Below are positions 1 through 64,000 of a DNA stretch of 64,000 bases, piece by piece. The DNA is from Phoronis australis. Its lineage: Eukaryota > Animalia > Phoronida. How positions within the stretch are numbered: position 1 is the first letter of the stretch; each line of letters starts with the position of its first letter. The notes below the pieces were generated by a model. The model worked only from the letters and a program-made list of their open reading frames with translations. It was not told the origin of the DNA and ran no database searches. The DNA lies in the NCBI GenBank assembly GCA_002633005.1, contig NMRA01000005.1:1409635-1473634 (forward strand). The letters run 5' to 3'. Made by a program: the position numbers and the translations under genes.

Positions 1-674
1 GTTAGTGTTCTTTTGAACTTGGATTTGGCAACAACCAAATAACGGTCGGATTAACAAGAGCTGCTTTGTATTTGCCAGGTATCTGTTGAGAAGTGTAAAA
101 ACTCAGCTCGCATTCGTTGGAAATTCCAGGTCGCATTTTGCGACTTGATACGAGCTGACAAAAATCTCAGCTCGCATTTCCAAATTTCAGGTCGCAAATG
201 CGACCTGCAGCTCGTTATGTCGAGCCCTGCATCTGGGTAAAGCGCGGTGTGATTTTCAATGGCGGCTCGTGTTATTGTTAAGCGTGACGACAAATACTAC
301 CGCTCTGCAGCCAAATTTGTGTGGGTTGGGAGTGGACGGGCGAGCGAAAAGGACGCAGACTCATGCTACTGATGGTGGTAAGGTTTTTTTTTCTTTTTTT
401 TTTTTAGTCCTGCCGATTTTTGTCGCGGAAAGGTTCACATTGACCATTCAAAGGCTTGTTATTGGGCATGATTTGGGCCGTAAAAGTTTCCGCGTTTTTT
501 GTCATTGGTCATTCCAAGCCCTGATCTGTGTCATTTTTGCATTTTTCTTTTTCATCTGTTTTATCATTGCCACGTGGGAGGATAGTTTTGATGGTTTTAG
601 CCATGTACACTGAACATGCACGGAGAATTGATACGTTCATTGAATTGGTTTGCACTGTTACGTTCGTGTTTTAG

Positions 675-3600
675 GTGATTCGTGCTGTACAGCCCGATGT
701 GGTTATGGTGGAACTGTGTTCCAGCCGTATCAACATTCTTCAAATGGATGAGACAGCGCTGCTAGAGGAGGCGAAGAACATCAATTTGGACAAACTGAGG
801 AGCGCTGTGCAGCAGGTACGTCTGTAGGTAATGTGGGAAAGTTTGAATCTCATATGAGTAATTATGATAACAGTGCCACCTGTGGAGAGGCCTGCGTAGA
901 GGTTCACACTTCTGTTATGAATTAGTGACGTAAAGCTTCCAGTGCTGTGCCGATGTGTTTGCTGCAGAAAAATGGTTGTATTGGTTGACTGTTGGGCAAT
1001 TATTTGGAGAGTCCTGGGAGTGCTGGTCGGCTGCTGGTGTCAAAACTGTCAAATTGCTACTACTGGTGTCATAAAAAATCATTCGATCATGTGAGGGATT
1101 GAATGTTTTAGAACTCAGTCCGGTGACCCAGGCAAGCATCACTCGATGTGTGATCGAGGCATTACTCTAAAAACATAGTTCACATCAAAAATACTTTTGA
1201 ACAGTATATACTAGGAACTGACAAAATTGGCAGAGTCGTTTTAGTGGGGTTACATGGAACTAAACTTGCCTGACCTTGAAGTCTTAAAGTATTGAGTTCA
1301 CAGCTTGCTTCTCAATGTAAAATCATAAATAAAACTTCAAAGTACGTACAAGGTTGTTTCACATTTTTTTGTCGTTGGTTTATTGGCATAGAGAAAGTAT
1401 AAGTATCAGTATCAGTATTGGTATCATATTGGCATAGTGATTTGTACTGGTTTTGAAAGAACATCTGTATCAAATTAGCAGTATTGGTGTCATACTAATT
1501 TCTGTATACTGGTACATGACTCAGTTTTTGGTTCAATCTGAAACCACAATGCACTGTGTGTTGACAGGCAACAACTGATGTGTCTTCCAGTGCACTGTGT
1601 GGTGACTGGCAATAGCTGATTGTGTCTTCCAATGGCCTTCAATGTATCAGTAAAAACACAGAGCATTTATCAAAGGACCGGCTTATTCCTTGGAACAGCG
1701 AAAAACTGATTTGATTTTGAGGTACAAGAGGTATTACTTGAAACAATCGAATGGATCATTCAAACTCTTTTTATCAAAATGTAGAACTTTGATTCAACTT
1801 ATCGCATGCCTGATACTGGCCGTGTGGATAACTGTCTGCCATATTTTACATCATCAGCACGTACTACTGCTGTGGATGCAGATTATGTCATCAGTTGTTT
1901 ATGAGACGTAGCTGCTACGCTGTCGTAAGGTGAAAAAAGACTGTACAGCTTTTGAATGACTATTTTTTTGTTACAGAGTGGCGTCATACAGGGTGTGATG
2001 CATCTGTTATTGCTAAGCATGTCCGCACACATCACCAAGGAGTTGGGGATGGCACCTGGCGGGGAGTTCCGTACTGCATTTAAAGAGGTATGAAGACCTG
2101 TTACCATGGCTTTGTGCATGGAATAATGCATTTTTAGCAACATTTAAAATGCAACAGTCCAGAATATAAGGCCATACTCTACTATAAGGCCGTGGCCTCT
2201 TCTACAAGGCTTTATGGTTTTCAAACAAAAGAGAAATACAAGGCTAGATATCAAATTCTTTTGCCCTAAAGGGAAAAATATGTTTTTGATGTTTTGGAAA
2301 AATGATAGTACGACTGGAGTCTTTAAGGTAACAGGAGATTATGCATAAAAACAGCGTCCATAAGTGTATCTTCTAAACCTACTGCGGGATCTTGGTTGGC
2401 AGTGGATGATGACGACTTTCAGATGGATTGACGAATACTGTGCCCCCTAGTGGCAATTTCACTTTTTTCCTGTTTTCCTCTGATGTTCCTGGACAGATTT
2501 TTATGAAATTCGATAGACAGCTTTCTATTAGAGAAACGATGACATGTTGCTGTTTTCGGATGGATTGGACGTATTTTGTGCCATGTAGTGGCCATTTTTA
2601 GGACACAAACACTCTTTGAAGTACACGGCTTGCGGTGCATTCATGGGCACATTTCCACGCTCTGCATTGCTCTTGTTTGCATGTCCGTGAAATTAATAAT
2701 TCATGTCTTGTCCGTGAAATTAATAATTTAGGTCTTGTCTGTGAAAGTGTTGTGGATAACAGAGTTGCAACTGCTGTCCTAAACACGCATTCTGCTCATG
2801 TATTAGGCGCGCAAGGTTCCCGGTTGTCGGGTCCACCTGGGGGACAGACCCATACAGATTACCCTGAGGCGAGCAATTGGCTCTTTGTCCCTCTGGCAGA
2901 AGCTGACCTTAGCCTGGTACATGATCACTAACAAAGAGCCTATCAGGTGAGTATTCCTTATAAGGGCGTCTAAGTGAGATTTCCCTGGCTCTGATTGGAT
3001 CGATTAAATAATCTTGTTATTTTGATCACTCATTGACCTTTGTGATCTTATTTCAGCAAGAATGTGAGTTATTTCTTACCGGCTTCTGAGGCTTTGAAAT
3101 ATAGTAATTGGTGCAGTTTATGTTGCATGTAAAGGGTCCAAACATCTGAGAGAATTATATTTTGATGCTGTATGTGATGACATGATCGAGCTTCATTTTC
3201 TGATGTCAGCGTATTACTTCTTGAGGAAATTAATGCCTGTAGCTGTTTGTAACATGATTTTATCTGGCAACTTGAGTTGATAGGTCTTGGCGTCCGGCTT
3301 CAAATTACAGTTGTTCTCCATTTATATTGTACAAAAAACAATCGCCAGAACGGGTATTTCCATTTTTCAAAAGTTGATTACCTAGGTCCAACTACTGGGA
3401 GCATTTCTAATTGTTTTTTGGCATATATATTTTCAAAAATAATTTTGTTAAGCTTTGTTTTTTTGGAAATTTTTGACGAAATGAAATTTCACTTATCCAC
3501 CATATTGTGCACTGTTATAACCGTAACTGACAACTTCTTAACTATCTTCACTTTCTCTACAGTAAAGAGGAGGTGGAGAGATGTAAACAGAGAGACCTGC

Positions 3601-6600
3601 TAGAAGAGATGTTGGCCGAGATGACTGGCGAGTACCCGGCGTTAAGCAATGTGTTCGTGCACGAGCGCGACCTCTTTCTGGCCAGGTCGCTACGACTGGC
3701 TGCCGAGCCTCTCAGGCACCCAGAGATCGAGGGAGGTATGTCACTTGTTTCTGTATTTATTAAGATGTTGAATTCCAAATAAAAGTGGTTCAGAAATGAA
3801 ATTGGTTGACGTTCCTGGGTTCCTCATTGGCCTTGATAAAATAAAAAATTTAGTGCACCTGACGATTCGATCCAAGTTAATGCTTTTTTCAAACTTATTC
3901 ACACGTTCACTGTATGGATATGATCACACGTTCACTGCCCTTTTTTCATTTGTCAAGGGCTTCTAACCATGTTATGAATGCAGAAAATTTTTTAAAAAAA
4001 CTTTGATGGTAATTGTGGTACAAAACCTGAACATGGAAAATCATTTAATTTGGTGCCACATATCTTTCTTGGAAAAAATGTCCTAAATTGATGAGATTTT
4101 ACCGTATGCTTTTTGCGCTGTTCTTCAAAACTCCTTTAGAAATTGTTTTTAAAATGTTCCACTTTTGCCTGAGGGATTGGTAAATAATGGAACGGGTAAG
4201 TAGTCTGAATCAGAAATTGTTTTTGTGATGAAACGCGAGTAAATCAAATAGTTCTTGGAACAAAATGAAACTTTCCAGGTGTGTGTGTTGATTTTGTAGT
4301 TACACTTTGCCTTCATTTGTTTTAAACGTGTGCATTTCTCATCGACCTAATCATTCATAATCAGCTTTTGTATGCTCAATCAATGTCACTGTTTTTTTGC
4401 GAAAAGTAAAAAAGTTGTGATATTCTATGCTTTTATGAAAAAGTGAAGATCGATTTTTTTGCAAAGTCAGCACCTTAAGGTCTCGCAAACCATACTAATG
4501 TAGTTCTAGGTCATTTCTACATTGCACCTGAAATATAGAAGACTGTTGTGTCATTAGTTGGTTTAAATTGTCACAATAATTTAACACTTTTGGAAACTAC
4601 TGTAAATTGTCTTTTAAGCTGAAGTACTGTTTATAGTTATCAGCATTTCCCCGTGTGTGCTCGGTCCATTAGTATTTGTACAGTATCTATTGGTAGTGGT
4701 ATCCCTCTTCTGTCCAGCCTTAATTTGAAGTTGAGCTAATTGTACAATAGGTGGCGTGGAGACCGGACTTAAATAATGAAATGTCAAATGATATGTGTGT
4801 GAGGGCTGTTCCAGTAAAATCTGTATGGGAGGGGGGGGGGAAGGCACNNNNNNNNNNNNNNNNNNNNNNNNNNNNNNNNNNNNNNNNNNNNNNNNNNNNN
4901 NNNNNNNNNNNNNNNNNNNNNNNNNNNNNNNNNNNNNNNNNNNNNNNNNNNNNNNNNNNNNNNNNNNNNNNNNNNNNNNNNNNNNNNNNNNNNNNNNNNN
5001 NNNNNNNNNNNNNNNNNNNNNNNNNNNNNNNNNNNNNNNNNNNNNNNNNNNNNNNNNNNNNNNNNNNNNNNNNNNNNNNNNNNNNNNNNNNNNNNNNNNN
5101 NNNNNNCCGTAATTTTTTATAAGTTTGAAATGCAACCACCCGTAATTTTTTTTTTGTTCTTGTGGTTGACTGCACAGGCGCTTGAGTTTATCTGTTCCTC
5201 CATCACCACTAACATCATTCATTACTAAGAAAACATATGTTTCTTATATATGGTTATTAGCCATCGAGAAATTCGAGCACTTGTGATTAAATGGTGTTAT
5301 GGGCATGCCGATGAGGAGATCGGAGGGAGTGAAAAAGTCGGAGCTTTTTGCAAGTTGCATTTTTGTTTCAGTTTTTGATTCTGTGCAGATTGTTTATAAA
5401 ATTTACTAAAATTACCCACCATCAAACATTTATGGCCCAATGAAACAACAACGACCTGTAAATTTTAATTTTTTTGAAGTACGACCACCAGCCATTTTGA
5501 ATTTAAATCAAACGCAACCACCCATAAATTTTTATTTCAGTTGCCTTCCCCCTCTTCCACACAGATTTTGCTGGAACAGCCCTGATAAGTAAGGGACCAT
5601 CCACAATTATCTGAGTCTACTTTAACAAGTGTACAAAATATATATGTTTCCAATCCCCGTATTTTCCAGATTTTTAAAATTTTTATTTTTGAGGTGAAAT
5701 CAATGCTGGTAAATGGACAATTTGTCTGTCTCATATTTTTGTTTGTCTGTCAAGATTAATTGGTAGTCATACAAAATGATTTTGGTAGAACGTTTCTGTC
5801 AAGGAATTCTGGGAATGTTTAAACTACTATTTGTTCAACTGCTATATCATTGATGATGTGGAAATACCAGATATTTTTATTACCTCAAAAGCATCCTTTA
5901 ACGCTAAGCCTAGAACCCTACCCCCCATTACAAAATTGTACGTTTTGTATTTGTGAAATTGGCGATAATTGACCTATTAGCAGGATTTTGAGTGACACCT
6001 TAACTGGCCATTTTACCTGACAAGTTGTTGTTTGTCTGTCAATTTTTTGCAAGGGGGAGGGGCGGAGCTTGCGATAGGTCAGTTATGAATGGTCCCTAAG
6101 CAAAATGCCACAACTGTTAGTTCTCTTGCCGTACATTTCCAGAAGTGGTGCCCTCTGTTGTTGTGGGTGTGGTCGGGATAGGTCACTGCAAGGGTATAGT
6201 GGACCACTGGAACGATGAACATATCGACATAAGTGGAATCATGAGGTAAGAATTAATGTTGGAAACCACTCCTACAAAAATGACAATAAAATTGTCCAGT
6301 TTGGACTGTGCAAACTTATTGCGCTCAAGGTTTAAGTTTGTTTCAAATTTTAGAAATAGGCAATACTGATCATCCGAAATTCAAGAATGCGAATCAATGG
6401 CAAACGATCATGTTCATCAATATCAAATCCTTTGGGGACACGTGAAAATGCTCAATTATTTTCAGACTGTTGATACTAAACGCTGCATCCAATATTTGTG
6501 AAATACAATGAATGCCAAAATTGCCCGTTTCAATCTTGGATTGAATTTTGGAGTCCTAATTTGGGAGACTTCCCAAGGTGGAGAATGTTTACCGTATTTT

Positions 6601-7899
6601 TTAGTCACCATTAATCAATGAATCATCAAGAGCCTGGAGTAAACGTAGAATCGTTTGACTTTCAAATCAATGTGCTTTCCTATGCATAACCTACCTTCAC
6701 TCTCCATCGTCAGAAAACAACGAAAAAATTCAACTGCATCATTTATGTACTTATTGTTTATATCAAATTTTAATTAGTCTCATTTGTTTCCAAATTATGG
6801 ACGAAAGCCCAAGTCTATGGAGAGCATTATAGCACACTGAAAGTCTCGGACTCTTTGTAAAGTATGTTATCTGCTAGCCACATTTAAAAGAAAAATGAAT
6901 CTATGCGTAGATTTGTTGTGGAAGACTGGAGAAGTCAGGATATCAGTTTTGGAGTTTCTGCAATTTTTTCTAAAGAGGAAATGCAAGTCTTTCATGTCAC
7001 CATTTAAATTGTAAAAACCGATTTTGTTATTGAAAAATACATAACGTGTCTAGAAAACAGTTCACTTAGAACAGTCCTCACAAGATTTAGATGTTCGGCT
7101 CATTCTTTTATGATAGTTAAGGGAAGATCTATTTGTCTTGATAGAGAGGAGAGAACATGGCCCTGCTGCAATAGTGGAAAAGTGGAATCAGAAATACACT
7201 TTCTTCTCGAATGTAAATAATATTCTGATTTGCGCATGCAGTTTGTACCTAGATTCAGTGGAGTAGATGAAGCTAGAAGCAGTATTCAGGATCTCCTACA
7301 GATCTACGATTTAAATAACTTGAGAAAAATTGCTGAATATTTAATTAATGCTGAGAAACGTCGAAACAACTTTCTTGATGTAAATTAGTATTGGTTTGGA
7401 TATCCTGTATTCTCTGTTTATTATATATTTGTATTTTGTGCTGAAGTCCTATTTACGTGAAATACATGTTCATAATGTCGGGTGCTATATACGGTGCAAG
7501 ACAACACCGTTTCCTGTCACGACAGCTAATTCTATCAACAGCAAAAATGACTGGTTATAACCATTAGGGTGGCAAAATTGCAATGACAGAGCGGCTTAGC
7601 CACGTTACTACCTGTCCTGTTCCTTTCCTTTCATTCTCAGTCATGAGGGAAGACTGCTATGACGATGAAGTCCGCTTTCACCCAGCGGTCATGGCGAGGA
7701 ATTCTGGGTCATTTTTTGGCTTGTACTGTAGTCTTTGTATTTCTACTCTTGTTTTCTACGTTTCAGCATTCCAGAAAGTTCAGTGTTCATGAAGTCACTC
7801 AAGTGGATATTCAGAGGGACAGTGGCGGGTGTGGCGGCCCTCTTAATCTACAAAATTGGTGCAGGCTGGGTTTTGCCATTGTTTGGGTCATCGTCATAG
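675..7899 (+). CDS. TRABD: TraB domain-containing protein, 3' portion (6 coding exons; 5' exons lie upstream of the window)
   Basis: GT-AG exons 675-815, 1977-2087, 2807-2946, 3563-3735, 6143-6245 and 7767-7899 join in frame. They give VIRAVQPDVVMVELCSSRINIL...MSAHITKELGMAPGGEFRTAFKE...HLGDRPIQITLRRA...CKQRDLLEEMLAEMTGEYPALSNVFVHERD...VVVGVVGIGH..., ending in a hydrophobic tail anchor (GTVAGVAALLIYKIG) and TAG at 7897-7899. These motifs match animal TRABD. Confidence 0.93.
4803..5582. mobile_element. PIF/Harbinger-type MITE in a TRABD intron (spans the N gap)
   Basis: Terminal inverted repeats GGGCTGTTCCAGTAAAATCTGT... and ...ACAGATTTTGCTGGAACAGCCC. Both ends are flanked by TGA (4800-4802, 5583-5585), a 3-bp TSD. 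Confidence 0.7.
4848..5106. other. Assembly gap (run of N)
   Basis: Run of N bases. ORFs spanning it are artefacts. Confidence 0.99.
5593..6096. mobile_element. Second Harbinger-type MITE next to the first
   Basis: Termini GGGACCATCCACAATTA and AGTTATGAATGGTCCC are inverted repeats, flanked by TAA on both sides (5590-5592, 6097-6099). Confidence 0.6.
7030..7385 (+). mobile_element. Degenerate non-LTR retrotransposon ORF2 3' end in the last TRABD intron
   Basis: Reads ...LRTVLTRFRCSAHSFMIVKGR...REERTWPCCNSGKVESEIHFLLECK*YSDLR. This is the Cys/His motif found C-terminal to LINE reverse transcriptases, with an in-frame stop. Confidence 0.65.
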
Positions 7900-8577
7900 C
7901 GACATCCGTTCAAAACAATTCTGAGTCTCATGCTGACATAGCTACTCTGTTGATCTATGAAACAGTTTTAGCCATGTACGGTAAAATCTCATCAATTTCG
8001 GACAAAAGTGTTGTCGAAATTGACCTTTTACATTTTCCAATGACTTCTTGCTAGTGGTGAATAGCTTCAGTTTTGCAAAATATTGTTTTGTGGAAACCAT
8101 AGTACAGACCGTGACTATGAAAATGGATTACTGAAGTTTTGCTACAAGTCCTTTATGGAATAAAGCGAGAGAAAATGAATTTCTTTTGTCCCCCATATCA
8201 TAAGTTGTTGAGATTTTGCTGTTTGATATCAGTGTGTGGGTCATTGGCAAAATGCCATCTATTCTTAGAGACTCAAAAGATATGGCTACTCTTTTGATTT
8301 ATAGAATCACTTGTAGCCGTATGGTATTGCTTGGGCCATGGACAAAGCATTGTAGGTATAATTTAAGCTGCATTTCATTGTGTTGAGCTGGCTGAAACTC
8401 GACTTTTTTCTCCCATAAAATTGGTGCATATTATTCCTTGCCATGATAGGATTCTATTTCCGTTATCTTTAAGAATATCAAAACCGTCAGCTTTCAGGAA
8501 AGTGCTTCTGAAGCACTTATTTTGGTTGGCCAACATGAATTTGCATTAATTCAACATTGATTGAGCATGGTACAGTT

Positions 8578-9973
8578 TTAAAGGGTAGGGCAACCGTTTT
8601 TGTGTCATTTTTGGTTCAGTTTTGATTTTACGGTAATGCCAGATAAATTTTCAAGTAAATTAATTTCTCCCAAACTCTAACTGATTATGTGTGCAAAACT
8701 TCGTAAGTGACATTTGTGCCTCGAATCATTCCTCTCCAGCTTTGTTTCCATGATTCCTTGCGGAAGCTATTGATTACTTACTGTTTTCCAAAAAAATGTA
8801 GTTGTTAGTTGCCTTGGGATTGTATTCTCGGGCAATCCTGGATTGATCTAGAACTCAGTGGAATGGAATTTAACCATAGTTTGCTCCGCAGTGAACGGGA
8901 TATGGCTGGAGTCGAGGACTACAAAAGCATAAATCGCGTACAGAATCTGTGTGGCCTCGGATGCTGCAGTAACTGTTCACACTAACTGTCTGGCCTTGAC
9001 TCATCGAGGTAGCTGTAGCTTACAAGGCTTTGCATTTCAAAATAGCACTCCTGGGAGGTGGCGACGGGCCAGCAAAGGGAAATAGTGATTGTTTGACATC
9101 CTTCACGTGTTCAGCTGGTGCCTTCATGATCTGAGCATACATGTGTGTTTTGTAATCCGACTGGAAGAAATGTTTGCTGCACACATGCCAGGTAGTTGCG
9201 CACCTCATGACTGGGAACGCTGCATTCTTGTGAACGAGCCAACTCGACTGTAAATCTTCGGGTGAAATATATCTCCTATGCTCTCAGAGAGTTGATGATG
9301 TTCGTATCCAGGCACACAACAAGTGACGGGCTTACCGTAACACATGTAATTTGGTTTGTACAGTATGTTAAGAGCATCGCTCTGAGCTCACTAGTGCCAT
9401 AAGTTGTGAAATGTAACGAACTGTTAGGCGTAGTTGCTCGCTTTTGTCTTCATCACCGCAAAAATCACCTTTTAATTAAAACAGCTGCGAATAACACCCA
9501 CATGCAATGGTGTTCTGTTCAGACCCCCATACAATACAACCTTTTGTTGTTTGTGCTGGGATCTCGTGGTGACGCAACATGGCACAAAAAGGCAGCTTTG
9601 CTTATCATTTGATGGGCTTACACTTGCATGATTGAACTCGCATTTACTTATTTTACTAAGGCTTTGCTAGGACTATCTGGTTAGCCTAATACAGCTAAAG
9701 TAACAAAATTCCGTTGAAGTTAGGCTTTAAAGGCAAGTAAGGGTCTAATCTGTAACAAGCTGAGGTATACAACAAAGCATCCAATGTTGAACGCAGTTCC
9801 AAGTGCTTGTAAATGAAGGTGGCGGAAATGATTCGGGCCACGAACATCACTTCTGGTGTAACACATGCGTAATTATTTAGAACCCGGGAATTTAATTAAC
9901 TTGAAAATCTATCTATGATAGCCAAAAATGGGAGTTTAACAAGAATAACACTAAAATGGTTGCTTTCACTTTT
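8578..9973 (-). mobile_element. Decayed THAP-bearing Kolobok-like DNA transposon downstream of TRABD
   Basis: The left end TTAAAGGGTAGGGCAACCGTTTTTGTGTCA resembles the element at 30309. Degenerate inverted arms lie at about 8578-8745 and 9815-9973. The internal minus-strand THAP relic reads HVCSKHFFQSDY...SLFPFAGPSPPPRSAILK (9020-9208), paralleling the 30309 element. Confidence 0.6.
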
Positions 9974-12887
9974 GGATTCAGTTAAGAATTCACCATTGGC
10001 AGCTTTACAGCGGCGAAATGCCCCTTTAATGTTTAAAAACAGGTTAACAGTGTAACTTTGTTAACTCATAGAATAATTACTGGTAATTGGTTGTTTCCAT
10101 GGTTTGAGTCATCGTGGTTACGATGTCATTTAAAGATATTCATATAATCATAAGTTAGAATATAGTTGTTGTTACTGTTGATATACAGATTTATTTCTTG
10201 TCGATGATGTCATGGTTTGCATTGTTATAGTAACGTTTTAATTGCATTTCCTTATGTTAAGCTATCAGAAAAAGAAGGTATGTGTGCCTGGGAGAGAGAT
10301 GAAATGAATGCTAACTAAGGGACTGTGGTGGGACATTTTGTGGAACAAAGTCATTCTCACCTCCGACAATGCAGGTGCTGTTGTATTGTGAAAAACAGGA
10401 CTTTGAATTTTCCTCATTTAAGATTTCCTTTTTTAGTTTCGATTCCATCTTAGTTGATTTCCACTTTTCTCTTTTTTTGTCTCTTTGTCATTATTTTGGT
10501 TTTTTCTTGCAAAAACATTTATTTCACTTAAATTTTACTACACAAAAAATATTTCTATCGCACAACATGTTCTACTACTTGTAGGGAAGGTAGATATTTT
10601 TGTTGTCTAAACTTTGTTGAAAAAGTGTTAATGTAACTGTGTATAACAGGAATACTTCAAGTCATTTTCTGTGCTTTACAGATCCATACTATCATAGAGC
10701 TGACACCCAGCATCAGCCAGAAACATCGTATAGTAGATTTTTGCTGACACAGTTCATAATCTGGTTACAAAGATGGGCGTTCAGTGTGGACTTGGACTCC
10801 ACTATTTTATTTTTTAAATATACAGTATTTATTTCCTGATCCTGTGGATTGCCTACATCTTTAGCTAGGGGTGGGGGCAAGACATTGGTTACCATATAAT
10901 GATAGAATATTATAATGTATATTAATTTACCCAATTGTTTGGTTAGAGACATTTTCTTGTGTCCCTTTTAAAATGAAAATTTTATTTTCTTTGGAAATCC
11001 ACGGTATCCGAATTTTGAATTGGGTGTCCGTGATAATTTAGGTGTGCGAAATTTCGTACCTCAGTCAAGGGTTTACCGTACACTGCGGAGTGGTCACCCA
11101 GACAATTGATTTTCGCATTGTTTGTTTTTCACTGCCATAATCCACGAGTGCTCTTATTTTATGGAGCACGCTTGCCTTTCTTTGTTAGTAATGTTTAATT
11201 TTAATGGTAATCAAGTTTTAAAATGTTTACATTGTCACTAAATGTTATTTTTGAATATGACATGTTGCTATAGATGTTTAGGCTGGTGTGCGTACGTAAA
11301 TTCTAAATGTAAATTGTAACTGTCTTGATCGGTGCAAGTTATATTAGCCTTGCTTTACGTTTTTTCTAAATGTTCTATTTCTTGGAAAACGGTTCTAACA
11401 ATGTTACCATATGAGAAATACAAGTTTAAAGGGAGCATAAACTCATCGATGTGTTCCGTTCTATGCTGACATCACAGTCGCTAGGCCTACTAGGCTGCCG
11501 CGAATGACCAAGCGTTCTGTTGTAGACAAATCTATTCGCTTGTTTAGAATGGCGTCATTTTGTCATTTTCGACCCAGTCAAATAAACTTAAGGTGCCAAA
11601 GTCAATATGAATAATAATTAGGCCAGATTTACCCATATTTGTAAATTACAACGACTTGGAAATTATTACGTTGCTACCGACTCTTACTCCTTCTCAACTC
11701 CCCGTGAGCATACAATAGGTGCAACAGTTGATGGAGCACACCGATTAATTCAAACACAAGTGCTAAATTGCCCCCGTGGTTACCTGAATCGAAAAGTAAT
11801 CAAGACCTGCAAAAAATTACGTTTTTGTAAATGTGATGCGACTGAGCATCTCTGTTCCAGTTGTTGGCCCAAATCGCGTAAACGTCGGATACGTCATCGC
11901 TAAACACTGAATACTACACAGTTTACGATTTCTGCAAGAACAGAATAATATAAACAAGTGTTACTTCAATGTTTTATACTGAGAAGAAACCGCCAAAAGG
12001 TTCTAAGCCTCATTTTGATTTTACACGCGATCAAAAAAGAAATGAAGTACAAAAGTCATGGTGAGTTGGATCAGTACACTCACAGGGTTAAATTAAAACG
12101 ATAAGTCTATAAAACAAGCAGCCAGTCCAGACGAGATGAAGAGCAACTGAATCCAGAACTTATAAGTAATTATGAGTCACAGTTACGGTAAAATCTCACC
12201 AACTTCTGCACAAGTGGCCGACAAGTGAAAATTATTTTCTCAAATATTCACTATGTTAGGCTGCATCAAATTAATGCTTACGTTCTGTACCATAGCTCTG
12301 ACATCGAAAAATACTTTTGAAAAATTGTGGGCATTCACAAAAGGGTTTGAAGACCTTGAAAAAGAAGGAAAGGGTAATTTGGGCAATTTTGTTTTTGTCC
12401 GAATTTGGTGAAATAATCCAGGACACCAGATACTGCGAACTGTCATTGTGAAAAGTACATATATTAAGAAGACAGGCAAGTGGCAATAATGCGTCCCAAT
12501 AATACGTCGTAACTGCAGGAGTTGCAAAGCGAAATCCGAAAACGTTTTCACTGAAGTCAAAGAATATTATTCGTTATTTGAGACAGCTGCAGAGTAGTTG
12601 TACTACAGATATGCACTGGTTTAAATACATCATACGATTAGACTGGAGTTTACGATTATACGTAGCAGATCTCTGTTAGTCCACCAATCTGCAAAAGGTT
12701 ACTCCATCACCTTTCAGTTCGACGACTGGTGCATACTAGACCTCCTATCCGATGGCCTTCAATATTAGTAAATCTTTTCTTCATAATTTTAGTTTCAATC
12801 AATGTCTTGACTGTTAGGATGCCTACGTGAAATGATCTCGTTTTCATTTCCTTGGATGCTCGGTGTATGTGTGCTCATTCTGGACGT

Positions 12888-15800
12888 TCAGCCTAGAGTT
12901 CCATTGGCTACCGAAGTCACGTTCTGGAATTCGCACGTGCCGCTTGAAAACCCAAACTGAAGCAGCACCAAAAAATACGTTGCGCAAATTCCAAAAACCT
13001 GTAAAACACGAACGGTGGTCGGTTAGTTTCGAACGTCTGTGCTGCTTTATGGTAGGAAACATCTCATCTCATCAAGGAACAAATTGTGGCCAAGTTTATA
13101 TGGGTAAGTGGTTTAATCAAAATTGATAGTTCTTCGACGGCACTATGGCGGATTTATTGCCAAGAGACATGGGCGGAGCAGCACTAAAAAAAGTGGAGCG
13201 AAAGCCCCCGCCCCCTATATGTGGTGCGCCGCCCATGTCCATAGGCGGCGCAGCACTGAAAAACTGGGGGCGCTACAGCCCCCAGCCCCCTAGGGTGCGC
13301 CGCCCATGCCAGAGGACATAATTTTTGATACTCAACCACCAACGGCATTGACTTACGAAAATAACTTAAAACTACAGTTCATCCTGTTTAGCTGGTTAAA
13401 AAAGAAACAAAATGGACATTGAGCGTTTTACTCTCCTAAAATCTCGTAATTTACCTTACCGTGATAGGATTCTATTTCCGTCCTCTTTCGACTTTGCAAT
13501 TTTAAAGGCCTGACCAACCCCAATAAACCTTTTCTTGAGTTGCCGAATGTTTCGATCTCTCATTAGGGACAGAAATAAAAAGTGCGCTCATTCGAACAAC
13601 AGGTTTCGCAGAAGCAATTCATTCCCCCCAAATTTGCGCAATCGTCGGGCCGAGTTAGCATTAATACACGACCCTTGTCACATTCCACGATTTCCGTCTC
13701 ACCCTTGTGGCCTATCGCACGACCGGTTCTGATTTAGACAAGCAACTTATCCGTTAAAGGAGCATGCCACCCAAAACAATCTAATTTGTATCAATTTAGA
13801 TCGAGTAGTTCTACTCATAACGCCAAGTACGATTGCGTTACCTGACACCTGACGGCAGACGGAGGTGTTGAAATTATCCAATGACGTATGATTGGTTTCA
13901 CTCGCAGTCTGTTCAGCAGTTCACAACAAGGGTTACTGGTGTCAGCTTATCGCTTGAATTCATCGTTTAACACCAATAAATCATCAAACTTCGATGTAAA
14001 ACCCTTAAAAATGCACCGATCAGTTCTTATAAAAAGGCGTTGTTTTATTTCGCTGTTACGGATTTAGTGGACACACCGTAGCCTACAAAGATCGGCAGGC
14101 CAATATGGTCTGTAGCAGGAGTCTGGGGTCTGTTTGGAGATAAATTCGAAGTATTTTCCGTGAGGTACAGACAGGAAAACCTATAGATCTGAGTTGTTTA
14201 GACTTGTGATTTTTTTAGGTCTAAACACTCAAAACACTTGTTATCCTGGCCAGTGGCTCGCAGCCCGACCAGGCCCGTCGCAGCGTCGGACCGGCCGGCC
14301 TGATTGACCCGCCGGCCAGTGGCTCAGAAACTGATCAGACATCGCGAACATAAACCAGCGAAAGTTGGAAACTAAACTTCCAGTCAAGAAAATACTATAG
14401 TAGTGAGCCAAAGTAATATGCACGTGATTATGTAGGTGAATTACCCACGAAACTGCAAATCTACTTACTCGTCGGCCGGGGACCGCGCCTATTCAGGTTC
14501 CGCTTTGGCCACAGCACGGCAGAAGTTATAAATTGACAATCATTATTTCAATAATATAAATGTAAAAAAAGACTCCCCTAACACCAGGCCGTGGGATGGA
14601 AATCGACTGAGTTGTTTTCACAACAGTTTTTGCCAACAAACACTTAAATTAGCATGAGCTCACACGTCCTCGGTGTCCCGTCAATTAGTTTTATTGCACC
14701 TAAAGCCAATAACGCAGTGATTTATTCATTACTGGCTTCTCAAATCATTTGCACTCACGAACAATCCAAAGGCATTACAAACTGCATCTAATGAGGCAGA
14801 CTTTGTTTAAGTTTTATTTAAGCATTGGTTAGGGTGAGAATAATTCATTTTGAAACAGAACGCTCAGTAATTACAAACATCAACATGGCAAACGGCAATC
14901 CCGTGTGACTTAGACGAGAGCTCATCAGTCGAACCCGACGAAGATTTCGCAGGTGGATCGTTAAGTTTCACAGGCTATTAATTCGAACAGGAATACAGTG
15001 ATGAAGAGGCGCCGTGAACAAGCTCAGACAACGGGACGTATGAATAGTTATTTGATAAGCCACTAGAGCCGCGGCATTCCGTCAGGCACTGTCGTAGGCA
15101 ATGACCATCGCCTCTGTTGGCCCGACTCTGGTCGGGCCAACAGAGGCGATGGTCATTGCCTTGCACTGTCGACGACTGCAGGCCACAGGCACGGCCTCAT
15201 ACTTGCTATTTACAGCGTACTTTTCATTCTTCACTACCACGAGCCACTTTTTAAGCATTTCGGACTTTCGAGGAAGTCGAAAAAAAAAAACGATATACCC
15301 GCTTTCCTCGCCTAGTTCGGACTATCGGGAACGATGCACCGCAATTACGTAGCGGCATTCACTCTGCAGATGAAGCACTGACGTCGCTAGCGTCGTTTCT
15401 CACCTTCCTCACAGGTTAGCGCGACACCTCTTGGCAAGGTAAGGCCTACCGTATTGGATATAGACCGTTTAAGACGGCAAAAAAGACTAACTAAATCGGG
15501 TGGCATTCTCCTTTAATAATGCTGCTATTTACAGGGGCTCATTAGCTGATAGGCCACTACTCGATCGGACTGTAGTCCGAGTCTTAAAGAACGCCGGCCC
15601 GTATGTCGCCGACCGCTGACCGCCCACTACGGCTCCCCGCCCGACTAAGCCGTGTGTNGTATGTGTTAATTATAACTCCGTGTTCCTATATGTATGCCGG
15701 GTTCATTTGATTTTATTTGCTGTATTTTGAAATGAGTAACTTTTTGTGAGGATGTACTATCGCCCCTGAATGCCTGCGGCATCCAGTGCGATGTAATTGC

Positions 15801-18800
15801 CTAGGGGCCATCGTGTGTGCAGCGAACATTTTCCTGGTGGAAAAAAGACTTATGAGAACAACATTCCGACGGAGTTACCACTTAAAATTAACGTCTCTAG
15901 CATATCCACGGCGAAAGCTACAAAAGTTAAGCAACCCAAGAACTCTCAACTTGTCTGAAGATTTCGAAATCAACGCCGATAACCCCAATACTGAACACGG
16001 CGACAGTCGTGCTCTCGGTCACACGGCCACTGATCATAGCTACGCTGTGTCTACAAACGAGAGAGAGGACTTGCTTGGTATTATAAAACAAAAAATGAAA
16101 CATTGTTTTTAGTTTGCAAATCACTCCAAATGCACAAGACATGCCTGACCACAAGCTATCCCATGAGCCTTCGCGAAGTAAGTAACTCGCACATGCGCAA
16201 TGCGTAGTTCGTCTGCGCTGCAAATCCGCTATTCGCGGCATTCACTCTGCAGATGAAGCACTGACGTCGCTAGCGTCGTTTCTCACCTTCCTCACAGGTT
16301 AACGCGACACCTCTTGGCAAAGTAAGGTCGACGGTATTCGAGGCGATGTGGATATAGACCGTTTAAGACGGCAAAAAAGATTAATTGAATCGGGTGACAT
16401 TCTCCTTTAATAATGCTGCTATTTACAGGGTCTCATTAGCTGATAGGCCACTACTCGATCGGACTGTAGTCCGAGTCTTAACGAACGCCGACCGCTGACC
16501 GCCCACTACGGCTCCCCGACATAAGTCGTGTGTTTCTCTTAATCAAACCAAATCAACGACAGAACAAGAAAATGACGAAGCTTGTAGAAATATGGCGGGA
16601 ATGCCTGTGCAAAAAGTAATGCGATAAGCGTCTCATCAACTTATCGGTTCTCATCAAGTAATTAATTATCAGGTTAGTGTAAACAACTGTCACTGCGTCT
16701 GGAGCGCTTTCCGCTACAAATTGCGCAAAATTTGGTGGATCGTGGATTGCGGTATTTTTGCGTTTGCGCTATAAAATTAATTCCGCAATCCCAGTTGAAC
16801 AAAATACTCTGCAAAATAAACTCGCATGAACAGGCCTAGAGTCTAGAACGCTTTCCGGAAGTGTGCAAATTTGGTGGATGATGGATTGCGGTATTATTGC
16901 GTTCCCGCGATAAAGTTTTTGCCACAATCCCGATAGTGCGCAAAACACCGCAAAATTTTCCACAAACAGACTCGCACGATGAACACACCGATTTCACGAG
17001 AGCAAAGGGACTAATTCGATTTTTTAGCCAGCTAAACGAGGCGAGATGCAACTTTAAATAATATACACTTTGAATCAAATGTTTGTCACAGACAATTTTG
17101 TATCTGTTTTCTAATGCAAAACCACAAAAAGTTTTGTTTGTTAACGAATTACTACAAGTGAAAGGCTTTGTTGAATATTGCGACAAGAAAGACATTTTAA
17201 ATTACCGCCAGTAACAGAGGCTTGTCGACGAGAAAATAATCCCACGCAGTGACGCCAACTGAGGATCCAGAGACCTTGTTTAGGAAAAGCTGAAACTCCG
17301 TATGTTGCGATAACGTCATGTCAGGGAATGGTTGCAGTTCGTGAAGTACCGGTAATGCTTCGTCTGCCTAGAATACAATGCGCAGCAGTGAAAGAAAAGA
17401 AAAGAAAGCAATTTCCAAACTGTAATGTAAATTTTCATTTCTAATCCGGTGTGTTTCATCATTGTAGTCAAGAAAATGCCTTGGGAGGCGCTAGTTGCAT
17501 CCCTGGCGGGAATGTGAGAATGATTAGAGAGACGACAAGAGGGAGGAGCCAAGTGATTGAAATTCACGGACCACTGTCTAAACAGAAACACCAAGATTTC
17601 TTGACACAAGTTTCTACGTAAAAACGGTACAAGAACAATTTAAAAACCTAGCATGACTTTTAAAAAAATCTCTTTGAAATCGTGCGCTAAATTTACCAAT
17701 CTCGTTTCTATTTGATATCTCTCATCGTAATCAGTACCGGGCCTTAGGAATATGACATATTCAAGTCCAAGAACCATGATCGCTGGTGTACAAATTGTAT
17801 GGCACGAGTCATATTAGTCATGGCGAGCATTGTTTTGCTTTGTTTTCATATCAGGTGGAACAAGTCGGCATTAAGGACATGTAATTCGTTTTACTGAAAC
17901 GCTTATACTAGGTTCAGAGCGGAACTCATAGGCGGTATCCTATCGGTTTAAGCTTCCCCAAACTCTTGTCTAAGTAGTAGACCTTTGGGCCAAAACCGAG
18001 AGCGCTCAATATAACTTTAATGAAACAAATATTTAGCTTACCTTTGTATTAACCGATGCTCCAGCCAGGACGATGACGGAAGTAACAACAAGACCATAGA
18101 GAACCCAGGCCAGATATGTTCCCAAGAAGAGAGAGCTTGATCTTGCACAAGGGAACGTGATTAGAATATAGATCATGCCGATGACGAGAAGTACGTTAAT
18201 GACCAGGTTTACAGCGATGTACGGAGAAAAAACACCATCTAGTTCATCTGCCAACTTACAAACGTGACCGTGTAATTTTCTGTAGTAATGGACGTTTGGA
18301 AAAAACTTATTATCCTCGATCACTCGTTTCAGTTCAGAAATGAACTCATCCATACACATGTTCGTCAAAGAAACCATGAGAATGTACAAAAATGTCGGAG
18401 CAAACCATGCCGCGCTGTTATATAAGTTTGGAATTACGCAAATTACTTTGACTACTATTAGTGCTGGATCCGACTGTTTCAACGGAGCAAACAAAAGGTC
18501 GTGGAATGGCGTTGCTATCTGAATAATGCTGTTAAATGCTGTGTTCAATACGCAAATGAAGGTGAATGCTGCAACCGCAACGTAACATTTTCTTTGCAAG
18601 CGGTGTAACGATGTTTGTCCTATTCTCCAACGGCTGACCAACGTGCTGACAGAAGTAAAAAATTGCGGAATTTTAGACGTTTGGTGGAAAAACAAAAACT
18701 GCAGGATCGCGTGACTAGCACAGAGAAGATACCAAAGCAAGCCATTTGCTAAGGTGAAAAACTCGTATTCCATGTCTGGTATTTCCGACAAAAGCCACAC

Positions 18801-19019
18801 GTTGCGGGCACATTGAAATATCATCAGAGCGCACACTAAGATCTGATAGACAGAGCTCGGCAGCCATGTTGAGAAATTTCGTCTGCATTCCTCTTTTTCG
18901 GGATGGACTTTCCGTTGGGAAGCGTCCGTTTGAGCCAATCCAAACAACTTAAGCGTGAGCAAAAAAGGACGAAAGGCTTTTTGAACGAGAGTATGCGAGT
19001 CAGTTGCAGGCATGTCCAT
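12888..19019 (-). CDS. Gustatory receptor-like (7tm_7 chemoreceptor family) protein, copy A, about 416 aa, 3 exons
   Basis: Exons 19019-18042, 17367-17206 and 12998-12888, with phase-0 GT-AG introns. The protein has multiple TM segments. Exon 2 gives FQLFLNKVSGSSVGVTAWDYFLVDKPLLLA and exon 3 gives VFGICATYFLVLLQF, the TYhhhhhQF TM7 signature of the GR/GRL superfamily. The start was chosen by homology with copy B (MDM...). Confidence 0.88.
13758..15512. mobile_element. Kolobok-like non-autonomous DNA transposon in intron 2 of GRL copy A
   Basis: TIRs AGGAGCATGCCACCC and GGGTGGCATTCTCCT are flanked by TTAA at 13754-13757 and 15513-15516. The right end recurs at about 16236-16410 and, inverted, from 47785. 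Confidence 0.7.
15809..16060 (+). pseudogene. THAP-domain transposase/protein fragment
   Basis: HRVCSEHFPGGKKTYENNIPT (THAP C-terminal half) is followed in another frame by ATDHSYAVS (DHxY HCF-1-binding-type motif). Frameshifted. Confidence 0.55.
16236..16530 (+). repeat. About 300-bp direct duplication of 15353-15655 (transposon end plus flank)
   Basis: GCGGCATTCACTCTGCAGATGAAGCACTGACGTCGCTAGCG...CCACTACGGCTCCCCG is near-identical in both places. Confidence 0.85.
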
Positions 19020-21672
19020 AGTGCTGAAAGTTGAACTCCGAAACAGCACAAGAGTATTCAACTGCCATTTGGCGATGAGTCCATTGAAAGATGATAATAT
19101 ATGCATTGTCTTGACCGTACGGAGAAAAGTAATTATTTGCGGACTATTTAAAAATCGATAAGATAGGAAATCAAGTCAACCTGTATATATGTTATGTTCA
19201 TGATATGTAATCAATATTCAAGCTTTAGTGAACATTCACACTTGTCAGTCTCTAATGGCGTTAGATATGGTGCATACGGAAAATCGCTTCAAAGAAAATT
19301 GCAATAAGTTACAACAAAATTAATTTCAGGCTAAAACTCACAGTTTTTAACACATTGACTTTTTACTTATCTGTCTGTCATTAATTGGGTCACATGACTA
19401 TTTTTTAGAAAATTTAGCAAATTAAAATGAAAGGCGCATTGATTGCAAAACAACGATATCAGCAACATAACCAAATTTCATTCGATACAAATCTTCAAGA
19501 TGAAATCTCAAAACGCTGTTACAGTTTTCTAAGTTAGCATTTCGTTTTCGTTTTACGCAACTCTTGATTTCTTTTCATGCAAACCACAACAGTCGTAATT
19601 GTTACAGCGTCTCGTGCAAAACGTGGAACATTTTAAAACCAATTCCTACCAGAGTTTTAGAGAACAGTGCATAAAGTATAAAGTTTCATATCCATCTGAT
19701 CACCCATTTCTGAGACCTGATGTTCTAATTTAGGGAAAATTTTGCCATGTAATTTGGAAATCAAACCCGAGGTCTTGACTATGTCAACAAAATAGTTGTT
19801 GAAGTTAAATGACCCCAAACTTCACGTTTTATAATCTCTGTGAAACAAAGATTGTAGATCCAAAGACATACGGGTCCACCTTATTTTTTATCCACAGCGC
19901 CAGGCACAATCGTGACTAAGAGCAAAAAATGCCGAGTCATTACATAGTATTGACATTCTATTGATTCGTGCTCATTCCAAACTAACTCGCGTAGGAGTGG
20001 AATGTTTGCAAGCTTGATAGTTTCGGAAATCAAACGTCGAGGCTTCTAATTTGTGACGATTCGATATACTTGTTACCCTATTTTTGCGGCATTTTGAATG
20101 TCAAAGACCATTAACCCATTTTGTAAGTAATGACCAGTTTGCGAATATATGTTCTGTGTTTGGGTTTTGTTTAAGACCCCAGAAGATACTGGGCCCACTG
20201 GTCTTCCATAGCCCCAGCCTCTATGAACAAGTAGAAGTCAGTTTTATGACCGCAAGTGACCTGTAAACCAAAAGTTACCTGATTGAATGGGATGCACGGA
20301 TAGCCAGCAACATTACATTTTGAAGGCCTTTTTGGTTGATTTGGCATATTTTGCTTATCATACAATATATTTTGAACCTTGCCAGTCGATTTCTTTAGCG
20401 TAAAAATGAGATAAACAAAAATCGCAATGTTCCTCAGACCGGAAGTGGTTACGGAAAGGAAGCGACAAGTTTCGAAAACAAGAACTGAGCCGAGTAAGCT
20501 GTGTTCCCTCGCTTTTCAGGCCAAATTTTCAACCATTGGAACTTTGACGACTTGATCAAAAACACTAAAAATTAACACAACAGAGATTCATCAGGCCAAA
20601 AACATGCAACGTTTGCATTTACCGCGTTACTTGATCAATACATCACACTTCCACTTTGAAGAATTGTTATGTTTTCTAAAAATCGACTGAGAAGATTCAA
20701 AGTATTTTGCATATTACGTAAAATATGTCGAATTTACCAAAAACGCTTTCCGTAGGTAAAATTCATAAAGCACTGGAACAATAAGTGTCAGAAACAAGAA
20801 AAATTGTTTACTTGTTTGAGGTTGGCTTTGGCACACTTTTAATGCTCACATCCAGGCTCTGGTGGTAAAAATGATCACGATGTTTTCAATTTTCTAAAGA
20901 AATAAAAAGGAGCTTTATGCGTGCTCTCACATGCTGAAAACTAAAGACTATGACACCCCTGTATTATTTAGTCTGCAAGACACTCAATTGGTTAGTATTA
21001 CACATGAAATGTTACATTTACTTTACAAAGTTTAAAAACATATTTAAACGCCTTCTGCTAAAAACCTACTTTCGAGTTAAGCCACTTGCTGCAATAAATT
21101 TGGCCTGAGAGTGAGATTAGAAATTGTTTCTAAGCTCGAAAAGAACTGACGGGTCGTTTCAGATCAGGATCATTAAGTTTCTAATGCTACGTCAGGTTGG
21201 TTTCAGTCACCAAAACAACATGGCTGTCAGGAGTTTTATTGTAACCAAATTCAGTTGTTCCAACATGGGATAAGAACGCGATTACGTTGAATTGAATGGA
21301 CAAACGCGCTGGCTGTGAAGAACGTTGATATTTACTGAACACCAGCACATGGTTACAGCGAGTTTAAGATTGAACGCTGTACTGGAATATTTGAAAACAA
21401 GTTCTATGAATGAAAAGTATATCTTAACCCGAAACCTTGAGCAGTCGAGCTCCACGTCTTTGGACATCAAGGGGGTCTGTTTTTTGTAAATGATAATATA
21501 CATATTTTTCAGGTATTTATTATCATTTATAAACAAGCACAAAAACAAATAAACAAATAAGTACATCCATTCATTCACGCATGCACACCTCAGGAGAGAC
21601 CGTTCTCGTATCTCGTATAAAGTAAACCACTGCTACATGGAGCTTTAACGTGAACAATAAAATTTTCTCATT

Positions 21673-22545
21673 TCACAGAGAAGCTGTCACATACAAAGTT
21701 TTATATGCAATTAATTTTTCAGCATTACTGTACTCATAAGTATATGTAACAAACTTGTGAAAATTAGGTATCTTTTTGTGACATCTCTCCTTGTAGACGT
21801 ACTGTTTGGCTAGTAAAAGCAAAATGTTAAATAGAAAATCGTGCACCTCATGAAGTCCAAGAATAACAGGTTCGTAAGAGAGACACTTGGGAAGCTGAAT
21901 GAGACACTTTAGAAGTAGCTTTCCGAATTCCTTCCAGAAATCCTGTACAAGGCAACATTCCCAAAAAAGGTGGGACAGCGTCTCTGGAGCTTTACCAAAA
22001 AAGGAACATAAATTAGAATCCTGAACACGGATTTTGTCTAAAAAGGTATTTGTTGCAATAATCCTGTGTAGTATTCTAAATTGGAACCATCTAATGTTGG
22101 GATCCTTTGTAATTTCATAAGGCAATGCGTATATTTCTTCCAATCTAAACTATCTCCTAACTCTATTTCCCATTTACACCCTGACTTAGAAGGTTTCTTA
22201 ACGTCATTAAAGACTGAACAAATATGTCTACAACTCTTCAAATCTTTCCGTGAGTAATTGCTAAAGGCATGCAAGGGGAGTAGACATTAACACTTTTAAA
22301 TTTACTTTGAAATAGACTTTTTTGAAACCTTCTTAGAACAGAAACAACACCATTATATTCTACAAAGTTGGTTTTTACATCGAATCCATTTTTCATAGGG
22401 TTCAAACTAACGAAATTACCATCAGAGGTATACATATCTCTAATAAATCGTAAGCCTTTTACAAACCAATGCTTATAAATAACACTTGTGCCTCCGATCG
22501 CCAAGTTACTATTAAACCACAAAGGTTGATTCAAAAAGTCCTCTT
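21673..22545 (-). mobile_element. 5'-truncated L1/Tx1-type LINE, ORF2 C-terminus (zf-RVT), frameshifted
   Basis: Overlapping ORF fragments QPLWFNSNL...WFVKGLRFIRD and FQFRILHRIIATNTFLDKI...LCSF...ETLSHLFWEC...QDFW...LLLLAKQYVY. Confidence 0.8.
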
Positions 22546-23751
22546 TAAAAAGGTAGTCCGTTTTTGGGGATGTTTACTTAACTTTGGTATTATCACGGTG
22601 TTCCATCGAAATTGGAACCCCGGTGTAAAACAGATATCCCGGAGTCGAAAACAGACTCCCGCACCTTCAAACCAGCTAACCAGTCCGAAAAACATGAACC
22701 CTGACCTGTAAAACAGGAACCCCGGGGATCGGACAGGATGAACCCTAAAATGCGGCCAATTGTAAAGATGTTTAAAGGAATTAAACAACAATGGCTTTTG
22801 CCTATGTCAATGAGAAGGAAAAGTACCCAGTCGCCGAGAAGTTGGATAGTATACGACCAACGCAAATCTACTACTTTAGTTCCCATTCCGATGGCTGCAC
22901 ATGGGACACTCAGATAAGAGATCAATAATGCTGGGACCTCGCTAGCCGGATCCCGCTAGAAAGGCAAGACTTCGCGTAATCACGCGAGATATTGCCTTGC
23001 ATTTTGAGTGAGAACCGTGTGATTTTTCTATCCGCAAGACAACTACTAAACTCTTGTGAGGCATCTGATTGGTTTGTAAGCCGGAAGTCGTCATCGAGCG
23101 AGAATCAATCAGATGCCTCATTAGCCTTTCACTTGCGTGAACTTGAAAATCTCAACCGGATACCTTTACTGCGGCACTCAAGCGTTGCAGCGAGTATCGT
23201 TCCTTGAGTATCCATTATGAGATACGCATGCATTACGTCAATAGATTCGCCAAAAGGTTAATGGCCTTTTACATTCAAAATGCCAACATGTCGAAACGTT
23301 TCAAATATATCAGCCGGGATGGTATGATTTGCGAGATATTTGGTTTATGCAAACATTTCAGCTCTTCGTTCGTTCGACCTTCAACACTAAATGTTCACTA
23401 GCAGAATAGTTACTGCTTATGTGTTGGACAGTAAGGCCGGAGTGTTTCTTTACGCGAGGACACTCGCTTTCTCCCGTCCCCTGAACCGCAGCGACACATT
23501 TCTCACTGAAAAATCATTTCGGGACTGACTAGACCTGGTCTCAGGGGCCAGGCGAGGCTATTCCGCTATCAACGACACTGTATCGAATAAATGAAAACTG
23601 TCCAATCTTTAAGGTAACTTGCGATATAATTTCACCTTGGTTAGCTGGCTAAAAACGAAAGTCTAATTAGGCTTTCTTCACTCATAAAACTTTCTACACA
23701 CAATATTCCTTACCGTGACTGGATTCTATTCCCCTCACCAATTCGTCACAG

Positions 23752-23926
23752 GCAATGCGCACATGCACATGCCTACATGCACATGCCTACATGCACATGC
23801 GTACACGCACATGCGTACATGCACATGCGCTCATGCACACGCGCATGAGTACATGCACACGCGCATGCGTACATGCACACGCGCAAATTCGCATGCGCAC
23901 ATGCACATGCGTACATGCACATGCGA
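23752..23926. repeat. Degenerate (GCACAT)n alternating purine-pyrimidine microsatellite within a MITE-like element (about 23630-24150)
   Basis: Tandem GCACAT/GTACAT/GCGCAT units. The flanking arms are mutually inverted and recur near 13370-13480 and 35990-36180. Confidence 0.85.
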
Positions 23927-26562
23927 CATTTTCGAATTCGCATTTTAGGGTTGGCCAAGCGCAATAAACTCTAGTGAAGCGCTTTTTTGAGTTGATCATG
24001 TATTCGATGTTCTTGTTGACAACAGGGTCTTATCTCAGTAAGGCATATTATGAGATCGCTTTTATGAGAGTAAAAAGCCTTAATCGATTTTCGATTTTAA
24101 CGAGATAAATAGGAAGAAATGAAGCTTTAACATAGCTAAACCCAAAGCAGGTGAATAGGCCTAATCAATAGTTGGAGACCAATTCCACAAATGTCTGTCC
24201 TCTGGACAGTGGGGCCACTGCATGGTATCTTGGAACCACCGGTGTACGTGCACAGGCGACCTACATGAAGAAACTCCAAACAAGCGATTCAAACGTCTCT
24301 ATGACTGATTATGTTAAATTTCCTGCGCCACCACCGTCAAAAATACAGTCTAATATATCCGGGTATATGAACTGAAAGGCCTGACTTCGCCATCAAGAAG
24401 ATTTAGTGGCGCTAACTTGTTTCGTGTTTTATGTGAGATACATGTAGTTTAAGTAGCATCTCCGGGAGGTGGCGCTCAGTTGGGTGGTTTTCACTTCTAG
24501 AACCCTATTATTAATGTTATGTAGGATCCTAGAAAAATGTCCGATTTTGGGCAACTTCGTATCTCAAAAATATTTCTCTTAATCACATAAAACTTTCAGA
24601 TACTATGTTTTATACACTATTCTCCAAAACGCCATCATTAGGAATTGTTGATAAAATGTCTCACTTTTGCATGAGGGCTATAAAATAGGACTTTTATCAC
24701 TTCTATGAAGATTTTTTTTAAGATGCATAAAACGAAGCGACAATTTAAAAAACTACAACAGCGTTTTAGAGTTTTTATCTTGAGCATTTATATCATACAA
24801 AATTTTATCCCGCTCTTGTTTTCTTTCCTTTTTGACAAATTTTTCTAAAAATCAAGGTAACATGACCTAATAAGTAGACGATTGGCATAAAGTCAAAAAA
24901 TCAAATTCTACGGAATTTTCTACTTTCAGAAAACATATGCTTTCGTTGAGTTAAATTCTATATCTTTGTAGATATTCAGCTATCTTTGAAAAGGTCCTGC
25001 ATAACTTTATGTTCCATATAACAGCGTTCACTGAAGACTCAAAACCTCTTCAATACTTTCCATAAAATGTTATAATAGAATGTTTTATTTGTTTGAATAA
25101 AACGACTGCAGTCTTTACAATTATTTACTCAATTTAATTTGGCATTTGGCAAGGTTGAGTTGTAAAAGAAGTGTGTTATTGGGGAACTAAAAAGGTGACT
25201 TTTTCGCAGAGTCTATCAACAAACGGGTCCCCTCATAATCGCACTAACTCCTCAAAGGGATATTTTTACTGACGATTTAGAATGCTTGGTTTCTTAAAAA
25301 CCCAGCCGCACACTCCCGTAAAAATATTCCCCCGTGGGAGTTAAGGAACGCAATGAAGAACCACCAGGTCAATATGTACTTACCTGTCATCATCGCTGCC
25401 ATCGTCATCCGCATTTATTGGCTGCACTTGATTGACTTCGCCGGGTCCGCTGGATCAACCGGCTGCGACATCTGACAGGTATATAATCCGGAAGTCGTCA
25501 TCAAGAACCAATCAGATATCTTAGCCGGTTGACCGGGCGAAACCGTCAAGTCCATCAAGTACAGCTAATGCCATAAACAACGGAGGAGACAATCCTCGTT
25601 GACATGTGTATATTTACCACGAGTTGTAAAAGAGATACTTCATAATAAAGGACAGCTCCTGACGCGTGTTGACAATGCGTTTACGATAAAAGGATAATTC
25701 TGACAATGAATTGCAAATTAGCTTATAAGAATTTTATTGAACTAATGCAATTGTTCTCTCTTTCAACCTAACACCACCTGCTGTTTATTGTAAACTGTTT
25801 CATTTGATTTGATTACAAAATAATAAAAGCAGCCCATTTATTTGCAATGTGGTTGTCGTATTTATATCACATTTATATCTAGACATCCATCAGTGGAGTA
25901 GCTGTGATTTTCTCCAAACTTGTTAGTATTGTTTTGCGACAAAATGTACATTCAATGACTGAAGACTTAAAAATGAAACGTCAGACTAACTGTTGACAAC
26001 TAAAAGTTCACTAAAAAGATCGAATTAGTAGAAGTTTGTTTACTTGAAATGTTCACTGTTTACACGAAAATTCTGAACTGCAAAAGCTTTTGATGTGGAT
26101 TACTATGGATACATGTTGACTTGAAACATTGTCGTTGGGCCAGTTTCCTTGAAGTGTAAGTCGAGCAAATTGAAAACAATTTTAGATTGGTATACGCGTG
26201 ATATTACGAGATGTCATGTGTATAATAATATCAGGTGATATTAGATGTCGTTTCACATCCCGTCTGTGTGAAAAAATAACAATTGTTTGTTACTTTTAAC
26301 TGACTTATTGTCATGAGCATTTAAGATATTCTTCACATTCTTTTCAGCTAAACATTCATACAGTTATTTGACCTAAAACTAATCCATCTGAAACATTTAG
26401 CCAAATGATGCTCTTTAAGGTAAACAGAATTTTAAATATTACGGAATTTTCAAAATGATTTTGGAGTTTTTGGTGGTCCACCAACACAATGGCCGGCACA
26501 TCTGAATTGTTTGAACTTCACTTTGCATGAATTGCCAAAAATACAAATATATTCAGTGTTGT

Positions 26563-26742
26563 AAACTACAAATGTTCTTATTCTAGAGACGCCTCTCTGT
26601 AGATGATACTACAAATGTTCTTATTCTAGAGACGCCTCTCTGTAGATGAATCTACAAAAAATGTTCTTATTCTAGAGACGCCTCTCTGTAGATGAAACTA
26701 CAAATGTTCTTATTCTAGAGACGCCTCTCTGTAGATGAAACT
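26563..26742. repeat. 43-bp minisatellite, 4 copies
   Basis: Unit CTACAAATGTTCTTATTCTAGAGACGCCTCTCTGTAGATGA(WW), head to tail with no spacers. Confidence 0.92.
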
Positions 26743-28604
26743 CTCAATGCGTTCAGACCTGACGGAAATAAAGAGAAGAGTATCTTTGGTTAGAACGACA
26801 ATTGAGTAGATACAAAATTATAGTATTGTGTTTTGATTTGTATGATTTGACGTTGTCGTACTACTTCTCCCTGAAGATGATTTGTTTGTAATAAACCGAA
26901 ACGTTGGATTTGGATATACCAATCTTCACGTGTGCGTTTGTGATTACTACTATTTTGGCCAAAAAGCAAGCGTTGAAATTAAACACACGGAGTTTCCTGA
27001 AAGTCATAAAGTCCGTAGATGAGAATTCAATTGAGAAAATAATTGCCTCCATGTTACTTCCCCTACGTTCAAATCAACATTAAATCACGTCTACGTTGGG
27101 GGATGCAGTTCAAACTGACATAGACAACATTTTAAAATCCCACTTCAATACCGCTATAGGTTTGATAATACAAAATAAAATACGATACGATATCTATATT
27201 TTCGCCGGAAACCCGTGATAGCCAGCCTTTCTCGAATGATGTCACGCCGCAGTCTGTGGCAATTGTAAAATAATACATGTTGTTCTTTCGTGAATTATAG
27301 TAGCTGAAACGTTTTCCGTAATCCATGTATTTAACAGGTGTGCACGATCGGCGGTGAATTCTTACCCCTTTCCGCATAGTGATCATGTACTCAGGAATCT
27401 CCTCTATCTTCCGTGAGTATTGTTTATTATTTTACCAAAGAGTTTAGAGACGATTTCTAACAGCTGATTAAGTTAAGCATAGACAGGTTTCCTCTTGTGA
27501 AGTGAATTGCGAATTTCTATTGAAAATAACAAGCGTTATAATCTTCTGGATTCTAGATAACTTCTTGTGTGCGGTACACATAGGAAATGATCAGTAAACC
27601 AATCTATTGTTTTCGTAATCAAATGAATAATCTCAAAAAAAATGTTTATTCTGAAGTACATGTATGTATGTTTGTGCAAACTAATCGCTAGTTTAGAATG
27701 ACGTCATTTCGAAGTTTTGGACCCCGTGAAATAAAATTAAAAGNGTCAAAAATAAAGCAATAACAATAACTAGGCCAGACTTACGTATTGTAAATCACCG
27801 AGGACGACTATTGTGCATTGTTGTTTAGGACACAATGACTCGTTTTAACATCAATTTTAACAACGCTCAAACGTGAAAGAGCGCGTGCTCCAAACGTTCA
27901 AAACTACTGTAGTTTGAACAGAACGCCTCGTTTTCAAGCATAGGCGAATTCATGCAAGTAGTGAATAGCCGTGCCACAGTGCACTGTTTTGTTTCAAAGA
28001 TTTGGGTGATTTGGTTGAAGATAATATCTGCTATTCGGTAAAATTAAGATTTAGACTCCTTTGGAAATTACACATGTGCTACAAGCTCTTTTCGATTTGA
28101 TCACAGAAATTACTGTTAGGCTGTAAGGCATTTCAGTAAAAATGAAGTTAAACTCACAAAGTTTGCATATTTTAACATATTTAATTAAATTTAACTTCGG
28201 AACGTATGGATATATTATCATATTTTACCGACCCAACGATCAAAGTATTTAGTTATAATAACCTTGTCTACCGTCGATAACGCTTTCACAGTCACACCCA
28301 TTGTTTTGATAAATTGAATTACGTGAACTTATTAAACATTCAGTATGTTGGCGATAGACTCAAACAGCCGTCTTACGGAAGTCGGAAAAACGACTGTAGC
28401 TGAACCGAAATTTGAATGTTAGCTGACAAGATTCGAGTTTTTGTGAAGTACCCTCCAGGAACGAAAAACGTTCAAAACGTATCAAGTGATGTCTATTTCT
28501 GACTTAACAAAGACACAGCGACGAATAAACAAGGATAGGCTCCTTCAGCACACGGATACATGGGAGTAATTTACATCGACCGACCATAACTAACAATACC
28601 ATAA

Positions 28605-28790
28605 AATACAGCACAGTACAATGCAGTACAATACAGGACAACGCAGTACAATACAGTACAATGCAGTGCAATACAGTACAATACTGTACAATACAGTACA
28701 ATACAGTGCAGTGCAGTGCAATACAGTACAATACAGTACAGTACAATACAGTGCAATACAGTAAAATACAATACAATACAATACAATAAA
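28605..28790. repeat. Pentanucleotide microsatellite (TACAA/TACAG/TGCAG)n
   Basis: About 35 tandem 5-mers. They produce the spurious Cys/Tyr-rich ORFs at 28504-28833. Confidence 0.93.
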
Positions 28791-29277
28791 AGTCACCGAC
28801 AGATATACAAACTAAAGTAAGGATGACAAACAATAGTTAGATATACGTAAAAAATAAGCTTAGAACTAAAAAGAACACGAATTGACAAAAAAACGTGATA
28901 ACTCATTTCCATCCTGGTCCGTCAAACCAGTATTTGGCACGTGTCAATCTACGACGTATAGTTCCTACAGGTTGCTGTTGAAGGTTCAGTTTAGCTTACC
29001 ATTTTGCAAGGTATCTTAAGTTACCTGTTTAATCTGGAACTCAATTAAATTAAAATGAATACATATGTAATAACATTGGGAAAGAAACAGGCACTTATCT
29101 AAAAAATCTTTATGAAACGAACACAGTGAAGAAGTAAGATTGTCTTCATTGGAAATGAATTCCCAAAAGAAGACTTGAAAATGCAGTAGTCGAATCTTTA
29201 AAATGATTCAGTTTCTTTTATATTCCACTGTTTGCATTCGGGCATTCGGCACATGGTTGAGTAACCTTTCATCCTAG

Positions 29278-32200
29278 TCAGCCCAGAGTTTCATTGGCGA
29301 CTGTAGTTTTACTCTCGAATTCACACGTCCCACTTGAAAACCCAAATTGCATCAACACCAAGAAATATGTTAGGCAAATTCCATAAACCTGGAAAAACAA
29401 AACGATGGTTACCTTTTATTGAACCCCGTACTTTAGACTTATTAAAGAAACACGTGGGAGCATCAAAATTCAAATATGACCGGGCAATAATTGTAACCAA
29501 GTCACAATTTGAAAACTTGGAACCTCGAAGCTACTATGTAAGGTTTCCTAAATATTCATTTTGACTTCCAATATGAATACAATGTAAGAATAAACATTTT
29601 CCAATTGACAAAATTCGAGCCTAACAGATAACAACTGAATACCGGCTCCGAAGCCATAAAACAAAGCTTTCGGTCAATGTTTATTTTAATTGAAGTCGCA
29701 AAGGGTTTCTTTTTAAAAAATCACGTTAAATATTTTTGTAACGTGGGGAAAAGTTGGCTGAAGTGAAATTACCGTTAGCAACAGAGGTTTGTCAACCACA
29801 AAATAATCCCACGCGGAGACGCCACCTGACGGCACCGAAAGCTTATTCAGAAACAGCTGTAACTCCGCAAGTTGTGATGACGTCATCTCAGTGAATGATT
29901 CCATGTCGTGGAGTATCGACAATACTTCTTGGGCCTAGAATGTAAAACCCAAATGCGTAAATATCCAGCTTCAGGCAGTTTTAAACGGTTTAGCTTCCCA
30001 ATGAGCAGAAGTGTTTCATGAGCAGGTGAGTCCCATGAACACACAAATGTGTTTATTTAAAGCTTTCTTCCTAATGACAATATATTGAAAACAAATTGTT
30101 CTTTGGCCAGGTGTATTAGCTCCGATAGTTGCATATGATCAGGTTGCCATCATACACATTTCAATGTACTGCATATGCATATGAATTCTAAAAGTTTAAA
30201 GTGTTTTATTGAGCTATTTAAGTACAGGAACCTATACAAATATCTACTAGGACAATGACATCACAGAAGGCACGTGAGAATCCATTTCGTTTTGTACGTG
30301 TTTGTTAAAGGCGAAGGCAACCTTTTTTCGTGTCACTTTTAGCAAAAATAAGGTTCGTTGATTATCCCAGACACATTTTTTCACTTAATTACAGCTTTTC
30401 GTAATTTGATTTATTTATCGTCCTCTACTCCGGAAGTGATGTTTTGGGAGGCAAGAGTTTCGCGCCAATTTCTTTTCATTATAGTCTGACTGTGAGAGCT
30501 GTCGAGTCAGTCATTGTTCTACCTCGGTTGTGATAAGGTTGGTCGTCGTTTGCTTTTGTTTACAAGTCAGTTAACATGCCACGTTGTTGCTGCGTGCTGG
30601 GATGTACTCATTATCGTCTCACACGCGCTTTGGGTACCTTGCGTCGCTTTCCGAAGGATGACACACTTCGCCGTACTTGGCAAGTCGTTCATGTGAAGAA
30701 CGCAGCGCTAACCGTCCACGCAAATGAATGAAGGGTTACCGAGTGTGTGGCAAGCATTTTCTGCCGTCAGATTATGACAGATATGTACGCTGAATTGACG
30801 AAGGTCCCTGCGAAACAACGCCTGAAGAAGGGTACCATACCGTCGCTGTTGATTCCCGGCAGTGCCCCGTCGCCAACCCCGAGAAGTGCGTTTTTGAAGC
30901 GATTAGCCTCACGAGCTGTGGCCACTATATACAGTGACTGGAGGCACTTCATCTACTGTCACCCGTACCTCCGAACGTACCCCATTGCGTGCAATTCCAG
31001 GAACTAGCAGTGATGGGCCCTGTTACGTGCTGTTGTCTCTAGCCCAGAGCCTGTAAGCAGCCCTGCAGCGATGTTGAGAAGTGGGAGTGAATACAGGCCC
31101 AGTTGGACACCCAATGAAGAGGACAGTTCGTCATCCAATGTACAGATCGGTGAGCCAAAGTTTGATAAGTTTATTGTGGACTTGTATTGGAGCTCTTTGG
31201 AAGGAGCCAAGTGTGTGGCGAGGGAGTCACACGGCGGGATGTAAGCAGTTTGGGTGCTCAGATCACCCTCCAGTGGGAGTGTGTCGTGGGATACTCGGGC
31301 AAGTGGAGCAGTTCTTCCTCCAATAGTGAGACGATAATGAGTGCACCCCAGTACGCAGCAACAGCGTGGCATGTTGACTGACCCGTAAGCAAAAGCAAAC
31401 GACGACCGAACTTATCACAACCGAGGTAGAACAATGACTGACTCTACAGCTCTTACAGTCAGACTAAAATGAAAAGAAATTGGCGCGAAATTCTTGCCTC
31501 CCAAAACGTCACTTCCGGAGTAGACGACGAGTAATTAATTAAATTACGAAAAGCCGTAAATAAGTGAAAATATGTCTGGGATAATCAACGAACCTTATTT
31601 TTGCTAAAAATGACATGAAAAAAGGTTGCCTTCGCCTTTAAAATGTGTAGAAAGTATAAAATGGTGTTTGAATCTCTAATGTAAAAACTATACTCCTTTG
31701 TGCTACGCTCATCAGAATAATTTTGTATAATTTAATGAAACAACTTTGTTAGGCGCAGTTTACCTTTGCATTAGCGGACGCTCCGACTAGGATTACTACA
31801 GAAGTAATGAGTAGGCCACCAATTATCCAGTACATGTACGTTGCAAAGAAGAGATCGTTCGCTCTTGCGCAAGCGAAAGTGGCGAGAAGATAGATCATGC
31901 TGATGATAAGAGCGGTGTTCATCACCAGATTTACTGCGATGTATGGAGAGAAAATAACACCGAGTTCGTCTATCAGTTTGCAAACGTGGCCGTGTAGTTT
32001 TCTGTAGTAACAGATATTTGGATAAAATGTGCTATCCTCGACCACCCTTCTCAGTTCAGAAATGAACTCGTCCATACACATGTTGGTCAAAGAAACCATA
32101 AGGATATACAAAAAGGTTGGTGCAAGCCATGCAGCACTGTTGTAGGAGTTTGGAATTATGAAAATTATCTTGAATGCCTTTAGCCCCGGGTCACCGTGTT

Positions 32201-32744
32201 TCAACGGAGCAAAAAGAAGATCATGGTGCGGCGTCGCAATCTGCACAGTACTGTTAAATGCTACGTTCAAAACACTAAAAGCGACGAACACTGCCGTTAC
32301 GACGTAACATTTTCTTTGCATCCGCACTAGTGAGACTTTCCCTATGTTCCAACAGCTGACCAACTTCCTGACAGAATCGAAAAACCGCGGGAGCTTAGAC
32401 CACTGATGAAAAATGAGGAAATGGAGGATCGCGTGACAAGCACAGAGGAAAAGCCATATTAAGCTGGTGGCCGCGCTGAAAAAGACGTATTCCATTCTTG
32501 GTATTTGTGTCAGAATCCACACTTGTCTAACACATAAGGAAACTGGTACGGCGCATACCAAGAGCTGATAGAAAGAGCTTGGTCGCCATATTATGGAGAA
32601 TCGTCGTCTTCCCTCGTTTTCGAAATGGACATTCCTCTCTAAAGTGTCTGATTGAGCCAATCCGAACAACTTAAGCGTGACCAGATAAGGTTGAAACACT
32701 TTTTGAACCAGAACCTCTTGACTGCCTGTTGCAGACATGTCCAT
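29278..32744 (-). CDS. Gustatory receptor-like (7tm_7 chemoreceptor family) protein, copy B, about 417 aa, 3 exons
   Basis: Exons 32744-31764, 29934-29773 and 29388-29278. Exons 2 and 3 have the same sizes (162 and 111 nt) and phases as in copy A. The C-terminus is VYGICLTYFLVLMQFGFSSGTCEF. The sequence aligns with copy A throughout (e.g. YNSAAWxAPTFLYILMVSLTNMCMDEFISEL). Confidence 0.88.
30309..31637 (+). mobile_element. Kolobok-like THAP transposon derivative with about 310-bp TIRs, in intron 1 of GRL copy B
   Basis: TTAA TSDs at 30305-30308 and 31638-31641; termini AGGCGAAGGCAACC and GGTTGCCTTCGCCT. The broken THAP ORF from 30576 reads MPRCCCVLGC...RRFPKD...W... then, across frameshifts, YRVCGKHFLPSDY and QRLKKGTIPSL. 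Confidence 0.8.
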
Positions 32745-34073
32745 CTTGTTGAAAAGTTAACTTCGAGAAAACTAGTTGTAGATTAGTTAACTACCGTTTA
32801 GCGCCCGATCAACTGAAAAATAACGATATAATGCAAGATCTTGATCGTACTGGTGAAAAATAACTATTTGCTCACCTTTAAAAAATCAATGAGGTATAAG
32901 ATCAAGTAGCTGTCCATATGAATACGTTTTACCGCATATAAACCCCACTTGAAACTATAATGGGTTTACACTATTGTTCTTCATAACGTAACCGTTAGCG
33001 CATCTATGCGTAATTAAACCCGACACCAAAAAACTAATATGGTATACCGCGCGTGGCCATATTTTTAGTGCAAAATGGCATCGCAGTCAATACTTGAAGA
33101 AGAGAATTTAAAAATGGGGTAAACCCGTATTATCTGACATTTTATTTATCGCGTATTATTTTCAAAAGTGGCCATGGGATAAAATCGTGTAGGGTTGTAC
33201 TGAAATCTATGACCTGAAGATCTTTTCCTACGTGGTGCGTTGGTCCTTCTGAGATTGAACGGATGAATGCCACGTGTTTAAGCGTAGTCATTTGGACCAA
33301 AACTGCCAACTGCTTACTCTGTTATTAACCTGCCGGTGTTTTTTAGTACGCGCGTATTTGCGCATATGCGAAGTCACACCATCGATGTTCTGTGTTTGAC
33401 CAGAGTGCATTTTCGTCATATTACATCTTTCTTTGAGCAGAGAAACTAGGATTTCAACCTAGTCTCAAAGACAATGAGATTGGATGTTTATTTGAAAACG
33501 TGATAAAGACAAAGAAAGTCTTGTAAACCACCCTGTTATAAATACCGGTGCAAAGATTCCAATAATATTCAGTGTTGGAAGTTCAATTTATGAACCGAGT
33601 TCCGTGGTCATAATTTAAGTTATGTTTGGCATTAAGTCACTACCTCCCAAAATGACACCTCAGTTTAAATTGATACACATTTTTATATATCTATTTCAAG
33701 TTATATTTTTGGAAAAAAATCCGTCTTACCTAAGAATTGAGTGAATTTCCTTTATTGCGCAACACTTTCCAAATTCGCCGTGGGGTGGAATAGTACAGGG
33801 ATGAGGTATAGTTTCTTAAATAGTACTTAATTCTTTTTTTCAAATCAGCGACTTCCTTTTTTATTTTTGTCCCTGAAGTCATAGAGTTTGAAACAACAAA
33901 TTGCTGTGCCAAGTGGTAAGGGGGGTTGAAATCTATTTTAGAGATCTCTCGTCGCAAGCGGCTCGCTGTTCTCATGCGTTATGCTGGCAATTGGTCCGTG
34001 ATTTTCACACACTAGTTGAGGGTCGTGCTATGCACGATATTACAGAAGCAATCGTCTGATTTCAGTAATATGG

Positions 34074-37000
34074 ATGCTAGTCGCCATTGTCGACACCGCT
34101 TATTTGGAGAGAATGAGGCGGACTGAAACAAAAACTGGTTTGGACGATCAATCTTCTCTTGAAAGATACTTGGGCTTGGGTGAGACAGAATGGCTAGAAG
34201 CAGTCTCTGAGTTTAAAACAGTCAACGGAACAAAGGTTTGTTTTCAACTAAATTCTCCTTAGCTTCTATACCTCTCGTTTTCTTATCCATCGCTATCTCT
34301 TTCTTCCTCATCGTCATCATCTTCTTATCTTTATTCTTCTTATTCGTCCTCCTCCTCATATTCTTTTTCGTTTTTCCTTCTTCCCTTTCGGAAATATTCC
34401 ACCACTTTCAATGTTTTTCTTGATGTTTTTAAATTAGCAACATTTAAATTAAGATACAACCTGTCTTAGTTACCGATGTATTTGTCTGACACTTGTAAAC
34501 GCAGATCGAGCTGACTATTCTTTAACTTTGGCTGCCATCGCTTAAAAGCCAAGGGGTCACCGTAAAATTTCCGTCCTGACTTCAGGATTTAAAAAAATCT
34601 TTATAATTCGACTGGTTAGCGATCCTAATTAAATATAATGCAGTCGATGAGGCGTAGCTGACTGATTGTCTTTTAAGGTTTTGTAGAACTCTTGAAAATG
34701 TTAAAATTCAGAGGGAACTTTCAGGTATTATGCTTTATGAAACGTTCTATTAAACACTGCTAGGAATTGTTTTTAAAATGTTCTATTTTTCTATGAGGAA
34801 CTATCAAAAATAGGACGCACATAATTTTTGTGAAAAAATAACTTTAAAGTTGCATAAATCTACATGTCTAGAGTGCATTCAACCAAATTTCTACGAAATA
34901 AAGATTTCAACTCAACAAAAGTACATATTTACCGAGATCAGAAAGCATCAGAATTTGATTTTTTAAATTTATTCCAATCTGTCTTTGACTGGGTAACATG
35001 ATCATGCCGTTTTAATAAAATTCAATAAAAAGGCACAATCGTAGCAAAACAACGGTATTAATAACATGACCAAATTTCCTTTGATATAAAAGTGTTAAAA
35101 ATGAATATCTTACAGGTTTCTAAGTTATCATTTCGTTTTCTTTTCTATGTAACGTTTCAATATTTTCATAAAAACGATAAAAGTCCCATTTTCGATTGAC
35201 CCTCATGCAAAAAGGACCAATTTCAAATCACGTGTGGGAGAACAGTGTATACGGAATAGCACCTGAAATTTTCATGTGAATCCGGACTGTTACTTCTGAA
35301 ATTTGATGCTCCCAATTTTTAACATAACGTTAACGTCAGCGGTAGAAATGCTTGGAGGTGACATCGTTCATCCATCTGTGTAAGCTTCAACGAATGACAA
35401 ATCTGTGTCATATTTCAAAATTTACGGCAAAATTCAGCACCTACAAATTTGTTGTGTTAAAATGTCACGTGATTCCGGTATCGAACTTACTTTAAAATTA
35501 AGGATTTTTACCTAAATATACTAATAGAAATCTTTTATACAGGTCAAGTTCAGACACGTGTACAGAGGCATCAAAGTTTATGGCGCGTCAGTTGTCGCCG
35601 GTAAACTATATGGAAAATCGTACAACGGATGGGCGTACGGCAATCTAGCGAGAAAAATCCACGAAAATCTCAATTTGTCTGGTAAAGTAACCAGCGATAG
35701 TGCTTTGAACGAAACTGAATACTTTCATATAACTAACCTCCGAGGACGGATTTTTATTTGAATAATTAACTTACGGTTTCTGGAAGTACAGAATTTGCTT
35801 AGTAACTTTCAATACGAATAGGCTCTACTCGCTTGATGACAACAAGACGTTCAATGTTACATTTCACCCTGTTCAATTCGCTATAAAACGAAAGTCGAAT
35901 TCGGCCATTTATTCAAATAAAGCAGTCTCATATTTCATGCCGGTTTACCAACAAAACTTCGAAACGATCAGCGACTCGAGAAAACGCTTCAGAGTTTATT
36001 GAGGTTGGACACGTGAACCCCTAAATTTGCGAATTCGAAAATGACGCACGAACGAATTGCCCGTGACTTGAGTTGGTAACGAAACTGGAATCCCATCGCA
36101 GTAAGGAATATTATGAGACCGATTTTTATGAGTGTATAAGGCCTAATTTGATGTTCGTGTTTAACTAGCTATACAAGACAAACGCGGCTTTTACAAGTCT
36201 ATCTGATAACACCGATATACAGCGTAGCCTGCATATTGTGCGGATAGCTGGTATTTACGTAAAATATCGCCAACATTTCAATACCTTTCAGTTAACATCA
36301 TTTCTAAAATCTATTGGTCCATTTAAACCAACCACGAGCAGACTGCATCCCAGCTGGCTGAGTTCAATGATGGCAGCCGCCTGCTCGAAGCCGGTATTAT
36401 TTATGGCCATGCTGCGAAGAGTCACAAGAAGGGCCGTGCCCGAGTGCTGTCTAATCAAATGCTTACAGGCAACGTCAGCCCTGGAGTTCTGCGCCTTCTG
36501 CTGTCACGGGGATGGTCTGGGGAGGGGATTAATGCACCAGCATATCCCCAATGATCCTGTCCGTGACAGGTATTACAGGTATTACAGGTATTACCAACCT
36601 CTATCCAATTTCCATTGGCACGACATTTCGGTCGGCCATTCTCCGGCCATCTTCAGGTGTTAAAGTGTTCTTAAAAGAACGAGCACTGTACACTCATAAT
36701 GGTCAATGATGAGCAGTTTTTACTATTTTTTTCTCGTCTGAAACAGGGTTTGAACCGGGCACCTTGAGTTTGTCAATCCAGTACTTTTTAAAACCACTGC
36801 ACCATCGAGTTATGTACTGGTTAGAATTCCTGGCTAACAATCTAAGGATCCCAGGTTCAAACTCAGCTTGAGCAAAGAGAACAATTTAAAAGTGCTCATT
36901 ATTGACGACCATGAGTTTACCATACACCTGCGCTCGTTCTTCTAAGAACACTGTAACACCTAGAAATAACATGAGAAATGACCTACCGAACAATCATCCT

Positions 37001-40000
37001 GATATAAATAAACTAGAGTTTGGTGTAAATAGACCAATAAATTTTAGAAATGATTTTACATAGCTAGCTCAAAGCGATTTTAGGAAGGCTTTTCAGTTAA
37101 ATTATTTCCACCATATGTATCTGAAACAGAGTACGATGCCATGGATTGGCAATTCAGCGAGAAAGGCTCAGAAGAGTCTATGACGGCGTGCTTCATACAC
37201 AACTCGCATAACGTTAGCCCCTACGATAACTACAGAAGAAATGAAAAGGCAGAATTATTCATATACGTCGGTACGTATGAAGCTATGTTGTATTTCAATG
37301 CACTACCACTATTATATTTTCATGGGTTTTTGTATAAACCATAACCTATGAATTGTGTACCTCGTTAGGCCTTTATCCCCGACTGACGTACCGAAAGACA
37401 ATGTACCAAAAATTGTCCAGTATATCCCAAGAAATTTTTGTCTTGATGTATTGTTCGCTCTTAGTCGCCAGCAACTTTAAGACCGTCCCCAACCGTGATT
37501 AGTTTCGCACCCATATCCTCAATGAGATCATTTAGGTTTTACTGCCGTGGCCCATTCACAGCCCTCCATCCCACCTCTCGTCAGTGTATCGCCAAGGAAT
37601 TATTTGTTCATTGAATACGTTTAGTTTTTCCAAACAATTATTTAAATCAACAATTTACTAATCCCGTCTGTGTAATTATTTTCCCCAAAAGGCAAACCCA
37701 GTGAGCCATCTGAGGTCAGTGCGCGCCTGATGTATCTTGTGTCGTACTTAGTGGAGATGACGACACCATCTGGCGAGTACGTGTCACGACCGATGTGTAA
37801 AGTGGACGCCAAAACGCAGGGGGTCTTGCAATCGTGGGAAGGCTTGGCTACGGCTGCCATTAGAACCTCCCGAGAAGCCGTCGACGTACATACCGCTGCT
37901 GGTGGAAACCCAAAGGTAACCTTCAGATCACCGGCACCAGTGGGAATGAGGCTTTAAGTCAGCAGACCGATGAAGTCCTTCCACGACTTCACGGTCAAAA
38001 GATGTCTATGACATCTCACTACTCTTCCTGTAATGAACAGTAAAATAACATGAAATTGTCTTCAATTGCGATCACTCCGAGTGATTTCGTGGCTAAAAGG
38101 GCAATTTTCGAAGGGAAGATGTTCGCGTAACCTCTAAAAACGGCATGCTGGCGGCGTTTTGTTCTTGGTAGAGTCCGGAGATGGCTATCGTCCTAAATTC
38201 GCCTAGTATAAGATGTGCCCTGGAGTGCATGCCAATTATTTGGTGAAACATTCCCCGACTATGTCTCTTATCTTAGTCTTATAACACACCCGTGCATCAC
38301 AGCCCAAGGGTGAGAGTGAACTGCGCCCTATTGGTTATACTCATTAGCTAACATGTAATACGGTATATTGTTAGCAACGTGCTCCTCTTGTTGTAGGCTG
38401 GTGTGCACAAATTTGATGGGATACTGCTACCAAAGCTTTCGGCTATTACGACAGTAGAGGGCGCTAACTGCAAATATTCAAGCACAAAGGTAATAAGTAT
38501 AAACATGAAAGAAGGAGTTGAAAACGGCGAGGTTTATTCAGCCAAATGTTCAGACGAGTCTACCAGCAAGAAAATCAACGGAAACCCTGGCGTGTTCAAC
38601 GACGCTCAATATTATGGTGGTGTCGCTGTTGATGCACTGACGGACATTTTCGGAAAGAATCCTTTCAGAGGCCCAGTGAAGCTCCGTGTGCACTACGGCA
38701 AGCGCTACGAGAATGCATTCTGGGACGGAGAAACAGCCACTTTTGGGGATGGTGGAAACAGATTATACCCATTGGTTGGCCTTAATGTCATAGGACATGA
38801 ACTTACGCATGGCTTGACGGAGAAGCACTCTGGATTAGAGAGTCATGGTCAATCGGGCGCCATAAGTGAAGCAATTTCCGACATGGCTGGTGAAGCAATT
38901 GAATACTACCACCACAAGGAGAACGATTTCCTCGTTGGAAGCGAAGTGTACAAGCAACGTGGCGCTGCAGTGCGGTACATGTGCCAACCGGAAAGAGATG
39001 GAAAATCTATCAGCCACGCCAATGACTACTATCCAACCATGCATCTCCACAAAGCAAGTGGAGTGCTCAACAAAGCTTTCTGTTTGTTGGCGAAGAGCAC
39101 TGGTTTCTCAGCGAAGTTGGCGTTTCGCATTTTTGCTCAAGCTAACCAAAACTATTTCGGACCAATGACAACGTTCGGTGATTGCGCGTGCGGTGTAGAA
39201 AACGCGGCAGCTGATGAAGGCGTAGACCTTACTGTCGTAAAACATGCACTCCAAAGCGTAGGTCTGTGCTGCGGGTGTACAGGTGTCAACGGCTTGCCTA
39301 ATAGTGGAAACGACGTATCTCAACACATGCATTTTGATTACCCTACGTCAGCCAACATCGACGCAAACTCACAAGAATCGGACCAAAACGGAGCAAGCAA
39401 ATCACTATTCGTTGACAGGGATCAAACTCCATACGGATCACAGCACAAAAAGGAGTCATTCGACCCATCACCAGTGAACACTAAACCCGATCCCTCGGGA
39501 TCAGACAAAAATGAACCAGTAAAGCCATCGCCAATAAACACTACCCCGGATCCGTCACGATCTCATAAAAAAGAACAATGGGTTAAGCCACATCCGCCAG
39601 GATCAGATCAGAATCCAGAACCTGTCAACCCTACGTCAGTCAACACTAACCCTAATGCCTCAGAATCAGACAAAAATGTACCGGTCAAGCCACTACCAGG
39701 AAACACTAACACATATCCACCAGGATCAGATAAAAAAGAACAATGGGTTAAGCCACATCTGTCAGGATCAGATCAGAATCCAGAACCTGTCAACCCTACG
39801 TCAGTCAACACTAACCCTAATCCCTCAGACTCAGACAAAAATATACCGGTCAAGCCACTACCAGGAAACACTAACACATATCCGCCAGGATCAGATAAAA
39901 AAGAACAGTGGGTTAAGCCACATCTGTCAGGATCAGATCAGAATCCAGACCATGTCAACCCTCAGACAGTCAACACTAGCCCTTATCCAACAGGATCAGA

Positions 40001-40988
40001 CCAAAATGTACCGGTCAAGCTACCACCGGGGAACACTAACACATATCCGTCAGGCTCAGATAAAAAAGAACAGTGGGTCAAGCTATATTCCTCGGGTTCA
40101 GAAAAGAATCCAGAACCTGTCAATCCTCCATCACTCAACACTAACCCTTATCCAGCAGGATCAGGTCAGAATGTATCAGTTAAACCACCGCCGGAGAACA
40201 CTAACCCATATCGGCCAGGATCAGTTCAATATGAACAATGGGTTAGGCCATATCCCTCAGGATCAGATCAAAATCCGGATCCTGCTTCTTCTCCGCTAGT
40301 GAACACGCCTAATCCTTCAGGATCAGACAGAAATGTACCGGTCAAGCCAATGTCGGTAAACACTAGCCCATATCCGCCAGTATCAGATAAAAAAGAACAA
40401 CGGGTTAAGCCATATCCTTCAGGATCAGATCAGAACCCAGAACCTGTCAATCCTCTGCCAGTAAACACTAAACCTCATCCCTCAGGGTCAGACCAAAGTG
40501 AGACGAACAAGCCACTGCCAGTACACACTAAACCATATCCTTCAGGAGCAGATCAAAATCCGGAACCTGCTTATCCTCCGCCGGTGAACACTAACCCATA
40601 TCCGTCAGAATCAGATCAAAATGAGCAATGGGGTGAGTCGACTTCTGGGTTATTCGACTTTCGTGCACCGCATCCTAACCAAGCTGGCCAATCAGCTGCA
40701 GACTCTGAGACGCCAACTGGTAAAAGTGAAAATGGCAGAAGTAATACCAATCAGTCACCGAGTGACAAATCTAAACCAACTGTTCCAGACTCGTTTAAAG
40801 CCGGAGATTTATTCTCAGTGGACGGGGGACAAACAGACAATGCAGCTGCTCAGTCTAGAGACTTGATGTCTTTTGCTTCAGGAGTCTTTAACCAGGTCAA
40901 ATTTCCATCGTCGAATGATGGCAAAAGGACGCCAAGTGGAAATGGAAAATCGAACGACACTGGCAAAGTTGCGTCCAATTCTGACTAA
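34074..40988 (+). CDS. Thermolysin/pseudolysin-family (peptidase M4) zinc metalloprotease precursor with a C-terminal Pro-rich repeat tail, 5 exons, about 1085 aa (start uncertain)
   Basis: Exons 34074-34235, 35543-35681, 37130-37270, 37692-37915 and 38397-40988 splice in frame (3258 nt). Domains: FTP propeptide (VKFRHVYRGIKVYGASVV); PepSY-like segment (ARLMYLVSYLV...SRPMCKVDAKTQGVLQSWEGLA...GGNPK); catalytic domain with YENAFWDG, FGDG, HELTH, GAISEAISD and HKASGVLN. Confidence 0.88.
36298..37055. mobile_element. Foldback/MITE-like inverted repeat in intron 2 of the M4 protease gene
   Basis: The arms CATTTCTAAAATCTATTGGTCCATTTA and TAAATAGACCAATAAATTTTAGAAATG are inverted, as are GGTGTTAAAGTGTTCTTAAAAGAACGAGC and GCTCGTTCTTCTAAGAACACTGTAACACC. 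B-box-like GGTTCAAAC occurs in both arms. Confidence 0.6.
39460..40640 (+). repeat. Coding tandem repeat, 165-bp (55-aa) period, about 6-7 units
   Basis: The EQW(V) anchor codons fall at 39573, 39738, 39903, 40068, 40233 and (as EQR) 40395. Unit: KEQWVKPHLSGSDQNPEPVNPTSVNTNPNPSDSDKNVPVKPLPGNTNTYPPGSDK. Confidence 0.92.
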
Positions 40989-43429
40989 GTTTACCATAGC
41001 CCAAAACATCCGCAGGCTTACATCTTGCTGCAGGGCGTAATTTGGGAAGTGTCGGAGTGTGACGCCCCCAATAATTTAAAAATGTTTTCCAAATTTGAAA
41101 ATTTTCCGAGAAATGAGTTCATGTTTAGTTGTAAATTGATTCTACTCCCAATTGTGAACTCAATCCTTAGTAAGTCACGATCGCTCATTTTGTAGTCATT
41201 TCCCCCACAACTGCATTTTGTTCACGTGAAGTTCTATTCTGCGTAAACGTCAGAGATTTATAACCGCTTCACTTAAAAAGGTGAACTGCACGGCACTAGT
41301 TCACGATTATTACCGTCAGAGTGTTTCAGTCTCGTGCGGCAATGATCAAAAGCACTTACCGGAAAGTTCAAATCAACCTGTTTTAGCAGTTATATACTGA
41401 ATGTACACGAAACAGGATTCTTTGCAAAGAAGACGTTTTTATTGGACCTAATACAATTTTAAAATCAAAGCACGTTTGAAATCAATGAATAAGAGTTGCA
41501 ATTTATTTTTTGTGAGCTCAATTAAACTCGCTGTCCTAGAGCTATTGAGTAAGTCGCTGGTACTGAGTTTGCGGATAGATGGCGCAACGCAAGCAAGACC
41601 CAGCCACTTCATCAATAGAAAAGACCGTAGAAAATCGATTGCACCTTTGCTGTAATGTTCATGAGCGTGGTAATAAAAAATGAATTTTTGCCACTGAGGA
41701 ACAGAATGACATCCACACGGCCGGCATGTAGACCATGGCAGTGATACCGCACGTTGGAATGTAATCAACGAAACGTAAATTTTTCTCCCATTCAATATCC
41801 AAATGTCGTCATAGATGCCACCAGTTTGCCAAACTTTTAACACTCGAAGAAAAGCTTCCAGGCAAACGAAAAAGCAACAAGGAACACGATTTGAGAAAAA
41901 CCCCGGAGCTTCAGCAGCTCTGAATATCCACGAATGTGAAATAATTGAGAACATTGATTAGCTTAGAAATATTAGTGTCTCTCACCGGCCGCTTAAGGAT
42001 GAGCAATCACAGACTAAACGACTTCAGTGTTTTAAGTCGCAAGGTAAAACACTTGCCACACCATGGCAAATGTTCTGAAACCATAATCGATCTTTGAAGT
42101 AGAAGACATCGGAAATAACGTCCAATGACTTCGGAAATTTATTCGTTGAACTTCGTTAAGGTGTCACGTTGTGAGTTAGTTACGGTTATGTAGTTGAAAT
42201 GACATTTTTTTGAAAAGGATACCAACCACGGTTTTGGCCTATTACCAGATTTTAAAAACAACTTTCCCATCTGTTTAAAACAAAATAGTGCTCCATAACC
42301 CTCTACAATCTTCAAAATTTTGAGGAAGATTTGAGAACTTTCCCATTCTGCTAAGCAGGCAAGCGTGACCCGTCTACGCGTTTAGCGAATCACACGGTAA
42401 CTGTGGGGAAAGACCACATAGCAAGAACTATAATATCCAATTTGTGACATAGGAAGTACGAATTTTTAGTTGATTTCTGCTTTTATCTTTCAACATTGAC
42501 GCCAGTGATGCATTAGCAGGTGACAGAATGAGGACTGACTGAAATCATCAAAGCAGGGTAAAATTGTAATACAAGTTCTGATGGCCTAATAGTAGCTTTA
42601 AGGTACTCGATCACTCGCGTTATTTAGATGTCGTTGGAAATCTTCTAAATGAAATAATGCCAAAGTTATTGCCGGGTATGACAAAAATGCTATCACGAAA
42701 TTTCACATTTATTCAATGCGTACTATAACTGATCGGTGCGCTTGTGTGTTTAAACTTGCGTGGTTGCACTCGCTCCTCGTGGCATTCAATTTGTTTTACC
42801 AGACACGACAAAATGAGCGATTTGACACCCCAGACCGCCCACACAAAGCAAAATTATTAATTTCGTCCCTGTTGCGGAATCGCAGCACCTCGCGCAGGTT
42901 CTGACAAAGTGAAATAAGCTAGAACTAATGTAACAGACAAGTCCACGACTTACTGTTTGTTTCTGACGTTTACGTACTTTTAGGAGAGACCATGCGGATT
43001 TAGAAGGGTAACCATTTTGAGCAAAATTTTGATAGGTTGTCCCTTACGGTATTTTAGATCCATCAGGGTTGGAAGACCTAAAACTCTGATGAAACAAGTA
43101 AGAATTTCCACGCGAAGATGAGGTTTATGTGAATATCATAAGATGGCGTATGTAATAACCTTCGGATGGCGTTGAATTCATTAACGCCATCACCCCCAAT
43201 TTCCGAGGCTGATTATTCGGTAAGGGGCACACTTAATAAGAGGCATCGCTTGTTGTCCTCACATTTAATAAAAATAAAAATTTCCTTTGAAATACACCGT
43301 GTCTGGATGGGTAAAGCTGGAACCAAAGCATACGCGACAATGGTGACAGCATATAAGGTGATGCTGTAAAATCAGCTTTGATTGCAACCACACCGATCAA
43401 ATAACTTATCACGTTCTCATTGCACAAGA

Positions 43430-43673
43430 ATAACCAGAATTTCGCCACATGCGCGCACCCAGCCTAATATGAAGGGGGTTCAGTGGTATTGAACTTTTGG
43501 GTTTGTGGACCTTATTACTAAAAAAAGAAAAAAAGGGAAAGGGGATTTGTTCAAGGCTATGCATTGTGTATTCCACCCCCGAGCCACTAATTCGCACCCC
43601 CAACTACCAAATGGAATCTAAGAATTTTAGGGGGGGGGCATAGCCCCTTTGGCCCACCCTAAGTCCGCCACTG
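43430..43673 (+). mobile_element. Partial copy of the MITE at 59960-60289
   Basis: Shares GCGCxCCCAGCCTAA, GTTTGTGGACxTTATTACTAAAAAA and GGGGGGGCATAGCCCC...CCTAAxTCCGCCACTG with the 59960 element. Confidence 0.65.
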
Positions 43674-45179
43674 ACACCCATACGATCGTCTCTGCAAACC
43701 AACGGGGTGGAAACTGTACACCCGCCCTTCAAAATATCACATATCCCAGAAATGCAACTAGAAATTTTCCAAACCACAAGAATTGACACAAGAAGGAGCA
43801 GGGCATTTACCGGCCACAGAATGCTGCATAAAGTCACCAACCAAATGTCAATCGCTCGTATTCATTACTGACAGATATCTCTCAGTTCCAAGTCAGTATG
43901 GAAAACGGTATTAACAAGGAAAGGCAATTGATAACATTTGTTTTTGGCTAAAACATGAGCATTAATTTTAAAATTAGCACGGTGACTCATGCTGAGCGTT
44001 ATCTCAATAGAAACATTGGTTCATGCGAGCTTCAATTGTTCTGATTTCTGACTTCTCCCCTCACATTGCATTTTGACATGTACAGTCTGTTTTCTCCACC
44101 TGCCTCACCTGATTGAATAATGCGAACTTTTGTCTTGAGAATGGTTTAAAGTGAATAAACCGAAATGTCAGATCAATATGTCTTTCTTTACTTGCTCGCT
44201 AATTACAATGTTCGTTCTCAAGGTAAGGCAGAACCACTTGCTTGGTTAGTTTATTCTTGATCTAACCTTTGCAGCAGTAAAAGGAAATGAAATGTGTGTT
44301 TTAATTTTGTTCCAAGATGCAGTGTTGGGGCCTGGCACTGAGATGCCTCAAACTCTTCGTCAGCAGAATGGGCCCCGGAATTGTGCAACACAAGAAACAA
44401 ATCATGCAATGAAGTAACAATCTCATATTTTGACTCGTCCTCTAAAACAATACACTAGAGCTTCGCAAACATAACTTACAATCCTGACCATGGTAAATAC
44501 TTGTGACATCAGAATAAGACTCATGTCTCGCACAGCAGGTTATTAAAAACCAATTGAGATGGACAGTATGTTGCAGCTGAGTGTTTAAATACCAACCACA
44601 TCCGGGCATTTTCAACATGCAACAAGCACAGTGTTCTCTACAAATTCAAACTGAACATGAATTTCAAAGCATCTTTAGCTAAAAAAGTGACATTTTAAAC
44701 AACACAACCTCGTGTGATTAACCCATCCATAGTCCTAGAGTTAACAAGTCTTCAGTTTCACAATAAGCATCACCCAGAATGCACCACCACAACTAGTGAC
44801 ATCATTGAGCATTCCCTAAAACTTCTCAGAGCCCACAGTTCCTGTCAAAGAAGTAGCCTTCGATTTAGAGCAGGGACCACTGCACAGTTGATCTCAACGC
44901 GGTGGTCACCCAGATTAGAAGTGCTTTCTGAACTTGGCAAGAACTGGCAGATGGTTGTTGCGAACTAACGAGCTGCGAGTTGTTCCAAAGCTCAAACTTC
45001 ACATCTAATCTGAGTATTCCTTGATGGCAGGCCTATATAGTGCCACTTGGAAGTCAATGTCTAATGCCAGTAAGCACATCTGTCAAGTCCATTTAACACA
45101 CACATAGTTTAAGTCCATAACAAAAAACACTGCCATACACCAACTACTACTGCATGACGTCGGCTGTTATCGGCTGTTA

Positions 45180-48100
45180 TTACTTCGTCGGAGGTTGCCA
45201 ACTGTGTATTTTGGGCCGTGTTGTACTATACGGGACCCACTGTTGTGGGGTACCGGACATGTTCTCTGTGTGGTCTTCCATCCACTTGTACTTGACAGGG
45301 GGTACTTTAGTGGGGGGGTCATCTGTTATGTAGTGAAGCCAGCGATGCCTGTCGCAAAAAGAGATGAGGTGTCAGAAAAAACAACATAACAATCACAATT
45401 GTTTTCTCTACGGAATGAATATCTATAAATGAAAAATCACCAGACAAAATTCTGTTCCACTGTCATAATCGTCCTTCAACGTACAGTGCAAGCAACCAGC
45501 AATGCCTCTTCATTTCGAAAAAATCCTAATTATAGAACAGGATTTGCACCTTGCTAACTTTCTGATAAATTCTTGGATGTTTCTGCTTGTCGCGGAGGAC
45601 TACTGAGCAAGAGGATAAACTTTCCATCACTCATCTGCCAATTCGTCTGATTACTTTGACCTACTACGAGTCATCCAGCGCAAAACAAGATGAATTGTAA
45701 TCAATCCCTTGCAAGGTAAATCGTTGAACAATGAACCCACAGGAGTTCCAAATTAAGCTTTCTCAATTAGATAAACTACCAACCAAACGCAATTCGAGAG
45801 AGTGATTACTTGTTGCTGCTTATTTGGAAAGGCAGGATCATAGTGGGGTGTATTCTGAGAGCAAAGGCGGTCAGTGATGCAGACAGGCATACATGTGTCA
45901 CAGACTTGGATGATCTCATGGACACATGGTCTGAACCTCCTTCTCTTTAGCTCTCCTTTCCACCCATCAGGAGAGTCCGGGAAGAAGTACCGAATGCCAC
46001 CACCACCACTCAAGACACTGTCAGACAAATACTGACATAACCTACCTAGCTATTTCCATTTTCTTTTCACAAACTTTTAGTTTAATAGTATTATGTCACC
46101 TTTGTTTGTTAAAATGTTGTGCATAATTCCAAGTAGTGGTAGCATTTTCACATAACACTGTTCAAATAATGTTTACATGACATAGCAACAAATCATTTAT
46201 GATTCATAGTAGTCTTTCAGGTCCCCGGATATCTGTCTTGGTTTACATCACAACGAAGATGAGGCTATTTACTCCTTTCTGCTGATGGATAACTTTGGTC
46301 AAGGGGACTTTGAAGTGCTGGAATGTTGTTTATAGGTACTCCACTGACTTATGATAGTCAGTGAAAGGGTTTGGCCTCCTTCCTTGAGGACGTCACAACT
46401 CTGTGTAAGGTAATCCATTGACTTGGTCAGTGAAAGGGTTTGGCCTCCTTTCTTGAGGACGTCACAAGTCTGTGTAAGGTACTCCACTGACTTGGTCAGC
46501 TGACGTACGGTAGTCCTTGAAAGGGTTTGGCCACACTTCCTTGAAGATGCCACGAGTTTGTGTAAGGAACTCCACTGACTGTCTGTTTACTTGAAGGTAC
46601 TCCAATGTCACTTATCAGTGAAAGGGTTTGGCCCCCTTCCTTGAGGATGCCTTTAGAACTTTACTTATCTGTCCTTCATAAAATCCTTTTTGTGTTCATA
46701 TCACTTAAGACAACTATAGGATTATAAATATTGCAGTTGTTGTTTATATAGCATGAACATTCCTGGATGGCTCAAGACAGGTTCTTCATTTTATTACATT
46801 GTTGTGGAGAGTTTGTGTAGAAGTTTTATTGATTATATGTCTTTCAGAAGCTTGTATTAAAATGTTTCATTTATCATTCCTGTCATCAATACATTTTTGA
46901 AATGATATTTGTTTATCTTTAATTTTTATTTGATGTAGGCTAATTGATTTTGACACAGTTAAGTAGGTCGCAAACTGCATGTTAACAAAAATCACATAAT
47001 AACATCAATAATTTGCTAAGTCAATTATCAAGTTTTAACTTTTCTGATGAAAAATCTTTAAAATGACACCTTATTTGTTTTTTTTCCAGAAGTAATTGTT
47101 ATTTTATGCCAATTTGAAATTGCAAAATTGTACGTGGTGACTTTCCTTTGTCAGCTATGTAGACTTTAAGGTCAACATCTTTGCAAAGGAAGTCCAAATC
47201 GAAATGGTTTTTTGGCAAATTATTCATCATAAAATGTTCCTTAAAATGATGTATCACATGTCTATGATCTACATTACTTAGTTTTGAAACCATAATATTT
47301 CAAACTCGCAAATTCGATTTGACAGAATTTTTACAAAACATTTTGACACGAAAATGACATTTTCTCCGTAACCGTAAGTCCAATCTAAAAAGTGTTGCTA
47401 CGGCTCTCTTAGTCTTGAGGAGAGCTTTCTAATGATTGATATTACATGCACATTTTCAAAAATTTTTGAAAAATGCTGTTCTCCCTACCTTTATCACTGT
47501 CAGACAGTCTTATTCCGTAACATAGAAGCAAGACTTAGTGGACGAGGAAATGGGTAGTGCACAGTCAGTCGCATCAGTTGGACGGAGAATCTGCCCATTA
47601 TACAGTATTATAATCAGACTAATAAAGATTAATTATTAATTAATTAACTGATCGGATGAGAAGACGTCTCAGGACTCTCAGGTCAGGAGCCACCTGACAC
47701 AAAGATCCCAGACCTGCAAGTTCAAGACACTCACCGTTCACGGCCTTTTGTCCCTCTGAAATCACAGATATTCATGGCCCTTAAAGGAGAATGCCACCCG
47801 ATTTAATTAGTCTTTTTTATCGTCTTAATCGGTCTATATCCATATCACCTCTTATACGGTTGACCTCAACTTGCCGAGAGGTGTCGCGTTAACCTGTGAG
47901 GAGGGGGAGAAACGACGCAGAGACGTCACCGGTTTGTCTGCAGAGTGAATGCCGCTATATTGCTGTGCACCGTTCCCGCTTGTCCGAATTATGAAGCTGC
48001 GAAGAAAGCGAGCATATTGTTTTTTCGACTTCCTTGAGAGCCCAAAATGCTTAGGAAGTGGCTCGCGGTAGTGTTGAATGAAAGGTAGGCTGATAACAGC

Positions 48101-51100
48101 AAGTATGAGGCCGTGAAACATCTCCGTGTCTGTGGTTGGTATTTCGTCGACAGTGATTTCTGTGACAAATTCCGGCTTACCAAAGAACTATCCATACGTT
48201 ACGTTGCCTGTGAACATTTTGCTATAGAAATCACAAGCTTGTGACAACCACATCAGTGGAAATTACCTCCAACACTGATACCTGTTTGGAACGCTATTAC
48301 ACCAGTAAAGTATATGGTTTTGATTCAAAATATTTTTGATTAATATTTAGTTTAGTTTCATGAAGTAGGGCGTACTTGTTTAACTTATTTTTTGATTTTC
48401 ACTAAAATTCCATGTTTTTTGTGAACCCATTGTTCAACAATAGATATCACTTTAGAGGTGACAAAATGGCAATCCTGACTTGCAGTGTTCATTGTTTTTT
48501 TTTCATATTAACATTTTACTTCTAAATACATTAAGGTATACAACAATGAGATATATGTAAATGAAACACCCACACACACATATCTAAATAATAGAACTTC
48601 ACGGTTGGTCTAATCTAAATAAGTATTGAGGGTTTCCCAAAAGGCAGTTTTATGGGGAGTTTTTAATTAGCTGTAATTGATGTAAAAAACTCATGTTTCA
48701 TGCGCATGCGACAAATGCCATTTCTCACATGGAACATTGCATTCTCACATGACATTTGAATGTTCCAGGTGAGATTTGTTCAGTTGTGCCATGTTACAAT
48801 AGAAATGGCACATGGCACAAACACTATATTTGTGACATGGGTTTTTCATAGCAAAATGATATAATGAATTTTAGGAGAAAGTTTTGCATTTAGTTAATTA
48901 AAAATATTGTTTTACAAAATGGTTGAATGTTTAAAACACTAAAGTGTGATGCCTAATTATCAATAGATAATGTTTAGACCACTTTGGTCACTGATAACCA
49001 AATTATCAACAAATCAGAATTAAATTGTCAACAGAATTATATCACATTTTTTGCCTTATTTTCGTAATGACGTTTGACTTGCGCTAATTAATTTGCAATA
49101 ATATTGTTTCTTTTCAGGACTTGCATAAAATTGGTGACATCAAAACATTTTGATCATAGATTCTAAACTACTTCAGGCAAAATTGTGAAATTATAAAGAT
49201 AAAATTATGTAAAACAGATGAGTGTAATTGGAATATTCTGCAGCTTTAGTAACAGGCCCCCCTCTCATGATATATTGCACCAATTACATTGGTCTGTTTC
49301 AAATAATTCTTCATTTTCAAAAAGTCACATGTGAGGAATTTAATGAAACATTCCATGGCACTTTTGATTTTAGAACATTACACACCATTTAACCCCTTCG
49401 AGATCAGTGGTGGCCCAGGCAAAGAAATCATCTGAATCTTGAATGATGGCCTATTCCTGCTTCATGGCATTATCTGCCAGTCGTTTTGACGATCCTCCCA
49501 GTCCGACGCATGGACCCTTGCCATGCCCTGCCTCGAAATAATGCCAGACAACGTATACAGCATGAAATCTTGTCACCAAGTCGAAGATTGTTTTGTTCCT
49601 GTACTGGGACGTTGGCGAGTCCGTCCAAAAGTGAACTGCTTCTAGTCGTCCCACGAGTTGCTTCACAAACGCCATGATCTTGTTGATGACGGTAAGGACA
49701 ATTGGTGCATTGTGTTGAAGAACCTCCGAGACAATGATGATACTCTTATGACTTAGCTTATCATCCTTACTTCTGCAGAAAATTACTGTGGGATGTAGAG
49801 TCACAGCTGTTACATTCCAGTAAGATGACTGTATTTCTTCATATTTTGAGAGCAATAATTTTCCACGAAATCCATCTGGATTAGCACGTGACTTGGTGGT
49901 AATCTTTCTTTCATTTCCTTCAGTGCTTTGTACTGGGTGATAACTTTTCTCATGTGGTCAGCAAACAAGCTTTGGGACTCCTTCATGAGTTTGGCAAACT
50001 CAGTGCTAGGCAATTCTTCTTCTGAGATACGGATCTTTCCTTTCTGTCTGTCAGTTTCACTCTTCTCCACTCTCGGTACTTCACGTTAGTTGTGGTTTGA
50101 TTCCGTCTAGGTTGCTATCACTGTGTGTTTCAAGGAATTTGTCTGGGCTTGTGCATTTGGTGACTTTTAAGTCTTTCTAATATCTCAGTTTAAGTGCAAA
50201 ATTCTGATGCTTGGTGCACAACCAAACTGATCTCGATGAGAAGTTTACCAGGGTAATATGCGATGGTCTTGCATGGCAGAACGTTGCCAAGGAGATCCGG
50301 TATGTGGACTCGGAAAGAAATTTATGGTGTAAGTTATGCATGTAACCGTTTAGTACTCGCTTCTGAATCTTTGTTTTCTCAACTTTGACTGCGTCGGCTT
50401 TATCAAGCAACATTCTTGACATATTTTTCTTTATTTTAAAGGTCTTTTGACGTTGTTCCACGACTTCGAAAAAATCTCTGTGGTGAGCTGAACATTGGCT
50501 TCACCATTTGTCACGATTCATTGAGAATGAATGAAAGGTTTGCTATTTGTTGATATTGTTATAAGTGTGTCTTCCAAAGGTTCAGGTGGTCAGTGCAGTG
50601 GTTATAATCTGAGAGACTTAGCAGTTTTAAGACGTGTTCTGATAACAAGTTGTCCACTGAAGACAGGAAAAGACCTTATTGTTTCTTGTATTTTGGACCG
50701 GGATTACTTTAACTATATATCAACATCTTTGAGTTACATTTTCTAAATCTTTCATGGCAGCAAACATGTATCGTGATGAGCGGTTGGTTTTATATTTGAC
50801 AAAGAGTTGTTCATTAACCAGTCAAATAATTCATTTCAGGTTTTCATCATTTACACCTCTCAATTTAGCGCTCAGCTGACTTGAGTCTGATTTTGTTCAT
50901 AATGTGTTATAATTTGACGTCCACCATTTGGTTTTCTCCCTTTACTTGTAATGTTTCATTATTTTCACCCAGTCATTGTATTTTGAACCATGCATTCACT
51001 GAAACAAAATGAAATCCAGTCATATTTTACAGGGGACCAAAGGTCTGAAACCCAACATTACGGCAAATTCGGAAAGTCTCCACATGAGGGAGCAAAAAGC

Positions 51101-54100
51101 CACCTTGAACAGAGAGATTCACTAAAGGAGAAGTATGTTTCTCAAGAACTACACCATTGCAGCAGCAGAGACGAGATCACATCAATGAGATTGAGTATGG
51201 ACTTACATATCACCTCTTGCTCATAACTATGCTAACATTTTATAGGAACTAAATAATTTAATGTTAACATGTCATGGTTGTATTGAAAGATAATTTGTGA
51301 ATGCGAAAACAGAAAATCCTGCAAATATACAATCCTTGAACTAACAATGAACCTCGCCAGTTCACACAGACAGCATCATGCAGTGTTACACTCAAGCAAC
51401 GCGTCATGGCACTTACTGGACACAGGCCGAGGATTTTTAGTGGATCGTTTTCACAACAAAACATTTAGCAACTTTCAAGCCACACGATATTCACATCATT
51501 CCAACATGTCAAATTTTTAACTCGTTTGGAAAAATAAACACCAAAAATAAGTGATTAGCCTGGAACTTTCACTTTAAAGAGAACTGATAAGATTTTCAAA
51601 GCCAATTGATTCAATTTAAATGAACTCTTATCTTTATGCGAAGACATCACAAATTACTATGGGGTATGACATGGCACCTACCACTCTGCAGGGACCTGAC
51701 TTCCATCATAATCCCAACCGACCTTCTCTGAGTACTGCACCCAACGACTGCGACCTAGAAGAAAACATCAGTTACATAAGTGTGTTGTTATCAATCACCG
51801 TGTTACTAGTGTAAGATTGGCAGCAAGTCACGGGTTCGAACCCCGGTCGGGGCAGAGATCTCTTCAGACTCAACTATAGGTCATGTGATGTGACCAACAT
51901 GTGGTGTGTATGAAGACCAATAATCAACACACAATTACATAGTAGATGCATATGCACTTCTGCAATTAGGAAAGGCATTTTCTATTAACTTGTTTGGATT
52001 TTTGTAACCACCAGTGGTGTGCATAGTTAGTAGTAGGTCCTGGGATTGAATCTAGGTCAGGGCTGAGATCTTTTCAGACTCGAACTATAGGTCACCTGAT
52101 GTGATCAACTTATGGCATGTATAAAGACTAATAGTTCTTGGTTATCACGTACATAGTTTTAAATAAAGAAACCCTACATTATCCTCAATGGACTTCGAAG
52201 GGATACTGTGAAGTTAAAGCGGTATTACCCCAATTCTTTCCATTAAGAAAACAATTTTTGATTTAGGGCACTTACAGCTATTCAATTGATTTCAAATTGG
52301 AAGTGATTTCAGGAGTTCAAAAGAACTGACAGTTGTCAAGACCAAGTTGACAAAATTTCAGGTACGACATTACCAATCCCAGAGGTCACTTTTCAATTGA
52401 GTAAAGAACAAGGTAAGATCAATTTTATAATGGTGAGTGACCTAAATCAAAACCTAGTTTTTGACAGAAAGCATGGGAATAACGCTGCTTTAATTAAAGC
52501 CACACGGAACACTAAATATAACGACAGAGGACTAAATTTCACTTTCAGCCCTTCCCACTATTTGGTCAGTTAACATTCACCAATTTATTTTTTTTGGCTT
52601 TGTGATACTGGCTTGGATCGAAATCCTGTTTTATCAGCGGCAGCCATCGCCCTCGTCGCGGATATGAAATGGGACATGACGTCCTTGTTTATCTATTGAT
52701 ATTTCAAAAGGATTGCCTTTTTTCGCAAGGCATTGGTACAGCAGTGGAAATTTGACGGCATTATAATAGCAGGAAAGGCAATAAAATGCTGTTCATACCA
52801 GTAGGTTGAAACCTTCCATCCACATTACATGGGATCTGTAGCTGGCGCTGAACGCCTGTCTAACAAAGACCTGATCGCCGTCTGGCGGGAGAGTGAATTT
52901 CATTATGCCGCAGCTACTTTGAAAATCAGCTATTAGTAATTTTACACAGTCTTATGAATTGTACTGCTCACTTATACTTAGAAAAAAGAAACGCCTGGTA
53001 AGAACTCATGGCAATAGCCACTAACAGGTGTTCCACATTTTGGGAACCAGTTTGTTGCCTGTTATTAAGTTTCTAAAAAAACTGATTCTCAAAATGCAGA
53101 ACTGCTTGTAACTTTAATATTTGAACTTAAATTTGTTCAGTATGACAAAACGCAATAAATTGACCTTCATAGGATAGTATTTGTATTTAATGTCCTGAAA
53201 AGCAGAATAGAGCTACATGAGGATATTTCAAGGTGCATACTTTTTACTACTAGGACATTTTAATGTCAACAATAACAAAATTAATTCTATCTAATAACGC
53301 TGCACTTTGGAAGCACAAATGTTCTTCTGGGTAAATGTTTTGATATCAGAACTGTGGGGTCAGTCAAAGGTCGTATGCCCAGTTGTAGCTGAGGCCTCAA
53401 CAAACACATCTGAAAGCACGTTAACATTAGAACAATTCTGCAGAGCTCAGCAAAACATTGCAACCCAATGTAAAATAAGTTGGAATCTGTCGTCTGTAAT
53501 CAGACATAACAACATCCAACACAAACCGCTTAAACCTACTGGGTGCAGTAAAAAATCCAAAACAGTACCGACCACACAATCTTGACAGCGGGAGTTTTGT
53601 GCGTTCATTAAGAGAGCAGTTACACTTACCCATAAAGTACATTTTATTTTGATAGTACTTGTTTCCATACTTGTCCTCTCCTATGAAATCGCCAACTTTC
53701 AATTCATCCGTTCTGAAAAACAAAACAGAAAGTGAACATGCCTCAACACTGGTCCACTTTCTCAGCAGAAGCAGCCATTTGGCACATGCTATCTGGAATG
53801 GTGCTCGGTGAATACCTTAAGGCCCTCACTCACCTGAGGGGAAAGGTGCTTGTAAATTGTAAAAGGGGAATTTTCGCGGCGTTTTTTACAAAGAAGGGAA
53901 TTTTTATGTCAATCTCTAATTAGAAGGGAGAGGAGGTAGTGTGGCCTAGTGTGACAGGTGCCCGCCTTGTCTACTCAATGTCGTGGGTTCAAGTCTCACT
54001 GGCCCACACTGCTAGACCCTTGAGTCAGGTTTCTAGCTCCTCAGCTCGGTTTTATTTTAACTAATGAAGGACAAAAATAGTTCCATGTGATCAGTGGTTC

Positions 54101-56020
54101 ATTTTCGCACAGGCACAGAACAATGTAGGTGTTAGCAAATATCCATCAGGGAAAATAGCATTGAAAACTAAAGCTCTACTATATACACTACCACTACTAA
54201 TATGTTGAAGTCAAAGTGAGCTTTAACTTTTGAAATGTTTGTATGAAACAGACCCCCACCTCGTGAGTTTAGCAATGTTATTAAGGGACAGACCCCCACC
54301 TTGGGAGTTTAGCAATGTTAGTAAGGAACAGGCCCCCACCTTGTGAGTTTAGCAATGTTTGTAAGGAACAGATCCCCACCCTGCACCCCAGAACCCACTT
54401 TGGTGGCACAGTAACGAAGGGTTTAAGCTAAGCAATGTTTCTAATTTGTCAAAATAGTGCACAGTGTTACACATCCTCAAATTTGACCAATGAGAGCTCT
54501 TCTTGCACCTCAGTGAATAGACAAGAAGAGCAACGCTTAACAGAGCTGACAGCCTGACAGTGTTGTCAACCATAGTGTCAGTCAGTAATCCTGTTGAGCT
54601 AGCTGTTCATACGTGATTTACTTCAGACTTCTTCTGAGAAGGAGTGTACAGCAAGTTCATCAGTGAAAGGACACTTTCGTTTCCTGTATGTTGCTATGTT
54701 CCACCACATGACTGTTCATAATTGTTCTCTTGTAGAACTTATTTTTGTTCCCATATAAGTGTCAAATGAATGGAAGTTGTCTAATAGTTTTGTGTTTTCA
54801 ATACGCAAAAATGAAATAATGAAGAGCTGGCCTGAGGTCAATAACTCTAGGACGTTGCTGAAAAGCAAGACTTCTCGAGATTATGTGAGATATTGCCATG
54901 AGAACACGTGATTTTGGCTAGATTTTAGTGAGGTCCTAGCGTAGATCCTAGCGTTACTGAACTCTATCCTGGTTCTAGCACTTGTGTATGAGGCTCTTGT
55001 TTATTAAGTGAACCAGTTTGCGAATGTGACATTTCCGTAGTACGGCAGCCTCATGATTAAAGTCGTTGGGTTTCAGGTTAACACCATGAAAGGAATTTTT
55101 TATCATTCAGAGAGGAATTTTTTGACCAGATGAGGGGAACTGTGTGTGATTTTTTAATATTTCTAAGAGGGGAATGGGGTTCAATATTCGGCCCCAATAT
55201 TGAGGTATCAATGGCCCTGTACCCGCAGTATCCACAAGCACCCTTAGCTTCTGATCGTCCTTAATACACTATATATAATGAATACCAGTAAAAGGACTGA
55301 CACTCAGGACTAAGAATTACACGTATGCTTCACTTCAGCCGTTCATATAAAATAAGATCTTTAATATACAAATCATAAACAATGGTTCTTGCTCCTGAAA
55401 ACCTTTACAGCGCACTGCCCCAGCGCAAACAAAACACATCGCAACATCATTTTTTCGCGTAAAGTCACGATGTCGATAATGCCGTCCATCCGTAATTCAT
55501 CGGTAATTTCTGTACCGTCCTTGACCTCGAGCTGTCCAAAATGAAAGTGTGTTTGGGCTTTTTGTGAACATTTTTGTTCTTTGACTGCGAATTTCTTATG
55601 AAGTTTGAGTTTTATGTTAGATATGGAGGGATAAAGTGAAGCACCCGTGGAATTTCTAGTCGGGATGAAGGTATGGGAAAATCAACGCCACAGATGAACT
55701 TCTATACGCCTAGTGAACACGTGGATACTAAAATCATGATTGTAGATTAAAAAGTAAAGAAGTTATGGTGGTTGAAAGTGGGACCGCTACGTCCGCCTAG
55801 TGCCAGGACGCCTGTACTCTAAGCTAAGCCTATAGGAATGTTCTGATGATGGAACTATGTACTCAGACAAGAGTTAAAATCAATATGAAACAAATGAAAA
55901 AGAATGGTGCATCTACCTGAACAGTTGCAAGAAGCTTCCAGTAATTCCTCCATTCTGTTTTATGGCTTGGCGAAATGTAGAAATCTTCGAAGCCAAACTG
56001 TACGTCCCCTTGGACGCCAT
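45180..56020 (-). CDS. NDUFA12: NADH dehydrogenase [ubiquinone] 1 alpha subcomplex subunit 12 (B17.2), 4 exons, 142 aa
   Basis: Exons 56020-55917, 53712-53630, 51754-51682 and 45348-45180 give MASKGTYSLASKISTFRQAIKQNGGITGSFLQLFRTDELKVGDFIGEDKYGNKYYQNKMYFMGRSRWVQYSEKVGWDYDGSQVPAEWHRWLHYITDDPPTK...[27 protein letters not shown]. Splice phases are consistent. Confidence 0.95.
46334..46651. repeat. About 69-bp imperfect minisatellite, 4 copies, in NDUFA12 intron 3
   Basis: Recurring GGTACTCCACTGACT...TGAAAGGGTTTGGCC...TCCTTGAGGA...TGTGTAA. Confidence 0.85.
47785..48120 (-). mobile_element. Terminal fragment of the Kolobok-like family seen at 13758-15512
   Basis: TTAA|AGGAGAATGCCACCCGATTTAATTAGTC..., the reverse complement of about 15185-15512. 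Confidence 0.75.
49400..50461 (-). mobile_element. Frameshifted DDD transposase relic (Sola2-like) in NDUFA12 intron 3
   Basis: Fragments QMDFVENY, EEIQSSYWN..VTLHPTV, HFWTDSPTSQYRNK and WHYFEAGHGKGPCVGLGGSSKRLAD. The GHGKGPC(D)GxGG motif has D replaced by V. The superfamily call comes from remembered motifs. Confidence 0.7.
51795..52135 (+). mobile_element. Two tandem tRNA-derived SINE-like fragments
   Basis: B-box GGGTTCGAACCCC followed by GAGATCTCTTCAGACTC..ACTATAGGTCA..TGATGTGA. The unit is repeated, diverged, about 215 bp later. Confidence 0.55.
53932..54030 (+). mobile_element. tRNA-derived SINE head
   Basis: A-box GTGGCCTAGTG and B-box GGGTTCAAGTCTC, followed by CCCTTGAG. No complete cloverleaf. 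Confidence 0.5.
54246..54382. repeat. 40-bp minisatellite, about 3.5 copies
   Basis: Unit ACAGACCCCCACCTxGTGAGTTTAGCAATGTTxxTAAGGx. Confidence 0.88.
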
Positions 56021-56895
56021 TTTAGAAGCTTTCTCAAGTTGCCGCCAGGAGAACTTTCGTACCTAGCGCTACCTGTGCGTTGGCAACGGAACCAAAGATA
56101 CTATCTATAAAATCTTTGACGGAACTGAGGAGGAAAAATTGGCGGGCGTTTTCAGGAAAAATGCCCGGCATCCGGTCGTGGCAATTTTTGCCGGGATTTC
56201 TGGGGGTGAAGCGCCTTACGCGCTTTTTCGAAAACAGCTCTTTCTTTCAGTCATCCTTTGTTCGCAAAAGTGGCCTTGGTTCATATTTGGGAAGCGGGTG
56301 CTAAGTTTTGGAACCTTAATTCGGTCATTGTCGGATCGGCCGCGCCCCGGGCTGCCAGAAAGTTAAGTTATAACATATTTGAACATAAACCAATAGCATT
56401 TCTGAATTCCTTGTCAAATGCTGATCATATTTAGTATTTGAATCACCAAAATATCGCCCAACTACAAACAGAATGAGTTAAGACAATTCTGCGAGGTTTC
56501 AGTAACCCTTTAGAATTAAGCCTGGGAGATAATTGGCTTGCTTGTATACAGGACAAAAGACTGTGCTGGGCAGTTAACAAAGGAGCCAGATGTTATCGCA
56601 CGCTCAGATGCCCCTCACGTCTGGAAAAGTTGCTGAACGACAGATGAGCCGTCTTGCGCTAATGTCGAGACTCAGACTCAGTCTCCGAGTCATGGTGTGA
56701 CCTTAATACATGCATATGTAACCTTAGCGAGATACCGAAAGTTGATCATAAAAAGCTTGTTAAATTGACGTCATCACTTAATATTTATTGCTGATGAGGA
56801 TATATGTTGTCTGTCACTTTATTGTCGCAGATTTGACGACGATGTATTCCCACGAACTTCCGGCATTCCGCCCGGCCACCATTTCAAAACCGGAG

Positions 56896-57098
56896 TATAA
56901 AATAGTAAAACTAGTAAAACTAAGCGTCGGTACTAAAATATATTACAGCACACCCTTGAGAAAGAGCACAGTCGGTACTAAAATATATTACAGAACACCC
57001 TTGAGAAAGAGCACATCGCTCGATACGTAGGGATATTTTAATATATTTTAGTACCGACGCTCTTCATTTTAGTTTTACTAGTTTTACTATTTTATATA
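56896..57098. repeat. Short foldback element with an internal 40-bp duplication
   Basis: ATAAAATAGTAAAACTAGTAAAACTAA..GCGTCGGTACTAAAATATATTA is inverted against TAATATATTTTAGTACCGACGC...TTAGTTTTACTAGTTTTACTATTTTAT. Confidence 0.75.
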
Positions 57099-59959
57099 CT
57101 GCAGAAAAGCTGAAAAAGGTGCCACGTAGGCACAGTAGAATCTTTCGGATATTTTTATAGATGCTGAGCTATAAGATATATCCGGCAGGCAGGCTGAGGT
57201 GACTCAGTGCCGTGAAAATGCCGTTAGCAGAGACGGCATGGCCACTGACCCGGCGAAAGTTCATACCGTTTGCCAATTTCCGTATGCTGTTTTCGTGTAA
57301 ATTACGATAAAAAAAATAAAGATTCACTTAGTTATACACTGAACAAATTTCCCGCCAAATCCGGCCCACGTCCGAATTTTTCCAAAAAAAAAAACAGAAT
57401 AAATACACAAAACGTACCTAGAGTGGCGTACCTGCAAGTATTATCCCACGAGACATCATTACGCGTATCGACCGACTAGACCGATCGGTGGAGGTCGATA
57501 CGCGGAATAATGTCGAACGAGATATTACTTCATGTACGCCACTCGAGGTACGTTTTGTATTCCCATACGCATCGAAATCGTGAGTTTCTTTTGTTTTCTT
57601 TAGGCATTTTATAAATACTTCACCCAGACTCTTTACGTGACGAATCACAACCTGTTGTGTATGTACGTGCGCGTTATGTTGCTAACTTACTATAGTAAAA
57701 GAAAACAGTTTTAAATGTAACGGTTTATTACTTGAAATTGATAAAAAGTGTGAAAACGACAGTTATTGTGCATTGAAATTGTATCATATTTCGACAATAA
57801 ATAAATAACAAGAATATTTATAACATTTAATTGTAAAATCCTCATCGGGTAGCTGCACTCATTCATAAAACTAGGTCATTGATCGGAGTGCGAAGCCTAC
57901 ACGTCGTCTGTCCGACGGTTTTCACGAAGAGTGTTAAAACATGGGCGGCGCACATGTAAGAGTGCCACCGTGACAGCTCCGGCGAATATGCCTTGTTGCA
58001 GGTACGTTGTCGCATTTCTGCGGATTCCCAGTGTAACATCGATACTCGGAATGTCGAGTGGGATATTACTTCATGTACTCCAACCGAGGCTATACGGTAC
58101 CAAGTGCGCGTTCTGGACAGGTAACTAGAAGTAGGCATAGTACACTCCTTAGAACCAGAAAGATTTCATGATATACACGCTCAGAGGAAGCTGCGCGCAT
58201 GATCCCAGTTCCACATACGTACCACGAGTGGAGTTAATTGAACGTGGTCGTATCAAAGAGTGATTGTCAAAAACTTAACTTGTGCTGGAGTGCGTTTTGC
58301 ACATCAAATTTCAACAAAGAAAAGTGAGACCACCGAGTGTTTAGCGAATATGCTAGAGACCTTACTAGCGTAACTTAGCAAAGTGAAGTGATTGGTTGGA
58401 GAATTATGGAATTCCTCGTCGCGCGAGATGAAAATCTTTTTCAGTAGGGCGATTCCAGACAAGCCATAGGTTGCGTATCCAGGCTCTGCAACAGGAATCG
58501 GTGGACCGACCAGCACCGATCTACTTATTTTCTTTTTCGGCTGTTGTATCAGTATAACTCTGCAGCGTTGTATTCATTTTCATATCTTCGTTCGTATCGC
58601 AAGCGAAAGAACGGTGGTGATGTAGTGAAAAGAAATTAACGACAGGGATACAGAAGACGCAGGACGGTTTATTCAACAACGTATAAAAACTACGAACTTA
58701 CAACACACCCAAGGTTTCTGTCGTCGTCATCCACTGTATTGAAAAGGACACCAATCCGAACGACCTTCCCTAAGTTTGGCTATTCAAAAGTTGTGGCAAC
58801 CGGCGGCGGCGGGGCACTCTATGTAAAGTTGAGAGAATTGGAGCTTAGGACCCCACATGAAATAGGAGCCTCTTATCCTCACTGGTACTCCTAACAAGTG
58901 TGGAGGTGACCAAGCGGAGCAAAACTGTGGCCCCGTTGGCATTGTGGCGACCAAGGGGNGGGGGGGGGGGGAGTTCGAAAGGAGGAGAATTTTAAGTCAT
59001 GACTAGGTCCTCCAGACGTTTTATAGCTTGAGGGCCCCGAGAAACCTTAATCGAGTACTGGGCTTCGGTTGCAGCGTTTTAAGTTTCTACAATAACAAAC
59101 GAGCCCGCAAACATAGCTCGCATTCATTCAGATGGCACTCGACATAAGTTTTTGAATCTAGTGTCTAAAATCAGCCTACCCTTAAAGGAGCATTGTCTTC
59201 TCATATGCAGCCTAAACACTAAAACACTATACCAATTTACTAAGACGTACACAAATATATAAAACTATACATAACTCAGCCCGGAAACCGCAGTTAGCAT
59301 TATATCCGGGCTTTAAGTAATGAGCTCACAATATTGAACTGTTATTATTATATACAACAAAAAGAGAAGAGAGAGAAGTGACATTGACTTACAATACATC
59401 AATACAACAACAGACTATGATGAACAAATGATGCGACAAATTTAAGCAGAAAAAATTGGTTTCAACACTGAAACTACTTGAACGATTAATGAGGATATTG
59501 GCTTTGTCAAGCAAACTATTCATTAAGTGTAGAGAACACATTAGAATTACTTTCGATGACCTAGAAAAGTCCCTGTCGTTGTTGAAAATTAATTGGACAG
59601 TCCAACTATACTAAAAATCCTTCTTGCCATTGGGATCATAAAAATAGTGAGGTCATTTGCACTGATAAAACGCGATCTACTGCTGGAGGGATTTTTGGCA
59701 CGATACTACTTGTTCAAGCGCTGAGCGACCACTTCAAGGACAGAAACGTATTTCTGTCACGGCATGAAAAAGATTCGTGAGTGACAGAGTAACCTAGTAG
59801 AATAAAAATGTTACAGTTCTAGTTATCTTTGTTTCTTTTAAAGTAATTTCATAATTCAACAGGATGAAATTACCAGAAAGACATCTCCATGAGAATAAGG
59901 CGTCCTGACATTATGTGATATTTATATAACTATTCTAAATTCGAAAAAAATATAATTAC

Positions 59960-60289
59960 CAGGGGCAGATCCAGGATTTTGAGTTAGGGGGTGCCAGGGC
60001 ACTGGAAATAACCATAATTTCGTCACATACGCGCGCCCAGCCTAAAATGTATGGATGCAGGAGTCTTGGATTTTTGTGTTTGTGGACATTATTACTAAAA
60101 AAAAAAAACGGTAAACGGGGTTTGTTCAAGGCCTATGCAGGCCTATGCATTGTGCATTCGCCCCCCGGACCTCTTGGGTGAGCGCATATGCTACTCAGCA
60201 ATTCACACCCGAACTCTCAAATGGTATCTGGGAGAATTTAAGGGGGGGGGGCATAGCCCCCTTGCCCCGCCCCCTAAATCCGCCACTGA
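59960..60289 (+). mobile_element. MITE with CAGGGGCAGAT / ATCCGCCACTG termini
   Basis: Imperfect TIRs (CAGGGGCAGATCCAGG versus CCTAAATCCGCCACTG) and a second partial copy at 43430-43673. Confidence 0.65.
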
Positions 60290-60988
60290 TTACTCACTAA
60301 GAGCACACAAAACTAACATTGCCAGCAACTAAACACATGCTTTGTAGTGACACTTGGCTCCAAATTTCGTCGCAAAGATGTACAGTCACATCAATTGTGC
60401 ACATGTTAATGACAGCACGCTTTGGACTGCCTGAGATTCCTATTGATACATAAGCTTGGTCTAACATTGTAGTGAACCCTGTTGGACATGAGATTAAGTA
60501 TATCTCTTCTCCCTCTAAGCGCTGTATAACCTACTAAAAGCGACACTGATCAAAGTGAATAAAAACGCTCGAGATGAAGCGTCAAACTGGTTGTGTATAG
60601 GTTATTTCTCAATCCAACTAGTGACTCTCACTCAGTTTCTGTGGTACATCGCTCCAGACGACAAACTGAAAACAAATAAAAATGACGTTACTTCGTGTAA
60701 GCGTTAATGTCGTGTTTAGATGACTAAAAGAAGGACTATTCACTCAAGCGGGGGTATATGGTGCACAAGATAACTTCTGGAAAATAACTTGTTAATATTC
60801 CTCAAAAAACGAGAGGAGCCAACTGGTCGCTTCCACGAGGGTCTAGCTCTGGCAACTATCTGCTTCCTGCGAAGGCGAACTCTGTTGTCCTTCCAAACAA
60901 CGCTAGCTTATACCCTGAACTACAACTAAGATAAGTTAAAATATGCCACAGTCTTTAAGGAAAGGTTCTCGTCTTTCATCCACAAAGC

Positions 60989-61400
60989 CTATATGACACC
61001 CTTCTCAATCCGAGGTTTGCTTTCTGCCAAACCGGCACTCTCGCGTCTACTGCTACAAATGAGCGCCATGTTTGCTCGCAACCCGGGAACTCTGCCTGCT
61101 GTAATTCTTCCGTCCGGACCCTCAATGCGCAAGCATGAAAGTTCCTGCAACCTCTCCGCGGTATTTCTCCCGACGTTGCGGAGCCGCGCTTGGTTCACCT
61201 GTCCTGCGAAATCTGTGTCCCCCTCCGCCTGCCGGTGTTCCTGTACAACAACTCAAATGTCCGGATACGAGAGGTACTCACTTAAATCTAACACGGCAGT
61301 GTTTTTCTTTAATAAAGAAGGAGGAAGGTTTCAGGCTTTCAGCCACACACACCACTGTCTTCGCTGAGTGAGTCAAAGCCAGGAATACCGCACTGAAGAC
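60989..61400 (-). pseudogene. Possible degenerate PIF1/RecD-like (SF1B) helicase fragment
   Basis: Minus strand gives ...VVCVAES (frameshift) NLPPSLLK...*VVVQEHRQAEGDTDFAGQVNQARLRNV. This resembles PIF1 motifs III (GDxxQLPP) and IV (RQxxDxxFxxxLNxxR). Contains stops. Confidence 0.35.
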
Positions 61401-62682
61401 GCCGTTGTCTTACAGTCCAATGCCCCAGAGTTGTTGCCTAAGAACACTAGCTACGCAATTTTCGCAACTATCAGTCAATTGTCAATCTCCAGTAAATGAA
61501 GCCAGGTGACCCCTCAACTTCGTGTGAAATAATGAGTGAGTTTCCAGATTTTCTTGAATAATAATTTGCGCATGAAGTTGACATGGACAAAGATACTATA
61601 GTTATCTTCGACCTGAATGAATAATAACGGCCATCAACTGACGTCTTGTCCCGACACTCGCCAATAAAAGTGGCAAACCTCACTACTGACATGGACACTG
61701 ACGGTGTGGCTGAAACTTCGCAAGGACAGGAAAAACATTCAAATACGCTTACAAAAGGTTTGATTTATATTTTTACACCAATAAAGCTATGTGTGCCTGA
61801 CACAAAAAATGAACATAGTTTCCCAATCTGTTGCTAGGAACGAGCGTTTGATCAGGGTGCCGAGTCGATCACTCAAATATCAGTAAGGACGTTCGTGCGT
61901 TCGTGATAAGTATGGACGTTACTGAACTAGAATTACTTTCGCACCGGATTGTATGTGGACACGGAATAAAGTGGAATATTCCTAGTATAACATTAAACTG
62001 AAATCAAAACAGTGTTAAATGTTTCTTTTGAGCTTCATAGTAAAAAACATTAATGCACTTTACTGCAGAGGCCAAACCTTCAATGGACGTCCTAGGTATA
62101 AAGTTATCGGACTTGAAAGTTTTTATTATTACTGATACTGATTACAAAAAATCCCCAAAGCCGGTATGTCATTTCATCCTTTAACAATAATCGAGGAAAA
62201 TTAATCGAATGTCCTGAGAAAAATCTGAATTATTGCCACCCAAATGCCAATAACTTTACCGTATAACCCGCAATTAGGCGCATGCGGGACCGCGACTAAC
62301 TGCAAGACCGCGCCTAATTGCGGTACTTAGGCGTATGCACCTATATGCGGGACATTTGAGTAGAACTTGTGTTGATTATGGTGCTCCAGATATAGGCGCA
62401 CCTTCAATGTTTAAAAAACACTCCTTGTTTGCACGTGGATTATAATGCAAATTCTTTCTAATAACATACTGCCCTAGAGCCTGTAAGAACTGGTCGAAGA
62501 AGAAGAGCCTCCTACGCTGAAGTCGCCGAGTGGGTTCATGAATAGTGGTAAAATATACACGAAAATACTATCAAGCGAGCCTTTGTTGCGTGCAGAAGCT
62601 TCCATTGTAAGAGCGTGAACGGCGTCATGCTCGACTCGATGACGTGCTCGGAGAAGACAGCCGTATAACCTCAATGATGGCC

Positions 62683-62741
62683 AAGTGATCGACTTGGACT
62701 CGGATTAGTAGTCTACTAATCCGAGTCCACGTCGATCACTT
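62683..62741. repeat. 59-bp near-perfect palindrome
   Basis: AAGTGATCGACTTGGACTCGGATTAGTAG-T-CTACTAATCCGAGTCCACGTCGATCACTT: 29-bp arms, one mismatch, 1-nt spacer. Confidence 0.9.
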
Positions 62742-62835
62742 CGTCTTCGGCGCAGACAGCGAGTCAGACACAATAGATTCGGATAAGACGTGAAGGCCAA
62801 TGTCACGGTATTAGACAGTAAGGTTGAACAAACAG

Positions 62836-63093
62836 GGGCCCGTTCCAAGAAACTGACTTAAGTTCATTTTTGACTTAAGTCTAAGATTTGTCTCAAATTC
62901 AAAATTTTGAAACTTCTACATCTGATAAGAGTCAAAATTTAGACAAAACTGAAGTCAAAAACTTACGTCGAACATAAGATCTCTTTTTTTGAAATGATCT
63001 TGAGACAGATTTTTAAATCTTAAAAGTCTTATCTTAAAATTGACTGAAAGTTGAGATCTGTCTAAGCTAAGTCAGTTTTTTTAGAACGGGGCC
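62836..63093. mobile_element. Harbinger-type MITE
   Basis: TIRs GGGCCCGTTCCAAGAAACTGACTTA and TAAGTCAGTTTTTTTAGAACGGGGCC, with CAG on both flanks. Confidence 0.6.
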
Positions 63094-64000
63094 CAGGATT
63101 CGATTGCAATTAAAACGTTGAAGCAGTTAAATACATTTTTTAAATGAGGAGATGAACCAAGTGTTATTTTATACGTTAGTCGTTCTTGAAAAAAGCTTGT
63201 GATTAGTTTTAAAACTGTGGATTTTAAAAATTAAACCTCCCTGTACTCACCCAAACGCTTTGTGAAATAAAATGCAATTAGTGTATTTTTAAAATCATTC
63301 AAGGTGCGCCTATAACCGGAGCACTGACTGTGCCTAAGTGCGGAACTAAGGCGCATGCGGGACATTTGAGTACAAATTTGCAAAAAAACGCAGTGATCTG
63401 CATGTAGGCGCATGCGCCTAATGGTGGGGCTATACATTGTATTGAACTCCATCGAGCGGATGACGACTGAATAGGACTCGAAAGGTAGGATCGGTTCGTT
63501 GGAGAGCTGGACGTGAAAAGAAATAGCGAAGTTGCCAAGACATTATTCGATAAATCCAATATTGAAAACAGTGGGTTGCTATCGATCGTCGAAGTCATCA
63601 ATAATATATGCCAACACTGGAGTGTTCATTAGAAAGGTAGTTGCCCCCCCCTCTTCAGTTACAACGTCTTAGATCCGCTAATGGATATACCGCGAGTTGT
63701 GAGCTTTTAAGCAGGAAAACAGGCACCACTGCCGTGTTACAAATCAGTTTGTACGAATCTGCAAAAACTTTTAAAAGTGAGCACTTAATTTAAATAAATA
63801 AGAGAGAGAGAGAAGGGACAATAGGCAAACCGTGGAATGACGGAGGAAGAGGTTACCAGTACATTTGGCTGCGAGTGGTACATTTAAAAATGAACTGTTA
63901 CAAATGCACAGATGTCTTGAGTGACCTTTTTACGAAAAGCGGGATACCTCATAATGCGCTAAGGATTGTGGGATTGCGGTCATACCAACAGCACAGTCAG

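Follow-up and report, generated by a model that had tools for sequence, protein, structure and literature searches.

How did a protease of the M4 family, described as known almost exclusively from bacteria (PMC7851659), come to be encoded in five exons in the genome of the phoronid Phoronis australis, and what might its product do there? The gene lies in a 64,000-nt stretch of contig NMRA01000005.1 (hereafter the window). On balance we favor an animal M4 precursor gene that descends from an old proteobacterial transfer and whose product would be a secreted protease, slower or retuned, held in mucus or matrix by its tail.

Under the splice model, five exons with GT-AG borders join in frame into 1085 stop-free codons, as had been claimed in an earlier note on this DNA, and these are colinear with bacterial precursors (Table 1). 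A profile built from 250 bacterial pre-pro regions was scored against 2207 six-frame fragments of the window; exons 4, 5, 2, and 3 took the top four ranks in that sequence and exon 1 the sixth, and the matches are colinear. Every one of exons 1–4 outscored 200 of 200 of its own shuffles, and together they reach 94 bits with this profile, identifying a long propeptide of the FTP plus PepSY type. An alternative second junction with a 3-nt shift (35686/37132) is near-equal (94.1 vs 94.6 bits). Pfam recognizes Peptidase_M4 (E 2.9e-22, 80.1 bits) and M4_C (E 3.7e-28, 98.9 bits) above cut-off on exon 5, whereas FTP is weak on exon 2 (16.9 bits against a cut-off of 21) and PepSY finds no match on exon 4 searched alone; the proposed FTP, PepSY-like, and M4 layout thus stands on Pfam for its catalytic part and on our own profile for the propeptide. 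For comparison, bacterial precursor relatives have an unbroken frame at 73 of 75 testable metagenome loci. Of 516 ancestral codons, the first 222 hold all four introns (p ~0.03), a 5′ concentration. The earlier note placed all introns upstream of the catalytic exon; intron 4, however, interrupts the part that is already mature enzyme in bacteria, some ten residues in and right after the GGN motif. The precursor, described earlier as full, can be aligned with bacterial M4 pre-pro-proteases from one end to the other, but its true N-terminus is probably missing from the model.

Table 1 Features of the protease locus and its neighbors (window coordinates)
Feature	Position	Strand	Evidence
Gustatory-receptor-like exon, 1.3 kb upstream of protease	31749..32756	-	Similarity to 7tm_7-like ORF
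In-frame open extension upstream of ATG 34074, signal-peptide-like with following residues	34020..34073	+	Hydropathy, alignment
Modelled coding exon 1, from last part of signal region into propeptide	34074..34235	+	3′ donor backed by RNA reads
Intron 1, GT-AG, phase 0, 1307 nt	34236..35542	+	6 spliced reads, 5 starts (X5)
Exon 2, FTP propeptide motif	35543..35681	+	Pfam FTP below cut-off; own profile E 1.6e-5
Intron 2, GT-AG, phase 1, 1448 nt	35682..37129	+	Splice model and homology
Exon 3, propeptide	37130..37270	+	Above 200/200 shuffles; skipping costs 18 bits
Intron 3, GT-AG, phase 1, 421 nt	37271..37691	+	Splice model and homology
Exon 4: PepSY-like propeptide end, pro/mature linker, GGN motif	37692..37915	+	Own profile E 8e-13 and alignment
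RTSR, minimal furin-type R-X-X-R, in 18-aa pro/mature linker	37862..37873	+	Sequence motif
Intron 4, GT-AG, phase 0, 481 nt	37916..38396	+	3 spliced reads, 3 starts (X5)
Exon 5 (catalytic domain and tail)	38397..40988	+	Pfam, RNA depth
M4 catalytic domain in exon 5, vibriolysin/elastase branch	38397..39290	+	Pfam, PDB sequence search, model
HELTH zinc motif H356, E357, H360 and third ligand E380; S371 (38841), S379 (38865)	38796..38870	+	293-relative alignment
R415 and H440 retained, H438 substitution, Cys418/Cys451 pair	38973..39083	+	293-relative alignment
565-aa Pro/Ser/Asn-rich tail: repeats, unique end, stop	39291..40988	+	Sequence; RNA depth
Probable 3′ UTR, ~2.3 kb	40989..43278	+	Sense RNA depth and poly(A) signals
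NDUFA12 last exon, convergent with protease	45183..45371	-	Pfam E 2.8e-13; PDB search

RNA sequenced in another study than the one behind the DNA covers the gene in two of three raw-read runs (X5 and X6; zero depth in X7). In both of these runs coverage is shallow, at most 7x, and exclusively in sense orientation, with the adjacent receptor gene, at zero RNA depth, serving as a silent control. In X5, six reads cross junction 34235/35543 and three cross 37915/38397; junctions 2 and 3 are absent from the X5 junctions listed, at a threshold of three reads, with three others unlisted and ~18% of the run read. Introns 1 and 4 are consequently documented by RNA and introns 2 and 3 by homology, and the absence of spliced reads, which had been named beforehand as a refutation, did not occur. 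The gene is real, spliced, and transcribed.

These data bear on whether the locus might be a bacterial contaminant or a chimeric scaffold. All named relatives are bacterial among the matches listed and the four DNA records go back to one sample, as that explanation would have it, but spliceosomal introns are removed in the RNA of an independent study, animal genes share the same gap-free stretch, and no full-length bacterial match exceeds 50% identity among the matches listed. Because of the spliced reads, contamination is effectively refuted and its probability negligible. No N occurs from 27744 to 58959, a stretch in which the two NDUFA12 exons found, the further one at ~53600, and the receptor exon also lie. 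A chimeric scaffold, another of the refutations named beforehand, did not show up in this gap-free sequence. The NDUFA12 exon scores 61–68 bits on chains that we take to be mammalian, 52–53 on presumed fly chains, and at most 33 on presumed fungal or plant chains. The receptor exon is 64% identical to a 7tm_7-like ORF at 18033–19175; a homologue search with the receptor ORF found none, and the Atlas returned generic 7tm_7 clusters only. The animal flanks claimed previously therefore hold for NDUFA12 and two 7tm_7-like receptor ORFs, whereas TRABD is represented by one weak match (E 0.04). GC3 of the catalytic part (0.48) resembles that of the two receptor ORFs (0.47–0.51). Linkage to host genes, together with host introns spliced out at two of four junctions, is as expected of a domesticated bacteria-to-animal transfer.

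The true start probably lies further upstream than ATG 34074, within a signal-peptide-like stretch. The frame is open from 34020, the encoded segment is basic and then hydrophobic with a hydropathy peak of 3.1, and bacterial signal peptides align onto this extension; the upstream stretch also contains four frame-compatible AG acceptors. A first coding exon, sought with a crude donor model in 32760–34000, was not found there. We predict that the protein is probably secreted. A decaying or non-secreted duplicate, its signal peptide severed from the start codon and the gene drifting, would be consistent with that negative search, with two out-of-frame ATGs at 34030 and 34070 ahead of ATG 34074, with many changed conserved columns, with a weak third-position excess in the repeat copies, and with low expression. 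Such decay appears improbable, as 1085 codons run on without stop or frameshift, the tail is open where only 5 of 2000 neutral simulations stay so, the catalytic core has been preserved, the RNA undergoes splicing, and about two sense reads at 33005–33405 hint at an upstream exon.

As to origin, all 73 organism-naming entries among 240 matches listed are bacteria, with identities of at most 50% at full length, and of 30 clusters looked up, the six that name an organism are likewise bacterial. A further 80 loci in prokaryote genomes, 44–49% identical, belong nearly all to Pseudomonadota. With the catalytic domain as query, the Atlas yielded generic M4 clusters only. The protein searches covered the best 120 of 765, the best 120 of 327, and the best 150 of 8992 matches; since only these best-ranked ones were considered, weaker animal relatives could be missed. 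Splicing, transcription, animal flanks, and the exclusively bacterial named relatives together support horizontal acquisition followed by intron gain, as first proposed, and a bacterial origin seems very likely.

In a PDB sequence search the gene proved closer to the elastase/vibriolysin/ProA branch (200–243 bits) than to thermolysin and bacillolysin (100–117 bits) or protealysin (81 bits). Thermolysin/bacillolysin and protealysin-like M4 enzymes have family, fold, and zinc site in common with the animal gene, but it matches them far less (77–117 bits). Protealysin-like M4 enzymes have a short propeptide; here the propeptide is long and the match 81 against 243 bits, which places the gene outside that group. 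M4s reported from fungi are protealysin-like (PMC6778150), and, as they belong to another subgroup, vertical descent through them was rejected. Trees were inferred with FastTree from 294 sequences, 97 of 390 having been dropped as shorter than 250 aa or more than 90% redundant, and with IQ-TREE from 49 of these 294. In these unrooted trees, with no outgroup and no second eukaryote, the gene shifts between runs and settles beside other long branches. The FastTree pairing, with Dyella mobilis as a donor candidate plus a long branch, was rejected as probable long-branch attraction, as was the differing IQ-TREE pairing with two other long branches. The suggested gammaproteobacterial elastase/vibriolysin likeness thus survives at the level of that branch of Pseudomonadota, the unstable trees giving no narrower donor; a tree of vertical inheritance, named as a refutation, was not obtained from a set that holds no other eukaryotic M4. 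The long branch, at least four introns, and host-like GC3 point to great age, and the gene likely goes back to an old transfer whose source was a proteobacterium.

The same long branch, introns, and GC3 would also suit membership in an old, widespread, and little-described invertebrate M4 clade, derived from one ancient transfer or from vertical descent with many losses. Automatic, unconfirmed annotations such as 'elastase-like' or 'hemagglutinin/proteinase-like' would place M4 proteins in molluscs, brachiopods, amphioxus, and corals. Against this clade, no named animal protein occurs among the 390 matches listed or the 30 clusters looked up, the fungal protealysin-type enzymes offer no vertical link, and a literature search resting on titles and abstract openings found no paper on an animal M4. 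The main text of PMC13390645 never mentions peptidase, protease, thermolysin, or elastase; a metazoan transfer compendium comprises 9,495 genes (PMC13342648). We regard such a clade as a real, if less than even, possibility. It is compatible with the mechanism favored here, and the transfer would then not be special to this lineage.

The modelled catalytic domain adopts a thermolysin fold (pLDDT 92.3; TM 0.89 and rmsd 1.3 to MCP-02), a model that leans on the alignment of bacterial relatives, single-sequence folding giving pLDDT 38.9. H356, E357, H360, and E380 are retained and each is invariant in 293/293 relatives, with the third zinc ligand Glu 20 residues beyond HEXXH, as in M4. Also retained are H440 (291/293 relatives) and R415 (293/293), which we take to be His231 and Arg203 in thermolysin numbering, as well as D384, N328, and W331. 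The Cys pairs C247/C273 and C487/C514 are present (272/278 and 215/204 of 293 relatives), and both Cys of the extra Cys418/Cys451 pair occur in 42 of 293 relatives, a single one in none. S371 stands where 292 of 293 relatives have Tyr, S379 where 290 have Asn, and H438 replaces the His-orienting residue, Asp in 254 and Asn in 33. Tyr157 and Asp226, typical of active M4 members though not family-defining, are thus both replaced (S371 and H438); in the thermolysin family the former serves the transition state and the latter orients the His (PMC7851659 and PMC7021514). Overall, 20 of 95 highly conserved columns are changed in this protein, compared with 16 in the most divergent of the 293 relatives, which would also fit a pseudo-enzyme or relaxed selection.

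A pseudo-protease would keep zinc and fold and bind rather than cut, serving for instance in matrix or mucus or as a decoy, and cutting would fall to a more canonical paralogue. The Tyr to Ser, Asn to Ser, and Asp to His exchanges, the change of Gly-Pro to Ala-Ala before GGN, and the altered linker all point this way, and so does a second M4-like transcript in the reads, which keeps a conserved Met where the protease gene has Ala; the reads hint that a second M4 gene exists. Pseudo-proteases usually lack the catalytic Glu or a ligand, however, and here the zinc ligands, that Glu, H440, R415, D384, N328, and W331 have all persisted on a long branch. We therefore consider loss of cleavage unlikely and predict that the protein is probably still proteolytic. 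The active-site changes, repeat tail, probable upstream start, and probable paralogue did not figure in the earlier note.

The pro/mature linker measures 18 aa, compared with mostly 8–9 aa in bacterial relatives. R-X-X-R, the furin consensus, occurs in the linker of 0/315 relatives with a parsable one; RTSR was spotted post hoc, with a rough chance estimate of a few percent in 18 residues. Furin-type activation at this site is a tentative prediction, less likely than not.

The tail is transcribed. Its repeat unit of 165 nt (55 aa) recurs in 6.6 copies at 39472–40558 and is followed by the unique end, and neither Pfam nor a further family search matched the tail to a protein family. A codon-position test on the repeats gave only a weak third-position excess. 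Ten N-glycosylation sequons occur in the protein, none of them in the catalytic domain. Beyond the stop codon, sense RNA depth in X5 and X6 runs on to 43000, the edge of the region examined, and two AATAAA signals lie at 43267 and 43273.

For the favored secreted, tail-held protease, a signal peptide beginning upstream of the modelled ATG would direct entry into the ER, and the FTP/PepSY-like propeptide would fold and inhibit the enzyme in the bacterial manner. Cleavage within the longer linker would free it; instead of cutting itself, the precursor may be processed at RTSR by a furin-type convertase of the host. With Zn on H356/H360/E380, E357 as base, and H440 and R415, peptide bonds would still be hydrolysed, and loss of the transition-state Tyr and the His-orienting Asp may lower turnover or shift specificity. 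The tail, probably disordered and glycosylated, would replace the bacterial PPC domains, which bind substrate (PMC3327674).

Members of the vibriolysin/pseudolysin branch (MCP-02 3nqx, PlM4P 7ecc, LasB, and the M4 enzymes of Aeromonas, Dyella, and Marilutibacter) share with the animal protein the propeptide-catalytic layout, here probably headed by a signal peptide as well, GGN, NAFWDG, HEXXH plus Glu, and the two usual Cys pairs, at 41–50% identity and TM 0.84–0.89; the 42 relatives with the extra Cys pair include Dyella, Thermomonas, Oleiagrimonas, and Porticoccus. Unlike them, the animal gene has four spliceosomal introns, substitutions for Tyr, Asn, and Asp close to the active site, a longer linker with RTSR, and, in place of the PPC or PKD domains of many relatives, a repeat tail of 565 aa. 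Cell-wall enzymes of nematodes and insects are bacterial transfers with gained introns. The same holds for tunicate cellulose synthase (PMC13390645). The present gene resembles such transfers in that a bacterial protein is expressed in the host from a gene with host-like base composition and with host introns, clustered toward the 5′ end, whereas the cargo here is a secreted virulence-type protease.

M4 enzymes pass for almost purely bacterial proteins and for drug targets that animals lack. The value of the finding falls if invertebrate annotations already contain many genes of this kind. A spliced, expressed copy means one more class of protease in an animal and offers a natural variant, directly assayable, without the Tyr found in 292 of 293 relatives. 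It would also be a natural experiment in adapting a secreted enzyme of bacteria to the eukaryotic secretory path by introns, activation site, and tether. An entire new animal family of vibriolysin type, with lineage-specific transfer, duplication, furin control, retuned site, and mucin-like tether, is an ambitious reading to which we assign a low probability; if true, a bacterial virulence-type protease would have been turned into a regulated host secretory enzyme.

The M4 protease gene of Phoronis australis is spliced and transcribed, and encodes an M4 precursor with an intact zinc site. Its five exons lie exactly where the earlier note had placed them, all introns are GT-AG (1307, 1448, 421, and 481 nt; phases 0, 1, 1, and 0 for introns 1–4), and the joined frame encodes 1085 aa. 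The proposed FTP, PepSY, and M4 domains hold in part: Peptidase_M4 and M4_C on exon 5 score far over the Pfam cut-off, whereas FTP on exon 2 is sub-threshold and exon 4, searched alone, gives no Pfam PepSY match. For the small exons, we built a profile of our own out of 250 bacterial pre-pro regions. Run on the 2207 six-frame fragments of the window, it puts exons 4, 5, 2, and 3 in the top four places and exon 1 in sixth, with matches colinear with gene order; exons 1–4 each outscore their own shuffles (200/200), and an alternative junction 2, shifted by 3 nt, gets a similar score. The bacterial precursor alignment is continuous across all four junctions. Of the 75 metagenome loci long enough to be tested (79 loci, four too short), 73 have the corresponding region as a single open frame.

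Features of the protease gene and its surroundings on the contig
Feature	Coordinates	Strand	Remarks
M4 protease exon 1	34074-34235	+	
M4 protease exon 2	35543-35681	+	
M4 protease exon 3	37130-37270	+	
M4 protease exon 4	37692-37915	+	
M4 protease exon 5	38397-40988	+	
Gustatory-receptor-like exon	31749-32756	-	1.3 kb upstream of protease gene; 64% identical over 332 aa to 7tm_7-like ORF
7tm_7-like (gustatory-receptor-like) ORF	18033-19175	-	paired with 31749-32756 exon
Broken LINE-type retrotransposon end	21673-22573	-	zf-RVT, E 6.4e-7; receptor genes on either side
ORF fragment resembling transposon remains	49451-50500	-	no Pfam match
ORF fragment resembling transposon remains	15085-15321	-	weak THAP, E 0.0074
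ORF fragment resembling transposon remains	31004-31411	-	THAP-like Cys start, by eye

Three raw RNA runs labelled with this species (X5, X6, and X7; 18–19% of each sampled), produced by a different study than the DNA, were placed on 31000–43000. Of the predicted junctions, those of introns 1 (six reads, five starts) and 4 (three reads) are spanned in X5; junctions 2 and 3 are absent among the joints listed at at least three reads in this sample. Exon 5 depth reaches a maximum of 7x in X5 and X6 and is zero in X7, with X5 and X6 reads solely in the orientation expected of a plus-strand transcript. Depth over the adjoining receptor gene is zero in all three runs, a silent control that rules out DNA carry-over as the source of the protease reads. 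Sense depth persists to 43000, the end of the stretch examined, and together with two nearby AATAAA motifs (43267 and 43273) suggests a 3' UTR of ~2.3 kb. At 40609, A>G occurs in 9/9 X5 and 2/2 X6 reads, probably an allele, possibly an edited site. Repeated elements at 31000–31641, 35110–35200, 36213–36660, and 42228–42628, two of them within introns 1 and 2 and one within the probable 3' UTR, attract many partial both-strand reads, some with opposite-strand joints.

The stretch 27744–58959, free of N, covers the protease gene, the receptor-like exon, and both NDUFA12 exons. Of the animal flanks claimed earlier, NDUFA12 (two exons downstream) and the gustatory-receptor-like ORFs stand, TRABD being reduced to a single weak match (E 0.04); the best structure-database matches of the NDUFA12 exons are presumably animal chains. 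Judged by their likeness, the two receptor-like exons are a local duplication, and a homologue search with the exon nearer the protease gene found none. GC3 is alike in the catalytic part (0.48) and the receptor ORFs (0.47 and 0.51). Contamination is a scarcely credible explanation of a bacterial-type gene on such a contig.

At the start of the protein, the frame is open from 34020; basic residues come first, then a hydrophobic segment (peak 3.1) that extends past the modelled Met, and the signal peptides of bacterial precursors align to this stretch. ATG 34074 is preceded by two out-of-frame ATGs, and four AG acceptors there would preserve the frame. A search for a first coding exon upstream of ATG 34074 found none; about two sense X5 reads at 33005–33405, with the next bin empty, may come from such an exon. 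Alternatively, the assembly may be wrong by one base near ATG 34030. Just past the signal-like segment, at the propeptide start, 34110–34121 encodes RMRR, which fits the full furin-type consensus.

In the catalytic domain, H356, E357, H360, E380, D384, R415, H440, N328, and W331 are retained. S371 replaces Tyr (292/293 relatives), S379 replaces Asn (290/293), and H438 replaces Asp or Asn (287/293). Passages in PMC7851659 and PMC7021514 assign to this Tyr transition-state stabilisation and to this Asp the orienting of the catalytic His. The protein has the same build as vibriolysin; two typical catalytic helpers are missing, and 20 of 95 highly conserved columns are altered, more than in any other sequence compared. 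A pseudo-protease appears unlikely; we favor zinc-water hydrolysis that would proceed at a reduced rate or with altered specificity.

The pro/mature linker measures 18 aa versus 8–9 aa in 281/315 relatives, lacks Gly-Pro ahead of GGN, and contains RTSR; R-X-X-R occurs in this linker in none of the 315 relatives. Going by the familiar furin consensus, cleavage of the linker by a furin-type convertase is a tentative and rather doubtful proposal. In a bacterial relative described in PMC3327674, the mature N-terminus starts a few residues ahead of GGN. The four introns do lie upstream of the catalytic exon as first described; by that comparison, however, intron 4 falls just inside the mature enzyme. 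The transcribed C-terminal tail (565 aa, Pro/Ser/Asn-rich, 6.6 copies of a 55-aa unit) matches no known families, and its reading frame stays open in only 5 of 2000 neutral simulations. We propose that the tail, which occupies the place where bacterial PPC domains bind substrate (PMC3327674), would retain the enzyme in mucus or matrix. A predicted signal peptide would bring the protein into the ER, the propeptide would assist folding, and a cut in the linker would free the mature enzyme. We lean slightly towards this reading as a whole, from secreted precursor and linker release to slower or retuned hydrolysis and retention by the tail.

A contig from a further run (X8) matches the gene only over 30 nt (38706–38735), between M4-like but different flanks (LLFRVHYGQG before, MTFGDGQSRF after). 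X6 depth in this bin is 6.85 versus 0.23 and 0.24 in the adjacent bins, and in X5 too there are extra sense reads that match here alone and run on into different M4-like sequence. The last residues of the 30-nt match are DGET, a form that none of the 278 relatives carrying the motif has. The contig probably represents a second, more canonical M4 gene, likely a host paralogue, with a microbial source possible. That the transcribed, long-tailed gene is itself a decaying duplicate seems very improbable.

By motif, domain score, and fold, the protein is an M4 family member with predicted activity. Its likeness to elastase and vibriolysin was borne out: solved structures give 200–243 bits to the elastase/vibriolysin/ProA branch, and placement with thermolysin/bacillolysin (100–117 bits) or protealysin (81 bits) was rejected. 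The predicted structure (pLDDT 92.3) matches MCP-02, a vibriolysin-branch structure, with TM 0.89. Two word-seeded protein searches listed 240 matches with full-length identities of at most 50%; all 73 with named organisms are bacterial, including Aeromonas, Lysobacter/Marilutibacter, Dyella, Gallaecimonas, and Chromobacterium. An exhaustive search found 8992 representatives, the best 150 of which carry no taxon labels; of 30 clusters picked as most divergent or most query-like, the six with an organism name are all bacterial. Genome loci reach 49% identity and metagenome loci 48%. Since only the best matches of each list were examined, weaker animal relatives may lie below them. Fungal M4s are protealysin-like, according to PMC6778150, and thus offer no vertical link to the Phoronis gene. 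The protein forms a long branch (median 44% identity to relatives, which share 57% among themselves), and its tree neighbours differ between runs, pointing to no single donor. Cys418 and Cys451 are both present in 42/293 relatives, neither ever alone; the bearers, including Dyella, Thermomonas, Oleiagrimonas, and Porticoccus, are not one clade in the trees. P0121, a protein of 1483 aa whose cluster also includes P0269 (1730 aa), has a complete M4 stretch and a second, partial one; after each come repeats resembling, by eye, FG-GAP/integrin propeller units. Three proteins of a Vibrio campbellii M4 cluster (P0414, P0415, and P0421) carry the NCBI label homocysteine methyltransferase, an apparent misannotation.

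M4 peptidases are known almost exclusively from bacteria, as stated in the abstract of PMC7851659. A literature search at the level of titles and abstract openings found no report of an animal M4 peptidase. The horizontal acquisition first proposed is likely. M4-like proteins appear to be annotated automatically in several marine invertebrates, and membership in an old, widespread invertebrate M4 clade, a question separate from the mechanism, is a serious though less than even possibility. Intron-bearing genes of bacterial origin are an already known phenomenon in animals; the weight of the present case would grow if the transfer is lineage-specific, and if activation and active site are truly rewired.

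Follow-up and report, generated by a model that had tools for sequence, protein, structure and literature searches.

A stretch of 64,000 nucleotides of Phoronis australis (contig NMRA01000005.1, forward-strand positions 1,409,635 to 1,473,634; hereafter the window) carries a reading frame in which an M4 metalloprotease domain runs on into a long repetitive tail. M4 proteases are described, in the available part of one source, as known almost solely from bacteria (PMC7851659). The locus raises the question of whether the gene belongs to the animal, how the tail was formed and what it may do for the enzyme.

Gene structure and transcription

The frame at 38397-40988 (plus strand, as for all features below) is open for 863 aa. 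It is the last exon of a spliced, transcribed host gene and not contamination, since two GT-AG junctions were found in RNA reads (34235/35543 in 6 reads and 37915/38397 in 3 reads) and sense-strand RNA covers the tail. The gene has at least four introns, two of them observed in reads, and its five exons join into a single open frame that matches the full M4 propeptide profile of the fetched homologs with an E-value of 2e-30.

The first identified coding exon (34066..34235) encodes the beginning of the propeptide, together with a hydrophobic stretch that probably forms the last part of a signal peptide. Its donor was found in 6 spliced reads of RNA run X5, while its acceptor was predicted from the sequence, the exon having been aligned by the propeptide profile. 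Six upstream ATG-to-donor candidates were considered for the gene start, none of them convincing. The next exon (35543..35681; acceptor in 6 reads, donor predicted) contains an FTP propeptide motif, with a Pfam match (E 0.005) under the curated cut-off. A symmetric 141-nt propeptide exon (37130..37270) comes from prediction only; its inclusion lifted the match to the propeptide profile from 76.5 to 92.8 bits, with low RNA depth (0.34 in X5) and no junction reads listed. The exon at 37692..37915, with its donor in 3 spliced reads, encodes the last, PepSY-like part of the propeptide together with a lengthened pro/mature junction; it matched the profile (E 6e-13) and gave no match when searched alone against Pfam. 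The last exon starts with the M4 catalytic domain (38397..39278), its acceptor also being present in reads.

RNA depth was zero in the bins of the last intron (37956-38383), and in the tail bins it was 2.9–7.9 in X5 and 0.5–5.3 in X6, on a single strand only. Expression of the gene is low and was absent in run X7. Sense-strand RNA of two of the three runs covers the tail, with no joint or indel listed within it. The first-pass annotation had named splicing-out of the repeat, or frameshifts in other individuals, as observations that would speak against a fused tail; neither was seen at read depths of 0.4–8, and the tail is exonic and transcribed. Downstream, a likely long 3' UTR (40989..43290) showed X5 sense-strand depths of 0.8–5 in repeat-free bins to 43305, with poly(A)-type hexamers near 41521, 41672, 43267 and 43273.

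Bacterial contamination or an error of assembly could be suspected from the best protein matches, which are bacterial or unnamed at 44–50% identity, and from the breaks of DNA contigs within the youngest repeat units. This explanation is largely refuted and barely credible in view of the spliced reads, the stranded RNA, the uniform DNA depth (41 in the contig over the introns, M4 domain and tail start vs. 42–47 in adjoining DNA) and the eukaryotic neighbours in the window (7tm_7, an NDUFA12 exon and zf-RVT).

Catalytic domain, propeptide and relatives

The Pfam M4 and M4_C models both matched over the cut-off (E 3e-22 and 4e-28, respectively), and the M4 domain matched PDB 7ecc with an E-value of 5e-71. 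The predicted model of this domain has a pLDDT of 91 and a Foldseek TM score of 0.87 to MCP-02 (PDB 3nqx). These domains and the modelled thermolysin fold place the protein in the vibriolysin/pseudolysin group of MEROPS peptidase family M4.

The HExxH motif (38796-38810) is followed by the third zinc ligand Glu (38868-38870), 20 residues past the second His. The zinc ligands and the catalytic Glu are all retained (H134, E135, H138 and E158, none of which varies in any of 272 homologs), together with the Arg203 and His231 equivalents, the latter at 39048-39050, and both main Cys pairs. Tyr157, Asn165, whose equivalent is Ser, and the Asp preceding His231 are replaced. The Tyr157 equivalent (38841-38843) is also Ser, while Tyr is found in 409 of 410 homologs; this change had not appeared in the first-pass annotation. 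Tyr157 acts in M4 enzymes as a transition-state helper and is not a zinc ligand, according to the available parts of two sources (PMC7021514, 10.1101/2023.05.30.542994). The domain has nine Cys. Moreover, 15 of the 85 positions that are 90% conserved among homologs differ in this protein, which forms the longest terminal branch in the tree; both features also fit relaxed selection.

The pro/mature junction measures 18 residues, where 263 of 278 homologs have 8–10; it contains RTSR (37862..37873), a minimal furin-type site. R-x-x-R is the minimal consensus of furin-type convertases. It is found at the junction in none of the 278 homologs; the chance of RTSR is about 0.024 for a site that was noticed after the fact, and it lacks a basic P2. 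An RMRR motif lies at 34110-34121, within the first identified exon. Neither the spliced pre-pro region nor the R-x-x-R sites were part of the first-pass annotation.

Compared with MCP-02 (3nqx), PlM4P (7ecc) and pseudolysin LasB (1ezm), the protein shares the M4 fold (TM 0.82–0.88, 41–44% identity), an FTP and PepSY-type propeptide, HExxH plus Glu, the Arg203/His231 equivalents and the two main Cys pairs. Unlike these enzymes, it has introns in its gene, Ser at the Tyr157 and Asn165 equivalents, the lengthened RTSR junction, the nine Cys and a 569-aa repeat tail that replaces PPC/PKD. PPC/PKD modules occupy the tail position in most of the bacterial matches among those listed, in agreement with the earlier remark that vibriolysin-type relatives carry PPC domains there. 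Vibriolysin-type domains joined to a non-bacterial C-terminal part were likewise found in four ShK-bearing eukaryote-like M4s (P0239, P0289, P0290 and P0400) and in P0381, all from transcript-sized marine contigs. The ShK-bearing proteins differ in keeping Tyr157 and Asn165 and in having folded ShK pairs on short linkers. Since bacterial relatives carry PPC/PKD and some eukaryote-like M4s a Pro/Thr or Gly linker with ShK, the C-terminal slot is exchangeable.

Identity to the phoronid protein is 38–42% for the eukaryote-like M4s vs. 45–48% for the best bacteria. A quick tree of 83 rows placed it apart from five eukaryote-like rows; when protein and rows were constrained together, the log-likelihood improved by 75.7 units (p-AU 0.92), so the unconstrained search had been insufficient. 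In a careful tree built from 42 of the 83 rows, the protein pairs with another long branch, without firm support. By these sequence comparisons, a common origin with the eukaryote-like ShK M4s is neither shown nor rejected; neither tree identifies a donor, and no independent origin is claimed. No named animal protein was present among the best 120 and best 150 matches, which has little bearing on animals since four proteins of the window are missing from the collection. Names were checked for 24 proteins, and those named were bacterial or generic.

M4-like proteins are annotated in databases for several invertebrates. In the literature searched, including word look-ups in PMC7851659 and PMC10017501, no report of intron-bearing or other animal M4 genes was found. 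The main text of a metazoan HGT compendium (PMC13342648) contains neither 'protease' nor 'peptidase', and its supplements may list such genes. The sponge Amphimedon offers a similar case: M35 metallopeptidases from bacteria are likewise domesticated extracellular zinc proteases with spliceosomal introns and paralogs, although of a different family, and the available part of the source mentions no repeat tail (PMC4784904).

Architecture and growth of the tail

The tail beyond the M4 domain comprises 569 aa (39279-40985), so that the long extension proposed earlier is present and begins 21 nt before the 39300 first given. A unique polar linker of about 52 aa (39279..39434), supported by the sequence and X5 RNA coverage, is followed by a coding higher-order tandem repeat (39435..40632) of 21 monomers arranged in 165-bp/55-aa units, with 21% Pro and predicted to be disordered. 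The remainder up to and including the stop codon (40633..40988) is a unique, polar C-terminal stretch of about 118 aa. Its overall composition is dominated by Pro (16.5%), Ser (13.4%), Asn (10.7%), and Asp, Lys and Val (7.0% each).

Tandem Repeats Finder reported a period of 165 with 6.6 copies at 39472-40558 (80% matches, score 1225). With a monomer profile, 21 complete monomers were located at 39435-40607, followed by a partial copy that reaches 40632; the monomers are 63, 60 or 42 bp long. The first description, of about six 165-bp units made of shorter subrepeats with the frame preserved, is borne out by these data. Short-read contigs of the DNA runs are interrupted within the youngest, nearly identical units, so that the exact number of copies is supported in pieces, with no single bridging record. 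Contigs from 2015 (X8) carry no information on the tail and do not enter the evidence.

The tail grew by in-frame duplication: variants of 60 and 42 bp arose from a 63-bp monomer, and the resulting 165-bp unit was in turn multiplied. Over the repeat region, the remaining five frames contain 8–42 stops, and no nonsense change was found in the repeat where 4.9–6.0 were expected (P about 0.003–0.008); the open repeat frame thus exceeds chance. All three indels within monomers are multiples of 3, and composition alone would leave the unique 118-aa segment open with a probability of 0.0014. Omega was 0.57 over 20 monomers (2dL 7.5) and 0.69, not different from 1, over the six 165-bp units (2dL 2.6–2.8), in both cases for copies that are not independent and may have undergone conversion. 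Amino-acid constraint on the repeat is weak. The three variants listed in the tail among other individuals all change an amino acid; two of them fall in near-identical units and could be mis-laid reads.

These values leave some room, in our estimation small, for the tail being a nearly neutral passenger, that is, a coding minisatellite tolerated on a weakly expressed, partly decayed paralog under relaxed selection. Such a state would agree with the omega over six units not being significantly below 1, the replacement of Tyr157, Asn165 and the Asp before His231, the long branch, and the low expression of this gene, a different M4 copy having 34–39 reads at one spot. However, a passenger should have accumulated 5–6 stops, and there are none; every indel is in frame, the unique 118-aa end is likewise open, and the zinc ligands, catalytic Glu, Arg203 and His231 equivalents, main Cys pairs, propeptide and splice sites are retained.

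The tail had been proposed to be lineage-specific, and this held in every search run. No tail homolog reached E 0.01 in a set of 7995 scored candidates (474–1511 aa), and a Pfam search of the tail gave no family at E 1, hence no PPC domain. An Atlas search yielded no usable match, a result that speaks neither for absence nor for novelty. None of 226 matches to the repeat pattern in metagenome contigs was confirmed. Bacterial genomes gave 4 of 40 weak matches. One of the four, L002, was rejected as a chance short match within an unrelated enzyme-like ORF, and two of the other three come from one genus with an identical match. The peak Pro share per 150 aa is 0.24 in the tail vs. at most 0.13 in 189 homolog tails.

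Disorder, processing and possible function

All three tail segments lie on the disordered side of the charge–hydropathy line, and a model of three repeat units gave a pLDDT of 44.6, a pTM of 0.11 and no secondary structure, from an alignment of 6 self-copies only. The tail is thus predicted to be disordered, as first suggested. Leu, Phe, Ile and Met amount to 14 of 396 residues in the repeat, 6 of them followed by Pro, compared with 50 in the M4 domain, 1 followed by Pro. Their scarcity in the repeat would fit resistance to self-digestion.

The linker (composition taken on aa 295-349) contains a few hydrophobic residues, which are candidate M4 cut sites with cleavage N-terminal to them. The tail may be considered as a C-terminal pro-extension cut off in the linker at maturation, serving as a solubility or sorting aid or becoming a separate disordered matrix protein. 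Most M4 enzymes shed their C-terminal domain during maturation, with removal of the PPC domain in most M4 proteases, according to the available part of PMC7426729, and the linker offers six L/F/I/M, only one followed by Pro, next to a repeat depleted of them. Nevertheless, the Tyr157-to-Ser change may weaken self-cleavage and no R-x-x-R occurs between the M4 domain and the tail, so we judge this fate rather unlikely.

Cleavage into repeated peptides was also proposed at first, from a periodic EQW motif with KK before most copies. The periodicity is real: the tail has seven EQW/EQR motifs spaced by 55, 55, 55, 55, 54 and 76 aa, with KK before five of the seven and a sixth KK at the array start. 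Neuropeptide-type multi-copy precursors show conserved KR/RR flanks for each copy and often a Gly amidation donor. The repeat has no KR, RR or RK and no amidation signal (G-basic-basic), and a single G-K-R (40920-40928) lies near the C-terminus, in the unique segment. All KK-EQW copies are of one monomer type and form one branch of the monomer tree, and hence their periodicity is inherited rather than independent; KK is lost in two of seven and Trp in one. KK can be cleaved in some precursors such as proenkephalin, whereas in an unbiased library the human convertases PC1/3 and PC2 cleaved behind KR and RR, and PC1/3 leaves the KK of POMC uncut, as stated in the available part of PMC9070308. 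It is therefore improbable that the repeat is a polyprotein from which KK cleavage releases 53-residue peptides starting with EQW, and the case for peptides is weak.

In the repeat, 25 of 72 Ser/Thr have Pro at −1 or +3, a context that may favour O-glycosylation, and two N-sequons are present. Mucin PTS domains contain about 40% or more Ser/Thr, plus Pro, and the repeat (18% Ser+Thr, 21% Pro) falls below this level. Secreted animal enzymes can carry mucin-like or Pro-rich disordered tandem-repeat stalks on the catalytic domain, under weak sequence constraint. The M4 tail differs from them in its low Ser+Thr, high Asn, absence of a membrane anchor and lack of detected sequence similarity.

No transmembrane helix or GPI-type end was detected in the tail, with a peak 19-residue hydropathy of 0.29 and a polar C-terminus. 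Tethering to matrix or shell had been put forward initially. Neither an anchored nor a biomineral role is supported, as the repeat carries almost no net charge and lacks Cys, a transmembrane helix and a GPI-type end. Biomineral, tube and glue matrices commonly hold repetitive, disordered, secreted proteins, a description that the tail would suit. Yet a role as such a matrix domain is very improbable given the balanced charge (D+E 10.6% vs. K+R 9.1%), the lack of Cys, the scarcity of Tyr and His, a single S-x-E/D within the repeat and the low transcript level.

Our leading interpretation, held tentatively and at somewhat less than an even chance, is a vibriolysin-type M4 host gene whose tail is a long hydrated spacer or tether that holds a secreted enzyme in mucus or extracellular matrix, replacing the bacterial PPC domain. 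The gene would have originated by transfer from bacteria and its product would be secreted, with a furin-type host convertase removing the propeptide at RTSR instead of self-cleavage. Enzyme activity may be lower or narrower, the tail may be O-glycosylated, and selection would act on its length, composition or C-terminal end more than on exact residues. A bolder version, which we consider unlikely, is that the animal rebuilt a bacterial virulence-type protease in three coordinated steps: convertase activation through new R-x-x-R sites at both propeptide ends, detuning of the active site by loss of Tyr157, and exchange of PPC for a 55-residue repeat that tethers via periodic Trp stickers, the protein then being one member of an undescribed animal M4 family.

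A repeat tail by itself is a common kind of feature among secreted invertebrate proteins. The gene as a whole is a clean example of domestication, its introns being backed by reads; it bears on the switch of a self-processing bacterial zymogen to host convertase control, on the cleavage range of a natural M4 enzyme without Tyr157 and on the growth of a new disordered domain from a coding minisatellite.

The protease gene and its surroundings

An open frame of 863 residues occupies 38397-40988 on the + strand, and its residues 1-294 form an M4 peptidase domain by Pfam and PDB matches. Joined to exons at 34066-34235, 35543-35681, 37130-37270 and 37692-37915 on the same strand, this last exon (38397 to the stop) completes a single reading frame that stays open for 1087 residues or more; no start codon was found. 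The N-terminal part fits an M4 propeptide profile (E 2e-30), for which 310 of the 405 fetched proteins were used. Reads support two of the four junctions (6 and 3 reads, both GT-AG and both from RNA run X5), and the other two are predicted. The introns hold high-copy repeat fragments at 34750-35200 and 35960-37055 (DNA depth up to thousands).

Expression was followed in the raw reads of three RNA runs, X5, X6 and X7, which carry the same species label; about 18-19% of each was read. Tail RNA was found on one strand only, at depth 2.9-7.9 in X5 and 0.5-5.3 in X6, and the 18-19% of X7 gave no tail coverage. Coverage in X5 is present in each bin of the M4 domain and linker and on into the repeat; last-intron bins were empty of RNA. 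Among the RNA rows listed, no joint or indel indicates that the tail is spliced out or frameshifted, although rare forms would escape at such depth. Since one DNA contig over 37100-39627 has depth 41, resembling its neighbours (42-47), contamination is ruled out. An artefactual sequence is extremely improbable. Sense-strand RNA continues about 2.3 kb beyond the stop (40989-43305), and its path includes a high-copy repeat (about 42200-42560). At 38706 and 38735, 34-39 reads in each of X5 and X6 have loose ends, matching for about 30 bases and then diverging. They stem from one or more further M4 genes present in those samples at higher coverage, probably from a paralog family; a microbial source is also conceivable. 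Contigs of X8 (2015) touch this bin too.

The window is eukaryotic, probably the DNA of an invertebrate animal. Upstream, a 7tm_7 chemoreceptor-like ORF (18036-19175, - strand; E 2e-5, narrowly short of the cut-off) and a long open frame with a similar N-terminus and no 7tm_7 match (31752-32756, - strand) are likely a gustatory-receptor-like gene pair. The - strand also holds an NDUFA12 exon (53430-53816, E 4e-4), LINE remnants with zf-RVT (21676-22573, E 7e-7) and transposase-like fragments without Pfam match (49454-50500). Two inverted copies of a THAP-zinc-finger-like segment at 30533-31440, recognised by eye with no Pfam match and flanked by long inverted arms, are probably a decayed DNA transposon.

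Catalytic domain and pro/mature junction

By fold and zinc motif, the protein is a true M4 family member. The domain model (pLDDT 91) has a TM of 0.87 to vibriolysin MCP-02, and the three zinc ligands (two His and a Glu), the catalytic Glu and the equivalents of thermolysin Arg203 and His231 are kept (numbering through the active-site helices is thermolysin's minus 8). In homolog sets that are redundant and mostly bacterial, the Tyr157 equivalent, Ser here, is Tyr in 409 of 410 scoreable proteins (415 fetched); that of Asn165, also Ser, is Asn in 406 of 410; and the residue two before His231, His here, is Asp or Asn in 268 of 272. Since Tyr157 helps to stabilise the transition state, according to passages of PMC7021514 and 10.1101/2023.05.30.542994, its replacement suggests that protease activity is likely lower or altered. 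The domain (38397-39278) contains 9 Cys, an odd number, three of them clustered at its end; a Cys left unpaired may serve in an interchain bond.

At 18 residues, the pro/mature junction is longer than the 8-10 seen in 263 of 278 homologs, and it includes RTSR (37862-37873), an R-x-x-R site found in none of the 278. R-x-x-R is the minimal furin consensus. Elsewhere in the 1087 residues the motif occurs once, as RMRR where the propeptide begins (34110-34121). A stretch of 18 residues would contain one by chance with a probability of about 0.024, and the RTSR site was spotted after the fact.

The repeat tail

The first-pass annotation described a long open tail with an in-frame repeat, and accurately so. 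The tail (569 residues, 39279-40985) directly follows the M4 domain and comprises a unique linker (39279-39434), the repeat (39435-40632; period 165 bp, 6.6 copies, 80% matches) and a unique end (40633-40988), with EQW/EQR occurring seven times. The repeat consists of 21 monomers at 39435-40607 and one partial, in forms of 63 bp, 60 bp (lacking one codon) and 42 bp (lacking seven codons) that alternate in the order 42-63-60. It is composed of Pro (21%), Ser+Thr (18%), Asn (11%), acidic (10.6%) and basic (9.1%) residues, with no Cys; a mineral or tube matrix domain is a very doubtful reading. Predictions agree with the disorder expected earlier: charge-hydropathy analysis classes linker, repeat and end alike as disordered, and a three-unit model from a shallow alignment gave pLDDT 44.6 without secondary structure. 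Hydropathy and sequence checks found no transmembrane or GPI-type end in the tail. Thermolysin-type enzymes cut before bulky hydrophobic residues, which are scarce in the repeat (14 of 396, six followed by Pro). No tail homolog was found in the candidate proteins, Pfam, metagenome contigs and bacterial genomes searched, and Pro per 150 residues is 24%, versus at most 13% in all 189 homolog tails of at least 150 aa. A 253-codon open stretch in the second + strand frame (39538-40299) most probably results from the periodicity of the sequence, that frame having 8 stops over the whole region.

With substitutions placed on trees of the copies, neutrality predicts 4.9 nonsense changes among 101 substitutions in six units and 6.0 among 125 in 20 monomers; none occurred (P 0.008 and 0.003). 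The three indels within monomers are of 3, 21 and 3 bases, and the unique last 118 codons are likewise free of stops (P 0.0014 from composition). The repeat is under weak amino-acid constraint, with omega 0.57 across monomers (2dL 7.5) and 0.69 across units (2dL 2.6-2.8, not significant); copies within one array are not independent. Each of the three variants listed for the tail in other individuals changes a residue. Selection thus appears to act on the frame, length or C-terminal end more than on the exact sequence; that the tail is a passenger on a relaxed paralog is rather unlikely.

KK does precede most EQW motifs (5/7), as annotated; the peptide precursor proposed from it is improbable. 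Since every KK-EQW motif lies within the 42-bp monomers, which form one branch of the monomer tree, it arose once and was then copied, not independently placed. KK is missing in 2/7 copies and Trp in one, and a motif scan of the repeat found no KR, RR, RK or amidation signals. Passages of PMC9070308 offer a precedent in proenkephalin, where KK is cut, whereas human PC1/3 and PC2, tested on an unbiased library, cleaved after KR and RR. One G-K-R, which resembles a signal for amidation and cleavage, lies at 40920-40928, about 20 residues before the C-terminus.

Relatives and proposed role

Among the matches listed, the closest proteins are vibriolysin-type (44-50% identity). Those with names are all bacterial, and most of the matches carry PPC, PKD or P domains after M4. 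Four eukaryote-like proteins (P0239, P0289, P0290 and P0400), two of them on transcript-sized contigs, carry two C-terminal ShK domains instead and are probably eukaryotic and marine. Together with P0381, which lacks ShK, they form a firm clade sister to Vibrio-like enzymes (support 100/99 and 95/89), of which no published description was found in the literature searched. A clade uniting them with the tail-bearing protein was not recovered in free trees, and the constraint was not rejected (p-AU 0.92). We therefore infer bacterial transfer of the M4 gene from the family distribution, not from a tree; excerpts of PMC4784904 provide a parallel in sponge M35 peptidases.

By architecture, the protein is not a vibriolysin: the repeat tail takes the C-terminal slot that PPC holds in the bacterial enzymes. 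According to passages of PMC7426729, PPC helps enzymes to act on insoluble substrates, yet it is frequently shed, and shedding of the tail is a less likely outcome that this precedent favours. Our tentative preference is for retention: the protease would be made as a secreted zymogen and switched on by a host convertase, and its catalytic domain would stay joined to a long disordered spacer, in the position of the bacterial PPC, that may keep it in mucus or matrix.
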